A DNA stretch of 64,000 nt from Arcobacteraceae bacterium (lineage in GTDB: Bacteria > Campylobacterota > Campylobacteria > Campylobacterales > Arcobacteraceae), in contig JBLWVX010000001.1 of the NCBI GenBank assembly GCA_048268245.1, positions 1 through 64,000 on the forward strand. Direction: 5' to 3'. This document shows positions 1-64,000 of this stretch, piece after piece. A program made the translations under genes and the position numbers. How positions within the stretch are numbered: the stretch's first letter is position 1; every line of letters starts with the position of its first letter. The notes below the pieces were generated by a model. It saw only the letters and a list, made by a program, of their open reading frames with translations. It was not told the DNA's origin and did no database searches.

Positions 1-109
1 CATTTGATAAATCTTTTGATACTACATTTACAACTGGTGCTTTATCACCAACATTTACTTCGTTTCCAGTTAAGTTTACAACATTACCTTTTAATTTAGT
101 TGTTGCCAT
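1..109 (-). CDS. tpx: Thiol peroxidase (Tpx), 5' part; runs off the window edge
   Basis: Manual translation MATTKLKGNVVNLTGNEVNVGDKAPVVNVVSKDLS matches the Tpx N-terminus; AAGGA RBS upstream. Not in the ORF track. Confidence 0.85.
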   Translation of the reverse strand, partial: MATTKLKGNVVNLTGNEVNVGDKAPVVNVVSKDLSN

Positions 110-195
110 ATTTGTCCTTTGTTTTAATTAATTGCAAATATTATAATAAAACAGGATAAATTCTATCTTAATTAATGGGTATCAATTTGAAAAAT

Positions 196-1041
196 TTACG
201 ATTTTAGTCTTATTCCCTCATCTTCTAGTGTTATTTTACTATCATTTAGAAGTTTTGTTAGTGTTGCTTTAAAAGCTTTTTTACTTAAACCAAAAGTATC
301 TTTTATATCTTGTGCATCACTTTTGTATGTAAAATTCATAAAACCACCATTTTCTTCAAGTAATTCAAGAACTTTATTATCAGATACTTTTTTTCCTATT
401 TTTTGTAAAGATATATCCAGTTTTCCATCATTTCTTACATTTTTAATATAAGCTTTTTTTCTATCCCCTACTTTTATATTTTCAAAGATTTCATTATGGA
501 AAATCATTCCTTCTGTTTTATTGTTTACAATAACTTTAAAACCTAATGGAGTTTTAGAATAAAGTAAAATATCTACCTCATCATTTTGCTCAAATTTTTT
601 GATGTTTTTTTCTAAAGTAAATTTTTCATTTGCAATAAGTCTATTTGTTTTTTCATCAAGCTGTAATTGAAGTACTTTATATCCACCTATTGTATATGAA
701 CTTCTTTGTTTATTTCTTGGAACTAAAATATCTTTAGATAGTCCAATATCAACAAAAGCCCCAAACTTAGTTGTATCAACAACTTCAAGTGAAGCAAATT
801 CATCTAAATATACATAAGGTTTAAGTGTAGTAGCAACAATTCTATCTTCACTATCTGTATATATAAATACATCTACAAAAGTATCAACTTCCATTGATTT
901 ATCTATGTAAGCATTTGGAAGTAGTACTTCCTCGTCATTTTTAGCTATTAAAAATAGCCCAAACTCTGTAACTCTATTAACTCTTAGAGTATTAGTTTTT
1001 CCAACTTCTATTTTTTCATTCATTTTGGTAATTCCGTTCAT
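196..1041 (-). CDS. cvfB: CvfB-family S1-domain RNA-binding protein
   Basis: Repeated S1 motifs (FGLFL, FGAFVDIGL, DGKLDISL) and a C-terminal winged helix (FGLSKKAFK). The start may be the second Met at 1023. Confidence 0.85.
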   Translation of the reverse strand: MNGITKMNEKIEVGKTNTLRVNRVTEFGLFLIAKNDEEVLLPNAYIDKSMEVDTFVDVFIYTDSEDRIVATTLKPYVYLDEFASLEVVDTTKFGAFVDIGLSKDILVPRNKQRSSYTIGGYKVLQLQLDEKTNRLIANEKFTLEKNIKKFEQNDEVDILLYSKTPLGFKVIVNNKTEGMIFHNEIFENIKVGDRKKAYIKNVRNDGKLDISLQKIGKKVSDNKVLELLEENGGFMNFTYKSDAQDIKDTFGLSKKAFKATLTKLLNDSKITLEDEGIRLKS

Positions 1042-1117
1042 TAAATTTTGAAAGTATTATATCTAAATTTTTAACTTATAATTGATTTTAATAAGAATAA
1101 TAAAAGAAACAGTATTA

Positions 1118-1151
1118 AAAAGAGAACTACATGTAAAGGTAGTTCTCTTTT
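1118..1151 (-). terminator. Intrinsic terminator after znuB
   Basis: Inverted repeat aaaagagaactac / gtagttctctttt directly after the stop codon. Confidence 0.7.
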
Positions 1152-1946
1152 CTATCTTTTAATAAATTTGACAATTGTTAAAATAACAACTGCTGAGATA
1201 ATAATACTAGCACCTGAGCTAATATCATAATAGTATGAAATAGCAAGTCCTATTATTGTAAATAGTGTTGCTAAAGCTGAGCTTAGTATCATCATTGTTG
1301 AAAGTCTTGAAGCAAAGCTTTCAGCTAAATATGTAGGTATTGTAAGTAATGCAATTACTAAAATCAATCCCACTGCTTTGATTGCGGCTACTACACAAAG
1401 AGAAGCAAGTATCAAGATAAGTGTATAAAAGAACTTAGTATTTATTCCTCTAAGTGATGCAAATTCACTATCATAGGATACAGCTAAAATCTGCTTATAA
1501 AAAATCATAACTATTGAGATAATAAATATATCTAAAATAGTCATATATAAAACATCCCCACTTGATACAGCAATAATTGAACCAAATAAATATGACATTA
1601 AATCCACATTATATCCAGGAGTGATATCTACAAAGATAATTCCTAAAGCCATACCAAATGCCCACATCAAACCTATGACTGAATCTGCTCTATTTCTATT
1701 TTTAAGTGTAAGCATAGCAATAATTACAGCTGTAATGATTGCAAAAATAGTTGCTCCAAATAAAACAGGTATTCCTAAATAAATAGCAAGCCCTATTCCA
1801 CCATATGAACTATGAGCAATACCACCTGTTAAAAACGTAAGTCTATTTACAACAACTAATGAACCTATAATTCCTGCTGAAATTGATATTAAAATCCCTG
1901 CTATTAAAGCATTTTGAATAAAATCATATTGTAAAGCTTCTAACAT
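1152..1946 (-). CDS. znuB: Zn/Mn ABC transporter permease
   Basis: ABC-3 permease motifs GIAHSSYGGIG, SYLFGSI, AVGLILVIALLTIP. Confidence 0.85.
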   Translation of the reverse strand: MLEALQYDFIQNALIAGILISISAGIIGSLVVVNRLTFLTGGIAHSSYGGIGLAIYLGIPVLFGATIFAIITAVIIAMLTLKNRNRADSVIGLMWAFGMALGIIFVDITPGYNVDLMSYLFGSIIAVSSGDVLYMTILDIFIISIVMIFYKQILAVSYDSEFASLRGINTKFFYTLILILASLCVVAAIKAVGLILVIALLTIPTYLAESFASRLSTMMILSSALATLFTIIGLAISYYYDISSGASIIISAVVILTIVKFIKR

Positions 1947-1954
1947 CTCATTCC

Positions 1955-2698
1955 TTAATGCTTATGGTCACAACAAACTTGTGTTTTACCTAAAGCTGAT
2001 AAAAGCTCAACTTCACATAAGTGTTCATCTGTTGTTTTTATATTTTCTTTAATATTTTCTAGCGAGTGATAAACTAAATTTTTATTCACATGTGCAACTT
2101 TTTTTGCATAATTTAAAAGAACTGAAATATCATGACTTACAACAACTATACAAATATCTTTGTTTAACTGTTTTAGTAATTCATATATTTCATTTTGACC
2201 TTTTACATCAATACTTGCAGTTGGTTCATCAAGAAGTATTACTTTTGGATTTGAACAAAGTGCTCTTGCAATAAAGACTCTTTGTCTTTGTCCTCCACTT
2301 AAATCACCAATTTTTCTATTTTCAAAACCTTTCATTCCTACTTGTTCTAATGAATGTTTTGCACAAGCTATATCCTCTTTTGCATAACCAAAGATTCTTT
2401 TTTTAGCTGTGATATGTCCCATTAAAACTACTTCTAAAGCAGTTATTGGAAAATCTGTATTTAAATTTGTATTTTGTGGAACATATCCTATTTGTTCATT
2501 TTCTACGTTTTTTACAATATAGCCATTATTTGTTTTTAGTAGTCCTAAAATAAGTTTTAAAAGAGTTGATTTTCCACCACCATTCGGTCCAATGATTGCT
2601 AAAAAATCTTCACTATTTATTTCTAAATTTATATTTTCTAATACTTTTATATTTTTTGTATATTCAAATGATAAATCTTTAATTTCTAATATTTTCAA
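1955..2698 (-). CDS. znuC: Zn/Mn ABC transporter ATP-binding protein
   Basis: Walker A GPNGGGKST, GYVPQ, LSGGQRQR, Cys/His-rich C-terminus (CCDHKH); TTG start. Confidence 0.85.
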   Translation of the reverse strand: MKILEIKDLSFEYTKNIKVLENINLEINSEDFLAIIGPNGGGKSTLLKLILGLLKTNNGYIVKNVENEQIGYVPQNTNLNTDFPITALEVVLMGHITAKKRIFGYAKEDIACAKHSLEQVGMKGFENRKIGDLSGGQRQRVFIARALCSNPKVILLDEPTASIDVKGQNEIYELLKQLNKDICIVVVSHDISVLLNYAKKVAHVNKNLVYHSLENIKENIKTTDEHLCEVELLSALGKTQVCCDHKH

Positions 2699-2710
2699 TT
2701 TTCACCTTCT

Positions 2711-2734
2711 TGCAACTTCGTCGCAATTATATCA
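2711..2734 (-). promoter_or_regulatory. Putative Zur-type operator next to the extended -10 of znuCB
   Basis: Near-palindrome TGCAAC-ttc-GTCGCA (2711-2725) immediately downstream of TGATATAAT (minus strand, 2726-2734). Confidence 0.6.
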
Positions 2735-2748
2735 AATTTTTTTTAATC

Positions 2749-3492
2749 CTAAATATATCCCATAATCTTTGAATATAATAAACCTATATATTCATGAAAT
2801 GCTACTTCTACTTTATATAAATTTCTACTTGAGAAAAATGAACTAAAACTTTTTTCTTCATGTACTAAATGATTAGTGGGAGCTGCTATTGGATTTAGTC
2901 CTTGTTTTTGAAAAAGCAACATAGCTCTTTTCATATGTGAAGCAGATGTTACTAATATAAATTCTTCATCTTTTATAATCTCTTTTGCCTTAATAGCTTC
3001 TTCTTTTGTATCTCTTGGAGTATCAAGCCTTAATATATTTTCATTTTTTACACCAAGTGCATTTGCTAAAAGTTGTTGCATAAAAGCATGAGGATTTTTA
3101 TCGTAGCCACTATAACCTGATACTATTAATTTTGCATCTTTTAGTTTATTGAAATGTTTTATACCTTCATTTAGTCTATTTTGAGCTATCATATTTACCT
3201 GAGAGGTTATACTTAGGTTCTCATTACTTGCATGACCATTTCCTAAAACTAAGACATATTTTACATTTGGTGTTTGAAGTAGTGCTTTATGAGAGCTTTC
3301 CAAAGGCTGTAAAATTGCATTTGATATGGGTTGGAAAGAAAGAAGTGCTAACCAAGAAATAGTAAAAAAAAGTACTATTTTAGCTTTTGCATATGAGTTT
3401 TTAAATAAAAAATAAACTCCCAAAGCAAACATAAAAAGTGCTATTGGCATTGGAAGTAAAAAAGCTGCTACGAATTTTTTTAGAAAAAACAT
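2749..3492 (-). CDS. ElyC/SanA/YdcF (DUF218) family membrane protein
   Basis: N-terminal TM helices, VLVLGNG, RDTKEEA, LVTSASHMKRA, HEYIG motifs. Confidence 0.8.
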   Translation of the reverse strand: MFFLKKFVAAFLLPMPIALFMFALGVYFLFKNSYAKAKIVLFFTISWLALLSFQPISNAILQPLESSHKALLQTPNVKYVLVLGNGHASNENLSITSQVNMIAQNRLNEGIKHFNKLKDAKLIVSGYSGYDKNPHAFMQQLLANALGVKNENILRLDTPRDTKEEAIKAKEIIKDEEFILVTSASHMKRAMLLFQKQGLNPIAAPTNHLVHEEKSFSSFFSSRNLYKVEVAFHEYIGLLYSKIMGYI

Positions 3493-4284
3493 CTACTCAT
3501 TCTCTCCTATTAAAGCAGAAGTATATCCAACAACTCTAGTCTTATCATTTGTGACATCTGAACTTGTACAATAGTGTAAAATTTTTGTATCTAAACTATT
3601 TTTAATTGCATAATCTATTATTGCCATAACACCTATTTTCCCACAAGCTTCACACTCATTAAATTTATTCATTTGCTTTTTACTTATAGCTTCAATGCAA
3701 ATATTGTCTAAAAAGTTTGCTTCTTCTTCATTATAAAAATGACTCAAATCAGTACTTATAACTACTAAATTAGTTTCATCTTTTAAAACCTCATCAAGAA
3801 GTTTACTTATATCTTTATAATTACAATCTCCATAAACTATCTCAACAATTTTTGTATTTTTAAAATAGTTTTTTATAAAGGGAGCTTGGGTTTCTGTTGA
3901 ATGTTCAAATTCACACTCAACATTAAAGTCTAAAAAATTAAATTTATCTTTTAAAAAATTAGAGTACTCTAAATCTATGTCTATATTTCCCAAAGGAGTT
4001 TCATATTCATCATATAAAGCAACACTTGCACCTTTTAAATAAGCCCTATGTGATGGTCCAAGTACAATTACTCTTTTATAATCTTTTTTACTTACTTTTC
4101 TGTAAGCTAAATTTGCTGTAAACCCACTAAATACATAACCTGCATGAGGAGAAATTATAGCTTTAATATTTTCAATACTTCCACTTTCATCTTTAATACT
4201 ATTAAAGTTCTTAAAATACTTATTTAGTTCACTTTTGGAATCAGGATAAAAACTGCCTGAAACAACTGCTTTTCTAATACTCAT
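3493..4284 (-). CDS. amrB: AmmeMemoRadiSam system protein B (MEMO1 family)
   Basis: IRKAVVSGSFYP, PHAGYVFSG, LGPSH, EHSTE, STDLSHF, VVGY motifs. Confidence 0.9.
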   Translation of the reverse strand: MSIRKAVVSGSFYPDSKSELNKYFKNFNSIKDESGSIENIKAIISPHAGYVFSGFTANLAYRKVSKKDYKRVIVLGPSHRAYLKGASVALYDEYETPLGNIDIDLEYSNFLKDKFNFLDFNVECEFEHSTETQAPFIKNYFKNTKIVEIVYGDCNYKDISKLLDEVLKDETNLVVISTDLSHFYNEEEANFLDNICIEAISKKQMNKFNECEACGKIGVMAIIDYAIKNSLDTKILHYCTSSDVTNDKTRVVGYTSALIGENE

Positions 4285-5267
4285 GAAAAAACTCCTTGTA
4301 TTTCATAATTACATTTAGGACATTTGCCATTTTTAAGCCTATTTTCTAAAACCTCAAACCTATTTCGTTTTAAAACACTCTCTTCACAGTTTGGACAATA
4401 AGTGTGATTATCAAAGCCTATATTGCCAATATAAGCATATTTTAACCCAACTTCTTTTGCTATATCATTTGCTAGTTTTAAAGACTCAAAAGAAGTATTT
4501 GGTAAATCCATCTCTTTATAATCAGGATGAAAAGCTGAAACATGCCAAGGTGTAAACTCATCAAGCTCTTCTTTTATAAAGCTAGCTATTTTAGTTAATT
4601 CTTCTTTTGAATCATTTTTTGTAGGAACTATAAGTGTAGTTACTTCAACCCAAATACCATTTTTCTTAAAATGCTTTAGATTTTTTAAAACCTGTTTTAA
4701 ACTACCACCTAAACTTTTTTTATAATAGTTTTCATTAAAAGATTTTAAATCAATGTTTACAGCATCAATAATGCCTTTCATATCATCAATTACTTCACTA
4801 CTTTCAAAACCATTTGAAACATAAACATTTTTTATTCCATATTTTTTAGCTTCAATGGCACAATCTTTAGCATAAGGATAAAAAATAGTAGGTTCATTGT
4901 AAGTATAAGAAATAGTATCACATTTATAATGTTTTGCCATTTTTACTATGTCTTTAGGACTATAATAAACAGCTTTATTTATATTATGCTCTTGTGAAAT
5001 TCCATGATTTTGACAAAAAGAACATCTAAAATTACATCCGACCGTACCTATTGAAAATGATTTTGACTGAGGAAGTACATGATATAAAGGCTTTTTTTCA
5101 ATTGGGTCTATATTCATAGCAGCAGGGTATCCATAAACTAAACACTCTATTTTTTCACCTGTGTTTTTATTCACCTCACAAATACCAGTTTGATTTGCTT
5201 TTAACTTACAATAGTAAGAGCATAATTGACAAACTAATCTGTCATTTTGCTTTTTATAAAAGTTCAT
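4281..5267 (-). CDS. amrS: AmmeMemoRadiSam system radical SAM enzyme
   Basis: DPIEKKPLYH, CNFRCSFCQN, TYNEPT, N- and C-terminal Cys clusters. Confidence 0.9.
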   Translation of the reverse strand: MNFYKKQNDRLVCQLCSYYCKLKANQTGICEVNKNTGEKIECLVYGYPAAMNIDPIEKKPLYHVLPQSKSFSIGTVGCNFRCSFCQNHGISQEHNINKAVYYSPKDIVKMAKHYKCDTISYTYNEPTIFYPYAKDCAIEAKKYGIKNVYVSNGFESSEVIDDMKGIIDAVNIDLKSFNENYYKKSLGGSLKQVLKNLKHFKKNGIWVEVTTLIVPTKNDSKEELTKIASFIKEELDEFTPWHVSAFHPDYKEMDLPNTSFESLKLANDIAKEVGLKYAYIGNIGFDNHTYCPNCEESVLKRNRFEVLENRLKNGKCPKCNYEIQGVFS

Positions 5268-5821
5268 TACTTTATCTTTATTGCTGTGTATGTATAAATA
5301 GTTGGTTTGTTTTCTAAACAGTTTTGAGAAAATCCAGCTTTTTTTGATAGTTGAGCAAAAAACTCTTCAAAACTTGGAAGTTGTTCCCAAACTTGAGGTA
5401 AAAAAGTTGCTCTTCTACCTTCAAATTCTAAGATAACTCCATGTTCATAAACTTTGATTTTCTTTTTTAAATCTTGTGTATTTTCATATTCAAGTTTTGC
5501 AGCAGGAGTTAAAACAGATATTTCAATATCAATATTTTTAAACTCCAAAGCTGTTAATCTATTAAATCTTAAATCACTAAAAGCTGCATTGTAAGCATTT
5601 AAAATCACATCATCAAGTAAACTTTTATTAGCTACCAAGGAACCTATACAACCTCTTAATTTTCCATTTAGATTTAAAGTGACAAAACAAGCTCTTTGTT
5701 CATTTAAAATAGGATATTTTTCTATTAATTTTTGTTTATTAATTTCAAAACTGCTATCAAACTCACTTAAAATTGTATTTCTTGCAACTTCAAGTAAAAC
5801 TTGTTCTATACTAATTTCCAT
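5267..5821 (-). CDS. amrA: AmmeMemoRadiSam system protein A (AMMECR1 family)
   Basis: FVTL, LRGCIGS, AAFSDLRF, ATFLPQVWEQLP motifs. Confidence 0.9.
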   Translation of the reverse strand: MEISIEQVLLEVARNTILSEFDSSFEINKQKLIEKYPILNEQRACFVTLNLNGKLRGCIGSLVANKSLLDDVILNAYNAAFSDLRFNRLTALEFKNIDIEISVLTPAAKLEYENTQDLKKKIKVYEHGVILEFEGRRATFLPQVWEQLPSFEEFFAQLSKKAGFSQNCLENKPTIYTYTAIKIK

Positions 5822-5829
5822 ACTATTTC

Positions 5830-6765
5830 CTATTTTACTTTTATTATATCCTTAATTGCTTCTATAAACATATCACTATCATTTACACATTTACAAACTC
5901 TAAACTCTTTTACTCCAATTTCTTCAGCTATTTCTCTATACTCAATATCAAGTTCAAAATCAGTTTCAGAGTTATCAACAGTAAATGCAATTGGGTAAAC
6001 AATCACATTTTCATCTTTAAAGTTTTCAAGCATATCATCAAGTGAAGGATCAAGCCATTTCATAGGACCTACTTTTGATTGGTAAGCTAGGTTTATTGAT
6101 TTAAACTTCTGCCCTTCTTGTTTAAGCATTTTTGATAAAATCTCTACATGCTTATTCATTTGCTTTTCATAAGGATCACCTTTATCTACAATCTTTTGAG
6201 GTAAACCATGAGCTGAAAAAATAAGATTAAACTCATCTGCTTGTGAATTTGCTTTTTTCTTTATTTCTTCAATAATACATTTATTAAAAGCTTCATTTTT
6301 ATAAAATGTTCCTTTTGTTCTTATTTTAAAAGAGTCTTTAGCAAACTCTTTAAAATCTTCTAATGATGACTTTGTAGTTGTTGTTGAAAATTGAGGATAT
6401 AAAGGAAGTAAAACAACCTCTTCAATTCCATCTTTTTTCATATCTTCAATTACATCTTTTGCAAAAGGAGGAGTATATCTCATAATTTGATATGTTTTAT
6501 ACTCTTTTATATTTTTATTTACTTTATCAACTAACTTTTCAGTTAGAGGATTTAATGGCGAGAAACCACCAATTTCCTCATAGTTTTTCCAGGCACTATT
6601 AAGTCTTGAAGTTGTAATAAAAAATGCAATCATTTTTCTTATTAGTTTTGGGGCCGCTATGATATTTTTATCATTAAACATGTTTGTTAAAAAAAGTTTC
6701 AATTCATCTTTACTTCTTGCTCCACCCATATTAAGTAGAACTAAGGCTTTTTTATTGTTTTCCAT
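5830..6765 (-). CDS. hemH: Ferrochelatase
   Basis: LLNMGG, LPLYPQFSTTT, FSAHGLP, YQSKVGPMKWL, DNSETDFE. Confidence 0.95.
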   Translation of the reverse strand: MENNKKALVLLNMGGARSKDELKLFLTNMFNDKNIIAAPKLIRKMIAFFITTSRLNSAWKNYEEIGGFSPLNPLTEKLVDKVNKNIKEYKTYQIMRYTPPFAKDVIEDMKKDGIEEVVLLPLYPQFSTTTTKSSLEDFKEFAKDSFKIRTKGTFYKNEAFNKCIIEEIKKKANSQADEFNLIFSAHGLPQKIVDKGDPYEKQMNKHVEILSKMLKQEGQKFKSINLAYQSKVGPMKWLDPSLDDMLENFKDENVIVYPIAFTVDNSETDFELDIEYREIAEEIGVKEFRVCKCVNDSDMFIEAIKDIIKVK

Positions 6766-7354
6766 TTTTATCCAACCTTATAATTTTATCACTACACCAA
6801 GTAGCTAAATCAATATCATGTGTAATTAATAAAATTGCACATGAGTCTAAATATTTTATTAAAAGTTTCATTACATCATATGCGATGATATTATCTAATG
6901 CTGATGTAGGTTCATCAACCAAAAGAAGTTTAGGCTTCATTAAAAGTGCTCTTAAAATAGAACACCTTTGAAGTTGCCCACCACTTAACTCATAAGGTTT
7001 TTTATAAAGTAAACTCTCATCCAAGCTCAGTTCTTTTAAATAGTTATTCATATCTTTATAAAAGTCGTAATTAAGTACATCTTTTATTTGCTCAATTATA
7101 TTAAAAGTTGGATGAAAAGAGTTATAAGGGTCTTGAAAAATAAGACTTAAACTCTGCTTTCTTACAGTTCCATTTTGAGGCTTTAAACTACCTATTATCA
7201 ATTCAAAAAGTGTAGTTTTGCCACTACCACTTTTACCAAAAATTGTAAAAAGTTCACCCTTTTTTAGAGTCATTGAAAAGTTTTCATATATAGGTGTTTC
7301 TTTTTTATAAGAGAAGCTTAAATTATCAATTTGTAAAACTATATTATCTTCCAT
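6752..7354 (-). CDS. ABC transporter ATP-binding protein (peptide/nickel-like); no permease adjacent
   Basis: GKSGSGKT, IFQDP, PYELSGGQLQR, DEPTSALD. Confidence 0.8.
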   Translation of the reverse strand: MEDNIVLQIDNLSFSYKKETPIYENFSMTLKKGELFTIFGKSGSGKTTLFELIIGSLKPQNGTVRKQSLSLIFQDPYNSFHPTFNIIEQIKDVLNYDFYKDMNNYLKELSLDESLLYKKPYELSGGQLQRCSILRALLMKPKLLLVDEPTSALDNIIAYDVMKLLIKYLDSCAILLITHDIDLATWCSDKIIRLDKNGKQ

Positions 7355-7550
7355 AAAAACCTCTTAGTAATATAAAGACATACTATATAAAAAAGTGCCT
7401 TTAGCTTTGCAAAACCAAGCCTATAAAATCTTCACAATTTCTACACAATTATAGGTAACACTTATACTAACAATAAAAAGTTAATTGTAAGTATTAAGCT
7501 AACAAAAAGGAAAAATAGCTAAAATATTTGCTCAAATTCAAGGAGAAACA

Positions 7551-7841
7551 ATGAAGAAATTAGTATTAACTACATTATTCGCTGCAGCTACTGCTGCTAC
7601 ATTATCTGCTGCATCTTTCGCTGCATGTGCTGGATGTCATGGTGCAAACGGTGAAAAAGCTGCATTAGGTAAATCTCAAATCATTAAAGGTTGGGATGAA
7701 GCTAAGGTTATCGCTGCATTAAAAGGTTATAAAGATGGATCTTACGGTGGAGCTATGAAAGGTGTTATGAAAGGTCAAGTTGCTAGACTTTCTGATGCTG
7801 ATATTGCTGATTTAGCTAAGCAAATTGCTGCATTCAAATAA
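7551..7841 (+). CDS. Periplasmic monoheme cytochrome c553
   Basis: Signal peptide, CAGCH heme motif, MKGVM axial Met; AAGGAG RBS. Confidence 0.9.
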   Translation: MKKLVLTTLFAAATAATLSAASFAACAGCHGANGEKAALGKSQIIKGWDEAKVIAALKGYKDGSYGGAMKGVMKGQVARLSDADIADLAKQIAAFK

Positions 7842-7856
7842 TTAGTAATTCTTCAA

Positions 7857-7888
7857 GAGGTTAGTTTTTAACTAACCTCATTTTTTTT
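7857..7888. terminator. Hairpin terminator between convergent cytochrome c553 and ccoS
   Basis: gaggttagtt / aactaacctc followed by a T-run. Confidence 0.7.
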
Positions 7889-8107
7889 CTCATTTTTTTT
7901 GATCTTTTGCTCTTTAGCATCTTTTAACTTTTTCTCTTTATTTATAGCATCATTTAAATCATCTTCACTATCAAAAAGTAAACCATCAACCATTTTATTT
8001 GAATCATCAAATTGACCATTTTTAGCACCCCATACAAAAAGTAATAAAAGTCCAAAAGAGATAATCAATCCGACAATTAACATCATAAACAAAGTATCAT
8101 TAATCAT
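7868..8107 (-). CDS. ccoS: cbb3-type cytochrome oxidase maturation protein CcoS/FixS
   Basis: TM helix followed by WGAKNGQFDD signature; downstream of the CcoI-like ATPase. Confidence 0.85.
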   Translation of the reverse strand: MINDTLFMMLIVGLIISFGLLLLFVWGAKNGQFDDSNKMVDGLLFDSEDDLNDAINKEKKLKDAKEQKIKKNEKKNEVS

Positions 8108-8116
8108 ATATTCTTC

Positions 8117-10555
8117 CTATTTCATTTTAATTCTAAGTGAGTTTACTACTACAAGTAATGAACTTAAACTCATCGATAGTGCTGCCACTAAAGGTATTAC
8201 ATATCCAAACATAGCAAATGGTATTGTAACTATATTATAAACTAAAGATATAGCTAAATTTTGCTTTATAAACTTGTAAGTTCTCTTTGATATTTCAAAA
8301 GATTTCTTCAATGAAGACAAAGAAGAGTTTAATAAAACAATATCAGAAACCTGCATAGTAATATCAGCAGAGTTACCCATAGCAATTGCAACATCAGCAT
8401 TTGATAAAGCAACAGAGTCATTAACTCCATCTCCAACCATAACTACTGTTTTATTTTCTTGTTTAAGCTTCTTAATAAAATCAGCCTTTTGAACTGGTGT
8501 TTGTTTTGCATAGAACTTAGATATTGAAAGTTTATCACAAACATCTTTAGCTACATTTTCATTGTCACCTGTAAGCATTACTGTTTCTATGTTGTTTTCT
8601 TTTAAATAAGATATTAATTCAATTGCTTTATCTTTTATCTCATCTTCAAGTTCAAAAGTTGCAATAACTTTATTGTCTATTGAAAACATATATATAGTTT
8701 TATTTGAATCAAACTTGTAATCAATATTATTTATTTCCATTAAATCTTGATTTCCACCAAGTAAAATAGATTCCAAACCATTGCTATCAACAAACTTTGC
8801 ACTTAAGCCTTTTGCATCTATACTTTTTATATCAACAAGTTCTTTATACTCTAAATCATACTCTTCTTGTAAATAGTTTTTTACTGCAATACTAACAGGA
8901 TGTTTTGAAGATGAAACTAGAGAGAATAATAGATTCATTTTATGAATACTATTATCTACAATTTCTTTATTTACTACTTTTAGTTTCCCTTTTGTTAAAG
9001 TACCTGTTTTATCAAAAACAACTGTATTTGTTAAAGCAAGTGATTCAATAAATTTTGCTTCTTTAAATAAAAGTCCTTTTTTAGCTAACAAAGAAATACC
9101 AATTAAACTAGCCATTGGTGTAGCTAAAGCTAATGCACAAGGACAAGCAATAACTATTACAGAAATCGCTACAATAAATGACTTTTCAAAGTGATTTGTT
9201 CCCTCATAATCAAATCCTAAATCAACCCCAAAATAATACCAAACTAAAAAAGTTAATAAAGATAAAGTAAGTATTGAAACTGTAAAACCTTTTGATACTT
9301 CATTTGCTTTTGACTGTATCTTTGGTTTTGAGTTTAAAGAGTCTTCAAGTAAAGTAACTATAGATGAAAAAGTAGAGTTTTTAAAATCTTTAGTTACTTC
9401 AAATTCTACAACTGAGTCTGTATTAATTGTACCACTATATAAAATGTCACCTTGTTTTTTATACATAGGAATCGACTCCCCCGTTAAAGATGACTCATCA
9501 AAAGAAGCACTTCCTTTTTTAATTACCCCATCAACAGGTACTTTGTCCCCTGGTTTTATTTCTACTATATCACCAATATTAATACTATTTAAAGAAATAG
9601 TTTCTCTTTTACCATCTTTTATTACTACTGCTTCTAAAGGTAATGTTGATTTAATTTTATCTAATGTATCAACTGCTGATTTTTTACCAATAACTTCTAA
9701 ATATTTTCCAACAAGTACAAAAGTTATAATCATAGCAACTGAATCAAAATAACTTTCACCTTTTGCTCCAAAAAGAATAAAAAGAGAATAAATATATGTA
9801 AGTGTTGCACCTGAAGCTACTAAAAAATCCATATTTAATACTCTATTTTTTAAACCAAAATATGCACCTTTAAAAAATACCCAACCAGAATAAAACAATA
9901 CAGGAGTTGAAAGTAAAAATTCACCTAAATGTACCATCCATTTTACTTCTTCACTCATTCCCGTAAAAAAGCCTGTATATTTTGCTACTCCAAGCATCAT
10001 TATATTCATACTACCAACAACTGCAACCATCATTTTTATGAAATAATCTCTTTTTGCTTCTGTTGCTTTTTTATCTGCAACAGAAGAATCATAAGCATAG
10101 GCGTTATAACCAATAGATCTAATTCTTAAAATAATATCAGATAGTTTTATCTCATCACTATCCCATGTAATTACAGCTTTATTTGTAGTGAAGTTTATAT
10201 TTGCTTCTATAATTCCTTGTGTTTCAAAAAGAATTTTCTCATTTAACCAAACACAAGCAGCACAATGAATTCCTTCAATAATCAAATCAATTTGCTTAAA
10301 ACCCTCAGGAGTTACTCTTACATAAGAGTTTTCGAAACTTGTAGTATTAAATTTTTCTAAATCATCATTATCTGTTTTTAAAGGTGGAGTAATTGTTTTA
10401 TTTCCCAATTTATCATAAAAAGAGTCTAAACCATCATCTTTTAAAAGATGGTAAACTCCTTGACAACCTTTACAACAAAAATTTAACTCACCCTCTTTTA
10501 TCATAATATCATCATCAAAACTTAAATGACAATGATTACACTTTACTTTTGACAC
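8117..10555 (-). CDS. ccoI: P1B-type copper ATPase, CcoI/FixI-like
   Basis: CNHC and FCCKGC N-terminal domain, HCAAC HMA, LTGES, CPCAL, DKTGT, GDGVND; GTG start. Confidence 0.85.
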   Translation of the reverse strand: MSKVKCNHCHLSFDDDIMIKEGELNFCCKGCQGVYHLLKDDGLDSFYDKLGNKTITPPLKTDNDDLEKFNTTSFENSYVRVTPEGFKQIDLIIEGIHCAACVWLNEKILFETQGIIEANINFTTNKAVITWDSDEIKLSDIILRIRSIGYNAYAYDSSVADKKATEAKRDYFIKMMVAVVGSMNIMMLGVAKYTGFFTGMSEEVKWMVHLGEFLLSTPVLFYSGWVFFKGAYFGLKNRVLNMDFLVASGATLTYIYSLFILFGAKGESYFDSVAMIITFVLVGKYLEVIGKKSAVDTLDKIKSTLPLEAVVIKDGKRETISLNSINIGDIVEIKPGDKVPVDGVIKKGSASFDESSLTGESIPMYKKQGDILYSGTINTDSVVEFEVTKDFKNSTFSSIVTLLEDSLNSKPKIQSKANEVSKGFTVSILTLSLLTFLVWYYFGVDLGFDYEGTNHFEKSFIVAISVIVIACPCALALATPMASLIGISLLAKKGLLFKEAKFIESLALTNTVVFDKTGTLTKGKLKVVNKEIVDNSIHKMNLLFSLVSSSKHPVSIAVKNYLQEEYDLEYKELVDIKSIDAKGLSAKFVDSNGLESILLGGNQDLMEINNIDYKFDSNKTIYMFSIDNKVIATFELEDEIKDKAIELISYLKENNIETVMLTGDNENVAKDVCDKLSISKFYAKQTPVQKADFIKKLKQENKTVVMVGDGVNDSVALSNADVAIAMGNSADITMQVSDIVLLNSSLSSLKKSFEISKRTYKFIKQNLAISLVYNIVTIPFAMFGYVIPLVAALSMSLSSLLVVVNSLRIKMK

Positions 10556-10694
10556 TTTATATAATTCCTATTTTTAATAAATAATTTTTTGATTGAATCT
10601 TTAATTTAGTTAAGAAGTTACTATTTTCTCTATTATTAACTTTATTTATATCTAAATATGATATTATATCGTAATAATTATGGAGTAAGTCTTA

Positions 10695-12320
10695 ATGGTA
10701 AATAATAATATTTCTATACTAAAAAACATAACAATCCTTTATGCAGAAGATGAAAAAGACTTAAGGGATGTTACACATCAGATACTAAAAGGTTTTACAA
10801 AAAAACAATATTTAGCTCAAGATGGACAAGAAGGTTTAGAGCTTTTTAAAAAGTATCAAGACGAAATTGACTTAATCATAACAGATGTAAATATGCCAAA
10901 TATGAACGGTCTTGAAATGGTTAAAGAGATTAAAAAAATAAATATGAACATCCCTATTATTGTAGCAACTGCTTTTTCAAATAAAGAGTACTTATTAGAG
11001 GCTATTGATATTGGAGTTGATAAATATGTATTAAAACCTATTGATGTTGCAAAACTATTACAAGTTATGTCTCAATCACTACTTTACCATGAACTAAAAG
11101 ACTTATATATTGATAAACTAACAAACTTACCAAATAGAAATAGATTAAAAAAAGATTTAGAAAATACAGAAATTGACCTAATGGCACTTTTAGATATTGA
11201 TGAGTTTTCAACTATCAATGACCTTTTTGGTGAAAAAAATGGTGATATTATTTTATCTGAGCTTGCTAAAACTATCAAGAAGCATTTCAGTGCTGATCAT
11301 TTTAAAATCTATAGAATGGAAGCAGATAAATTTGCTATTGTTTCAAAAGATAAAAATGAAGATGTTAATAAATTTTATGATTTATGTAAAAGCTTTGCTG
11401 ATAAAATAGAAAAAGACTCTTTATTTATCAATGATGATAAAATAGATATTAATGTAACAATAGGAATTGCAAAAGGTGATGGTTCTAGAGCCTTTAAATA
11501 TTCTCAAAGAGTTATCAACTATGCAAGAAGTAAAATGCAAAGAATTATGATTTATAATGAAGCATTTAATATTCAAGAATCATTTGAAGAAAATATAAAA
11601 TGGGTAAAACAAGTTAAAATTGGATTTAGAGAAAATCTTTTCCAAGCTTATTTCCAACCTATCGTTGATACAACAACAAAAGAAATCTATAAATATGAAG
11701 CATTAATTAGATATGTAACAAAAGATAATAAAGAAATATCACCAATCAATTTTATAAACGTTGCAAAAAGAACTAAACTTTATCCAAATATCATAAAAAT
11801 TGTTATTGATGACTCTTTTAAACTTATTAAGAATAAAAATAAAAGAGTATCAGTTAATATCTCATTTGATGATATTGCAAATAAAGAGACAACCTCATTT
11901 ATTTATAAAATACTAGAAGAGAATAAAGATTATTCACATCTATTAGAGTTTGAAATACTTGAATCAGAAGAGATTTCTGACTTTGATGAAGTAACAAAAT
12001 TTATTGAAAATGTTAAAAGATTTAACTGTTCAGTTGGGGTTGATGACTTTGGTGCAGGATACTCAAACTTCAACCTTCTAACACTTCTTGATATTGATTT
12101 TGTAAAAATTGATGGTTCACTAATTGAAAATATCAATACTTCAAAAGATTTAGAAATTATTGTAACAACTATCGCTAACTTCTCAAAAGAGTTTGGAGTT
12201 AAAACTGTTGCTGAATTTGTATCAAAAGAAGAGATTTATAATAAAATAAAAGAGTTAAAGATTGACTACTGTCAAGGGTATTACTTTGAAAGACCTATAA
12301 ACTATGATAGTATTAAGTAG
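10695..12320 (+). CDS. Receiver + degenerate GGDEF + EAL protein (probable c-di-GMP phosphodiesterase)
   Basis: REC (AEDE, TDVNMP, KP); GGDEF position reads EADKF; EAL domain with EALIR and DDFGAGYS. Confidence 0.85.
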   Translation: MVNNNISILKNITILYAEDEKDLRDVTHQILKGFTKKQYLAQDGQEGLELFKKYQDEIDLIITDVNMPNMNGLEMVKEIKKINMNIPIIVATAFSNKEYLLEAIDIGVDKYVLKPIDVAKLLQVMSQSLLYHELKDLYIDKLTNLPNRNRLKKDLENTEIDLMALLDIDEFSTINDLFGEKNGDIILSELAKTIKKHFSADHFKIYRMEADKFAIVSKDKNEDVNKFYDLCKSFADKIEKDSLFINDDKIDINVTIGIAKGDGSRAFKYSQRVINYARSKMQRIMIYNEAFNIQESFEENIKWVKQVKIGFRENLFQAYFQPIVDTTTKEIYKYEALIRYVTKDNKEISPINFINVAKRTKLYPNIIKIVIDDSFKLIKNKNKRVSVNISFDDIANKETTSFIYKILEENKDYSHLLEFEILESEEISDFDEVTKFIENVKRFNCSVGVDDFGAGYSNFNLLTLLDIDFVKIDGSLIENINTSKDLEIIVTTIANFSKEFGVKTVAEFVSKEEIYNKIKELKIDYCQGYYFERPINYDSIK

Positions 12321-12322
12321 GC

Positions 12323-12943
12323 TTATTTAAGCCAACTTGATACTATATTATCTTTATTAAATAGTTTTGTTTTAATTCTTGCTATATTAGCAATACTAAC
12401 TAATTGTTTTGAAGCTTCTGCTAAATCATCATTTACTATAAAGTAATCATAATCTTGGAAAAACTCTACTTCATGCTTAGCATTTTTGATTCTTTTTTCA
12501 ATTACATCTTTTGAATCAGTAGCTCTACTATTTAATCTATTTTCTAATACACTTAAATTTGGAGTTGTTATAAATACTGAAGTTACTACATCATCTAATT
12601 GTTTTCTAACTAATTCATGACCTTGAACATCTATATCAAAAATTACAAGTTTTCCTTCTTCTAAAGCTTTTTTAACAGGCTTTAAAGATGTTCCATAATA
12701 ATTTCCATGAACATTAGCATATTCTAAAAAATCACCATTTTCTATATCTCTTTCAAATTCTTCTTTTGAAACAAATAAATAATCAACGCCATGTTGTTCA
12801 CCTTCTCTAGGTTCTCTTGTAGTTGTAGATATAGAGAAATAGTAATCTTCAATATCTTTATATACTTCTTTTAATAAAGTTGACTTACCACACCCACTTG
12901 GACCTGATAAGATAAGAATTGCACCATGTTTTTCTTCAATCAA
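12323..12943 (-). CDS. gmk: Guanylate kinase
   Basis: GPSGCGKST, TTREPREGE, GNYYGT, DIDVQG. Confidence 0.95.
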   Translation of the reverse strand: MIEEKHGAILILSGPSGCGKSTLLKEVYKDIEDYYFSISTTTREPREGEQHGVDYLFVSKEEFERDIENGDFLEYANVHGNYYGTSLKPVKKALEEGKLVIFDIDVQGHELVRKQLDDVVTSVFITTPNLSVLENRLNSRATDSKDVIEKRIKNAKHEVEFFQDYDYFIVNDDLAEASKQLVSIANIARIKTKLFNKDNIVSSWLK

Positions 12944-13768
12944 CTATTTATCCTTTAAAACTAATCTAATATCAACACTTTGACCACTTGAAAGCTTATC
13001 AATAACTTCTTGATTGAACTTTTCTAAAAATGGTTTTAATTCATTTATACTATAATCACTTAATACTAATTTATAAGGCAGGACTTCTGACTTTCCTTGT
13101 CCTTCATCTAAATTAAATTCATACTCTTTTACTTCTTCTAAAGCATCATCAATAATATCAGATATATCTTTCCAATCTTGTTGGTCCATATGAACTTCAT
13201 TTTGGATTTCTTCTTCTTTTAGAATATTATTGATTTTATTTAATTCATTATCATCAAGTACACCACCCTCTTTTAGTGAAGCAAGGCTAACTATACTTTC
13301 ATCATTATCTTCTTCTATATCAGAATATACATCATCTGCTAAAGACTCAACATAATCAGTTATAGGTATTGTAACTTCATCATCTTCAAAATAGTCATCT
13401 TCGAGATTCGATGAAGTTCTAGAAGAGTTTAAAAACTGCTGTGTTGCTTCTTTTTCATCTTCTTTTATATTTTCTATTTCTTCTTTGATTATTTCTTGAA
13501 GTTTTGTAGGTAAAAAAGGTCTTGGTATTATAAAGTCTCTTGATTTGTCAAAAGGTAATTCTTCACTTGATATAGCTCCAAGTCTTTTTGAGTACTGCTT
13601 AATTATATTAAATTTATCATCTATAAAGCTTTGATCAATAACAATTAAATCATACTTTTCTTTTACATTAGTGTCATCTGTAATTGTTAATTCTAAATTT
13701 AACTTTTTACAAACTAATGAAAAGATTTGCTCTATTATTGCAGTTTCACATATCAATAATAAATTCAC
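12944..13768 (-). CDS. Highly acidic conserved hypothetical protein with receiver-like N-terminus
   Basis: D/E-rich; N-terminal alpha/beta segment ending RPFLPTKL; lies upstream of gmk like the Campylobacter 'highly acidic protein'. Confidence 0.6.
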   Translation of the reverse strand: MNLLLICETAIIEQIFSLVCKKLNLELTITDDTNVKEKYDLIVIDQSFIDDKFNIIKQYSKRLGAISSEELPFDKSRDFIIPRPFLPTKLQEIIKEEIENIKEDEKEATQQFLNSSRTSSNLEDDYFEDDEVTIPITDYVESLADDVYSDIEEDNDESIVSLASLKEGGVLDDNELNKINNILKEEEIQNEVHMDQQDWKDISDIIDDALEEVKEYEFNLDEGQGKSEVLPYKLVLSDYSINELKPFLEKFNQEVIDKLSSGQSVDIRLVLKDK

Positions 13769-14445
13769 TTTAACTCCTGCAATTTTTTATCTTCAAGCTT
13801 ATATACTTTATCACATCTCATAGCTAAATCATTTTCATGTGTAACAAGTACTAGTCCTGCTTCATTTTGTTTAATATAATTAAATAGTGTATCCATCACC
13901 ATATTTGCAGTATCTTTATCAAGATTTCCTGTTGGCTCATCTGCAAAGATAATTTTTGGCTTTTTGGTTAAAACTCTTGCAATAGACAATCTTTGTTGTT
14001 GTCCACCACTTAACTCTCCTACACCTTGATTTAATACATGTTCTATTCCTAAATCATGTAATAGTTTTGTGTCTGTTTCTTCATTGCTTAACAACTTAGC
14101 AATGTCTAAATTTTCATTTGCACTAAACCCTCTAAAAAGATAATGAGCTTGAAATATTATACCAAAATCTTCTCTTCTTATCTTTAAAAGATTTTTCTGC
14201 TTTATGTCGTACAAACTTTTATTTTCAAATACTACTTCACCCTCAAAAGGCTTTAATAGAGATGACAATATATTTAAAAGTGTTGATTTACCACTTCCAC
14301 TTGTACCAATAATTGCGATAGATTGTTCTTTGTATAATGCTAGATTTATATTTTTAAAAAGTTCATAATCAAATTTATGAAATAGTTTTTTAGCCTCTAA
14401 AAGAGGAGGTGTAATGAGTGCCTCGTTATTATCTTGTACACCCAT
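13765..14445 (-). CDS. ABC transporter ATP-binding protein (LolD-like)
   Basis: GTSGSGKST, LSGGQQQR, ADEPTGNLD. Confidence 0.8.
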   Translation of the reverse strand: MGVQDNNEALITPPLLEAKKLFHKFDYELFKNINLALYKEQSIAIIGTSGSGKSTLLNILSSLLKPFEGEVVFENKSLYDIKQKNLLKIRREDFGIIFQAHYLFRGFSANENLDIAKLLSNEETDTKLLHDLGIEHVLNQGVGELSGGQQQRLSIARVLTKKPKIIFADEPTGNLDKDTANMVMDTLFNYIKQNEAGLVLVTHENDLAMRCDKVYKLEDKKLQELK

Positions 14446-14484
14446 TACATAGTCCTTTTAAGTAGTTATAATTATAAATAATTA

Positions 14485-15528
14485 TTAGTTACCCATTTGT
14501 GCAGCAACTTCTGCAGCAAAATCTTCTTCTTTTTTCTCGATACCATCACCAAGTTCAAATCTTACGTACTCAACGATTTCAATTGAAGCGTCAACAGCTT
14601 TAATAGCTTCTTCAACTGTCATTGAATCATCCATAACGTAAGTTTGAGATAATAATGCGTGAGCTTTATCTAATTGAGAGTTATCTTCAATCCATCTGTT
14701 AATTTTACCTTTAACAATGTTTCCGATAATTTTTTCAGGTTTACCTTGAGCTAATAACTCTTCTTTCATTCTTTCTTCAGCAGCCACAGTTGCTTCAGCA
14801 GTTAATTGTTGTTTAGAAACAAACTCAGGGATATTTTTAAGAGGTTTACCAAGTCTTACTAACTCTTCATTCTCTTTTTCAATATCAGCAATAATTGCTT
14901 TGTTTTCTGATTCAATAAAATCAGCTGATAAATCTTGGTAAGAAATAACAGTTGGTTTCATAGAAGCAGCGTGCATTGCAACTTTCTTTAATAATTCAGT
15001 AGTTTTTTCTTTTGCAGTTTCATCACATTTAGCAGCTAAGATAACACCTACTTTTCCTAAGTGAACATAACCATTTACAACAGGACCTTCAACATTTACA
15101 ACTTTTCTAGCAACTAAGTTTTCACCAATAACAGCAATTTTTTCGTTTAAGAAAGTTGTGAAGTCTTGACCTTCAATTGTAGATGCTGCTAAAGCTTCAG
15201 CGTCAGCAATGTTATTTGCTTGAGCGTGAGCTGTAATGTTTTTAGTTAAGTTTAAGAACTGCTCATTTTTTGCAACGAAGTCAGTTTGTGAGTTAACTTC
15301 AGTCATTGTAGCTTTAGTGTTATCATCATTAACTAAAATAGTAATAATACCTTCAGCCGCAACGTTACCTGATTTTTTAGCAGCCTTTGCAAGACCTTGC
15401 TCTCTTAACCAAGTTTGTGCTTCTTCGATGTCACCGTTACACTCGTTTAATGCTTTTTTACAATCAAGCATTCCTGCACCAGATTTTTCTCTAAGTTCTT
15501 TAATTAATTTTGGAGTTGCACCAGCCAT
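14485..15528 (-). CDS. tsf: Elongation factor Ts
   Basis: KELREKSGAGMLDCKKAL, NSQTDFVAKN, DFAAEVAAQM. Confidence 0.97.
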   Translation of the reverse strand: MAGATPKLIKELREKSGAGMLDCKKALNECNGDIEEAQTWLREQGLAKAAKKSGNVAAEGIITILVNDDNTKATMTEVNSQTDFVAKNEQFLNLTKNITAHAQANNIADAEALAASTIEGQDFTTFLNEKIAVIGENLVARKVVNVEGPVVNGYVHLGKVGVILAAKCDETAKEKTTELLKKVAMHAASMKPTVISYQDLSADFIESENKAIIADIEKENEELVRLGKPLKNIPEFVSKQQLTAEATVAAEERMKEELLAQGKPEKIIGNIVKGKINRWIEDNSQLDKAHALLSQTYVMDDSMTVEEAIKAVDASIEIVEYVRFELGDGIEKKEEDFAAEVAAQMGN

Positions 15529-15530
15529 AA

Positions 15531-16316
15531 TTACGCTTCCTTTGTTTCTTCAGTTGTTGCTTCAGCTACTGCTTCTGCTACTACTTCTTCTGCTTCCTCA
15601 GCTGTTACAGCTTCCTCTTCTTGACCTTCTTCGTCTGCTAATGCTGCTTTACCTTCGTTCATAGCTGCAGCCATTTCGTTACAAAATAGTTGAATAGATC
15701 TGATTGCATCATCGTTACCTGGAATTGGTAAATCAACTAAATCAGGGTCACAGTTAGTATCTAAAGGAGCGATAACAGTGATTCCTAATCTTCTAGCTTC
15801 TTTAATTGCAATTCTTTCTTTAACAGCATCAATAATGAACATCATATCTGGTAATTTGTTCATTTCTTTAATACCACCTAAGTAAAGCTCTAATTTTTGC
15901 TCTTTTCTAGAAAGCATTAAAGCTTCTTTTTTAGTTAATAGGTCTAATTGACCTTCTTCTCTCATTTTTTTGATAACTTCTAATTTTCTAATAGATTTTT
16001 TGATTGTTCCGTAGTTTGTTAACATACCACCTAACCATCTGTGGTTAACGTATGGCATATCACAAGATTCAGCAGCTTTTTTGATAGCTTCGCTAGCTTG
16101 CTTTTTAGTACCAACAAATACCATTGTTTGACCTTCAGCAGCTCTGTCTCTTACTACATTATATGTATATCTGAAATATCTTAATGTTTTTTGTAAATCA
16201 ATAATATAAATGTTCTTTCTTACACCGAAAATGAATTTTTTCATTTTTGGATTCCATCTTCTTGTTTGGTGTCCGAAGTGTACACCACATTCTAATAGGT
16301 CTTTCATTGTAACCAT
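15531..16316 (-). CDS. rpsB: 30S ribosomal protein S2
   Basis: [25 protein letters not shown]. Start placed at 16316 (AGGAGA RBS) rather than the ORF-track 16412. Confidence 0.97.
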
Positions 16317-16339
16317 AGTATCTCCTTGGATATATTTAA

Positions 16340-16410
16340 AATTGGGTTTTGCCTCTGTGTCCCTTAATGCAAAATTGCACAACCCATAACAGGAATTTGA
16401 CACATGTGAC
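16340..16410 (-). ncRNA. rpsB 5' leader (S2 autoregulatory, t44-like)
   Basis: Minus strand gtcacaTGTGTCaaattcctgttatGGGTTgtgcaattttgcattaaggGACACAgaggcaaAACCC: a TGTGTC/GACACA helix plus GGGTT/AACCC pairing, resembling the enterobacterial leader ending GGAGGCAUAACCCC. Confidence 0.7.
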
Positions 16411-16771
16411 ATTTCTAATAAAAATTAGAACCGTGATTTTATCTAAGATAAGTTTAATTTTTCTTTAAGTGATTTTTGCAAAGATTAATTATTAAAAGCT
16501 AAGTATCTTAACTTTTCATTAATTTCTCTATTATATATAAATTGACTTATTGCCTGTTTCATTTTTATATCATATATAGATTTTAAAAAGCTTTCTGTTG
16601 CAAGAGATAAAGTAATTATATAGAAATAGTCTATTTTCTCAAATAAAACTAAATATGGAAAGGATTTTTATAAAAGTACTTATTCAAATGAGGAGCAAAA
16701 ATGCTCTTAATTTGATGCTTTTACTTAAAGAAAAAATTAGTTCTAAATTTTAAAATTTCAAGTTATTTTAA

Positions 16772-17644
16772 GGTGGCGACTGACCCTATTTTCTATTTTC
16801 TGATTTGTTATGTTAACTCTTTCCTAATATCAATTGACGAAAAACACTAGATTTATACTCTATTATATTTAAAGTATTTGGGTCTTTGTCAGAACTTTCA
16901 AGTGCCCAATATTTACTTGGGTTCCATTCAATGCTTCTATCATTCCCTGAGCCTTTTTGGTTAATGAAGCCCCAAAACCATAAGTCATCCCAAACTGCCA
17001 TTTCTTCAACACTATAATATTTATGGAGCTCTTTGTTAATTGAATCAAACGAAGGTTTAGACATCCCCAGTTGCTTAAAAATTTCTATAATCACTGTATC
17101 AACAGGGAGAAATATTTTATCATTATTCAAAGTCTGTGGAGTGTCATCCCAAAATACAAGTTCCTTATCGTATTTTTTGTAATGTATATTAAAAATGACT
17201 TTTGTAAATAATGCCGAAGTTTTTTTTCCCCAACCTTTATTATTTTTTAGATTTTCATATAGAGTTTTATAGCTAGTACCATCTGAATCACTTAAAGCTC
17301 TTACAAAACTCTTAAAGGATTTTAAGCTGTCATATTTTTTCCGGACTATACAACGAAAGAAATCCGAAAGTAGATCAATTTTTGGCTGACTTTGGGTATT
17401 GACAATACTATACAAAAGGGCAATGATTTTTTCTTCTACACTTTCATGATAAAATAGTATCTTTTTATACTCTTTCATTTGAAATTTTTTATTGTATGAT
17501 TCATTTTTTAGCAAAAAATTGTATATAGGCTGCAATTCGTTTTTCATTGTAAAATTTTTCCTATGTAATATAACGTTTAAAATGAGCTGATAAATTGCTC
17601 GTAAGGTAATTAAATTAAAGGATCCAGGTGTTGAATTGTGAATT
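16772..17644 (-). mobile_element. Orphan integron-like gene cassette with truncated attC arms
   Basis: Core GTTATAT (17568-17574) 20 bp before the ATG; inverse core ACATAAC (16807-16813) overlapping the stop codon; partial attC-like hairpin at 17575-17611; no integrase in the window. Confidence 0.6.
16813..17547 (-). CDS. Hypothetical protein with HhH-GPD DNA glycosylase-like motifs
   Basis: LKNNKGWGKKTSALF followed by FLPVDTVIIEIFKQLG; uses CGT/CGG/TCG codons that are rare in neighbouring genes. Confidence 0.5.
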   Translation of the reverse strand: MKNELQPIYNFLLKNESYNKKFQMKEYKKILFYHESVEEKIIALLYSIVNTQSQPKIDLLSDFFRCIVRKKYDSLKSFKSFVRALSDSDGTSYKTLYENLKNNKGWGKKTSALFTKVIFNIHYKKYDKELVFWDDTPQTLNNDKIFLPVDTVIIEIFKQLGMSKPSFDSINKELHKYYSVEEMAVWDDLWFWGFINQKGSGNDRSIEWNPSKYWALESSDKDPNTLNIIEYKSSVFRQLILGKS

Positions 17645-17816
17645 TGACTTTTTAAAAGTAGAAATTCATGACTACCTTTATTTCCATTATTTTATTCTAT
17701 AAGATAACAAATTTTGGTTTTAAATTTTATTAAAATAATTAAATACTTAATATTTTAAGAATAAAAAACTAAGCAACAAGAAATCGCAAAACTTATTGCC
17801 TAGTTTGATTATTGTG

Positions 17817-18404
17817 TTAGATATATAAGAATATTGCTACAACAGCAAAACCTGCTAGCATGAAGTAAATGCCTCTTCTTTTGAAGCCATTTTTTCCTTT
17901 TACCATCCAAAAAGATGATATAGCTAAGAAAGATAAGATTACACTATAGATTATTGCTAAGTAAAACCAAGCACTATCGTGTTTTGCTTTATGGGCGTGA
18001 ACAAAAACTTCTAAAGCAACTGGGTATCCTTTATATCGCACGTCTAGATTACCACTTGTTTGCTCATATTTTATATTTAATGTCCTCCATGCGTTAAAAT
18101 GCAAGACCTCATCTTCTTGTTTAACTAGTTTTAACTTTAAATGCTTTTTTACATTTGCATATGATGATTCATCAAAAATCTCTTTTACTTTTCCTTGTAA
18201 AACAATTTTCTTAAACTCATCATTAAATCTATCTTTTGAAATATTTTTTTCAATTACTAGTGAATCTTTGAATTCAACTTTAAACCAACCAAGACCTCTA
18301 CCTGAAAGAACAATTCCTGTAATAGCATAAATTAAAGTAAGTCCTATTACAAAATATCCAAGGTCTCTATGAAGAGATCTTATTTTTTTACTAAATGCAC
18401 TCAT
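17817..18404 (-). CDS. PepSY-associated TM helix protein
   Basis: RSLHRDLGYF...YAITG, conserved His, SFWM...FKRRG; downstream of the TonB receptor. Confidence 0.8.
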   Translation of the reverse strand: MSAFSKKIRSLHRDLGYFVIGLTLIYAITGIVLSGRGLGWFKVEFKDSLVIEKNISKDRFNDEFKKIVLQGKVKEIFDESSYANVKKHLKLKLVKQEDEVLHFNAWRTLNIKYEQTSGNLDVRYKGYPVALEVFVHAHKAKHDSAWFYLAIIYSVILSFLAISSFWMVKGKNGFKRRGIYFMLAGFAVVAIFLYI

Positions 18405-18411
18405 TTAAACC

Positions 18412-20439
18412 CTAAAGCTTATAAGATAATTTAACTTTAAAGTTTCTACCAACTTCGTAGTCTGTATAACTAGGATTATCAAAGTAAACTCCAAATGCAG
18501 TATGTTGAGCATATTTTTTATCAAAAATATTATCAACACCAAAATTTAATGTTGCACCTTTTAAACTTCCTGCTTCAAACTTATAAGTTGAATTTAGATT
18601 ATGAACAGCATATCCTTTTCTTTCTACAGTTTGATTTGCTGTATATTGGTATTTATTGCCTAAAACATATTGGGCATTATAAGCTAGTTTTAGTGCACTT
18701 GAGAAGCTATAATCAACTCCTGTTTTAAAAGCATGAATTTTTGCAGTTTTTGGATCTTTTTTACTTCCATCACTTAAGCTTTTTTCTTCTCCATCAGAAT
18801 ATGAGTGAGAAAGACTTAAACCTAAGTCATTTTTATTGTATTCAAATACAGACTCAAAACCATAAATTTTTACATCATATTGAGGCTCTAAAGCATTGTT
18901 TTTTGTAGGATGTGAATAGTTATCTACATTATACTTATAAGCTGTAAATCCAAAAATCGAACTATCTGCATTTAAAGCACTTGATAAATCATAATCAAAT
19001 CCAGCTTCATAGTTATGACCTTCTTGTGCTTTTACACCATTTGAAGTCCATGTATCAATATCACTTTGAGAAAGAGTTAAAGTTTCAGGTAATGCAGGAG
19101 CTTTAAAAATTTTACCATACCCTACTCTAAAACTTAACTCATCATTGAATTGATATTTACCTTTAAACTTTGGTGAAACCTCATCAAAATTTCCATCATA
19201 CCAACCACCTAATTTAAACTTATCATATCTTGCACCTAGATTTAAGACTACATCTCCAAGTAAAATTTCATCTTCAAAATATAAACCTGTTGATGTTAAT
19301 GTTCCTGAACCATCAATATTATTACTATTTACAACATCACTATTACTTCTTGAACTATATGATGTACCTTGATCTCCTGTTGAGTTCTTTGATTGTTCAT
19401 CTTTTGAATAATCAACTCCATAAGTTAATATATGGTTTCCTAAGATTGTTCTATTTCTTAAATCAAAACCTTCACTTGTATTTTCATAATATCTATCACC
19501 ATTTTGTCCTGATTTAACGCCATTTCTATCAAATGTATCTGCTCTTTGTCTGTACATTTCTTGTGTATTATAAAAAATGTCCGCATCAATCTTTACTAAA
19601 TCACTATTTGGATTGTACTCATAGTTTAAAGTATAAGTATCTCTTGTTATTTCATTAAAGTCATTATTTGTTACTTGAGTTGCGTTTCCTTTTTCACCTG
19701 AGATATTTCTATTTCCACCGTCATTATATTTATTATAAGAAAGTTTAAAAGTATTACTATCATTTGGTTTAAATACAGTTTTTAATAAACCACTTTCAAG
19801 TTTACTTTGTTTATCTTTGACATCTCCTGCTGGTGTTTCAGTATATCCATCATCAACAACATTAACAATACCTAATAACTCTACTTGTTCACTAGCTTTC
19901 CCATATAAAGAAAGATTTAGACTATCTCTGTTGTAACCAGTTTCATGTCCTAAAGAAACATTTCCTCCAAAACTCTCATTTGCTTCAAGTAAATCACTTG
20001 GGTCTTTAGTTTCATATACAAATGAACCATTAACTACACCAGGACCACTTAAAGCAGAGTTTGGTCCAAGTTCAATAGAACCTATTTTTAACATTTGAGC
20101 ATCAATTGTTTGATCACCTGAGTGATGAAAAAGTTGCCCTGTCATTCTTGCATTATCAATTGTAATATTTGAAAACTTATCTTCTAAACCTCTTACATAA
20201 ACTTTTTGAGAATATCTAGAACTTCCTGTAACATTTACAGAAGGAAGTGAATCTAAAATATCTTTTACATCTGTTGCTTGAACTAGATTTAACTTATCAG
20301 AAGTTATGCTTTTTATATGTGATTCAAAGGCTGTATCACTAATATTTACTTTACCTAAGTCTTTATTATTAGCATTTGCATTTAGTGCTAAAGAGGCACT
20401 TATAGATAAAGATATTAATATTTTATTTTTATGCTTCAT
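18412..20439 (-). CDS. TonB-dependent receptor (FrpB/FetA-like iron receptor)
   Basis: Signal peptide, plug motif VYVRG..FHHSG, NIFDKKY, GRNFKVKLSYKL terminal strand; Fur box upstream. Confidence 0.9.
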   Translation of the reverse strand: MKHKNKILISLSISASLALNANANNKDLGKVNISDTAFESHIKSITSDKLNLVQATDVKDILDSLPSVNVTGSSRYSQKVYVRGLEDKFSNITIDNARMTGQLFHHSGDQTIDAQMLKIGSIELGPNSALSGPGVVNGSFVYETKDPSDLLEANESFGGNVSLGHETGYNRDSLNLSLYGKASEQVELLGIVNVVDDGYTETPAGDVKDKQSKLESGLLKTVFKPNDSNTFKLSYNKYNDGGNRNISGEKGNATQVTNNDFNEITRDTYTLNYEYNPNSDLVKIDADIFYNTQEMYRQRADTFDRNGVKSGQNGDRYYENTSEGFDLRNRTILGNHILTYGVDYSKDEQSKNSTGDQGTSYSSRSNSDVVNSNNIDGSGTLTSTGLYFEDEILLGDVVLNLGARYDKFKLGGWYDGNFDEVSPKFKGKYQFNDELSFRVGYGKIFKAPALPETLTLSQSDIDTWTSNGVKAQEGHNYEAGFDYDLSSALNADSSIFGFTAYKYNVDNYSHPTKNNALEPQYDVKIYGFESVFEYNKNDLGLSLSHSYSDGEEKSLSDGSKKDPKTAKIHAFKTGVDYSFSSALKLAYNAQYVLGNKYQYTANQTVERKGYAVHNLNSTYKFEAGSLKGATLNFGVDNIFDKKYAQHTAFGVYFDNPSYTDYEVGRNFKVKLSYKL

Positions 20440-20466
20440 TCTTTTTCCTATGTCTTAACTTAATAT

Positions 20467-20481
20467 TGAGAATCATACTCA
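20467..20481. promoter_or_regulatory. Fur box (TonB receptor side)
   Basis: 7-1-7 TGAGAAT-C-ATACTCA versus consensus TGATAAT-N-ATTATCA. Confidence 0.7.
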
Positions 20482-20486
20482 TATAA

Positions 20487-20503
20487 AATCACTAAGTAAT
20501 CAC
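20487..20503. promoter_or_regulatory. AATCAC-N5-AATCAC direct repeat, candidate response-regulator site
   Basis: Exact hexamer repeat with 11-bp period, 9 bp upstream of a TATGAT -10-like hexamer on the minus strand. Confidence 0.5.
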
Positions 20504-20531
20504 AATTTTTTAATTTTATCAATATTTAAAT

Positions 20532-20546
20532 TGATAATTAGTATCA
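20532..20546. promoter_or_regulatory. Fur box (two-component system side)
   Basis: 7-1-7 TGATAAT-T-AGTATCA. Confidence 0.75.
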
Positions 20547-20572
20547 TTACATAAAAATTAAAAGGCATTATA

Positions 20573-21310
20573 TTGACAAAACCTCTAACTTCAATGAAAA
20601 TAAATGATATAAATATATTAATTGTTGAAGATGAAATCGTTTTAGCTATGGCAATTGAAGTAAGCCTAAATAAAATGGGCTTTAATGTAAGTGGAATTGA
20701 AACGATACCATCAAAAGCCATACTTCATGTTCAAAATAACTTTCCAGATATTGTGTTAATGGATATAAATTTAAACAGTACTCAAAGTGGAATTGATGTA
20801 GCAAATGTGATTTGGAATAGATTTAAAATTCCTATTGTATTTTTAACTTCTTATACAGATGACAATACTATTAATAAAGCTTTAGAGTGTGAACCTTATG
20901 GGTATTTAATAAAGCCTTGTAGAGATGAAGAACTTAAAGCCACAATAAATACAGCATTACATAAACATAGATATTTTTTTAAAAGAAAAAATGACCTAAA
21001 TAAAAATGATTCTTCTTTCTTATACTTAGAAGACAATCTAAAATTTGACAAAACAAATTGTACTTTGTATAGAAATAGAGAATTGATAAAACTTACAAAA
21101 AATGAAAAAAAATTATTTAACTTAATTGCAAATACTACTAATCACACAGCAAGTTTTGAAAATATATTTGCATATATTTGGAGAGAAGACATTTATGATT
21201 TAGGAAAACTAAGAACACTTATATATAGACTAAAATTAAAAACAAAAACTAATCTTTTTGAAAATATTTTTGAACAAGGTTATAGATTAAAAGTGAAAAG
21301 AATTGACTAA
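20573..21310 (+). CDS. Response regulator (REC + winged helix)
   Basis: IVEDE, LMDINL, YLIKP; C-terminal LRTLIYRLK..GYRL. Start could be 20594. Confidence 0.85.
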   Translation: MTKPLTSMKINDINILIVEDEIVLAMAIEVSLNKMGFNVSGIETIPSKAILHVQNNFPDIVLMDINLNSTQSGIDVANVIWNRFKIPIVFLTSYTDDNTINKALECEPYGYLIKPCRDEELKATINTALHKHRYFFKRKNDLNKNDSSFLYLEDNLKFDKTNCTLYRNRELIKLTKNEKKLFNLIANTTNHTASFENIFAYIWREDIYDLGKLRTLIYRLKLKTKTNLFENIFEQGYRLKVKRID

Positions 21311-23138
21311 AATTTTAAATATAAACTATTATTCACTAAATGTAAAAGTAGCCATCTCTTTATTTTTACTTACTTTGTTTTTACTTGTTATTCTATTTTC
21401 ACTTATTATTCCAAAAATACAAAAGGATCAATATAATAGAATATTAAATGAAATAGAACAAGTTTTAAGTATTTCACAAGAACAAATAAAAGTTGCAGGA
21501 AAAGCAATAGTAATGCAATCAAATCTTGAAATACAATTAAATCAAAAAAAACTTGAACTTGAGTTATATAAAATCAAAAATAGCCTTGAAGATAATCTAA
21601 GTATTGATTTATTAAAAAAAAGACTGCATGACAACAAGATAATAAATAAAAGCAACTTTGCAATCAAGTCAAAAGATGATTTATATATAAGTTCAACTGA
21701 AAAGATATATAAAGATTACAAATTAGAAAATTATAATCAATGGGAAATATATAAATTAAAAGATTTGAGTAAAGATTATGTTCACTATAAAAAATACTAT
21801 TTTTACACTATAAAATTAAAAAAAGATATTGAAGTTTCAATTTTTTTATCTAAATCAGTTTTAAACAAAAACCATAGTACCTTTGAAAAAGATATAAAAC
21901 AGAATATTCAAAAAGCATTTGAAACAACCCAAGAGTTACATAAAGGAAAAACATATCTTATGTGGATGAATTATAAATATAAAGATGATAATTCTAAACC
22001 TTTTTTTAGCGAAGATGAAAAAATAAGAAAAGAAAGATATACATTAAGTAACATGTCAAATGTAAAAAACATCTCAACTGGAAAATTAACTGCAAAACAG
22101 ATTTTAGAAGCAAGAGATAATAAACCTATATCCCATTTACTAAATAACAAAGAAGCTCTAACTTGGATAAAAAGCCTATCTAAAAAAGAAGATGAAAAAT
22201 ATATTTTTTTACTTGTAAAAACCTTATATAAAAAAGACCTTTTAAAACAAGTAGATTCAGTTCTTCTTAAAATACTACCTGCAACACTAATATCATTTCT
22301 ATTGGTTTTAATAATTGCTTTTTTCTTGTTTAGAAGATTGTTTAAAAGTATAAATACTCTTACAACTACTGCAAAACAAATTACTTTAGGAGATAACTCT
22401 GTAAGAAGTTTTGTAAAAGGCAATGACGATATAGGTATTTTAGGAGAAGCCTTTGATAAAATGCTTGATAACTTTGAAAATAGTATTAAAGATTTAGATA
22501 AAAAAGTAAATGAGAAAACTAAAGAATTAACATCATCATTAGAAGAAAAAGAGATTTTACTAAAAGAGATTCACCATAGAGTAAAAAATAACCTAGCACT
22601 AACAATAAGTTTAATAAAACTTCAACAATCAAAAATAGATGATAACAATACTATAAAAACTTTAAATGACATACAAGAAAGAATTTACACAATGGAATTA
22701 CTTCACAGAAAGCTATATGAATCCAATAATCTAAATGCTATCAATATAAAAGAGTATATTTATAGCTTGGTAAATGATATTTCAGGTAGCTATGACTATG
22801 AAGGAAAAGTAGCCATTGAATTCAAAGTTGAAGAGTTTTTCTTTGATATTCAAAAAGCAATACCCTGTGCTTTAATTATAAACGAACTAGTAACAAATAC
22901 ATATAAATATGCCTTTGAAAATACACCAAAAGCTAAACTTTATATTTCTTTATTTAAAGAAAAAGATAATTATGTATTAATAGTAAAAGACAATGGAAAA
23001 GGAATTGATAAAAAAATTGATCTTAAAAACTCACAAACTTTAGGATTAAAACTTATAAACTCAATTTGTACACTTCAATTACATGGTAAAGTAGAATATA
23101 TATCAAATCATGGGGCTATGTTTAAAATTACCTTTTAA
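21303..23138 (+). CDS. Membrane sensor histidine kinase, HAMP + HisKA_2 type
   Basis: Two TM segments, DDIGILGEAFDKM HAMP, EIHHRVKNNL, NELVTNTYKYAF, DNGKG. Confidence 0.9.
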   Translation: MTKILNINYYSLNVKVAISLFLLTLFLLVILFSLIIPKIQKDQYNRILNEIEQVLSISQEQIKVAGKAIVMQSNLEIQLNQKKLELELYKIKNSLEDNLSIDLLKKRLHDNKIINKSNFAIKSKDDLYISSTEKIYKDYKLENYNQWEIYKLKDLSKDYVHYKKYYFYTIKLKKDIEVSIFLSKSVLNKNHSTFEKDIKQNIQKAFETTQELHKGKTYLMWMNYKYKDDNSKPFFSEDEKIRKERYTLSNMSNVKNISTGKLTAKQILEARDNKPISHLLNNKEALTWIKSLSKKEDEKYIFLLVKTLYKKDLLKQVDSVLLKILPATLISFLLVLIIAFFLFRRLFKSINTLTTTAKQITLGDNSVRSFVKGNDDIGILGEAFDKMLDNFENSIKDLDKKVNEKTKELTSSLEEKEILLKEIHHRVKNNLALTISLIKLQQSKIDDNNTIKTLNDIQERIYTMELLHRKLYESNNLNAINIKEYIYSLVNDISGSYDYEGKVAIEFKVEEFFFDIQKAIPCALIINELVTNTYKYAFENTPKAKLYISLFKEKDNYVLIVKDNGKGIDKKIDLKNSQTLGLKLINSICTLQLHGKVEYISNHGAMFKITF

Positions 23139-23180
23139 AATAATTAGATAAAATATCACAAATTAATAAAAGGATTTCTT

Positions 23181-24134
23181 TTGAGCCTACATGAAAAGAT
23201 ACTATTACTTAAAAATGAAATTTCAAAAGGAGTTATTGGTCAAGACCAAATGATTAACTCTATTTTGATTGGTCTTTTTACAGATGGACATATTTTATTA
23301 GAAGGAGTTCCAGGACTTGCTAAAACAACTACAGTAAAAGCAGTTGCAAATGCCATTGATTTAAAGTTTAAAAGGGTTCAGTTTACACCTGATTTACTTC
23401 CTAGTGATATTTTAGGTGTTCAAATTTACAATATGAAAACCCAAGAATTTTCAATCAAAAAAGGACCAATTTTTACAAATTTACTTTTAGCAGATGAAAT
23501 CAACAGAGCCCCTGCAAAAGTTCAGTCTGCCTTACTTGAATCAATGCAAGAAAAACAAGTAACTATTGCTGATAATACTTTTAAAATTGACAAACCATTT
23601 TTAGTTCTAGCAACACAAAACCCTATTGATCAAGAAGGAGCTTACACTCTTCCAGAAGCCCAACTTGACAGATTTATGTTTAAAGTTGTGGTTGATTATA
23701 ATAATAAAAAACAAGAGTACGAAATAGCTAAAAAAGCCACAATGAACTCATTTGAAACTATAAATAAAATCATAGATAAAGACACCCTAGAGCAAATAAA
23801 AAAAGATATCAAAAATATACATATTGATAAAGAGCTTGAAGAGTATATTGTAGATATTATATGTGCAACGAGAAACCCAAGTGATTATGGTTTAGAAGAA
23901 ATAAGCGATTATATTCATTTTGGAGCAAGTCCAAGAGCAACTATTGATATGTTTAAAGCAGTAAAAGCAAATGCTTATATTAGAGGGAATGACTATGTAT
24001 CACCTTTAGATGTAGCATTAGTAATAAAAGATGTGTTAAGACATAGAATTATTTTAAGTTATGAAGCCCAAGCTCAAGAGATTAATGTAGATGATTTAAT
24101 ACAAAAAATTATTGAAAAAGTAGATATTCCATAA
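23181..24134 (+). CDS. MoxR-family AAA+ ATPase
   Basis: GVPGLAKT, RVQFTPDLLPSD, ADEINRAPAKVQSALLE, ATQNP. Confidence 0.92.
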   Translation: MSLHEKILLLKNEISKGVIGQDQMINSILIGLFTDGHILLEGVPGLAKTTTVKAVANAIDLKFKRVQFTPDLLPSDILGVQIYNMKTQEFSIKKGPIFTNLLLADEINRAPAKVQSALLESMQEKQVTIADNTFKIDKPFLVLATQNPIDQEGAYTLPEAQLDRFMFKVVVDYNNKKQEYEIAKKATMNSFETINKIIDKDTLEQIKKDIKNIHIDKELEEYIVDIICATRNPSDYGLEEISDYIHFGASPRATIDMFKAVKANAYIRGNDYVSPLDVALVIKDVLRHRIILSYEAQAQEINVDDLIQKIIEKVDIP

Positions 24135-24137
24135 AAT

Positions 24138-24971
24138 ATGAACCAAGCATTAAAAAAAATACTCATAAAGACAAGAAAACAAGCCTTTTCAGAAGTTATT
24201 GGAAATAATATCTCCAAACAAAAAGGAGAAGGATATGATTTTTGTGAACTAAAAGAGTATGAGTATGGGGAAGATGTTAAAAATATTGATTGGGTTATTA
24301 GTGCAAAAGCTCAAAAACCAATAGTAAAAGTCTTTCATTCTCAAAAAGAACTAAATATAAAAATCATCAACTTACTTAGCGGCTCTACTTATTTTGGGAG
24401 AAAAAAACTAAAAAAAGATGTAATTGTTGAACTAGCTTCAACTTTAGGATTTATTTGTACGAAACAAGGTGATCCTTTTACTTCATATATAGCAAATGAC
24501 ACTTTAGAACTTTGTACTAGAAAATCCAAAAAAGTTTTCAATGTAAATTTAATGGCAGAGACTATATATAATTATAATGTTTTAAATAAAAAAATTGAGT
24601 ATAAAAAAGTATTAGATGAACTTTTTAAATCTGTCCATCATAAATCAATTATATTTTTAATAGGTGATTTTTTCGATATTGAAAAACTTGATTTAAAACT
24701 ACTTAATTCAAAACATGAAGTTATTGTTTTAATCATAAGAGATAAATTTGAGGAAGAGCCAAAAGCTCTAGGAAATGTAAACCTAATTGATCCAAGTAGT
24801 TTTGAAGAGTATGAAGGAGTTTTAGATGACTCAACAATTACAAACTATATAAAAGAAATAAAAGGAAATGACCATAAACTTTTTAAACATCTTCAAGATT
24901 GTGGTATTAGATTCACAAAAATTTATACTGACGAAAATCCAATCAAAAAACTAATTGGAGTTCTTTCATGA
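24138..24971 (+). CDS. DUF58 family protein
   Basis: GEGYDFCELKEYEYGEDVKNIDWVISA; follows MoxR. Confidence 0.85.
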   Translation: MNQALKKILIKTRKQAFSEVIGNNISKQKGEGYDFCELKEYEYGEDVKNIDWVISAKAQKPIVKVFHSQKELNIKIINLLSGSTYFGRKKLKKDVIVELASTLGFICTKQGDPFTSYIANDTLELCTRKSKKVFNVNLMAETIYNYNVLNKKIEYKKVLDELFKSVHHKSIIFLIGDFFDIEKLDLKLLNSKHEVIVLIIRDKFEEEPKALGNVNLIDPSSFEEYEGVLDDSTITNYIKEIKGNDHKLFKHLQDCGIRFTKIYTDENPIKKLIGVLS

Positions 24972-25360
24972 TAGATAATGAACTTAAACTTAATGATATA
25001 AAAGGCTTAGTTGATATTCCTGATAACTCGGTTTTTATTTTTTCAGCTTTAGTTTTTTTTGCACTTATTTTACTATTTTTGTTAGTTTTATTTATCATAA
25101 AAGTTTTAAAAAATAGAAAAAAAGACTTAAGAAAAGAGTATTTTGAAATACTAGAAAATATAGATTTTAATGACTCTAAACAAAGTGCTTATACTATTAC
25201 TAAATATGTAAGACTTTTAGCAAGAAATGAAAGAGAGCAAAAAATAGCAAATGAGTTAATAGAAGAACTTGCTTTATATAAATACAAAAAAGAAGTTACT
25301 ACTATCAAAAAAGAAACAAAAGCAAAACTATCAACTTTTATGGATATAGTAGATGTTTAA
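24968..25360 (+). CDS. Single-TM protein of the MoxR/vWA operon (DUF4381-like)
   Basis: LNDIK..IP followed by a TM helix; lies between DUF58 and vWA. Confidence 0.6.
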   Translation: MIDNELKLNDIKGLVDIPDNSVFIFSALVFFALILLFLLVLFIIKVLKNRKKDLRKEYFEILENIDFNDSKQSAYTITKYVRLLARNEREQKIANELIEELALYKYKKEVTTIKKETKAKLSTFMDIVDV

Positions 25361-26255
25361 TTTTACATTTGAATACCCTTATTTTTTACTTTTAATACTT
25401 CTATTTATTTTTTGTGCAGTTTTTTGTAAAGCAAAAAGTCCTTCATATTTAATACCACATCTTCATATATTCAGTAAATCAAATATAAAATCAAGTTTTA
25501 TTTCGATTGTCTTGAAATATATCACTATAGTTTTTGCTATAGTTGCATTAGCTTCTCCTATTAAAATAAACAATTCACAAGTTATCAAAAATGATGGAAT
25601 AAATATAGTTTTAAACTTAGATGCAAGTGGTTCTATGCAAGAAATAGGTTTTGATGAAAATGATTATAATAAAACAAGATTTGATTCAGTAAAACAAATA
25701 GTTTCAAATTTTATAGAAAAAAGAGTTACTGATAATATTGCTTTTGTATTATTTGGACAAAGTGCTATGATTGCAAGTCCGCTTAGTTTTGATAAGCAGG
25801 CTCAAAGTGAGATTTTAAAATATTTTGAAGTTGGAGTATTAGGTAATGAAACAGCTATCTTAGACTCACTTGCATTAAGTATAAAGGTCTTAAAAGATAA
25901 ACAAGCAAAATCTAATATTATAATACTTTTAAGTGATGGAATGGATAATGCAAGTACTATTCCTCTTCAAGTAATAGAAAGAATGCTTAAAAAACATAAT
26001 ATTAAAGTATATGGTATATCTATTGGAAATGCAAACAATTACATACTTGATAAGGTATCATCACTTACAGGTGGAAAATCATACAGAGCTTATAATAGTC
26101 AAAGTTTAAAAAAGATATATAAAGATATAGATTTATTAGAAAAATCAAAGATAGAACAAAATAGAGTAATAATCAAAGACTATTTATTTTTCTATCCACT
26201 TTTTATAAGTGTATTAAGTTTATGTATATTAATTTTTTTAAGAAACAAATCATAA
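25353..26255 (+). CDS. vWA-domain protein (BatA-like)
   Basis: N-terminal FEYPYFLLL, MIDAS DASGSM, ILLSDG, C-terminal TM. Confidence 0.85.
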   Translation: MFNFTFEYPYFLLLILLFIFCAVFCKAKSPSYLIPHLHIFSKSNIKSSFISIVLKYITIVFAIVALASPIKINNSQVIKNDGINIVLNLDASGSMQEIGFDENDYNKTRFDSVKQIVSNFIEKRVTDNIAFVLFGQSAMIASPLSFDKQAQSEILKYFEVGVLGNETAILDSLALSIKVLKDKQAKSNIIILLSDGMDNASTIPLQVIERMLKKHNIKVYGISIGNANNYILDKVSSLTGGKSYRAYNSQSLKKIYKDIDLLEKSKIEQNRVIIKDYLFFYPLFISVLSLCILIFLRNKS

Positions 26256-26269
26256 AATAAAGAGGATAA

Positions 26270-27052
26270 ATGGAAGATCAAAAAAAAGAAGAACTAAAAG
26301 AACTATTAAAAAAATCAGTTAAAACGGACCATTTTAAAGAACATAAAAAAGATAGAAATGTAAATAATAATAGTGCCAAAAGTAAGCCTACAACTAAAAA
26401 CAAAAAAAGCTTTTTTACTTTTCAATATGCTTTCATTTTAATACTCCTAGTGATTTTATTTATTTGTATTTATCTGTTAAATAAACAAAATAAAAATATA
26501 AGTGAGCTTGAAAATCAAATCACCTCTTTAATTACAACTACAAAAAAAGAAACTATTAAACCAGAAATAAAAAAACCAATTATAAAAGAAGAAAAAGTTA
26601 TCCAAGAAAAAGAGATAATAAAAGAGATTAAAGTTGTAGATAAAAATCTTACAAAAGAAAAATTTAAAGAGTTTTATAATAGGGCAAAATTTAATAGGCT
26701 TACTTGTTATGATTATAATGTAGGAGCAATACAACCTTCAAAGCAGTGTCTTGATAAAATTCATAACTTTTTAGATAAAAATAAAAATGCTTTAAGATTT
26801 GAAATTATACCTGTTGTTGATAGTAAAGACAAAGAACTATTTGATGGAATTGAAAAAATTAAACTAAAAAACTATTCAACATCCCAAAGATTAAATAAAT
26901 ATGCCCTAAGAGGTTTATCAAGGGATAGAGTTTTAGAGCTAACTTGGAATATAAGACAAATAGCAGGTCAAGAGCTGATACTAACTCCTACAAACTACTT
27001 TGTAGAATCACAAAAAAATAATAGAGGTATAATTATTAAAGCATATAATTAA
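26270..27052 (+). CDS. Hypothetical single-TM protein, possible degenerate OmpA/MotB-like C-terminal domain
   Basis: Basic N-terminus, one TM, coiled linker, then a Cys pair and GLSRDRV. Confidence 0.5.
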   Translation: MEDQKKEELKELLKKSVKTDHFKEHKKDRNVNNNSAKSKPTTKNKKSFFTFQYAFILILLVILFICIYLLNKQNKNISELENQITSLITTTKKETIKPEIKKPIIKEEKVIQEKEIIKEIKVVDKNLTKEKFKEFYNRAKFNRLTCYDYNVGAIQPSKQCLDKIHNFLDKNKNALRFEIIPVVDSKDKELFDGIEKIKLKNYSTSQRLNKYALRGLSRDRVLELTWNIRQIAGQELILTPTNYFVESQKNNRGIIIKAYN

Positions 27053-28326
27053 ATATGCTTTAATACTTCTTCTTTATCTGAAAAAGGAAATTTCTTGTCA
27101 TAAATTGTTTGACTAGACTCATCACCTTTTCCTAAAATTAAAACAACACTATTTTCATCTGCCATTTCAATCGCAGTTTTAATAGCTGTTTTTCTATTTA
27201 CATCAACTTTTACACTTTGATGATTTTTGATACCTTTTAAAATATCGTCAATAATTAAATCTGGATCTTCAAATCTTGGATTATCTGAAGTTACAATTAT
27301 ATGCTTTGAATAAGTGGCAGCCACTTGACCCATTAGAGGTCTTTTATCTTTATCTCTATCTCCACCTGCTCCAAATACGCAAATAATATCTTTTTCATTA
27401 AAGCTTTGAAGAACTTCTTTCATACCATCAGGTGTATGGGCAAAATCAACTATTACAAGTGGTTTATCACTAATAGTTTCCATTCTACCACTAACTCCTG
27501 CAAAACCTTCAAGTGCTTCACAAATCTCATCTAAATCTCTGTTTGTAACCATATGAACTGCACCAATAGCAGCTGTTAGGTTATAAACATTAAATATTCC
27601 CATCATTAAAGATGAAAAAGAGTGCATATTTCCTAAATGTGAAAGCATAACATGCATTCCATTCTTAAAAGAATAAGCACTTACTTTATAAGTTGATGGA
27701 TTATCAAGAGAATAAGATAGAGCATTTTTTGCATTAAACATAACTACAGGATCATCTTTATTGATTAGTTTTTTAGTCTCATCAGCAAAGAAAGAGTTTT
27801 TAACACTTATATACTCTTCTACTGTTTTATGATAATCTAAATGATCTCTAGTAATATTTGTATGAATCTTAAGTTCAAACTCTAAACCTTCAATTCTTTT
27901 TTGCTCAATAGCATGAGAACTAACTTCCATAACAAAAAAATCACAATCATTTTGTATTGCTTTTTGTATATGTGCAAAGTTTCCTAATTGAACAGGTGTT
28001 GTTAAAGAGTAATCTTCTACTCTCTCATCATTTATAAAAAAGCCTCTTGTACCTTGTAAGGCAACTTTATAACCTAAATCTAAAAGTGTTGAATAAATAG
28101 CAGCAGCAGTTGTAGTTTTACCATTTGTTCCAGTAATACCTATAACTTTTATACTACTCATATCTAAATGATTTTTTAAATCTTTTGCTTCAACAAAATC
28201 CACACATCCATTGTTTTTTGCATCTTCAACAAATCTTTTATTCTGTTTAGATACTACAAATGTAGTATCACTATTAACTTCTTTTGAGTTATCTGTAAAT
28301 ACTCGGTTATTTATGATTATTTGCAA
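27049..28326 (-). CDS. murE: UDP-MurNAc-tripeptide synthetase
   Basis: GITGTNGKTT, MEVSSH, DHLDYH, DFAHTPD, TSDNPR, LGKG. Confidence 0.95.
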   Translation of the reverse strand: MQIIINNRVFTDNSKEVNSDTTFVVSKQNKRFVEDAKNNGCVDFVEAKDLKNHLDMSSIKVIGITGTNGKTTTAAAIYSTLLDLGYKVALQGTRGFFINDERVEDYSLTTPVQLGNFAHIQKAIQNDCDFFVMEVSSHAIEQKRIEGLEFELKIHTNITRDHLDYHKTVEEYISVKNSFFADETKKLINKDDPVVMFNAKNALSYSLDNPSTYKVSAYSFKNGMHVMLSHLGNMHSFSSLMMGIFNVYNLTAAIGAVHMVTNRDLDEICEALEGFAGVSGRMETISDKPLVIVDFAHTPDGMKEVLQSFNEKDIICVFGAGGDRDKDKRPLMGQVAATYSKHIIVTSDNPRFEDPDLIIDDILKGIKNHQSVKVDVNRKTAIKTAIEMADENSVVLILGKGDESSQTIYDKKFPFSDKEEVLKHI

Positions 28327-28900
28327 GTTGTTTCTCTTCTAATCTTTTATAAAGTTTTTCTATCTTTTCATCATACGAAAAGTATTCATTAAATCCATCT
28401 AAGTAAGTGTAAGCTGTACTATTAAAATCATTATCAATCAATTTTGTAACAAAATCAAAGAAATCATCTTTATTTTCAATAGCTACTTTTGTTGAGAACA
28501 TTATATCTTCAAATGCAATTCTAAAAGAACCCCTAGATTTGATAAGTCTTTTAAAATCATCATATCTTATAGCATCAAGTGAATCAATTGTTGATTCATT
28601 TAAATCCTTTAAAACATTCATCATTTTATCAATATCACCATCGTAGGCATTAACTACATCTTCTACATATTTTATAGCTTCATCAATATTTTCATCTTTA
28701 ACTACACTAAAATAGTCAAAAAGTGATATTGCTTTCTCTTCATCTTCAGAAGCAATATCACAAAAAAGAGCATATACAGGATACTCTTTATTCTCAGGGA
28801 AATTTGAAGATAGTTGTGAATACAAAAATAGTGCTTTATCAAACTTCTTTTGAGCAAAGAAACTATTTGCTTCATTTAATAATCTATTTTCATTTATCAT
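28307..28900 (-). CDS. Conserved hypothetical protein with TPR-like N-terminus
   Basis: Helical N-terminus, GSFRIAFEDIMFSTKV; overlaps murE and nifU-like genes. Confidence 0.6.
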   Translation of the reverse strand: MINENRLLNEANSFFAQKKFDKALFLYSQLSSNFPENKEYPVYALFCDIASEDEEKAISLFDYFSVVKDENIDEAIKYVEDVVNAYDGDIDKMMNVLKDLNESTIDSLDAIRYDDFKRLIKSRGSFRIAFEDIMFSTKVAIENKDDFFDFVTKLIDNDFNSTAYTYLDGFNEYFSYDEKIEKLYKRLEEKQLANNHK

Positions 28901-29178
28901 TAAATTTCCTCTAATTTATTCTCCATACCTTGTGGAACATTTACAATTTCTAAATCGGGATGAATTGCTGCTTTTAGTTCTTTTTCAACTACATACTTTA
29001 AAGTACTTCCACTAGCACTACATCCAACACATGCACCTTGCAATTGAACAAAAACTCTTCCATCTTTTATATCAAGTAGTTCAATTGCTCCACCATCTCT
29101 AGCTAACATAGGTGCAACTTTACTTTCTATTATAGAACTAACAGGAGGTCTTAAATCCTCATCAGTAAATGGCATCAT
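28900..29178 (-). CDS. NifU C-terminal / Nfu Fe-S carrier
   Basis: PMLARDGG...LQGACVGC. Confidence 0.9.
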   Translation of the reverse strand: MMPFTDEDLRPPVSSIIESKVAPMLARDGGAIELLDIKDGRVFVQLQGACVGCSASGSTLKYVVEKELKAAIHPDLEIVNVPQGMENKLEEI

Positions 29179-29304
29179 GTTTAATCACCTTTTGATTTTT
29201 TTTTAACATAAAATATTCCAATAGCAATTAATACAAAAATAACTGCTATTGTTTGAAATATAAATGTTAATGTTATTTCATCTTGAAACATCTTTACCCT
29301 AATT

Positions 29305-32034
29305 TTAGTTTAAAACTTCTTCACATCTTTGGCAAAGAGTGTCTTCTTCTTTTGCTGTAAATTTCCAACATCTTGGACATTTATGTTCTACAGCTTTATA
29401 TACTTCAAACTCGAAATTATTAACTTCGAATTTTCCAAGTATATCTGAACTTTGTTTATTATTTGTAATAGAACTTACTATAAACCAATCAGCTGCTTCA
29501 GTTTCACCTAATTTAATAATCTCGTCACAATTAGTATAAATACTTAATTCTAATGTTGATTTAATAGTTTTTTCTTTACTTAATGCATCTTTAATCTCTG
29601 CAAATTTTTCTTTAGCTGCTACAAAAAGTTCATCACTAATTGATGTTTGAACCTCAGGTAACACTACTTTTTCAAAATCAAAAATATCATTTGCTTCACC
29701 TTTAATACAAGCAGGAGCAAACTCTAATAACTCATCCATAGTATATGTTAAAATACAAGCTAATGTAGAAATTAATTTTTTAGCAATAATAGCCATAGCA
29801 CTTTGAGATGCTAATCTATGAATATCATTTTTATCATCACAATATAATCTATCTTTACAAACATCTAAATAAATACCTGATAAGTCAACAACTAAAAAGT
29901 TGTTTAATTTATTTAAACCTTTAGAAAATTCATACACATTAAATGAAGCTTCAATCTCATCAAATACAGATTTAGCTTTTGATAAAATCCATTTATCAAG
30001 CTCACCCATTTTATCAACTGTAATAATCTCTTCTAAATCATCAACATTTGCAAGTAAGAATCTAGCAGTATTTCTGATTTTTCTATAAAGCTCTGCATTT
30101 TGTTTTAAGATATTATCAGAAATTTTTAAATCTGATTGATAATCACTCATAGCAACCCACATTCTTAAAATCTCTGAACCGTACTGCTTCATTACTTTAT
30201 CAGGAGCAACAACATTTCCTTTCGATTTAGACATTTTTTCACCTTTTTCATCAACAGTGAATCCATGTGTTAAAATAGATTTATAAGGAGCTATTTCACC
30301 TGAAGCTAATGTAGTTAAAAGTGAAGATTGGAACCAACCTCTATGTTGATCACTTCCTTCTAAATACATATCAGCAGGGAATGTTCCAGCATCATAGTTT
30401 CTACTTCTAAGTACTGCATTTTGTGTAGAACCAGAATCAAACCATACATCTAAAATATCCATAGTTTTTTCTAAGTCTTCTGGATTATATCCACTTCCTG
30501 GGTATAATAACTCTTCAATTGGTAAATCATACCAAGCATCACAACCTTTTTGCTCAAAAATCATAGCTGTAAAGTTAAGAACTTTTTCATCAAAGATAAT
30601 CTCATCAGTCTTCTTATTTCTAAAGAATGCAATAGGCACACCCCAATCTCTTTGTCTAGAAATACACCAGTCAGGTCTACCATCAAGCATTGATTTTAGT
30701 CTATTTCTTCCCCATTCAGGATAGAAAGTTAAGTTTTCAACTACATCTAAAGCATTTTGTCTAAGTGTTTTATTCTCTTTTCCATACTCATCATCAATTG
30801 AAATAAACCATTGTTTAGTTGCTCTAAAGATAATTGGTTTATGAGTTCTCCAACAGTGAGGATAAGAGTGTCTAATATCTACATGTTTAAGTAATGCATC
30901 ACCTAATTCTTCTAAAATTAATTCATTTGCTTTAAATACGTGAACACCTAAGTACTTATCAGTATCAGCAAATAGTTTTTCTCTTACAATTGTTTCATCA
31001 TATTTACCATATGCATCAACTGGCATAATTACATCTAAACCATATTGTAATCCTACTTTGTAGTCATCCTCACCATGTCCAGGAGCTGTATGAACTGCAC
31101 CAGTACCAGCATCCATTTCAACATGCTCACCTAAAATAATTTTAGATTGTCTTGCATTTAATGGATTTATTGCATGTGTACCTTCTAACTCTTTAGGACA
31201 AACAGAGTCAACTATTTCACCTGAGATTACTTCTTGCTCAATTAAAGAGTTGTAAAGTTTCTTAGCAACAATAAATTTATCACTAGTTAATACATACTCT
31301 TCTTCACCATTTAGAGCAATACCTGTATTTGCTGGTAATGTCCATGGTGTTGTAGTCCAGATAATAACTGAAGCATCAAGCTTTTCATGCTTAAATGCAA
31401 CAAAAATTGATGGAGATGTTTTATCTTCATACTCTACTTCAGCTTCTGCTAATGCAGTTTGAGCAGCCCAAGACCAATAAACAGGTTTACTTCTTTGAAC
31501 TAAAAGACCCTGCTTAGCAATAGCACATAATTCTCTATAAATATTAGCTTCAAATTTAAAGTCCATAGTTAAATAAGGATTTTCCCAATCACCTAAAACA
31601 CCAAGTCTTTTAAATTCTTCTTTCTGAATATCAACAAATCTAGTAGCATGATCTCTACATAGTTGTCTTAACTTAGATTTTGGTAACTCTTTTTTCTTTG
31701 TACTTCCAATCTTTTCTTCAACTTTTTGCTCAATTGGTAAACCATGACAGTCCCAACCTGGAACATATCTAATTGACTTTCCATCAAAATAGTGAAATTT
31801 ATTGATAATGTCTTTTAAAACTTTATTTAAAGCATGACCGATATGAATATGACCATTTGCATATGGTGGTCCATCATGTAATGTAAAAGAAGGAGCACCT
31901 TCTCTATTTTCTCTCATTCTTTCGTAAACCTTTTCCTCATCCCATTTTTTATATTTTTTAGGCTCATTTTGAGGTAAGTTTCCTCTCATTGGAAACTTTG
32001 TCTTTGGTAATAATAAACTCTCTTTGTAATCCAT
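29305..32034 (-). CDS. ileS: Isoleucine-tRNA ligase
   Basis: [19 protein letters not shown]-terminal CPRCW..CQRC. Confidence 0.97.
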
Positions 32035-32139
32035 CTTAAAGTACCTTCAGTTATCTAAATATTTATAGTTTTTATTAAATCGTAGATTATATCTAATAAT
32101 GATTAAAAAAATGATTAGGCATATTTTTTGTTTTCACAA

Positions 32140-32156
32140 TGTACAAAAATTGTACA
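32140..32156. promoter_or_regulatory. TGTACA-N5-TGTACA box upstream of mqo
   Basis: tgtaca-aaaat-tgtaca; the same box occurs upstream of pta. Confidence 0.55.
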
Positions 32157-32302
32157 ATCATTTTTGCTATATCTCAAACATAGGTGTTACGAAACTCTAT
32201 AATTTATTGTTAAATTGAACAACTATTTATTTTATTTAACTTAAATATAACTTCAATATGATATACTCCTTTCATATTTCGAAACAGATAGGAACGATAG
32301 AT

Positions 32303-33661
32303 ATGAATGAGAAACATTATGAAGTCTTAATTATTGGTGGAGGTATCTCTGGTGCAGCTTTATTTTTTGAGCTAGCAAAATACACTAATGCAAAAAGCAT
32401 TTGTATGTTAGAAAAGTATGAAGATTTAGCTACTTTAAACTCAAAAGGTACAAGTAACTCTCAAACTATTCACGTTGGAGATATTGAAACTAACTATACT
32501 TTTGAGAAAGCTAAGATTACAAAAAGAACTGCGAAAATGATTGAGAAGTTCTGTTTAATGTATAACTTACAAGATAAGATTATGTTTAAACACCAAAAAA
32601 TGGCTTTAGGTGTAGGTGAAAAAGAAGTTGAATTTATTACAAATAGATATAATGAATTTAAAGAAATTTTTCCGTACTTAGAGTTATGGGATAAAGAAAC
32701 TTTAAAAGAAAAAGAACCTTTATTAGTATATGCTGATAAAGAAAGAACAAAAGAAAGACCAGAGCCAATTGTAGCAATGGGTGCTGATGATCAATATACA
32801 ACTGTTGATTTTGGTGAAATGACTAAAGAGCTTGCAAAAGCTGGTCAAGCAGCTAATCCAGAAAAAACAACTGATATTTTCTATAACTCTGAAGTTGAAG
32901 AAGTTGAAAAAGTTGGTGATAAATTTAAAGTAACTACTGTAAATGGTACAGTTTATACTGCTGATTTTGTTGTTACAAATGCAGGTGCTCACTCATTATA
33001 CTTAGCTCACAAAATGGGTTACGGTAAACATATGGGATCATTATCAATGGCTGGTTCATTCTATATTACTAATGACAAATACTTAAATGGTAAAGTTTAC
33101 ATGGTTCAAAATGATAAATTACCATTTGCAGCATTACATGGTGACCCAGATATTTTAGAAGATGGCAAAACAAGATTTGGACCAACTGCTTTAGCATTAT
33201 TAGTTCTTGAAAGATATAAAGGTGGAAAATCATTCTTCCAATGTCTAAAAACAATGAACTTTGATGGTAATATTGTAAAAATCTTCTGGGATCTATTAAA
33301 AGACTCTGATATTAGAAACTACGTATTTAAAAACTTCTTATTTGAAGTTCCAGGAATTAACAAAAAACTATTTGTTAAAGATGCACAAAAAATTGTACCT
33401 TCTTTAAGTCCTGATGATTTAGAATACGCAAAAGGATTTGGTGGTGTTAGACCGCAAGTTCTAAATAAAAAAGAACAAAAATTAATGCTTGGTGAAGCTT
33501 CAATTACAGAATTACCAGGTATCATTTTCAATATGACTCCGTCTCCAGGTGCGACTTCTTGTCTTGGAAATGCTGAAAGAGATACAAAAATTGTTTGTGA
33601 TTACTTAAACTTAGAATTTGATCACGAAAAATTCTTAGCAGACTTTACAGACGAAAACTAA
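32303..33661 (+). CDS. mqo: Malate:quinone oxidoreductase (Campylobacterota type)
   Basis: IIGGGISG FAD motif, NSQTIHVGDIETNY, LPFAALHGD, TPSPGATSCL. Start placed at MNEKHY. Confidence 0.88.
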   Translation: MNEKHYEVLIIGGGISGAALFFELAKYTNAKSICMLEKYEDLATLNSKGTSNSQTIHVGDIETNYTFEKAKITKRTAKMIEKFCLMYNLQDKIMFKHQKMALGVGEKEVEFITNRYNEFKEIFPYLELWDKETLKEKEPLLVYADKERTKERPEPIVAMGADDQYTTVDFGEMTKELAKAGQAANPEKTTDIFYNSEVEEVEKVGDKFKVTTVNGTVYTADFVVTNAGAHSLYLAHKMGYGKHMGSLSMAGSFYITNDKYLNGKVYMVQNDKLPFAALHGDPDILEDGKTRFGPTALALLVLERYKGGKSFFQCLKTMNFDGNIVKIFWDLLKDSDIRNYVFKNFLFEVPGINKKLFVKDAQKIVPSLSPDDLEYAKGFGGVRPQVLNKKEQKLMLGEASITELPGIIFNMTPSPGATSCLGNAERDTKIVCDYLNLEFDHEKFLADFTDEN

Positions 33662-33669
33662 TACCCTTA

Positions 33670-33703
33670 TATATAAAATAAGAGTTTCCTCTTATTTTAT
33701 ATA
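33670..33703 (+). terminator. Hairpin after mqo
   Basis: tatataaaataagag / ctcttattttatata inverted repeat. Confidence 0.65.
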
Positions 33704-33784
33704 CTTATTATATAGACACAAAACTTTTTTTTTACTACAATATACATCAATAATCACAAAATAAGCTATCATAAAGGCACGAAA

Positions 33785-34294
33785 ATGGCATTTGGCAATA
33801 TATTTAATGAAAATGATATGATTACTCTTCAAAACCTTTTAAGAGCAAAAAATGAAACAATAACAACAGCTGAATCTTGTACAGGTGGTTTAGTTGCACA
33901 TATGATTACACAAATTGCAGGTTCTTCTGATATTTTTAATGGTGCAATAGTTTCTTATTCAAATGAGATAAAAGCAAAAGAGTTAGGCGTAAAAGAAGAT
34001 ACTTTAAAAAAACATGGTGCAGTATCAATTCAAACAGTTGAAGAAATGTTAGAAGGTGCTATAGAAAAATTTGATGCAACATATGCTATTGCAATTTCTG
34101 GAATTGCAGGTCCTCAAGGTGGATGTAAAGAAAAACCAGTTGGAACAGTAGTAATTGGCATCTGTGATAATAACAAAAAAAGTATTATTCGAGTAAATAA
34201 GTTTGATGGAAGCAGAAAAGACATACAAAACCTTGCCTCTCAGACATCTTTGAAAGAAATTTTAAAATTTCTTCAAAAAACTCTTGACAAATAA
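33785..34294 (+). CDS. CinA C-terminal / NMN deamidase (PncC family)
   Basis: TAESCTGG, YSNEIK, GAVS, SGIAGP, KPVGTV. Confidence 0.9.
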   Translation: MAFGNIFNENDMITLQNLLRAKNETITTAESCTGGLVAHMITQIAGSSDIFNGAIVSYSNEIKAKELGVKEDTLKKHGAVSIQTVEEMLEGAIEKFDATYAIAISGIAGPQGGCKEKPVGTVVIGICDNNKKSIIRVNKFDGSRKDIQNLASQTSLKEILKFLQKTLDK

Positions 34295-34312
34295 ATTTTT
34301 TTCTATTATAAT
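34284..34312 (+). promoter_or_regulatory. Consensus sigma70 promoter of the tRNA cluster
   Basis: TTGACA (34284-34289), 17-bp spacer, TATAAT (34307-34312). Confidence 0.85.
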
Positions 34313-34351
34313 TCCAGTCCAATTTAAGAAGAACAACTTAAATTAGAGCAT

Positions 34352-34427
34352 GACCCGTTAGCTCAGCTGGTAGAGCATCTCCCTTTTAAGGAGGTGGCCG
34401 AAGGTTCGAATCCTTCACGGGTCACCA
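34352..34427 (+). tRNA. tRNA-Lys(UUU)
   Basis: Acceptor GACCCGT/ACGGGTC, anticodon loop CTTTTAA, GTTCGAAT, encoded CCA. Confidence 0.95.
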
Positions 34428-34445
34428 TTTAAATATTACTTTGAT

Positions 34446-34520
34446 GGCCCCTTCATCTAGCGGTTAGGATCCATGGTTTTCATCCATGTCACAGGAGTTC
34501 GAGTCTCCTAGGGGTCACCA
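34446..34520 (+). tRNA. tRNA-Glu(UUC)
   Basis: Anticodon arm CATGG-TTTTCAT-CCATG, T-loop, CCA. Confidence 0.95.
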
Positions 34521-34524
34521 TCAA

Positions 34525-34600
34525 GGTCGATTAGCTCAGTTGGTAGAGCGCTACCCTTACAAGGTAGATGTCAGAAGTTCGAGTCTTCTATCGACCACCA
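34525..34600 (+). tRNA. tRNA-Val(UAC)
   Basis: Anticodon arm CTACC-CTTACAA-GGTAG, CCA. Confidence 0.95.
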
Positions 34601-34620
34601 CTTTCTTATTATAAAATCAT

Positions 34621-34697
34621 GCGGATGTAGTTTAGTTGGTTAGAATGCCTGCCTGTCACGCAGGAGGTCGCGAGTTCGAGTCTCGTCATCCGCGCCA
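34621..34697 (+). tRNA. tRNA-Asp(GUC)
   Basis: Anticodon arm CCTGC-CTGTCAC-GCAGG, CCA. Confidence 0.95.
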
Positions 34698-34811
34698 TGA
34701 TTTAAAATTTCACACTTATCTTTTAATAATTTATTTAATCCCTTATAAAAGTGTTATTTTATATAAAAAAGGCTATCCTATTATAGTTAAATTTCAGGAA
34801 GCAAAAAATAA

Positions 34812-36395
34812 ATGTTTAAAGCAAAAAGTTTATATCATCTAATAGTTTACAGTATTCTATTTATTGTAGTACTAATCTCATTTTTCACCTTCATTATTAT
34901 AAATAATGCCCATGACGAATTACAAGAAAAAATCGTAGCTTTAAAAGAAGACTTTACAAGTAACCAAAAAGAACTTTTAAAAAACGATATAAATTCTGTA
35001 ATTAGTTTTATAGATTATTATCATAAAAAATATGAAGGCACTAAATCAGAAGAACAAATAAAGAAAGAAGTATTAAAAGCTATTAGTGAAATGAAGAAAA
35101 GCAAAAATATAAATGACTATATATTTATTTATAGCTTTGAGGGTGAATTACTTTTCCACCCTATTACAAAGGAAAGAGTTGGAGCAAATAGAATAAGTAT
35201 GCAAGATAACAATGGAAAATTTGTTATCAAAGAACTTATTGAAAACTCTAAGAAATATATGGGTGGATATGTTGAATATATTTGGTATAAGCCAGATATC
35301 AATAAAAATGCAAATAAAATCTCATACTCTAATGCTTATAAAGAATGGAATTGGACTATTGGAAAAGGTGTTTACCTTGATGAAATAGATAAGTTAGTTA
35401 GAGAAAAGAATGAAGAGTACAATCAAAAAATGTCTGATTATACTTTACAAATCACATCATTGACAATAATGCTAGTTCTTTACTCTATTTTTATTTATAA
35501 GAATGCTACAATACTTATTGTAAATGATGTAAAAGAAATTGGTAAATATTTTAAAGAATCACAAGATAATGATGAAGAAATTGATCAAAATAGAATTATA
35601 TTTGGAGAGTTTAAAGTAATTGCAAATTATGCAAATGATGCTATGACAAATATAAAACTAAAAACTCATATGCTTGAAGACTTAAATAAAAACTTAGAAT
35701 ATAAAGTTGATGAAAAAACAAGAGAACTTACTAAGCTTATTCAATCACAAAAAGATTTTATTAAAAACTCAGTGCATGAAATAAATACACCACTTTCAAT
35801 AATACAAACAAATATTGACTTACTTAAAATGAAAGTTCCAAATAATAAATATATCACACATATTGAATCAGGTTCTAAAATAATTCAATATATTTATGAT
35901 GATCTATCTTATTTAATAAAAAAAGATAGAGTTGTGTATGAAAAAGAGTATTTAGAGTTTTCAGATATTTTAACACATAGAATTGACTTCTTTGATGAAA
36001 TAGCTGTATCTAACTCTTTATATTTTATTTGTAACATTGAAGAAGATATTTATATTAAATTTAATAAGACAGAACTTCAAAGAATAGTTGATAATAATCT
36101 TTCAAATGCAATAAAATACTCATTCCCAAAATCGCCTATTTTTGTTAGATTAGATTACATAAATGATAAGGAGGTTGAGTTCTCAGTTTGTACTAACTCC
36201 CAAAAGATAGAGTCTCAAAATAAAATATTTGATGACTTCTATAGAGAAAACAGTGCTAGAGGTGGCTTTGGTTTAGGATTAAGAATAGTAAAAGATATTT
36301 GTGATAAAAATAGCGTTACTATAAAACTAGAGTCTAATGACAAGGAAACAAAATTTACATATAGGTTTAAAATAAATGAAGATACTACTACTTGA
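34812..36395 (+). CDS. Cache-domain sensor histidine kinase
   Basis: Periplasmic YIFIY..HP..D.NGK..GGYVEYIWYKP..KISY..WNWTIGKGVY (Cache_2-like), HEINTPL, DNNLSNAIKY, GFGLGL. Confidence 0.9.
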   Translation: MFKAKSLYHLIVYSILFIVVLISFFTFIIINNAHDELQEKIVALKEDFTSNQKELLKNDINSVISFIDYYHKKYEGTKSEEQIKKEVLKAISEMKKSKNINDYIFIYSFEGELLFHPITKERVGANRISMQDNNGKFVIKELIENSKKYMGGYVEYIWYKPDINKNANKISYSNAYKEWNWTIGKGVYLDEIDKLVREKNEEYNQKMSDYTLQITSLTIMLVLYSIFIYKNATILIVNDVKEIGKYFKESQDNDEEIDQNRIIFGEFKVIANYANDAMTNIKLKTHMLEDLNKNLEYKVDEKTRELTKLIQSQKDFIKNSVHEINTPLSIIQTNIDLLKMKVPNNKYITHIESGSKIIQYIYDDLSYLIKKDRVVYEKEYLEFSDILTHRIDFFDEIAVSNSLYFICNIEEDIYIKFNKTELQRIVDNNLSNAIKYSFPKSPIFVRLDYINDKEVEFSVCTNSQKIESQNKIFDDFYRENSARGGFGLGLRIVKDICDKNSVTIKLESNDKETKFTYRFKINEDTTT

Positions 36396-37038
36396 AGATG
36401 AATTAATGTTAAATAATGCCATTTGTGAGTATTTAAGAAATATTGGTCACATGGTAGAGAGTTTTACTGATGGACAAGATGCAATAGATAATATAGATAC
36501 ATCTTTTGATTTATTGATATTAGATATAAATGTTCCATCTAAAGATGGTTTTACAATTCTAGAAGATTTAAATAGAAAGAAAATCTATATACCAACTATA
36601 TTTATTTCTGCGTTAATAGATATAGAAGATATTTCAAAAGCATATGAACTAGGTGCAAGGGAGTACTTAAAAAAACCTTTCCACTTAGAAGAGTTAGGAA
36701 TTAAAATTAATCTAATTTTGAAAAAAGAGCAAAGTAATACATCTCATATTAGATTTTCAGAGAATTACTCATACTCAAAAGACAAACAAACACTATACTT
36801 TAATGGTGAACCTCAAAGTCTTACAAAAAAACAATTAGAAATTATTCATATATTAGCACTTAATATTAACATGATTGTAGACTTTGAAAGATTTAGAATT
36901 GATATCTGGGATGGAGAAAATATCGACAATCCAACTATAAGAGCTGAAATTTCAAGATTAAAGAAAGCACTAAAAGAAGACTTTATCAAAAATATCAGAG
37001 GTTTAGGCTACAAAATTGACAGATATTATTCTTCTTAA
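36376..37038 (+). CDS. OmpR-family response regulator
   Basis: LLEDE, LDINVP, KKPF, ISRLKK..NIRGLGYK; overlaps the kinase gene. Confidence 0.92.
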   Translation: MKILLLEDELMLNNAICEYLRNIGHMVESFTDGQDAIDNIDTSFDLLILDINVPSKDGFTILEDLNRKKIYIPTIFISALIDIEDISKAYELGAREYLKKPFHLEELGIKINLILKKEQSNTSHIRFSENYSYSKDKQTLYFNGEPQSLTKKQLEIIHILALNINMIVDFERFRIDIWDGENIDNPTIRAEISRLKKALKEDFIKNIRGLGYKIDRYYSS

Positions 37039-37073
37039 CAAAGTACTATAAAATGGCTCTTTCAGAGTCATTT

Positions 37074-37140
37074 TGCTACGTTCATACTACGTTTAAAAAA
37101 ACTTTTTCAAAATTTTTTTCAATTGCTACCTTTTTGCTAT
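37074..37140 (+). promoter_or_regulatory. Two TGCTAY-N5-TGCTAY-type repeats upstream of DUF4212/SSS
   Basis: tgctac/tactac at 37074/37085 and tgctac/tgctat at 37124/37135; TATACT begins 10 bp after the second pair. Confidence 0.65.
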
Positions 37141-37218
37141 CTACACTTATTATACTTTCAATGTTAGATTATTAAACGCTTTAGAGTTTAATATCAAAAT
37201 CAATAAGGAGAGCAGAAT

Positions 37219-37473
37219 ATGAGTCCAGAAAAAGCACAAGCATACTGGAAAGAAAATATTTCAATGATACTTAAACTATTAGTAGTTTGGTTCGTTGTTT
37301 CTTTCGGATGTGGAATTTTATTCATAAATGAACTTAACACTATCGAAATTAGTGGTGTTAAATTAGGTTATTGGTTTGCACAACAAGGTGCAATTTACGT
37401 ATTTGTTATCTTAATCTTTATATACGTAAAGGTTATGACAAGTATCGATGAGAAATACGGCGTAAACGAGTAG
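37219..37473 (+). CDS. DUF4212 small membrane partner of SSS transporter
   Basis: AYWKEN..WFVVSFG..LGYWFAQQGAI. Confidence 0.88.
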   Translation: MSPEKAQAYWKENISMILKLLVVWFVVSFGCGILFINELNTIEISGVKLGYWFAQQGAIYVFVILIFIYVKVMTSIDEKYGVNE

Positions 37474-37486
37474 GGAGAAAGAAAAG

Positions 37487-39382
37487 ATGGAATTACAATC
37501 ATTAATTTACCTATTCGTAGGTATTTCATTCGCAATTTATATTGGTATTGCACTTTGGGCAAAAGCTGGTTCAACTAAGGACTTTTATGTTGCAGGTGGG
37601 GGAGTTCACCCAGTAGCAAACGGTATGGCGACTGCTGCGGACTGGATGTCAGCTGCATCATTTATCTCTTTAGCAGGTATCATTTCATTCAAAGGTTCTG
37701 ATGGTGGTGCTTACTTAATGGGTTGGACTGGTGGATACGTTCTACTAGCAATGTTATTAGCACCTTACTTAAGAAAGTTTGGTAAGTTTACAGTTCCTGA
37801 TTTCGTTGGTGACAGATACTACTCTGACACAGCTAGATTAGTTGCAGTTATTTCAGTTATTTTCGTTTCGTTCACATATGTTGCTGGACAAATGAGAGGT
37901 GTTGGTATCGTATTCTCAAGATTCTTACAAGTTGATGTAAATACAGGTGTATTAATTGGTATGGCAATTGTATTCTTCTACTCTGTTCTTGGTGGTATGA
38001 AGGGTATTACATATACACAAGTTGCACAATATGTAGTAATGATTTTTGCATACATGATTCCTGCAATTTTCTTATCATTACAAGTTACTGATACGTTCTT
38101 ACCACAATTAGGTATTTTTGCAACTACTACATTTGCATTTGATTCAGGGGTACAAGTAATCCCAGAAGGCACATATCTGTTACATGCATTGGATACAGCT
38201 GTTTCTGATTTAGGATTCAATGAGTATACTCAACCAGGTAACTTATGGAATATGTTTATGTTAACTACTGCGTTAATGTTAGGTACTGCTGGTTTACCAC
38301 ACGTTATTGTTAGATTCTTTACAGTTCCAACTGTTAAAGATGCTAGAATTTCAGCAGGTTGGGCGTTAATCTTTATTGCATTAATGTATACAACTATTTC
38401 ATCTGTATCTTCATTCTCAAGAGTGAACTTAATTAAAAACTTACAAAATACTGAGTATAAAGCATTTGTTGCTGGTGAATTAAAGCATGCTGATGGTACA
38501 CCAAATGATGGTAACTGGTTTAAAACTTGGGAAAATGGTGGATTAATCGCATGGAATGATAGAAATGGCGATGGTAAAATCCAATATGCTACTGGAAAAG
38601 CTTTCGAAGGTGCTAAAGGTAAGCCTGCATTCGATGGTGATAAAAGAGCAGAAGATGGTCATAGATTAACTACTAACCCTGCTGGACCTGCATCTGAAGC
38701 TGAATTAGCTAAAGGTAATGGAATTGCAAATGAGTTATATGTTGATAGAGATATTATGGTACTTGCTAACCCTGAGATTGCAAACTTACCTAACTGGGTA
38801 ATCGCATTCATCGCAGCTGGTGGTCTTGCAGCAGCATTATCTACAGCAGCAGGTTTATTACTTGTAATTGCTTCAGCAATTTCACATGACTTAATGGGTC
38901 AAGTTATATTTAAAGATAAAGAAACTGGTAAATCTACATTAAACGAGAAAACTGAGTTAATGTGGGCAAGAATTTCAGCTGTAGCTGCTATTTGTGTTGC
39001 TGGTTACTTAGGAATTAACCCTCCAGGATTCGTTGCACAAGTTGTTGCGTTCGCATTTGGTTTAGCGGCAGCAGCATTCTTCCCAACAATTATCCTTGGT
39101 GTATTTGATAAGAGAATGAACAAAGAAGGTGCGATTGCTGGTATTTTAACTGGTTTAATTTTCACATTCGGTTACATTATCTACTTCGTATTCTTAGGTG
39201 GAGATCCAAAAGATTACTTCTTAGGAATTCATCCAACTGGTATTGGTACAATCGGTACATTACTTCACTTAATCGTGGCAGTAGTTGTTTCTAGAATGAC
39301 ACCAGAACCACCACAAGAAATTCAAGATCTAGTAGAGAAAATCAGAATCCCTTCAGGAGCTGGTGAGGCTGTAGATCACTAA
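37487..39382 (+). CDS. Sodium:solute symporter, VC2705/acetate-uptake type
   Basis: [29 protein letters not shown], extracytoplasmic insert with DRNGDGKIQY. Confidence 0.9.
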   Translation: MELQSLIYLFVGISFAIYIGIALWAKAGSTKDFYVAGGGVHPVANGMATAADWMSAASFISLAGIISFKGSDGGAYLMGWTGGYVLLAMLLAPYLRKFGKFTVPDFVGDRYYSDTARLVAVISVIFVSFTYVAGQMRGVGIVFSRFLQVDVNTGVLIGMAIVFFYSVLGGMKGITYTQVAQYVVMIFAYMIPAIFLSLQVTDTFLPQLGIFATTTFAFDSGVQVIPEGTYLLHALDTAVSDLGFNEYTQPGNLWNMFMLTTALMLGTAGLPHVIVRFFTVPTVKDARISAGWALIFIALMYTTISSVSSFSRVNLIKNLQNTEYKAFVAGELKHADGTPNDGNWFKTWENGGLIAWNDRNGDGKIQYATGKAFEGAKGKPAFDGDKRAEDGHRLTTNPAGPASEAELAKGNGIANELYVDRDIMVLANPEIANLPNWVIAFIAAGGLAAALSTAAGLLLVIASAISHDLMGQVIFKDKETGKSTLNEKTELMWARISAVAAICVAGYLGINPPGFVAQVVAFAFGLAAAAFFPTIILGVFDKRMNKEGAIAGILTGLIFTFGYIIYFVFLGGDPKDYFLGIHPTGIGTIGTLLHLIVAVVVSRMTPEPPQEIQDLVEKIRIPSGAGEAVDH

Positions 39383-39389
39383 AACTAAC

Positions 39390-39413
39390 AAGTATACCTT
39401 CGGGTATACTTTT
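39390..39413 (+). terminator. Intrinsic terminator with UUCG loop
   Basis: aagtatacc-ttcg-ggtatactt then Ts. Confidence 0.8.
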
Positions 39414-39474
39414 AGTGTTTTTTTATGTTATTATAACTACTAATATAAAAAAATACTATTACAAGGAGACTTCA

Positions 39475-41289
39475 ATGAGTCTACAAGACCAGGAAGCATT
39501 TCTATCAAAAATCCACCCTTTTGAAGTATTGACTGAAGAACAACTAGACACTTGTATCAAACACATGGACATAGCTTACTATGCTAAAGACTCAACTTTA
39601 ATTAGTCCAGAAAAGATTCCAAACTATTTTTTTATCATAATAAAAGGTACTGTATACGAATACAAAGAAGATGAAGTTGTAATGGATTACCATCAACAAG
39701 ACTCTTTTGATGCAAACTCTTTAATATATGGAGAGAGTAAAAATACTTTTAAAGTTCATGAAGATTTAATTTGTTATGAACTTGAGAAAAAGACTTTTTT
39801 AAATCTAATTGAAAATAATAAAGCATTTAAAGACTTCTTTTTAGAAAATCTTGTAAATAGAATTAAAACACTTAAAGATAAAGAGTACACTTCTCAATTG
39901 TCATCTTTCATGATTGCAAAAGTCGATGATGCTCTTGTTCATGATGCATGTATTGTAGAAGAAGATACAAAACTTTTAGATGCAATCGAAAAATCAATGG
40001 AATATAAAACATCTACAATAATAGTAAAAAGAGATAATGAATATGGAATTATTACAGATTCACTTTTGAAAGTAAAAGTTTTACTAGAAGGTAGAGACTT
40101 AAGTATTCCTGTAAAAGAGATTGCTATTTTTCCACTAATGACAGTTTTTAATGATGACTATTTATTTGATGCTCTATCAGTTTTAATAAAAAGAAATATA
40201 AAAAGAGTTGGAGTAGTAAATTCTCAAGGAGAAATGCAAGGAATTTTAGAACAAATTGATGTTTTATCACACTTTGCGAATAATACTTATATAGTAGATA
40301 CACAAATTAAGAAATCTAAAAACATTGAAGATTTAAAAAATGCAAGTAAAGATTTACTTGATATTATAAAATCCCTACAAGCAAAAGGGGTAAAAGTCCA
40401 TCATATTTCAAACTTAATAGGACAATTAAATACAAAAGTTTATAAAAAACTATACAAATTAGTTGTTCCTGAAGAACTACAAAAAAGTGCCTGCTTTATT
40501 GTAATGGGAAGTGAGGGAAGAAATGAACAAATTATAAAAACAGATCAAGATAATGCTTTAGTAGTAAAAAGTGGAATTGATGTTGAACAATACAGACCAT
40601 ATATGGAAAAAATGACTGAAACACTAATTGATTTTGGATACCCACCATGCGAAGGTAATATTATGGTATCAAATCCATTTTGGTGTAAAACAGTTGATGA
40701 CTATAAAAAAGAAACTGCAAGATGGATTGAAGCACCTGATATGCAAAACTATATGGACTTAGCAATATTTTTTGACTCTTATGCAGTTGCTGGGGATAAA
40801 GAACTTTTAATTAATTTAAAAGATGATTTATTTAATAAACTTCATGATAAAGATGTATTTATGGCATATTTTGCAAAAGCTACTTTAACATTTGATACAC
40901 CAAGTACAGTGGCTAACTTTATGACTAAAAAACACACAATTGATATTAAAAAAACTGCTGTATTCCCAATAGTTCAAGGTATTAGAAGTTTAGCTTTAAG
41001 AGAAAGAATTAGAGAAACTACAACAGTAAGAAGAATCAAAATTTTAGAGCAAAGAAAAATTTTAGAAAAAGATAGAGCTGCTGAGCTACTTGAAGCTTTT
41101 GATGTTGTAAACACTTTAAGATTAAATGCCCATTTATCTTACTTGCAAGAAAATAAAGAACTTACAAATGACATAGATACTCACACTCTTGGTAAAATAG
41201 AAAGAGATTTATTAAAAGATTCATTCAAAATAGTTATAGACTTCAAAAAGTTTATAAATTATACATTTAAAATAGATAAGATTTCATAA
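39475..41289 (+). CDS. cNMP-binding + CBS + nucleotidyltransferase (DUF294) protein, copy 1
   Basis: IHPF N-terminal cNMP domain, CBS pair, MGSEGRNEQ..TDQDNAL NTase motif, DIKK..PIVQGIR C-domain. Start placed at 39475 after AGGAG. Confidence 0.88.
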   Translation: MSLQDQEAFLSKIHPFEVLTEEQLDTCIKHMDIAYYAKDSTLISPEKIPNYFFIIIKGTVYEYKEDEVVMDYHQQDSFDANSLIYGESKNTFKVHEDLICYELEKKTFLNLIENNKAFKDFFLENLVNRIKTLKDKEYTSQLSSFMIAKVDDALVHDACIVEEDTKLLDAIEKSMEYKTSTIIVKRDNEYGIITDSLLKVKVLLEGRDLSIPVKEIAIFPLMTVFNDDYLFDALSVLIKRNIKRVGVVNSQGEMQGILEQIDVLSHFANNTYIVDTQIKKSKNIEDLKNASKDLLDIIKSLQAKGVKVHHISNLIGQLNTKVYKKLYKLVVPEELQKSACFIVMGSEGRNEQIIKTDQDNALVVKSGIDVEQYRPYMEKMTETLIDFGYPPCEGNIMVSNPFWCKTVDDYKKETARWIEAPDMQNYMDLAIFFDSYAVAGDKELLINLKDDLFNKLHDKDVFMAYFAKATLTFDTPSTVANFMTKKHTIDIKKTAVFPIVQGIRSLALRERIRETTTVRRIKILEQRKILEKDRAAELLEAFDVVNTLRLNAHLSYLQENKELTNDIDTHTLGKIERDLLKDSFKIVIDFKKFINYTFKIDKIS

Positions 41290-41921
41290 TGTTTGCTAAT
41301 TTTATTAAAAACTGGAAAAAAAGATCTCTTAAAGATAAAAAATATCAATATCTTTTTGATGAACCATTAACTGATGAATATGTTTGTTTAGACTGTGAAA
41401 CTACAGGATTAAGTCCAAGAAAAGATGAGATTTTGTCAATTGGGGCTGTTGTTATTAAAAAAAACAAAATACTTATGAGAAAAACCTTAAATATTTTTGT
41501 TAAACCATCTAAAAAAATTGATTCAGAATCTATAAAAATACACCATATAAGACCTATTGATTTAGAAAACGCAGTAGATCCAAAAGATGCAATTTTAGAA
41601 CTTTTAGATTTTATAGGAAGTAGACCAATAGTTGGCTATTACATAAAATTTGATGTAGCAATGATCTCAAAATATACAAAAAAATATATTGGTATTTCTT
41701 TACCTAATGAAACCATAGAAGTTTCCTCTATGTATTACAAAACTAGAAAAAAATCAAGTGACTATGAATTTATTGATTTAAAATTCGATACTATTATGAA
41801 AGAACTTGAGCTTCCAAAACTTGGAAAGCATGATGCATTAAATGATGCAATTATGACTTCTATGATGTTTTTAAAGCTTAAAGACTTAACTCCAGCTAAA
41901 ACAACATTCTATACTAATTAA
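41289..41921 (+). CDS. DEDDh 3'-5' exonuclease (DnaQ-like), copy 1
   Basis: DCETTG, VGYYIKFD, HDALNDA; start overlaps the DUF294 stop. Confidence 0.88.
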   Translation: MFANFIKNWKKRSLKDKKYQYLFDEPLTDEYVCLDCETTGLSPRKDEILSIGAVVIKKNKILMRKTLNIFVKPSKKIDSESIKIHHIRPIDLENAVDPKDAILELLDFIGSRPIVGYYIKFDVAMISKYTKKYIGISLPNETIEVSSMYYKTRKKSSDYEFIDLKFDTIMKELELPKLGKHDALNDAIMTSMMFLKLKDLTPAKTTFYTN

Positions 41922-42072
41922 AAAAGAGAATTTAAAACGTTATTAGTTTCTCTTTTTATTAGCTTCTAAAAGTTACACTTACAAATATTTCTAATTAAAT
42001 TACACTTAAATTACATAAATGATATTTTCTTGTAAATTTATATATGTATAATTAATCTTATTTTTATTTAAA

Positions 42073-42098
42073 TGCTACACTAATGCTATTTTTGCTAT
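42073..42098 (+). promoter_or_regulatory. TGCTAY repeats upstream of DUF485/actP copy 1
   Basis: tgctac 42073, tgctat 42084, tgctat 42093; TGTATAAT at 42045-42052. Confidence 0.65.
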
Positions 42099-42148
42099 TT
42101 TCAGTGAATTTAGCATTTTAATTTAAATAAAATAACTAAGGAGGCAAA

Positions 42149-42463
42149 ATGAATGATGAGTTAGTACAACGAATCAAAAACAACCCTAAATATCAGGAGT
42201 TGGTACAAAAGAGAAGTGCATTCTCTCTAAAATTGGCAATTTTTGTATTGGTAATGTTTTATGCATATATTTTAACTATTGCATTTGATCCAACATTACT
42301 TGGTATAAAAACAGGTGAAGGTGTTATGACTTATGCATTCCCAGTGGCTGCTGCAATTATCATAATTGGTTTTATTACAACATTAATTTATGTTAAAAGA
42401 GCAAACGGCGAGTTTGAAGACTTAACTAATGAAATAAAAGATGATGTAAAGGATATTATGTAA
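42149..42463 (+). CDS. DUF485 (YjcH-like) membrane protein, copy 1
   Basis: [12 protein letters not shown], two TM helices, [10 protein letters not shown]. Confidence 0.88.
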
Positions 42464-44112
42464 TGTTTAGAATTATAGCACTAATTTCAATTTTTGCTGT
42501 GGCATTATTTGCTGCAGGAGATGCAAACTTCGAAGCATCAAAAAGAGAACTAAATATTCCAGCAATTATTATGTTCTTTATTTTTGTTGGTGGTACTTTA
42601 GGTATTACATATTGGGCAGCTAAAAAAACTAAATCTGCAAGTGATTTTTATACAGCAGGTGGAGGAATTTCTGGTTTCCAAAATGGTATGGCTATTGCAG
42701 GTGACTATATGTCAGCAGCATCATTCCTAGGTATTTCTGGTCTTGTTTACTTAAGTGGTTATGATGGATTAATTTATGCAGTTGGATTCTTAGTTGGATG
42801 GCCTGTAATTTTATTCTTAATGGCTGAAAAATTAAGAAACTTAGGTAAATTCACATTTGCTGATATTGCAGCTTATAGACTTGGACAAAAAGAGATTAGA
42901 ACTCTTGCAGCATTTGGTTCTCTGTCAGTTGTTACTTTATATTTAATTGCACAAATGGTTGGTTCAGGTAAACTGATTCAAGTATTATTTGGATTAGAGT
43001 ATGAATATGCTGTAATTCTTGTTGGTGTAATGATGATTATCTATGTAACATTTGGTGGTATGTTAGCTACTACTTGGGTTCAAATTATTAAAGCAGTATT
43101 ATTATTATCAGGGGTTTCATTTATGGGATTCATGGTATTAAGCCATTTTGGATTCTCTTTTGAAGCCTTAGCTACAAAAGCAGTTGAAACTCATGAAAAA
43201 GGTCAAGCAATCATGGAACCAGGAGGTTTTATTTCTGATCCAATTTCTGCTATTTCTTTAGGATTAGCATTAATGCTTGGTACTGCTGGTCTTCCTCATG
43301 TACTTATGAGATTTTTTACAGTTGGAAATGCTAAAGAAGCTAGAAAATCTGTTGTTTACGCAACTGGTTTTATTGGTTACTTCTACTTAGTAATTGCTGT
43401 TATTGGTTTAGGTGCAATTGTATTCTTAAACTCTGATGCAGGAGCTGTATATTTTGTTGATGGTAAACTATTTGGTGGAAATAATATGGCAGCAATTCAC
43501 TTATCACATATAGTAGGTGGTAATGTATTCTTAGGATTTATTTCAGCTGTTGCTTTTGCTACAATTTTAGCAGTTGTTGCAGGTCTTACACTTGCTGGTG
43601 CATCTGCAATTTCACATGATATTTATGCTTGTGTTATTAATCCAAATGCTTCTGAAGAGCAAGAAATTAAAGTTTCTAAAATAGCTGTAATTACAATTGG
43701 TATTGTAGGTGTTGTACTTGGTATTGCATTTGAAAATCAAAATATTGCATTTATGGTTGGTCTTGCATTTGCTATTGCTGCATCTGCTAATTTCCCTATT
43801 TTATTCTTATCTATTTATTGGAGAGGTTTAACTACAAGAGGTGCTTACCTTGGTGGATTTATTGGGTTACTAACTGCTGTTGTTTTAGTTATTGTAGGTC
43901 CTATTGTATGGGTACAAATTTTAGGAAATGAAGAAGCTTTATTCCCTTATAAACACCCTGCTTTATTCTCTGTAACTACAGCATTTATTGCAATTTGGTT
44001 CTTCTCTAAAACAGATAACTCTCAAAGAGCAAAAGATGAAAAAGAATTGTTTGAAGCACAAAATATTAGAGCTCAAACAGGTATTGGTGCATCAGGAGCA
44101 GTTGATCACTAA
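42463..44112 (+). CDS. actP: Cation/acetate symporter ActP-like, copy 1
   Basis: [48 protein letters not shown]; coupled to DUF485. Confidence 0.88.
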
Positions 44113-44118
44113 AACCAA

Positions 44119-44147
44119 TTACTAAAGAGATTTTTTCTCTTTAGTAA
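44119..44147 (+). terminator. Hairpin after actP copy 1
   Basis: ttactaaagaga / tctctttagtaa. Confidence 0.65.
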
Positions 44148-44370
44148 CAAATTATTATAACTATTACTAATTTTCACACTATAATTACAACTTTTATGAA
44201 ACTTTATGAAATTATAAAAATTTTCTTAAAAATTACAACTAATCTCTATATATAAATATAGCTTTTTTTGTTACTTTTTTACATTTTTTACATTTTATTT
44301 ACATATTTAATCAATTTTTTTTAATTATAAATAATTTTTTACATGTATAATAGAACTGTTTTTTCTTATT

Positions 44371-44387
44371 TGCTATTTTATTGCTAT
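44371..44387 (+). promoter_or_regulatory. TGCTAT-N5-TGCTAT upstream of DUF485/actP copy 2
   Basis: tgctat 44371 and 44382; TGTATAAT at 44344-44351. Confidence 0.65.
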
Positions 44388-44457
44388 TGGTTTTAAAGAG
44401 AATAAGAATTAGTTTTATGCATAATTTAATTTATGCAATAACGAAAAAGGAAGCAGA

Positions 44458-44772
44458 ATGAACGAAAAGTTAGTAGAGAGGATTGACAATAACCCTAAGT
44501 ATCATGAGCTAGTTTCAAAAAGAAATAGTTTTGGTATCAAATTAGGGATATTTGTTTTAGTGATGTTTTATGCATATATCTTAACAATTGCATTCAACAA
44601 AGAAATTTTAGCAACTAAAATAGGTGATGGTTTAACAACTGTAGCATTTCCTATTGCATTAGCTATCTTAATTATCAGTTTTATCACAACAGTGATTTAT
44701 GTTAGAAGAGCAAATGGGGAGTTTGAAGACCTAACAAATGAAATTAAAGAAGATGTAAAGGATTTAGTGTAA
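44458..44772 (+). CDS. DUF485 (YjcH-like) membrane protein, copy 2
   Basis: Paralogue of 42149-42463, same length. Confidence 0.88.
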
Positions 44773-46421
44773 TGTTTAGAATTTTAGCGCTTATTTCAGT
44801 TATTTCTTTAACAGCATTTGCAGCAGGTGATGCATCTTTTGAAGCTACAAAAAGAGAATTAAATATTCCTGCAATTATTATGTTCTTCATTTTTATTTTA
44901 GGAACATTAGGTTTAACATACTGGGCAGCAAAAAAAACAAAATCTGCTAGTGACTTCTATACAGCTGGTGGAGGAATCACAGGTTTTCAAAATGGTTTAG
45001 CAATTGCAGGTGACTATATGTCAGCAGCTGCATTCTTAGGTGTATCTGGTCTTATTTATATGAAAGGTTATGATGGAGTTATCTATGCTGTATCATTCTT
45101 AGTTGGTTGGCCAATTATTCTTTTCTTCATGGCTGAGAAATTAAGAAACTTAGGTAAGTTTACATTTACAGATATCGCAGCATACAGATTAGGTCAAAAA
45201 CAAATCAGAACATTAGCTGCATTTGGTACTATCTCTGTTGTTATATTATACCTTATTGCACAAATGGTTGGTGCTGGTAAATTAATTCAAGTTTTATTTG
45301 GTATGGAATATGAATTTGCAGTAATCCTTGTTGGTGTTATGATGATTATCTACGTAACATTTGGTGGTATGCTTGCAACTACATGGGTTCAAATTATTAA
45401 GGCATGTTTACTTTTATCTGGTGTTTCATTTATGGCTATCATGGTTTTATATCACTTTGATTTTAGTTTTGAATCATTAGCTGTAAAAGCTGTTGAAAAT
45501 CACAGTGCTGGTGAGTCAATTTTAGCTCCTGGTGGATTTATATCTGACCCTATTTCAGCTATTTCTTTAGGTATGGCTTTAATGCTAGGAACTGCTGGTC
45601 TTCCACACGTTCTTATGAGATTCTTTACAGTTGGTAATGCTAAAGAAGCTAGAAAATCTGTTGTTTATGCAACTGGTTTTGTTGGTTACTTCTGGATTAT
45701 CATTACAATCGTTGGTTTTGGTGCGATTGCATTCTTAAACTCTGATGCAGGTGCTGCGTACTTTGTTGATGGTAAGTTATTTGGTGGAAACAATATGGCA
45801 TCTATTCACTTATCACATATGTTAGGTGGTAATGCATTCTTAGGATTTATTTCAGCAGTTGCATTTGCTACTATTTTAGCAGTTGTATCTGGTCTTACAT
45901 TATCAGCAGCAGGTGCTATTTCTCATGATCTTTATGCAAATGTAATTAACACAAATTCTACAGATGAACAAGTAGTTAAAGTATCTAGATATACAGTTGT
46001 TTTAGTTGGTATTGTAGGTGTTACATTAGGTATTGCGTTTGAGCAACAAAATATTGCTTATATGGTTGGTCTTGCATTTGGTATTGCAGCATCAGCTAAC
46101 TTCCCAATTTTATTCTTATCAATTTACTGGTCTCAGTTAACAACAAGAGGGGCATTCTTAGGTGGATTATGTGGTCTTATCTCTGCTGTTACACTTGTAA
46201 TTGTTGGACCAATTGTATGGGTACAAATTTTAGGAAATGAAGAAGCATTATTCCCTTATAAACACCCTGCTCTATTCTCTGTAACAATTGCATTTGTTGC
46301 TATCTGGTTCTTCTCTAAGACAGATAATTCAGAAAAAGGGAAAGCGGAGAAAAAATTATTTAAAGCTCAAAATATTAGAGCAAATACAGGTATTGGTGCA
46401 GCAGGAGCTGTTGATCACTAA
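44772..46421 (+). CDS. actP: Cation/acetate symporter ActP-like, copy 2
   Basis: Same length and motifs as copy 1; [12 protein letters not shown] variant. Confidence 0.85.
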
Positions 46422-46430
46422 GCCTTTTAA

Positions 46431-46460
46431 AATATCAAAGAAGGTTACTTCTTTGATATT
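46431..46460 (+). terminator. Hairpin after actP copy 2
   Basis: aatatcaaagaag / cttctttgatatt. Confidence 0.7.
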
Positions 46461-46603
46461 TATTATTAACTACAAATTTTAAAATCTAACTTATAACATT
46501 ACTATAAAATTTACTTATATTATATTTTACACTATTTAATTCTAGTAATTATTATTTTATTTTTTATTAGCTAAAATAAATAAAGAGAAATTAGGAAACA
46601 TAA

Positions 46604-48445
46604 ATGAGTATATTAGAACAGAAAACATTTTTAAGTTCAATTCATCCTTTTGAGCACTTAACAAAAGCTCAACTAGATGTCTTTTCAGAACATATAGATA
46701 TTGTATATTTCAAAAAAAATGAAATAATACAAAAGCAAGGAGCTGAACCAAAGTTTTTATACTTTGTATTAAAAGGAATAGTACAAGAAAAACAAGAAGA
46801 TGAAGTATTATCAATTTTTTCAAAAAACGAACTATTTGATGCAATTTCACTAATTGAAAACTATTCAAAACATACATTCGTTACAGCACAAGAAACAATT
46901 TGTTATTCTTTACCAAGAGAAATATTTATCAAAACTTTACATGAGAATCAAAACTTAGAAAGCTATTTCTTTCAATCAATTTCACAAAAACTTAACAATC
47001 ATGTTGACCAAGAAAAAAATAAAGAGATTGCAAATATCATGATTGCAAAAGTAAAAGATGCCAATGTACATAATGCAGTTATTACAGATACACAAAAAAC
47101 TATATTTGAAGCTGCTACAATAATAAAAGAAGAAAAGGTCCCAACTTTACTTCTAAGAGATGAAAATGATGAAATGTATATTGTTACAGATTCAGATTTT
47201 AGACAAAAAGTAATTTTAAATAGAATGGATTTTGATGATAAAATCATAAAGATAGCATCAAAAGGTTTAATCTATGTAAATGAAAATGATTTTTTATTTA
47301 ATGCCCAATTAATTATGGCAAAACATGGACTAAAAAGAGTTGTTGTTAAAAATGATAAAAATGAAATAGTTGGTATCTTAGATCAAATTTCACTATCTTC
47401 ATTTTTTGCAACTAATACATTCTCTGTTTCAAATCAAATTGTAAAAGCAGAAACTATTGAAGAATTAAAACAAGCTTCACTATCATTTATAAAAATAGTT
47501 AAATCTTTAAATGCAAAAGGTGTAAAAGTTGAATTTATTGCAAAACTAATAAATCAACTAAATAAAAAACTAATTGCAAAACTATTTAGTTTCTTAGCTC
47601 CTGATGAATTAAAAGGTAAATCATGTTTAGTTGTAATGGGAAGTGAAGGAAGAAGTGAGCAAATTTTAAAAACAGATCAAGATAATGCATTGATACTAGC
47701 AGATGATTGTGAAATAAGTGATGAGAAATTAAATGAGTTTACACATAAGTTTACAGAAACCTTAGTTAATTTTGGTTTTCCGAGATGTGAGGGTAATATC
47801 ATGGTTTCTAATCCATATTGGAGAAGAAGAAAAAAAGATTTTAAAGATTTAATTTACTCTTGGGTTAATGAACCAAGTCCTGATAATATGATGAATACTG
47901 CAATTTTTTATGACTCAATTTGTATAGCAGGTGACAAACAAATAATTCTTGATTTAAAAGAATACTTATTTAAGGTTGTAGGAGACACACAAACATTTAA
48001 CTCACAATTTGCAAAAGTTATCATGAGTTTTGATGTACCTTTAGGTTTCTTTGATGGTTTTGTATTTAATAGTGATGATAAAGAGCATAAAGATGAACTT
48101 GATATAAAAAAAGGTGGGATATTTATTTTAGTTCAAAGTATTAGAGCATTAAGTTTAGAAAAAAAACTATTTAATACAAATACAATAAAAAGAGTAAAAG
48201 CTCTAAAAGAGATGGGTATATTTGATGATGAATTTGCACAAGAAGTTATCATGGCATTTAACTATTTATCAAATCTAAAACTAAAATCAAATTTAGAAAA
48301 AATTGATAAAAAAGAAAATATTGACAACTATATTAATCCTGATGATTTAAATACAATGCAAAAAGACTTATTAAAAGACTCTTTTAAAATTGTTAATAAA
48401 TTAAAGAAAAAATTAGAATACCATTTTAAGTTGAACTATGTTTAG
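46604..48445 (+). CDS. cNMP-binding + CBS + nucleotidyltransferase (DUF294) protein, copy 2
   Basis: IHPF, CBS pair, MGSEGRSEQILKTDQDNAL, CEGNIMVSNP, LDIKKGG. Confidence 0.88.
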   Translation: MSILEQKTFLSSIHPFEHLTKAQLDVFSEHIDIVYFKKNEIIQKQGAEPKFLYFVLKGIVQEKQEDEVLSIFSKNELFDAISLIENYSKHTFVTAQETICYSLPREIFIKTLHENQNLESYFFQSISQKLNNHVDQEKNKEIANIMIAKVKDANVHNAVITDTQKTIFEAATIIKEEKVPTLLLRDENDEMYIVTDSDFRQKVILNRMDFDDKIIKIASKGLIYVNENDFLFNAQLIMAKHGLKRVVVKNDKNEIVGILDQISLSSFFATNTFSVSNQIVKAETIEELKQASLSFIKIVKSLNAKGVKVEFIAKLINQLNKKLIAKLFSFLAPDELKGKSCLVVMGSEGRSEQILKTDQDNALILADDCEISDEKLNEFTHKFTETLVNFGFPRCEGNIMVSNPYWRRRKKDFKDLIYSWVNEPSPDNMMNTAIFYDSICIAGDKQIILDLKEYLFKVVGDTQTFNSQFAKVIMSFDVPLGFFDGFVFNSDDKEHKDELDIKKGGIFILVQSIRALSLEKKLFNTNTIKRVKALKEMGIFDDEFAQEVIMAFNYLSNLKLKSNLEKIDKKENIDNYINPDDLNTMQKDLLKDSFKIVNKLKKKLEYHFKLNYV

Positions 48446-49058
48446 AATTATAAAAAACTATTTTAATAAAAAAAATCTAAAAGACGATAAATATCAATAT
48501 CTATTTGATAAAGCTCATGAAGATGAATATGTTTGTTTTGATTGTGAAACAACAGGTTTAGATCCCAAAAAAGATGAAATAATCTCAATAGGTGCTGTAA
48601 TCATAAAAAACAATACAATTATTTCAAGTAAAAAATTTGTAAAGTTTGTAAAACCAAAAACTAAACTTCAAGAAGATGCTATTAAAGTACATCATATAAG
48701 AGAGATGGATTTAGAAAATGCTTTAAATATTGATGATGTTATTTATGAATTCTTAGATTATATAGGGAATAGAACACTTGTAGGATATTTTTTAGAGTTT
48801 GATATTGCAATGATAGATAAATATGTAAAACCTAGACTTGGTATTTCTTTACCTAATAAAAGAATTGAAGTATCTGCAATCTATCATGACTATAAAATAG
48901 AAGCTATACCACAAGGGAATATAGATTTAAGATTTGACACAATTATGAATGAATTACAAATTCCTGTTATGGGAAAACATGATGCATATAATGATGCATT
49001 AATGACTTCATTAATATTTTTGAAATTAAAAAATATTTCAAAGCTAAAAATACAATAA
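48438..49058 (+). CDS. DEDDh 3'-5' exonuclease, copy 2
   Basis: DCETTG, VGYFLEFD, HDAYNDA; overlaps the DUF294 gene end. Confidence 0.88.
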   Translation: MFRIIKNYFNKKNLKDDKYQYLFDKAHEDEYVCFDCETTGLDPKKDEIISIGAVIIKNNTIISSKKFVKFVKPKTKLQEDAIKVHHIREMDLENALNIDDVIYEFLDYIGNRTLVGYFLEFDIAMIDKYVKPRLGISLPNKRIEVSAIYHDYKIEAIPQGNIDLRFDTIMNELQIPVMGKHDAYNDALMTSLIFLKLKNISKLKIQ

Positions 49059-49141
49059 AGGAAACTTAAACTATGCTAAACTATCAAAAGTGTTACATTT
49101 ACTTTTGATAGATACGTAAAACGTTAATTTTTTATTCATTT

Positions 49142-49158
49142 TGTACAATAATTGTACA
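49142..49158. promoter_or_regulatory. TGTACA-N5-TGTACA box upstream of pta-ackA
   Basis: tgtaca-ataat-tgtaca. Confidence 0.55.
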
Positions 49159-49309
49159 TTAATAAAGTAATATATAACACTTAAGAGCCATTTAGACCAT
49201 ATTTTATTACGATTCTGCACATTTTCTTTTTTTATCAAATTTTATGTATATTTTATGTACTTTTCGAAAAATATAATATACAATATAAATGATCAAGATT
49301 ATAAACCAA

Positions 49310-49342
49310 TGCTATTTTTTTGCTATGGTTATAAATTATAAT
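49310..49342 (+). promoter_or_regulatory. TGCTAT-N5-TGCTAT plus TATAAT upstream of pta
   Basis: tgctat 49310 and 49321; TATAAT at 49337-49342, 10 bp after the repeat. Confidence 0.65.
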
Positions 49343-49377
49343 CTTTCACAAGTTTTTAAAGTAGAAAGGATAACTTA

Positions 49378-50373
49378 ATGGGTTTAATTAAAAGCATTAA
49401 AGAAAAAGCAAAGTTACAGCTAAGAACTATCGTTCTTCCCGAAACAGAAGATGAAAGAGTATTAAAAGCTACTCAAAAAGTTCTTGAAGAGAAAACTGCA
49501 AATGTTGTATTAATAGGTAATGAAGAAACAATCAAATCTGATGCTTCATCATGTGATGCAAATATTGAAGGAGCAACAATTGTTGACCCTAGAAAGTTTG
49601 AAAACATTGATAAATATATTGATGAGTTAGTTGAACTTAGAAAAAAGAAAGGTTTAACAAGAGAAGAAGCTACTGAAATCATGTTAAATGAACCTAGATT
49701 CTTTGGTTGTATGATGGTTAGACTTGGAGATGCTGATGGTTTAGTTGCAGGTTCTAACTCTCCTACGGCTGATGTTTTAAAAGCTGCTATTCAAGTTATT
49801 AAAACTGCACCTGGTATTAATACTGTATCATCTGCATTTATTATGGAAACTGCTGATGGAAAGTTTGGAGACAATGGTTTAATTCTATTTGCAGATTGTG
49901 CTGTTATTCCAGAACCAAATGCAGAACAATTAGCTGATATTGCTTGTGCAACTGCTGCTACTGCTAACTCTGTTGTAGGATTAGATCCAAGAGTTGCTAT
50001 GTTATCATTTTCAACAAAAGGTAGTGCAAATCATCCATTAGTTGATAAAGTACAATACGCTGTTGATATTTTACAAGAAAGAAATGTTGACTTCTCATTT
50101 GATGGTGAAATGCAAGCTGATGCAGCAATCGTTGAAGCAATTGGAGCTAAAAAAGCACCAGGCTCAGAAGTAGCTGGTAAAGCAAATGTTCTTGTATTCC
50201 CAGATTTACAATCAGGAAATATTGGATATAAATTAGTTCAAAGATTTGCAGATGCTGCAGCTCATGGACCAGTTGTTCAAGGTTTAGCAAAACCTGTAAA
50301 TGACCTTTCAAGAGGTTGTTCAGTTGATGATATCGCAAACTTAGTAGCTATTACAGCAACTCAAATTAAATAA
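49378..50373 (+). CDS. pta: Phosphate acetyltransferase (short type)
   Basis: IVLPETEDERV, FADCAV, LSFSTKGS, DGEMQADAA, NIGYKLVQR, NDLSRGC. Confidence 0.95.
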   Translation: MGLIKSIKEKAKLQLRTIVLPETEDERVLKATQKVLEEKTANVVLIGNEETIKSDASSCDANIEGATIVDPRKFENIDKYIDELVELRKKKGLTREEATEIMLNEPRFFGCMMVRLGDADGLVAGSNSPTADVLKAAIQVIKTAPGINTVSSAFIMETADGKFGDNGLILFADCAVIPEPNAEQLADIACATAATANSVVGLDPRVAMLSFSTKGSANHPLVDKVQYAVDILQERNVDFSFDGEMQADAAIVEAIGAKKAPGSEVAGKANVLVFPDLQSGNIGYKLVQRFADAAAHGPVVQGLAKPVNDLSRGCSVDDIANLVAITATQIK

Positions 50374-50402
50374 TTAAATCTATAAAAAAAAGGAAGCAAA
50401 AT

Positions 50403-51605
50403 ATGTTAGTATTTATCTTAAACGCAGGAAGTTCATCTCTTAAATATCAATTAATGAACCCAGTTACAAAAGAGACTTTAGCAGCAGGAATTTGTGAAAG
50501 AATTGGAATTGATGGTCTTTTAAAGCATGAGTTTGGTAATGATCAAGAATTAAAAATTGATGTAAATATGCCAACACATAAAGAAGCTATTGAGCTTGTT
50601 TTAAGAACATTAATTGATGGTGAAGGTAAAGTAATTGATTCTATTGATGATATTGAAGCAATTGGTCATAGAGCAGTTCATGGAGGAGAAGAGTTTGCTT
50701 CATCTGTAATAGTTACAGAAAAAGTAATAGAAACTATGAAAAAATTAATTCCACTTGCTCCATTACATAACCCAGCAAATATTATGGGAATGGAAATTTG
50801 TCAAGAATTAATGCCTGGAAAACCTAATGTAGCTGTGTTTGATACTGCTTTTCACCAAACTATGCCTGATTATGCTTATATGTATGCTTTACCAAAAGAT
50901 CAATATACTAAACATGGTATTAGAAAATATGGTTTCCATGGAACTTCTCACTACTTTGTTTCAAATGAAGCAAGAAAAATGTTAGATAAAAAACATAATA
51001 CTAGAATTATTGTATGTCATTTAGGAAATGGCTCTTCTGTTTCTGCTGTACAAAATGGAGAATGTATTGATACATCTATGGGACTTACACCTGTTCAAGG
51101 TTTAATGATGGGAACAAGAGCTGGAGATGTTGGAGCTGGTGCATTACAATACATGATGAGTCAAGAAGGTTTAACAATTGATGAAGCTTTAAATATTATG
51201 AATAAAAAATCAGGTATTTTAGGTATTTCTGGAAAATCTTCTGATTTAAGAGAAGTATTAGAAGGTATGCAAGAAGGTGATGATAATTGTAGATTAGCAG
51301 TAGATATGGTTGCATATAATATTAAAAAATATGTAGGTGCTTATGTGGCAGCTTTAGATGGAATAGATGCTTTATGTTTCACTGGTGGTATTGGTGAAAA
51401 TGCTGCATTAATTAGAGAAAAAGTTTGTGCTGGATTAGATGCAATGGGACTAGTTATTGATCCAGTTAAAAATAACAAAAGATCAAGAGAAGCAAGAGAT
51501 ATTGCAACAAATGGCTCTTCTTCAAGAATTTTTGTTATCCCTACTAATGAAGAATACGTTATTGCTAATGATACTTTTAAAATCGTTTCAGGACTTGAAA
51601 AATAA
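50403..51605 (+). CDS. ackA: Acetate kinase
   Basis: LNAGSSSLKY, GHRAVHGG, APLHNPAN, HLGNGSS, FTGGIGEN, PTNEE. Confidence 0.95.
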   Translation: MLVFILNAGSSSLKYQLMNPVTKETLAAGICERIGIDGLLKHEFGNDQELKIDVNMPTHKEAIELVLRTLIDGEGKVIDSIDDIEAIGHRAVHGGEEFASSVIVTEKVIETMKKLIPLAPLHNPANIMGMEICQELMPGKPNVAVFDTAFHQTMPDYAYMYALPKDQYTKHGIRKYGFHGTSHYFVSNEARKMLDKKHNTRIIVCHLGNGSSVSAVQNGECIDTSMGLTPVQGLMMGTRAGDVGAGALQYMMSQEGLTIDEALNIMNKKSGILGISGKSSDLREVLEGMQEGDDNCRLAVDMVAYNIKKYVGAYVAALDGIDALCFTGGIGENAALIREKVCAGLDAMGLVIDPVKNNKRSREARDIATNGSSSRIFVIPTNEEYVIANDTFKIVSGLEK

Positions 51606-51627
51606 TTTATTTTTTAAATTTTCTATA

Positions 51628-51662
51628 AAAAAAGGGATGAAGATAAACTTCATCCCTTTTTT
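51628..51662. terminator. Bidirectional terminator between ackA and sppA
   Basis: aaaaaagggatgaag / cttcatccctttttt. Confidence 0.8.
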
Positions 51663-51684
51663 ATTTTTAATATACAAATACTAT

Positions 51685-52575
51685 CTAATAAGCTTTTAAA
51701 GAGTTTACAAAAGTCATAGAAACTTTTGAAACTGTTTCATTTATAATTTTATCCATAAACTTTTCAAACTTATCTTGCTTTTTCCAAATAGGATAATCAA
51801 CTTTTGATAATTTCTCTAACTTATCTTTAGCATAAGAAATAGTAGCAACTTCATCTACAAGTCCAACTTCTTTTGCTTGTCTTGATGTAAAAACTCTAGC
51901 ATCTGCGAATTTTGTATGATTTTCTACTTTTAATCCTCTTGCACTTGCAACATCATTTATAAACATATTATAAGTGTCATCAATTATTGATTGTAATTGT
52001 TCTTTTTCATAATCAAACCATTTTCTAGTTGGTGTTCCTGACTCTTTATACTTACCAGCTTTTACAGTTTGTGTTGAAATACCAATTTTAGCCATCAACT
52101 CTTCTGTATTTACACCTTGCATAATAACACCAATAGACCCAACCATACTTCCAGGATTGGCAATAATTTCATTTGCCCAAATAGAAGCATAATATGAACC
52201 ACTAGCAATTACACCACTTGCATAAACAACAACAGGTTTTACTTCTTTTAACTCTTTAATTGCATAAGCTAATTCAACAGAAGGTGCAACAGCTCCTCCA
52301 GGGGAATTCACTTCAAGCAATACACCTTTTATATTATCAGACTCTTTTGCTTTTTGTAATTGTTCTAAAGTCTTATTCACATCTAATATTGGTCCAAATA
52401 ATACTATTTTTTGTAAATTAGCAACTTCATAAGAGCCTTTAGTTTCATTACTACTTCCTGTTCCATAAACTACAAAGTATACAATTGTCAAAAAAACTAC
52501 TGTTTTAAAATATTTTGTAATAAAATCCAAAACAGCAATTATTGGATAAAAAAGTTTCTTTATAAAATTAAACAT
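51685..52575 (-). CDS. sppA: Signal peptide peptidase SppA
   Basis: NSPGGAV, ASGSYY, GSIGVI, AGKYKE. Confidence 0.92.
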   Translation of the reverse strand: MFNFIKKLFYPIIAVLDFITKYFKTVVFLTIVYFVVYGTGSSNETKGSYEVANLQKIVLFGPILDVNKTLEQLQKAKESDNIKGVLLEVNSPGGAVAPSVELAYAIKELKEVKPVVVYASGVIASGSYYASIWANEIIANPGSMVGSIGVIMQGVNTEELMAKIGISTQTVKAGKYKESGTPTRKWFDYEKEQLQSIIDDTYNMFINDVASARGLKVENHTKFADARVFTSRQAKEVGLVDEVATISYAKDKLEKLSKVDYPIWKKQDKFEKFMDKIINETVSKVSMTFVNSLKAY

Positions 52576-53791
52576 CTTCTCCTCCTATAATAGTTTTGTT
52601 TACAAATTTAGTATGTAAAATAATATGCATTGCTAAATCATCTTTATCATTAACCTCATCAGGTAAAGAAAATGAAATAATATCAGCATCTGCATCATTT
52701 TTTAACACACCTTTATTTAAACCAAGAGCTTTACTTCCACCATATGTAGCTGCTTTTAAAAGTTTATTTGATAATTCGATGATATTTTCATCAACATGAA
52801 TCATTAAAGCATTTCTTAACTCATCAAACATCGACAAAGAGTTATTGGAACTTAATCCATCAGTACCGATACTAAGATTAATATCATTTAAATTACTTAC
52901 ATCTAGTTTAGTATTATTTAAAACTCTATTTGAAGTAACACAATGATTAATTGTGGCATTTAAATCTTCTATCTTTTTTAAATCATCATTGCTTGCTTCA
53001 ACACAATGAGTAAAAGAGAGTTTTTCCACACCATTAAATTGATTTAAAAACTCCATTGGTTTTGTAACAGCTTTATCTTGCCCTAAAAAGTTTTTAAAGA
53101 AATCAATAAATAAACCTTCATCCCTATGAAGCCATTCAAACTCCTCAGGTGATTCTAAAAAATGAGAACTTACAGCTAAGTTTTCTTCTTTTGCAATATT
53201 TAAAGTCTCTCTTATTAAAAAAGGATGAACTGAATAAGGTGAATGAATAGCAATAGCTGGTATTAAACTTTTACTCGCATGTTTTTTAACATTTTTAAGT
53301 CTTGATTTAAAATCAGCAAATAAAGTATCAACCATATCAGCTTTACTTCCAATTACCTCACAAAAAAAGACTTTATTTAGTGGTGATTTTAAACATGGCT
53401 CTAAATCAAAAGAGTAAGAAGAAATAGCACCAATAGTTGTAGTACCAGTTTTTTTCATCTTTTTTAATTTATCTTCGATTAATTTACTATTTGCTTTTTC
53501 AATTAAATTATCTCTATTTTTAATAACAGAGTTTAGCCAATTCATGAAGTTACCATATTTCAAAGTTGTACTATTTGCACTAAACTCTAAATGCACATGA
53601 GAGTTTATAAGTCCTGGCATTAAAACAGAGTTTTCTTTTTCTTCTTGGATTTGGATATTTGGATATTTTTTTTGGATATTTTCTTTTGTGTCTATGTCTA
53701 TGATTTTATCGGAAAAAACAATAGCACCATTTTCTATAATGCTATTGTTTTCATCGCAGGTTACAACCCACTTTGAACTTAAGATTTTCAT
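52568..53791 (-). CDS. Amidohydrolase, probable aminofutalosine deaminase (menaquinone futalosine pathway)
   Basis: PGLINSHVHLEF, HSPYSV, HFLES, GTDG; aroQ-amidohydrolase-sppA order as in Campylobacter. Confidence 0.7.
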   Translation of the reverse strand: MKILSSKWVVTCDENNSIIENGAIVFSDKIIDIDTKENIQKKYPNIQIQEEKENSVLMPGLINSHVHLEFSANSTTLKYGNFMNWLNSVIKNRDNLIEKANSKLIEDKLKKMKKTGTTTIGAISSYSFDLEPCLKSPLNKVFFCEVIGSKADMVDTLFADFKSRLKNVKKHASKSLIPAIAIHSPYSVHPFLIRETLNIAKEENLAVSSHFLESPEEFEWLHRDEGLFIDFFKNFLGQDKAVTKPMEFLNQFNGVEKLSFTHCVEASNDDLKKIEDLNATINHCVTSNRVLNNTKLDVSNLNDINLSIGTDGLSSNNSLSMFDELRNALMIHVDENIIELSNKLLKAATYGGSKALGLNKGVLKNDADADIISFSLPDEVNDKDDLAMHIILHTKFVNKTIIGGEDV

Positions 53792-53803
53792 AAAGTTTTT
53801 AAT

Positions 53804-54274
53804 TTATTCAGCGTTTTGAGAAGACTCTTCTACAGCTTTAATCTCTGAGATAATTTGCATTAAAGCTATAAGTCCCATGTGATATCCAAATGGTCCAAAT
53901 CCAGTAATAACACCAGTTGCTGCACCTGCTGTAATTGATTTTTGTCTAAACTCTTCTCTTTTATAAATATTTGAAATATGAACTTCAACTGTTGGTAATT
54001 CTACAGCTGATAATGCATCTTTAATTGCAATTGAAGTATGAGAGAATGCTGCTGGGTTAATCATAATACCATCAACCTCACCTAAACACTCTTGAACTTT
54101 ATCAACAATCTCACCTTCTAAGTTTGATTGGAAGAATTCTAACTCTACTCCATTTTGAGCTGCTGCATTTTTTAACTGCTCATGAATTTGATCTAAACTC
54201 ATTGGACCGTAAATATGTTGTTCTCTAATTCCTAACATATTTAAGTTTGGCCCTTGAATTACTGCTATTTTCAT
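53804..54274 (-). CDS. aroQ: Type II 3-dehydroquinate dehydratase
   Basis: [29 protein letters not shown]...REEFR. Confidence 0.95.
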
Positions 54275-54349
54275 ATTATATTCCTTTTATAAAATTTAGG
54301 TAAGATTATATTTAAATTTATGTTAAATCATACCAAAGAAAGAGAGATT

Positions 54350-55375
54350 ATGAAAAATTTTATTTTATTAAATGAAAACGCTATTTATTTTGAAGCTAAT
54401 TTTTCATGCGACAATGTAATTTTTATAAATTTAGGTGCAGATAAATACTTTATTACTGATGCAAGATATACTATAGAAGCACAAGAGTACACAAAAAATT
54501 GTGAAGTTATAGAATCAAGTGATTTAATTAAAACTGCAAAAGAAATTCTTAAAAAGAATAAAATTAAAAAAATAGTTTTTGATCCAAATGATTTTAAATA
54601 TTCAACTTATACTAACCTAACAAATGATCTAAAAACACAATTTATTCCAAAAGCTAATTTTTCTAAAGAAAAAAGAATTATTAAAACAGATGAAGAGATA
54701 AAATACTTAAAAAAAGCTGCAAAACTAGGAAGAAAAGGCTTTGATAATTTTGCCAAATATATTAGAAAAAATGGTTTTAATCAAACAGAAGAGTTTTTAC
54801 ATTTTAAAGCTATTGAGAAAATGAGTCAAGCAGGAAAACTTGAACTTAGTTTTGACCCTATAGTTGCAATAAATAAAAATGCAGCAAAACCCCATGCTCT
54901 TCCTACAAATAAAAAACTAAAATTGAACAATCTACTTTTAGTTGATGCAGGAGTAAAGTATAAAAGATACTGTTCTGATAGGACATGTACTTCAAATGCT
55001 AATTTTGAAAATTTCTCTTTTAAAAGAGAGCAAAAATTCAAAAATAAAAAGCATCAAAAAATTTATGATTTAGTATATAAAGCTCAATTAAATGCCATAC
55101 AAAATGCAAGATCTGGTATGAAGGCAAGTCAAATTGACAAACTTGCTAGAGATGTTATTGAAAAAGCTGGTTACGGTAAATATTTTGTGCATAGTACTGG
55201 TCATGGAGTTGGTCTTGATATACATGAATTTCCAAATATCAATACAAGAAGTGATGTGATTATAGAAGATAATATGGTCTTTACAATAGAACCAGGTATC
55301 TACTTACCAGATGAATTTGGGGTAAGAATTGAAGATACAGTAGTAATGAAAAATGGTAAAGCCATAATTCTTTAA
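54350..55375 (+). CDS. Xaa-Pro aminopeptidase (M24)
   Basis: TDARY, AAKPHA, YCSDRT, HSTGHGVGLDIHE, EPGIY, RIED. Start placed at MKNFILL. Confidence 0.9.
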   Translation: MKNFILLNENAIYFEANFSCDNVIFINLGADKYFITDARYTIEAQEYTKNCEVIESSDLIKTAKEILKKNKIKKIVFDPNDFKYSTYTNLTNDLKTQFIPKANFSKEKRIIKTDEEIKYLKKAAKLGRKGFDNFAKYIRKNGFNQTEEFLHFKAIEKMSQAGKLELSFDPIVAINKNAAKPHALPTNKKLKLNNLLLVDAGVKYKRYCSDRTCTSNANFENFSFKREQKFKNKKHQKIYDLVYKAQLNAIQNARSGMKASQIDKLARDVIEKAGYGKYFVHSTGHGVGLDIHEFPNINTRSDVIIEDNMVFTIEPGIYLPDEFGVRIEDTVVMKNGKAIIL

Positions 55376-55449
55376 TTTAAATAAACTAAAAAAAATCAAA
55401 GTTGATTAAAATAATAAACTTTGATTTTTTGATTTAAAAAGAGATAAAT

Positions 55450-55941
55450 TTGAAAAAAAAATTAAATGAAAATCTAACACTTTATAAAACCTCAAACTTC
55501 CCCTTTACTTCAAAAAATAAATCAAATAAAAGATACTATGTAACTATCGGTATTGGCGGAAATATGGGCGATGTAAAAAAGACTTTTGATAAGTTGTTCT
55601 TATCTTTAATGAAGAATACAAAATTTGATATTCTTATGACGAGTCCACTTTTAAAGAATCCTCCTTTTGGTTATTTAGAACAAAATGATTTTTTAAATGG
55701 TATAATCGCGCTTAAAACTAATCTAGCCCCTAATGATTTTCTTAGAAATATGCAGAGGTTAGAAAAAAGATTTGGAAGAAAGCGATCCTTTCAAGATGCG
55801 CCTAGAACTCTAGATATTGATATAATATTTTTTGATAATAAAAAAATAAATACGCAGGACCTTATAGTTCCTCATAAAGATTGGGCCAATAGAGAATCAG
55901 TGATTATTCCTTTAGAAGAAATGAAAAGGATAAATAAATGA
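55450..55941 (+). CDS. folK: HPPK (2-amino-4-hydroxy-6-hydroxymethyldihydropteridine pyrophosphokinase)
   Basis: GIGGNMG, QNDFLNG, PRTLDIDI, LIVPH. Confidence 0.92.
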   Translation: MKKKLNENLTLYKTSNFPFTSKNKSNKRYYVTIGIGGNMGDVKKTFDKLFLSLMKNTKFDILMTSPLLKNPPFGYLEQNDFLNGIIALKTNLAPNDFLRNMQRLEKRFGRKRSFQDAPRTLDIDIIFFDNKKINTQDLIVPHKDWANRESVIIPLEEMKRINK

Positions 55942-57035
55942 AGAAAAAAGTAGTTGTAGGTATGTCAGGTGGAGTTGATTCATCTGTTACTGCTCTTCTA
56001 TTAAAACAACAAGGCTATGATGTAGTAGGCTTATTTATGCGAAATTGGGAATATGGAATTAAAGGTAGCCAATGTCCTAACCGTATAGAATTTGAAGATG
56101 CAAAAAAAGTTGGTGAACTTATTGGAATTGAAGTAAAAGGTAAAGACTTTGTTGAAGAGTACAGAACAAAAGTATTTGATGTATTTTTAGAAGGTCTTAA
56201 AAAAGGTCTTACTCCTAATCCAGATATTCTATGTAATAGAGAAATAAAATTTAATGTATTTTTAAATGAAGCAAAGAAAATGGGTGCGGATATGATTGCA
56301 ACTGGTCATTATGCAAAGATAGCAAAATATAAAGACCATTTTGTATTAGATACACCAAAAGATAGCTCAAAAGATCAAAGTTACTTTTTACATGCCTTAT
56401 CAAGTGAGCAATTAAGTCATGCTATGTTCCCACTTGGAGACTTAACTAAAACAGAAGTAAGAGAGATAGCAAGAGAGCATAACTTACCTGTAAGTGATAA
56501 AAAAGACAGTACAGGAATTTGTTTTATTGGTAATCAAAGATTTGATGATTTTATTACACAACACCTAAAAGCAATTCCTGGAGATATGATTGATGAGAAT
56601 GGAAAAGTTTTAGGACAACACAAAGGTCTTATTTGTTACACATTAGGACAAAGAAAAGGTATTGGTCTTGGTGGTATTAAAGGAAATGAAGGTGAAAACA
56701 ATACTCATAAATCATGGTATGCTGCTAAAAAAGATGTAGAAAACAACACTTTAACAGTTGTTCAAGATACAAACCATCCTTTGCTAATGAGTGAACACAC
56801 AGAAGCTAGTCATATGCATTGGGTACTAGAAGAGACACCAAAAGTTGGTGATAAACTAATGGCACAAGTAAGATATAGACAACACAAACAAGCTTGTACT
56901 GTAATAGAAGCAAATAATGATAAAGTAATTGTTAAATTTGATGAACCTCAAAGAGCAGTTACTTTAGGTCAGAGTCTTGTTTTATATGATGGTAATTATT
57001 GTCTAGGTGGAGGATTTATTAGTAATTACTATTAA
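55938..57035 (+). CDS. mnmA: tRNA 2-thiouridylase MnmA, DxxC type
   Basis: SGGVDS, NPDILCN, ATGHYA, KDQSYFL, KDSTGICF. Confidence 0.92.
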   Translation: MKKKVVVGMSGGVDSSVTALLLKQQGYDVVGLFMRNWEYGIKGSQCPNRIEFEDAKKVGELIGIEVKGKDFVEEYRTKVFDVFLEGLKKGLTPNPDILCNREIKFNVFLNEAKKMGADMIATGHYAKIAKYKDHFVLDTPKDSSKDQSYFLHALSSEQLSHAMFPLGDLTKTEVREIAREHNLPVSDKKDSTGICFIGNQRFDDFITQHLKAIPGDMIDENGKVLGQHKGLICYTLGQRKGIGLGGIKGNEGENNTHKSWYAAKKDVENNTLTVVQDTNHPLLMSEHTEASHMHWVLEETPKVGDKLMAQVRYRQHKQACTVIEANNDKVIVKFDEPQRAVTLGQSLVLYDGNYCLGGGFISNYY

Positions 57036-57064
57036 ATACACCTACTAAATTAACTCTACTAAAA

Positions 57065-57090
57065 TATTGGGGATAAAACTATCCCCAATA
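57065..57090 (+). terminator. Hairpin between the two mnmA genes
   Basis: tattggggata / tatccccaata; no clear U-tract. Confidence 0.55.
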
Positions 57091-57124
57091 ACACTAACTC
57101 AAATAAAGTAAAAGATATTTTAAA

Positions 57125-58162
57125 ATGAACAAACAGAAAGTAATGGTAGGTATGAGTGGTGGAATTGATTCTTCAGTTACTGCTTATATGCTACAAAAAG
57201 AAGGATATGAAGTTGAAGGTTGTTACTTAAAACTTCACAATAGAACAGATGGTTATCACGAAAGTAATTTAAAGTATATTGAAGATGTAGCTAAATTTTT
57301 AGGTATAAAATACCATGTGTTAGATTTAGCAGATGATTTCTCAAAAGAAGTTTATGATTATTTTATTGATTCATATTTAGAAGGTACTACTCCAAATCCA
57401 TGTGTAAAATGTAATAAACAAATAAAATTTGGAGCAATGTTAGATTTTGCAAAAAGTCATGAAGCACAATATTTAGCAACAGGACATTATGCAAAAACTG
57501 ATGGCAAATATTTCTATGAAGCTGATGATAAATCAAAAGATCAAAGCTACTTCTTATCACAAGTAAGCCCTGAGGCACTTCCTTATATGATGTTTCCATT
57601 AAGTACATACAAAAAAGAAGATATTGTTAAATTTGGAGCAGAACTTGATGTGGCTTATAAAAAAATTACAGAAAAAAATGAGTCTCAAGAGATTTGTTTT
57701 GTTGAAACTGTTTATACAGATGTAGTAAAAAGACATGCAAATATTGATCAACCTGGCAAAGTATTAGATGAAGAAGGTAATGTTATAGGTGAGCATAAAG
57801 GCTATGCTCATTATACAATTGGTAAAAGAAGAGGTTTTACAGTTCACGGTGCACATGAACCTCATTTTGTTACTAAGTTAAATGCAAAAGAAAATACTAT
57901 AACTGTGGGTAAAAAAGCAGCACTTGAAGTAAATGAAGTGATTGCTAAGAATCTAAATATGTATACAAAAGATAAAGAGTTTACCTCAACTGTAAAATTA
58001 AGATATAGATCCAAATCATCACCGTGTAAAGTAAAAATAGAAAATGACATTGCAATAATAAAACTTGAAGAACCAGCATTTGGTGTAGCTTCTGGGCAAC
58101 TTGCTGTATTCTATGATAATGAAAAAGTAATAGGTAGTGGATGGATTGAAAGTGCAAAATAA
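57125..58162 (+). CDS. mnmA: tRNA 2-thiouridylase MnmA, CxxC type
   Basis: SGGIDS, NPCVKCN, ATGHYA, KDQSYFL, ESQEICF. Confidence 0.92.
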   Translation: MNKQKVMVGMSGGIDSSVTAYMLQKEGYEVEGCYLKLHNRTDGYHESNLKYIEDVAKFLGIKYHVLDLADDFSKEVYDYFIDSYLEGTTPNPCVKCNKQIKFGAMLDFAKSHEAQYLATGHYAKTDGKYFYEADDKSKDQSYFLSQVSPEALPYMMFPLSTYKKEDIVKFGAELDVAYKKITEKNESQEICFVETVYTDVVKRHANIDQPGKVLDEEGNVIGEHKGYAHYTIGKRRGFTVHGAHEPHFVTKLNAKENTITVGKKAALEVNEVIAKNLNMYTKDKEFTSTVKLRYRSKSSPCKVKIENDIAIIKLEEPAFGVASGQLAVFYDNEKVIGSGWIESAK

Positions 58163-58308
58163 GTAAAATAATTAAGTGAAGAATACAATTCTTCTCTTGA
58201 TTTATATTCCATAATACAAAAAATCTCTAGAAATACATCTAACATTTCATTAAGTACTCTTTAGATAAAATCACACAATACTAACAACAATCATTCAAGG
58301 AAAATTAT

Positions 58309-59241
58309 ATGTCAACATTTAAACTTTTTAGTGGTTCAGCTAATCCTGAGTTTACAGCAAAAGTTGGGGAATATTTAGGTGTTCCAGTTTCAAGTGCTAC
58401 TTTAAATAGATTTAGTGATGGAGAAATCTCTGTTCAAATTACAGAAAGTGTAAGAGGTCAAGATGTATTTATTATTCAACCTACTTGTGCTCCTGCTAAT
58501 GATAACTTAATGGAACTTCTAATTATGGTTGATGCACTAAAAAGATCAAGTGCCAAGTCAATATCAGCGGTTATTCCATACTATGGTTATGCAAGACAAG
58601 ATAGAAAAGCAGCTCCTAGAGTTCCAATTTCTGCAAAATTAACAGCTGATTTATTAGAAGCTGCTGGTATTCATAGAGTTGTAACTATTGACTTACATGC
58701 TGCTCAAATTCAAGGTTTCTTTAATATTCCTGCAGATAACTTATTTGGTTCAATTTTATTTGTAGATTATATTAGATCTAAAAACTTTAAAAACCCAATT
58801 ATTGCAAGTCCAGATATTGGTGGTGTTGCAAGAGCTAGATCTTATGCTGATAAATTAGGATATGACTTAGTAATTGTTGATAAAAAAAGAGAAAAAGCAA
58901 ACGTATCAGAAGTTATGAATATCATTGGTGATGTAAAAGATAAAGATGTTATCCTTGTAGATGATATGGTTGATACAGCTGGAACTTTAGTAAAAGCTGC
59001 TGAAGTTTTAAAGAAAAAAGGAGCAAATTCTGTTATGGCATGTTGTACACATGGTGTACTTTCTGGGCCTGCTTATGATAGAATTGAAAAAGGTGTTTTA
59101 GATGAATTAGTTGTTTCAGACACAATTCCTACACAAAAAAACGCTAAAAAAGTGACTGTATTATCGGCTTCAACTATGATAGGTGAGACTATTAGAAGAA
59201 TCCATAATAACGAATCAGTAAATTCAATTTTTATTGCTTAA
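58309..59241 (+). CDS. prs: Ribose-phosphate pyrophosphokinase
   Basis: FSDGE, YYGYARQDRK, DLHAAQIQGFF, VDDMVDTAGT. Confidence 0.97.
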   Translation: MSTFKLFSGSANPEFTAKVGEYLGVPVSSATLNRFSDGEISVQITESVRGQDVFIIQPTCAPANDNLMELLIMVDALKRSSAKSISAVIPYYGYARQDRKAAPRVPISAKLTADLLEAAGIHRVVTIDLHAAQIQGFFNIPADNLFGSILFVDYIRSKNFKNPIIASPDIGGVARARSYADKLGYDLVIVDKKREKANVSEVMNIIGDVKDKDVILVDDMVDTAGTLVKAAEVLKKKGANSVMACCTHGVLSGPAYDRIEKGVLDELVVSDTIPTQKNAKKVTVLSASTMIGETIRRIHNNESVNSIFIA

Positions 59242-59297
59242 TAATAAATCAATAAATTTATTGTTATAATGTTGAAATTATCAAATAAGGATAAACT

Positions 59298-60395
59298 ATG
59301 AAAAAAATTATTCTATCTACAATTGCATGTGCATCTGTAATTTTAACTGCAAATGCTACTGAGTATAAGTATGAAATAACTCCAATGTATTCTACAGCTT
59401 TTGCTGAGCATAATACAGATTTACCTAAATCATATGGTAATGCTGGTTTAGCTATTGGGTTTAATCAAACAGATTCAATCTTTGACCAAGTAGAAGTTGG
59501 TTTCTTAAGATCTATTGAAGATGTAAACTACCAAAATGTAGCAAACAGAGATACAGGTGTAACAAGAATATTCACTAACTTAATTAAAGAGTATGACTTA
59601 AATTCTACATATTCTTTATATGCATTAGTTGGTGCTGGTGTTGAGTATTTTAATGATGAATTCGCAGGTAATGAAAGCGGATTATTTGGTAACTATGGTG
59701 CTGGTGTTAAAATCAAGTTTTATAAAGATATGGCTGTAAAAGTTGACTTAAGACATGCTATTGAAACTGACCATGGTGATAATACTTTATTATACAATGT
59801 TGGATTATCAATTCCATTTGGAAAAGTTGCAGCTCCTGCACCTGCTCCTGTTGTAGAAAAAGTTGTTGAGCCTGCTCCACTTGATTCTGACAATGATGGT
59901 GTAATTGATGCCAATGACAAATGTCCAAATACAGTTGCAAATGCAGTTGTAAATGCACAAGGTTGTGAATTAGATGATGATAAAGATGGTGTTGTAAATA
60001 GATTAGATCAATGTCCAAATACTATGGCAGATTCAAAAGTTGATACTGTAGGATGTATGACATTAGTTGATTTAAAAATTAACTTTGCTAACAACTCTGC
60101 TAAAATCAATGAACAATATACTTCAAAAATTGTTGAATTTGCAAACGTAATGAAAAACAATACAAAATTAAAAGCTACTATTGAAGCTCATACAGATTCA
60201 GTAGGAAGCAAAGCATACAACCAAAACTTATCTCAAAGAAGAGCTGCTTCAACTATAAAAGCTTTAACTGAGTTAAATGTAGAGGCTTCTAGATTAAAAG
60301 CTATTGGTTATGGTGAAGCAAAACCAGTTGCTAGTAATAAAACTGCAGAAGGTAGAGCAGAAAATAGAAGAGTTACAGCTGTAATATCTAAATAA
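59298..60395 (+). CDS. OmpA-family outer-membrane protein (CadF/OprF-like), copy 1
   Basis: Signal peptide, beta-barrel, Pro-Ala linker, DxDxDGV..CP repeats, HTDSVG..LSQRRA..NRRV. Confidence 0.9.
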   Translation: MKKIILSTIACASVILTANATEYKYEITPMYSTAFAEHNTDLPKSYGNAGLAIGFNQTDSIFDQVEVGFLRSIEDVNYQNVANRDTGVTRIFTNLIKEYDLNSTYSLYALVGAGVEYFNDEFAGNESGLFGNYGAGVKIKFYKDMAVKVDLRHAIETDHGDNTLLYNVGLSIPFGKVAAPAPAPVVEKVVEPAPLDSDNDGVIDANDKCPNTVANAVVNAQGCELDDDKDGVVNRLDQCPNTMADSKVDTVGCMTLVDLKINFANNSAKINEQYTSKIVEFANVMKNNTKLKATIEAHTDSVGSKAYNQNLSQRRAASTIKALTELNVEASRLKAIGYGEAKPVASNKTAEGRAENRRVTAVISK

Positions 60396-60416
60396 TTTAA
60401 TATTATTTTTAAATAT

Positions 60417-60450
60417 AAAAAAGGATTAGTTTTTACTAATCCTTTTTTTT
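60417..60450 (+). terminator. Intrinsic terminator
   Basis: aaggattagt / actaatcctt plus T-run. Confidence 0.8.
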
Positions 60451-60551
60451 TGCTAATTTTTATGCTTATTTTTTATTCGATTTACAATTCTTCAATAAAT
60501 TCTCTATATTTTTATGATATAATTTGTCAAATTATTTCAAAAGGACTTTTG

Positions 60552-61673
60552 ATGAAAAAACTTATATTAGCATCTGTAATCTCATCTTCTTTATTATTTG
60601 CAGCTAGTAACCCAAGTAATGAATATGGTTATGAAGTTACAGGATATGCAGCAGGAATTTTAAGTGACTCTAGTAATAAACTAAAAGATGACAACTACTT
60701 AAATGGTGGGCTTTCAATAGCAAAGAATTTAGATGGCATGATGATTGATCAAATAGAGCTAGGCTTTTTAAGAAGTCAAAGTGTTGAATATAAAGCTGGT
60801 TCAAATACTAATATGAACACTCTATTTTTAAATGCAATTAAAAAGTATGGCATTACTGATAAATTATCAGCATATGGATTAGCTGGATTAGGAAATCAAG
60901 ATGTTTCACAAGAAGTAGGAGAAAATGAAGATTCAATTTTCTTTAACTGGGGTCTTGGTTTAAGATATGACATTCCTTATTACGGTATGGCTGTAAAAGG
61001 TGATGTAAGACATTTATATGCTTTTGAAAATGGTAGAAATGATATTATGTATACTTTAGGTTTAGCTATGCCTCTTGGTAAAAAATATATTGAACCAATT
61101 GTTGCAAAAGTTCCAGTAATCGAAGAAGAGCCAAAACCTATTGAAGTTGTTGAAGAAGCAGATGATGATAATGATGGTGTTATAAACTCAAAAGATTTAT
61201 GTCCGAATACATTAGCAGGTGTTAAAGTAAATAAAAATGGATGTGAGTTAGATGATGATAAAGATGGTGTTGCAAATAGACTTGATCAATGTCCTAATAC
61301 TTCTGCTGGTGTAAAAGTAAATGAAGTTGGATGTGTTGCAACAATTAACTTAAAAATCAATTTTGATTATAATTCAGCTGATGTAAAATCTATATATAAT
61401 AATCAAATTGCTAAATTTTCAGAAATATTAAAAGAAGATAAAAATCTAAGTGCTACTATTGAAGCTCACACAGACTCAAAAGGTAGTGAAAAATATAATG
61501 AAATTCTATCTTTAAGAAGAGCTAATTCTATTGTAAAAGAATTAATTAAAACGGGAATTGAACCTTCTAGACTTACTGCTGTTGGTTATGGTGAAACTAG
61601 ACCAATTGCTACAAATGATACTGCTGATGGTAGAGCACAAAACAGAAGAGTTACTGGACTTATTAACCAATAA
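60552..61673 (+). CDS. OmpA-family outer-membrane protein (CadF/OprF-like), copy 2
   Basis: Same architecture as copy 1. Start placed at MKKLILAS after AAGGA. Confidence 0.9.
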
Positions 61674-61682
61674 TTGCTTCAA

Positions 61683-61717
61683 TTTAGAAGATTTGGATTT
61701 TTTCCAAATCTTCTAAA
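61683..61717 (+). terminator. Hairpin after OmpA copy 2
   Basis: tttagaagatttgga / tccaaatcttctaaa. Confidence 0.65.
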
Positions 61718-61801
61718 AAACCCTTATTTTTTCTTTTAACTGTAAACTTACATAATTTTAGGTATAATCGCGAATATATAATTAAATAAATAGGATTAGC
61801 C

Positions 61802-63589
61802 TTGCAGAAAAATATTAGAAACTTTAGTATTATTGCTCATATTGACCATGGAAAATCTACATTAGCAGATAGAATTATTCAAGAGTGTGGTTCAGTAGCA
61901 GATAGAGATATGTCTGCACAAGTAATGGATACAATGGATATTGAAAAAGAGCGTGGTATTACAATCAAAGCTCAAAGTGTAAGACTTGATTATGTTAAAG
62001 ATGGAGAAAATTATGTTCTTAATTTAATTGACACTCCAGGTCACGTTGACTTCTCATATGAAGTAAGTAGATCATTAGCATCATCTGAGGGTGCTTTACT
62101 TATTGTAGATTCAACTCAAGGAGTTGAAGCTCAAACTATTGCAAATGTTTATATTGCAATGGATAATGACTTAGAACTTTTACCAGTTGTAAATAAAATT
62201 GACTTACCTTCAGCAGATCCAGATAGAGTTCTTGAAGAAGTTGAAGATGCTATTGGACTTGACTGTACAGAAAACAATCTAATTTCAGCAAAAACTGGTC
62301 TTGGAGTAAAAGATTTAATTGACTCAATTGTTGATAGAGTTCCAGCACCACAAGGTGATGAAAATGCTCCAACTAAAGCTTTAATTTATGATTCTTGGTT
62401 TGATAACTATCTTGGTGCACTTGCACTTGTAAGAGTATATGAAGGAAGTATTAAAAAAGGTCAAATGCTTAAAATGATGAATACAAAAGTTGAACATCCA
62501 GTTCTTAACTTAATGTATCCACATCCACTGAAAAGACAAAATACAGATGAAATTAAAACGGGTGAAATAGGAATTGTTGTACTTGGGCTTAAAACACTTG
62601 ATGGTATTGCTGTAGGTGATACTATGACAGATGCAAAAGAGCCAACGGCTATTGCTATTGATGGTTTTGAACCTGCTAAGCCATTTGTATTTGCTGGTCT
62701 TTATCCAATTGAAACTGATAAATTTGAAGATTTAAGAGAAGCTTTAACTAAACTTCAATTAAATGACTCTTCTATTTCTTTTGAACCTGAAAGTTCAGCG
62801 GCACTTGGTTCTGGATTTAGAACAGGTTTCTTAGGTATGCTTCACATGGAAGTAATCAAAGAAAGACTTGAGAGAGAATTTAATCTTGATTTAATTGCAA
62901 CAGCACCAACAGTTGTATATGAAGTTTTACAAAAAGATGGTGAGAGAATTGATATTCAAAACCCTTCTGAATTACCAGAACCAAATTATATTGAAACAAT
63001 TTTTGAACCATATGTAAAAGCTACTATTTTAGTACCTGATGAGTTCTTAGGAAATGTAATTAAACTTTTAAATGATAAAAGAGGTATTCAAATCAAGATG
63101 GATTACCTTGGAGCTAGAGTATTACTAGAATATGATATTCCAATGAATGAAATCGTAATGGATTTCTATGATAAACTAAAATCAACTACAAAAGGTTATG
63201 CATCATTTGATTATGAACCAGTAGGATTTAGAGAAGGAAATCTTAAAAAACTTGATGTTAGAGTTGCAGGAGATGTAGTAGATGCCTTATCTATTATTGT
63301 ACCTGAGGACAAAGCTGTAGCAAAAGGTAGAGAGTTTATCAAAGCCTTAAAAGAAATGATACCAAGACAATTATTTGAAGTAGCAATCCAAGCAAGTATT
63401 GGTACTACAATTATTGCAAGAGAAACTGTAAAATCAACAGGTAAAAACGTAACTGCAAAATGTTATGGTGGTGATATTACAAGAAAAAGAAAACTTTTAG
63501 AGAAACAAAAAGCTGGTAAAAAAAGAATGAAAGCTATTGGTAAAGTAAATGTACCACAAGAAGCATTCATGGCTGTTTTAAAAATCTAA
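61802..63589 (+). CDS. lepA: Elongation factor 4
   Basis: [40 protein letters not shown] start. Confidence 0.97.
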
Positions 63590-63606
63590 TTTCAACTAAC
63601 TTAACA

Positions 63607-63642
63607 ATATATACTAAAAGCACATATGCTTTTAGTATATAT
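63607..63642 (+). terminator. Hairpin after lepA
   Basis: atatatactaaaagca / tgcttttagtatatat. Confidence 0.6.
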
Positions 63643-63730
63643 GCTTTAATTTTTCTGTCTTTTTTTAATTTTATACCAAAACAATAAATATCTCTAGTTT
63701 ACATATAATATTTTATGTTATTATATATCT

Positions 63731-64000
63731 ATGAAATGCATCCTATGTGAAAACCTATCTTTCCAAATAATTTGTACAAAATGTCAAAGTACTTTACTTC
63801 AACCCTCTTTTCATAAAAGAGAGATTGAAAAAGATTTTTTTAACTACTCGTTTTATGCTCTAAGTGATATAGAAGAACTTATTAGTTCGAAGTACTATTT
63901 TCATGGAGATAGAGTTTTTAACCTTCTAGCTAAGTTGTCTTTTTATAAATTTGCACAAAATTTCACTTATGATAAAAACATTTTTGCTATTGCTATTGAT
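63731..64000 (+). CDS. ComF-family protein, 5' part; runs off the window edge
   Basis: Manual translation MKCILCENLSFQIICTKCQ...SFY...SKYYFHG with double CxxC, typical of Campylobacterota ComF/CtsW. Confidence 0.75.
   Translation, partial: MKCILCENLSFQIICTKCQSTLLQPSFHKREIEKDFFNYSFYALSDIEELISSKYYFHGDRVFNLLAKLSFYKFAQNFTYDKNIFAIAID

Follow-up and report, generated by a model that had tools for sequence, protein, structure and literature searches.

Two paralogous nucleotidyltransferase and exonuclease modules beside carboxylate symporters in an Arcobacteraceae genome, and their possible role as a reversible switch on uptake

Organization of the locus

The window analysed here is a stretch of 64,000 nucleotides from an Arcobacteraceae bacterium (GenBank assembly GCA_048268245.1, contig JBLWVX010000001.1), and the order of the locus was read from the open reading frame listing together with Pfam and NCBIfam scans. 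All features described below lie on the + strand. The whole cluster adjoins a sensor histidine kinase with a periplasmic sCache_2 domain (34812..36395; Pfam sCache_2 116 bits, HisKA, HATPase_c) and an OmpR/PhoB-type response regulator composed of a receiver and a winged-helix domain (36376..37038; Response_reg, Trans_reg_C), the two genes overlapping by 20 nt. The best NCBIfam match of the kinase was to the N-terminal part of MctS and lay far under the cut-off; we regard the kinase as a candidate carboxylate sensor for the cluster. The regulator gene is followed by that of the DUF4212 small subunit of a VC_2705-type symporter (37219..37473; PF13937 119 bits, TIGR03647 116 bits) and by the large subunit, a VC_2705-family sodium/solute symporter (37487..39382; TIGR03648 796 bits, cut-off 321).

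Behind this symporter, across a gap with a terminator-like hairpin and T-rich tract (39390..39411; folding energy of the surrounding stretch 39383-39430, -14.9 kcal/mol), lies the first pair, consisting of the nucleotidyltransferase (NTase) gene NTase1 (39475..41289) and Exo1, a DEDDh 3'-5' exonuclease of the PRK09145 family (41289..41921; NF006601 278 bits, cut-off 189). The NTase1 stop and the Exo1 ATG have 1 nt in common (TAATG). The longest frame of NTase1 opens at GTG 39415, and the ATG at 39475 aligns with the start of NTase2. Two tandem symporter units come next, each made of a DUF485 (YjcH-like) small membrane protein and an ActP-type cation/acetate symporter: DUF485-a (42149..42463; PF04341 95 bits) with ActP-a (42463..44112; NF006903 905 bits, cut-off 750), and DUF485-b (44458..44772; 99.5 bits) with ActP-b (44772..46421; 866 bits). 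A 14-bp hairpin (46430..46461; -16.5 kcal/mol) separates ActP-b from the second pair, NTase2 (46604..48445) and the PRK09145-family exonuclease Exo2 (48438..49058; NF006601 275 bits, cut-off 189), which overlap by 8 nt. This pair is directly upstream of phosphotransacetylase (pta, 49378..50373; TIGR00651 388 bits, cut-off 311) and acetate/propionate kinase (ackA, 50403..51605; TIGR00016 499 bits, cut-off 293).

Both NTases exceed the Pfam cut-offs for cNMP_binding, CBS, DUF294 and DUF294_C and carry them in the order cNMP-like domain, CBS pair, DUF294 and DUF294_C, and both exonucleases match RNase_T and NF006601/PRK09145. The preliminary description of this DNA had reported two overlapping pairs (39475-41921 and 46604-49058), each 3' of a symporter, and the scans confirmed them. 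The locus thus holds two paralogous COG2905/PRK09145 modules, each a translationally coupled two-gene unit behind a Na+/monocarboxylate symporter operon, and these are the only DUF294 genes and the only PRK09145 genes of the genome. A third, weak PF03445 match was seen within an 851-aa frame elsewhere in the genome. The genome is without Acs, its best TIGR02188 match being 214 bits against a cut-off of 725, and Rfam models at gathering thresholds matched only 4 tRNAs between 34000 and 52000.

A TGCTA-N6-TGCTA direct repeat stands 5' of DUF4212 (37124..37139), DUF485-a (42073..42088), DUF485-b (44371..44386) and pta (49310..49325), and these 4 copies are among 13 sites in the 2.68-Mb genome. 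The copy before DUF4212 is kept in related loci L008, L009, L011, L022, L025 and L026, and the copy before pta is kept 62-73 nt upstream of that gene in L008, L009, L011 and L025. RNA-library contigs from 4 runs begin at 37192-37212, before DUF4212. The repeat marks a local regulon and is likely the site of the cluster's OmpR-type regulator, for which the copy at DUF4212 is a candidate.

Conservation of motifs and divergence of the paralogues

The preliminary description had also stated that the NTase motifs and the DEDDh catalytic residues are intact, which the alignments of 63 NTases and 62 exonucleases bore out. The G-S-x-G-R-x-E-Q...D-x-D motif and the third Asp of the NTases are conserved, with residues G346, S347, E348, G349, R350, E352, Q353, D358, Q359, D360 and D437 (NTase2 numbering) invariant or at least 90% conserved; in NTase1 the motif reads MGSEGRNEQIIKTDQDNAL. 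Of the exonuclease residues, D186 does not vary, and D35, E37, D122 and H181 reach at least 90% conservation. The paralogues are old, with 40% identity between NTase1 and NTase2, 58% between Exo1 and Exo2, and 82% between ActP-a and ActP-b.

The phosphate-binding cassette of the cNMP-like domain is degenerate, with Arg at its position in only 18 of the 63 sequences, so that canonical cNMP binding by this domain is improbable. The earlier view of the CBS and cNMP domains as nucleotide binders therefore probably fails for the cNMP domain in its canonical sense. We also considered the C-terminal His tail of the symporters, conserved in both symporter families, as a module-specific mark. This was ruled out because the tail is present in E. 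coli ActP as well and none of the 14 control genomes, E. coli included, has a PRK09145 match over the cut-off.

Linkage, joint loss and phylogeny

Among 76 related loci with sufficient downstream DNA, 62 have an exonuclease start within 150 nt 3' of the NTase on the same strand, across four proteobacterial classes and Campylobacterota, which argues against chance adjacency and substantiates the earlier remark that the neighbourhood recurs in other bacteria. All seven short NTases that lack the cNMP-like domain are without an adjacent small exonuclease, and 62 of the 69 long forms have one; at locus L049 the gene after the short NTase encodes a protein of 760 aa that has RNase_T as its C-terminal domain. 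Co-occurrence of DUF294 and DEDDh genes, proposed earlier as a check, was upheld: DUF294_C was found in none of the 10 Arcobacteraceae genomes without PRK09145 over the cut-off. Five genomes whose NTase lacks an adjacent exonuclease all encode one elsewhere, one in canonical form and four as frames of 700-796 aa.

A symporter is the commonest neighbour, lying directly upstream on the same strand at 37 of 67 loci and somewhere in the locus at 33 of the 39 that have at least 7 kb on each side. Of five nearly complete relatives without the pair, none has ActP over the cut-off, one has the VC_2705 type, and four are without both. NTase and exonuclease are lost together, mostly with the symporters. 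The same subclades appear in the NTase and exonuclease trees, for which a congruence check had been proposed, and NTase1 falls in a Campylobacterota clade linked to the DUF4212 symporter. The arrangement in two pairs is conserved across Arcobacteraceae. At Vibrio, Agarivorans and Motilimonas loci the pair is flanked by acs on one side and a CrbS-like kinase on the other, and no symporter gene lies closer than 1.5 kb. The suggestion that the pairs are dedicated to cognate transporters thus finds conserved synteny within Campylobacterota, but it does not extend further, since elsewhere the neighbourhood switches among ActP, the DUF4212 symporter and acs.

Folds and predicted complex

The AF2 model of NTase2 (pLDDT 91.5) was searched against 48,161 PDB representatives. 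Residues 271-609 were most similar to the adenylylation domain of GlnE (3k7d_B; Z 24.0, 298 residues aligned at rmsd 3.0). The N-domain of GlnE came second (1v4a_A; Z 23.9) and Rab8a-bound DrrA third (6yx5_B; Z 23.8 over 293 residues). The other matches listed cover the CBS or cNMP parts only (Z at most 17.2), and Foldseek returned the identical top three. GlnE and DrrA are AMP-transferases of proteins, and all three domains act on protein tyrosines. Kinship of the NTase to GlnD/GlnE, as asserted beforehand, therefore holds at the level of fold, with GlnE and DrrA as nearest folds; the GlnE/GlnD NCBIfam models gave no match to the NTases. For the AF2 model of Exo2 (pLDDT 90) the best structural match was Pol III epsilon (1j53_A; Z 22.0, 163 residues at rmsd 1.4), and by sequence the exonuclease came closest to 2p1j (E 1.2e-16). 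Its nearest relatives, Pol III epsilon, DinG, PolC, ExoX, Cap18, TREX1 and RNase T, are all nucleic-acid trimmers.

A complex of NTase2 and Exo2 was predicted with a median score of 0.61 (best control 0.00), the score being the model's own confidence and no measurement; solved complexes reach the mark in 116 of 157 cases and mismatched pairs in 2 of 215. Runs share at least 93% of contacts, and partner pLDDT is at least 78. In the model the exonuclease is predicted to dock on the cNMP-like domain, with NTase residues 5, 29-37, 56-57, 97, 99 and 102 facing Exo residues 59-64 and 174-199. Since no PDB chain carries a DUF294 catalytic domain by sequence, it is unlikely that the model recalls a solved complex. 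The predicted interface is not above the rest of each protein in conservation, random sets equalling it in 2142 and 2387 of 10,000 draws.

A possible reversible switch on carboxylate uptake

The COG2905/PRK09145 module corresponds to PP_0354/PP_0353 of the Pseudomonas acetate regulon. The pair is widespread, and this Arcobacter-family genome has two copies. The preliminary description knew of no demonstrated mechanism; our literature search likewise found none, nor a known substrate, target, adduct or product, and a 2026 preprint still calls the function unclear. In that preprint, mutants of the exonuclease and of the transporter have the same phenotype on pyruvate, which the NTase mutant does not share. 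Deletion phenotypes are mild: loss of either gene of the pair slows P. putida on propionate, where actP-I and yjcH deletions have no such effect, and neither loss affects growth on acetate. In Shewanella amazonensis and P. stutzeri the DUF4212 symporter genes are cofit with a nearby RNase T-domain gene. To this published picture the present analysis adds the fold matches, the docking model, the degenerate cassette, the joint loss, the absence of Acs, the repeat and the Arcobacteraceae-wide layout.

Our tentative reading is that the NTase is a protein nucleotidyltransferase and the exonuclease its eraser, together forming a reversible switch on carboxylate uptake. The NTase would be of the GlnE/DrrA type, its CBS pair would sense adenylate or energy state, and the degenerate cNMP-like domain would mainly be a docking site for the small exonuclease. 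We infer that the NTase may attach one or a few NMPs to a hydroxyl side chain of an uptake-system component, most plausibly the symporter or its small DUF485/DUF4212 partner, and so lower uptake. The docked DEDDh enzyme would cleave the phosphodiester, freeing 5'-NMP and restoring uptake, by the same chemistry as the usual DEDDh 3'-end trimming. In such a switch the NTase would act negatively and the exonuclease positively, and the two pairs may serve the two symporter systems. We know of no DEDDh enzyme that removes an NMP from protein. A precedent is MntA, which puts three AMPs successively onto a tyrosine of HepT; a chain of this kind is what a 3'-5' exonuclease would naturally degrade.

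Knock-outs in the literature are consistent with a writer that inhibits and an eraser that activates, because loss of the exonuclease resembles loss of the transporter and loss of the NTase does not. The sign cannot simply be of this kind, since both P. putida deletions lower growth on propionate and neither affects it on acetate, and the symporter cannot be the sole target, since propionate growth is spared by the actP-I and yjcH deletions. The writer and eraser roles assigned in the preliminary description are compatible with the predicted complex, the pyruvate genetics and the DUF4212-RNase T cofitness.

The same writer and eraser could instead act on an enzyme or regulator that serves the activation of short-chain acids, for instance Acs, AckA/Pta, the two-component system or propionate enzymes. 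At Vibrio, Agarivorans and Motilimonas loci the pair adjoins a CrbS-like kinase and acs, pair 2 is directly upstream of pta-ackA, growth of P. putida on propionate suffers from loss of either gene of the pair but not from the actP-I and yjcH deletions, and the preprint authors, who suggest a comparable protein modification, point to Acs acetylation and PII uridylylation as parallels. We consider such a target unlikely, as this genome is without Acs, the symporter is the commonest neighbour, both symporter types are missing in four of the five pair-less relatives, and the phenocopy and the cofitness involve transporter genes. Untemplated tailing of an RNA 3' end (for example of symporter mRNA or an sRNA) by the NTase and trimming by the exonuclease, setting stability or translation, is about as unlikely: although the exonuclease belongs among the standard DnaQ-like 3'-5' nucleases and clearance of an inhibitory tail would give the same mutant asymmetry, the catalytic and helical domains of the NTase resemble GlnE and DrrA. 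Pfam finds no RNA-binding domain, the Rfam scan of 34000-52000 yielded only tRNAs, and no poly(A) polymerase, CCA-adding enzyme or other RNA NTase is among the 50 matches listed, which is not proof.

Slightly more doubtful is a small linear or cyclic nucleotide signal, made and broken by the pair and acting on symporters or metabolism. Coupling of a synthase to its own degrading nuclease is a common design, the structural neighbours of the exonuclease include Cap18 from a CBASS operon (Z 18.2), and the cNMP-like and CBS domains offer possible sites for such a ligand. Against this stand the degenerate cassette, the absence of a PADLOC defence model match for the NTases and of any accompanying receptor or effector gene in the loci examined; to our knowledge no GlnE/DrrA-type NTase produces signalling nucleotides. 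Mere co-location of a housekeeping DNA/RNA nuclease with an unrelated sensor protein would suit the mild deletion phenotypes and the unaffected growth on acetate, but it is highly improbable given the overlapping start and stop codons, the adjacency in 62 of 76 loci over so many classes, the joint absence in 10 of 10 genomes, the shared subclades and a complex model that passes its controls.

Comparison with known systems

The closest counterparts of these modules are PP_0354/PP_0353 of P. putida/alloputida KT2440 and PA3233/PA3232 of P. aeruginosa, a COG2905 protein and an RNase T-like exonuclease in the MxtR/ErdR (CrbS/CrbR) regulon. By the papers' description they share the domain order of cNMP, two CBS and NTase, with the RNase_T gene downstream in one operon, and are linked to actP/yjcH and short-chain-acid use. 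Unlike Pseudomonas, the present genome has two diverged pairs, one of them behind a DUF4212/VC_2705 symporter, a Cache kinase with an OmpR-type regulator in place of CrbS/CrbR, and no Acs.

With GlnE the NTase shares a core and a helical substrate-binding domain of the same fold, and, under the uptake-switch reading, with GlnE and GlnD a sensor-gated writer joined to a removing activity. The sensors here are cNMP-like and CBS domains rather than ACT, and removal would fall to a separate DEDDh nuclease, whereas a second NTase domain does this in GlnE and an HD domain in GlnD. The likeness to the AMPylation domain of DrrA/SidM is structural only; DrrA, a secreted effector, targets Rab proteins of the host and has neither sensor domains nor a partner nuclease. 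In the type VII toxin-antitoxin system MntA/HepT (MNT-HEPN), a Pol-beta NTase with a GSx10DxD motif puts several AMPs onto a partner tyrosine, and the abstract of the study mentions no dedicated eraser; unlike the NTases here, MntA is minimal, without sensor domains, and its partner is an RNase toxin. DUF294_C has been classed with HEPN-like C-terminal domains of NTases. The exonucleases keep the DEDDh residues of the Pol III epsilon/PolC proofreading domain, their best structural and sequence match, but they are stand-alone proteins of 206-210 aa, carry about 29 extra residues at the N-terminus that are specific to the family, are encoded with an NTase and not a polymerase, and form their own NCBIfam family, NF006601.

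Gene cluster and host genome

The cluster lies wholly on the + strand of a low-GC genome (about 28% GC), and its genes were assigned from an open reading frame (ORF) listing, Pfam and NCBIfam. It opens with a sCache_2 histidine kinase (34812-36395) and an OmpR-type response regulator (36376-37038), followed by DUF4212 (37219-37473), its partner VC_2705-type symporter (37487-39382), and the first pair, consisting of the COG2905 nucleotidyltransferase NTase1 (39475-41289) and the small DEDDh exonuclease Exo1 (41289-41921). The tandem ActP-type symporters follow, ActP-a (42463-44112) after DUF485 (a) (42149-42463) and ActP-b (44772-46421) after DUF485 (b) (44458-44772), and then the second pair, NTase2 (46604-48445) and Exo2 (48438-49058), and the pta (49378-50373) and ackA (50403-51605) genes. 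The preliminary description had taken each pair as a candidate writer/eraser control of the adjoining symporter, and its coordinates, domain calls, motifs and overlaps were all correct by ORF, Pfam and alignment checks. Four tandem tRNA genes (34352-34694; Rfam, 52-74 bits) lie immediately 5' of the kinase gene, and Rfam at gathering thresholds gave nothing beyond these four over 34000-52000.

The host is an Arcobacteraceae genome of 2.68 Mb (99.3% complete), and its NTase2 is 90-92% identical to NCBI-named Arcobacter sp. proteins and 81% identical to one Poseidonibacter protein. The paralogues have diverged to different degrees, with identities of 40% for NTase1/2, 58% for Exo1/2 and 82% for ActP-a/b. 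The whole genome contains two DUF294 genes and two PRK09145 exonuclease genes, all within the cluster. For Acs, the best TIGR02188 match in the whole 99.3%-complete genome was an 853-aa frame on contig C7 with 214 bits against a cut-off of 725, so acetate would have to go via AckA-Pta, which appears to be the only acetate route.

Recurrence and co-loss of the pair

The COG2905/PRK09145 pair has a very wide distribution, and the NTase family comprised 4159 clusters at E <=0.001 in a library clustered at 50% identity. Related loci were found by tblastn with the window's proteins, and the 80 examined, the best 80 of at least 601 matches, span Campylobacterota, Gamma-, Beta- and Alphaproteobacteria and Magnetococcales; they lean to closer relatives and are not independent. 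The exonuclease started within 150 nt downstream on the same strand at 62 of the 76 loci whose downstream DNA extends for at least 800 nt, while at the remaining loci it lay 1.9-5 kb downstream (8 loci) or was absent from the locus (6 loci). A symporter was directly upstream on the same strand at 37 of 67 loci (25 of the ActP and 12 of the VC_2705 type), and one was present anywhere in the locus at 33 of the 39 loci with at least 7 kb on both sides.

PRK09145 was over cut-off in 111 of 121 Arcobacteraceae genomes, and among 150 matches listed, at least 45 other Arcobacteraceae genomes carried two copies 4.7-15 kb apart on one contig, so that the two-pair layout is family-wide in Arcobacteraceae. 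DUF294_C was found in none of the 10 Arcobacteraceae genomes that lack the exonuclease; in the five of these that are at least 94% complete, ActP was over cut-off in none and the VC_2705 symporter in one. The co-occurrence of the two enzymes, proposed as a check in the preliminary description, was thus borne out by adjacency at 62 of 76 loci and by joint absence in 10 of 10 genomes, and the claim that the neighbourhood recurs near acetate genes agreed with the symporters in 33 of 39 loci and with acs neighbours in Vibrio, Agarivorans and Motilimonas.

Phylogeny of the pairs

Two quick maximum-likelihood trees, one of the NTases with 86 rows and the other of the neighbouring exonucleases with 65 rows, recovered the same subclades; incongruence between them was considered and dropped, no conflict having been shown. 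The Campylobacterota NTase1/Exo1 clade held 12 rows, 10 of them beside a DUF4212 symporter, and in the NTase2/Exo2 clade, of 9 and 8 rows, almost every row adjoined ActP. The two exonuclease paralogues share one Campylobacterota clade (support 94), so that the duplication of the pair appears to have happened within the phylum.

Over the full tree, as few as 3 changes account for the ActP versus VC_2705 label. The VC_2705-linked clade of Gammaproteobacteria (Halomonas, Alcanivorax) stood apart from the campylobacterotal one, and Sulfurimonadaceae NTases of the NTase1 lineage adjoin ActP, their clade joining the NTase1 clade in the NTase tree (support 100) and being unresolved in the exonuclease tree. 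In Vibrio, Agarivorans and Motilimonas, the pair sits between a CrbS-like hybrid kinase and acs. The label changes, the separate clades and the acs loci suggest that the unit moves as a pair and re-attaches to different monocarboxylate-use genes. The earlier idea of dedicated cognate pairs thus stands as conserved synteny, with clades beside one symporter type, and not as demonstrated specificity.

Domains and fold of the nucleotidyltransferases

In Pfam, NTase1 and NTase2 matched DUF294 (PF03445) with 134 and 133 bits against a gathering cut-off of 21, and DUF294_C (PF10335) with 120 and 142 bits against a cut-off of 22.5. The Pol-beta motif, G-[SG]...D-x-D plus a third carboxylate, was present, with G346, S347, D358, D360 and D437 (NTase2 numbering) either invariant or conserved to at least 90% across 63 sequences, and NTase1 has the same catalytic motif. 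The cNMP-binding-like domain and the CBS pair were above Pfam cut-offs and gave fold matches of Z 14-17. At what we take, from the canonical phosphate-binding cassette motif, to be the cyclic-phosphate Arg position, Arg was found in 18 and Lys in 10 of 63 sequences, and the corresponding Glu position was mostly Ala; judged by this alignment, the cassette is degenerate.

The NTase2 AF2 model (pLDDT 91.5) was searched against 48,161 PDB representatives. For residues 271-609, the top match was the GlnE adenylylation domain (Z 24.0, rmsd 3.0, 298 aligned), followed by the GlnE N-terminal domain (Z 23.9) and DrrA bound to Rab8a (Z 23.8), and Foldseek was concordant with these matches; the remaining PDB rows listed matched the CBS or cNMP part only, with Z no higher than 17.2. 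By sequence, no solved chain matched the catalytic half, and no GlnE or GlnD NCBIfam model was listed for either NTase at E <=0.001. The NTases share the core fold of GlnE/GlnD, whereas the sequence models of those enzymes go unmatched here, and the relation is at the level of fold and clan only. A Biology Direct paper on HEPN placed DUF294_C with the GlnD/GlnE C-terminal domains. Eight NTase representatives of unusual length proved to be either canonical or truncated, and none was fused to Cache or PAS. A defence-system reading was set aside, as PADLOC gave no model for the NTases and only generic DEDDh models for the exonucleases.

Exonucleases and the predicted complex

Exo1 and Exo2 scored 278 and 275 bits on PRK09145 (NF006601), above the curated cut-off of 189. 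All five DEDDh catalytic residues are kept in the exonuclease alignment, with D35, E37, D122 and H181 at least 90% conserved and D186 invariant. The Exo2 model (pLDDT 90) had Pol III epsilon as its nearest fold (Z 22.0, rmsd 1.4, 163 aligned), with DinG, PolC, ExoX, Cap18, TREX1-like proteins and RNase T next, and its N-terminal extension of about 29 residues was uncovered by the matched structures.

Modeling of NTase2 with Exo2 gave a median score of 0.61 (runs 0.52, 0.64 and 0.61) in comparison to 0.00 for the best control. Of 157 solved complexes 116 reached the score mark, as did 2 of 215 mismatched pairs, counts that apply roughly because our own alignments were used. The runs agreed in at least 93% of contacts, with partner pLDDT of at least 78. 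The predicted interface involves the edge strand 29-37 of the cNMP-like domain and residues 5, 56-57, 97, 99 and 102 on the NTase2 side, and strand 59-64 and the C-terminal helix 174-199 on the Exo2 side. Exo2 is thus predicted to dock on the cNMP-like domain of NTase2, the score being the model's confidence and not a measurement. Short NTases, which lack the cNMP-like domain, had a small exonuclease next door in 0 of 7 cases (representing about two clades) in comparison to 62 of 69 long forms, which is consistent with such docking. Conservation of the interface was rejected as extra support, since interface residues did not stand out in conservation from the remainder of each protein (0.45 versus 0.40 and 0.57 versus 0.53, with random sets as high in 2142 and 2387 of 10,000 draws).

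In one related locus (L049, 11636-13915), a short NTase is followed by a 760-aa protein with a C-terminal RNase_T domain, and such RNase_T-ending proteins of 700-796 aa were found in this locus and in four relatives' genomes (G122-G125; loci L096-L100). In five genomes the NTase lacks a neighbouring exonuclease, and each of these genomes encodes one at another site, 1 canonical and 4 in 700-796-aa frames. The N-terminal parts of these long proteins had no Pfam match at 1e-5, and tblastn gave a hint of a receiver domain in those from three loci (L048, L078 and L087). The long RNase_T protein looks like a sensor-fused form of the exonuclease partner.

Proposed mechanism and alternatives

For Pseudomonas putida, two reports (PMC9927547; bioRxiv 10.64898/2026.09.07.749794) describe an operon of PP_0354 (cNMP, two CBS, NTase) and PP_0353 (RNase_T) that ErdR targets directly, its genes being among those most dependent on MxtR/ErdR. 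According to the same reports, deletion of PP_0354 or PP_0353 left acetate and succinate unaffected and both deletions reduced growth on propionate, while on pyruvate the PP_0353, yjcH and actP-I deletions were impaired and PP_0354 deletion had little effect; the authors suggest that cNMP and energy are sensed and that protein modification exerts the control, and they describe the function as unclear. Price and co-workers (bioRxiv 10.1101/072470) found that DUF4212 symporters for D,L-lactate and D-alanine are cofit with the gene of a 'COG2905 (RNase T domain protein)' encoded close by, and speculated that the RNase T-domain protein is required for symporter expression. Two further papers report that PA3232-PA3235 are up about 16-fold on propionate (PMC9765439), and that MntA puts three consecutive AMPs on a HepT tyrosine (PMC7641770). 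None of the papers found in the literature searched shows a substrate or product of the pair.

The reading we find best supported, which we hold tentatively and with somewhat less than even confidence, is a switch that works by sensor-gated (oligo)nucleotidylylation of protein. In it, the GlnE/DrrA-like NTase would write an NMP mark and the bound DEDDh enzyme would erase it, the mark being inhibitory on the uptake system and removed by the exonuclease. DEDDh nucleases release 5'-NMP from a phosphodiester, with the 3'-oxygen as the leaving group; during erasure, a tyrosyl oxygen would take the place of the 3'-oxygen, and by this analogy removal of NMP from protein is plausible chemistry. A chain such as the MntA-type triple AMP on tyrosine would then be an exonuclease substrate. 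The pyruvate data, in which the exonuclease mutant resembles the transporter mutants and the NTase mutant is near wild type, fit an inhibitory mark. The propionate data and the acs-linked loci are a misfit with a symporter-only target, and we know of no DEDDh de-NMPylase; these two points hold our confidence in the nucleotidylylation switch below even.

With the same writer/eraser chemistry, the target could be a metabolic enzyme or regulator; we regard this as unlikely, with the propionate phenotypes and acs-linked loci to be set beside it, and in this genome, which has no Acs, Acs cannot be the target. Tailing of RNA 3' ends by the NTase and trimming by the exonuclease seems to us just as unlikely, GlnE and DrrA being the closest folds to the catalytic part of NTase2. 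Slightly less probable again is that the pair handles a small nucleotide signal. That the genes are merely co-located we consider very improbable, given the adjacency at 62 of 76 loci and the joint absence in 10 of 10 genomes.

A bolder form of the switch, which we think possible and rather doubtful, is that the DnaQ-like DEDDh enzyme would be the first dedicated protein de-nucleotidylylase, docked on the pseudo-cNMP domain of a GlnE-like writer and removing NMPs, singly or as short chains, from a Na+/monocarboxylate symporter complex, so that energy-tuned reversible (oligo)nucleotidylylation would gate uptake and Arcobacteraceae would keep one switch per symporter family. If true, the writer/eraser reading would mean a new post-translational control of nutrient uptake and a new job for a proofreading-type nuclease, and would explain a large domain-of-unknown-function family. 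With its two symporter families, its two pairs that have diverged and its lack of Acs, the Arcobacteraceae layout lends itself naturally to testing specificity. Earlier publications already cover the module, the genes around it and the notion of protein modification. New from the window are the duplication into two pairs next to two families of symporter, a layout found family-wide; a two-component system of another kind, with its candidate operator; the lack of Acs; the fold relationship; the docking predicted on a cNMP-like domain that is degenerate; and the data on joint loss.

Symporters

ActP-a and ActP-b belong to the NF006903 subfamily of NCBIfam (905 and 866 bits; cut-off 750), and each gene is overlapped 1 nt by the DUF485 gene directly upstream. 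On the stricter equivalog TIGR02711 they reached 843 and 793 bits against 1099, so their substrate is not certain. The VC_2705-type large subunit is a member of TIGR03648 (796 bits; cut-off 321), and the DUF4212 small subunit, whose gene is 13 nt from that of the large subunit, scored 116 bits on TIGR03647 (cut-off 26).

The C-terminal residue was His in 40 of 42 ActP sequences (tail ...GIGAxGAxxH; window and loci L008-L087) and in 25 of 26 VC_2705-type sequences (tail ...GAGxAxDH), both tails being Gly/Ala-rich; in the window these tails are encoded at 39362-39382, 44092-44112 and 46401-46421. E. coli ActP has the same ending (...GRAH), and none of 14 control genomes, E. coli included, had PRK09145 over cut-off. 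The His tail was therefore dropped as a module-specific target mark, and on the basis of these alignments it is a family trait of the symporters and not a mark of the NTase module.

Regulation and expression

A direct repeat, TGCTA-N6-TGCTA, occurs on the + strand upstream of DUF4212 (37124-37139), DUF485 (a) (42073-42088), DUF485 (b) (44371-44386) and pta (49310-49325). The genome has 13 such sites, 4 in the cluster and nine on contigs C2, C3, C5, C12, C17 and C18, in comparison to about 9.6 expected per spacing from composition. Six related Arcobacteraceae loci have the repeat in corresponding positions; in another (L024), where an NTase1-type pair is detached from its symporter, the NTase has a copy 57 nt upstream. 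It is probably an operator of the adjoining OmpR-type regulator, a candidate drawn from its placement. The local kinase consists of sCache_2, HisKA and HATPase and the regulator of a receiver and Trans_reg_C (Pfam). The Pseudomonas pair is under CrbS/CrbR (MxtR/ErdR), whereas the window has a Cache kinase and an OmpR-type regulator instead, and this local system does not have the hybrid kinase with an N-terminal solute-symporter-like domain and cognate regulator that define CrbS/CrbR. CrbS-like kinases (PAS_7, HisKA, HATPase, receiver) flank the pair at three related loci (L076, L065 and L050).

No copy of the repeat precedes NTase1 or NTase2 in the window, and hairpins follow the VC_2705 gene (-14.9 kcal/mol) and ActP-b (-16.5 kcal/mol); the pairs are thus probably expressed at a lower level, by read-through. 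Contigs from 4 RNA-library runs of one oyster metatranscriptome study were identical to parts of both symporter operons, and also over NTase2 47690-48254 and pta-ackA. They start at 37192-37212 in 4 of 4 runs, from libraries that may contain DNA, and stop at 39311-39313 in 3 runs, where adapter letters follow, so that in this one study these positions may be the transcript ends of the DUF4212-symporter operon. Among the contigs listed, cover of NTase1-Exo1 was near zero and none bridged the symporter and NTase1 or ActP-b and NTase2, although contigs cannot show absence; RNA evidence for co-transcription of symporter and NTase was accordingly rejected. Sigma-70-like sites were fewer than in shuffles (58 versus a mean of 86) and were uninformative.

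The pta-ackA operon is preceded by the same TGCTA-N6-TGCTA repeat as the symporter operons. Five related loci (L008, L009, L010, L011 and L025) carry 1-2 extra ackA-like genes between Exo2 and pta, 58-63% identical to the window AckA, and the window has a 319-nt spacer at the place where these extra genes sit.
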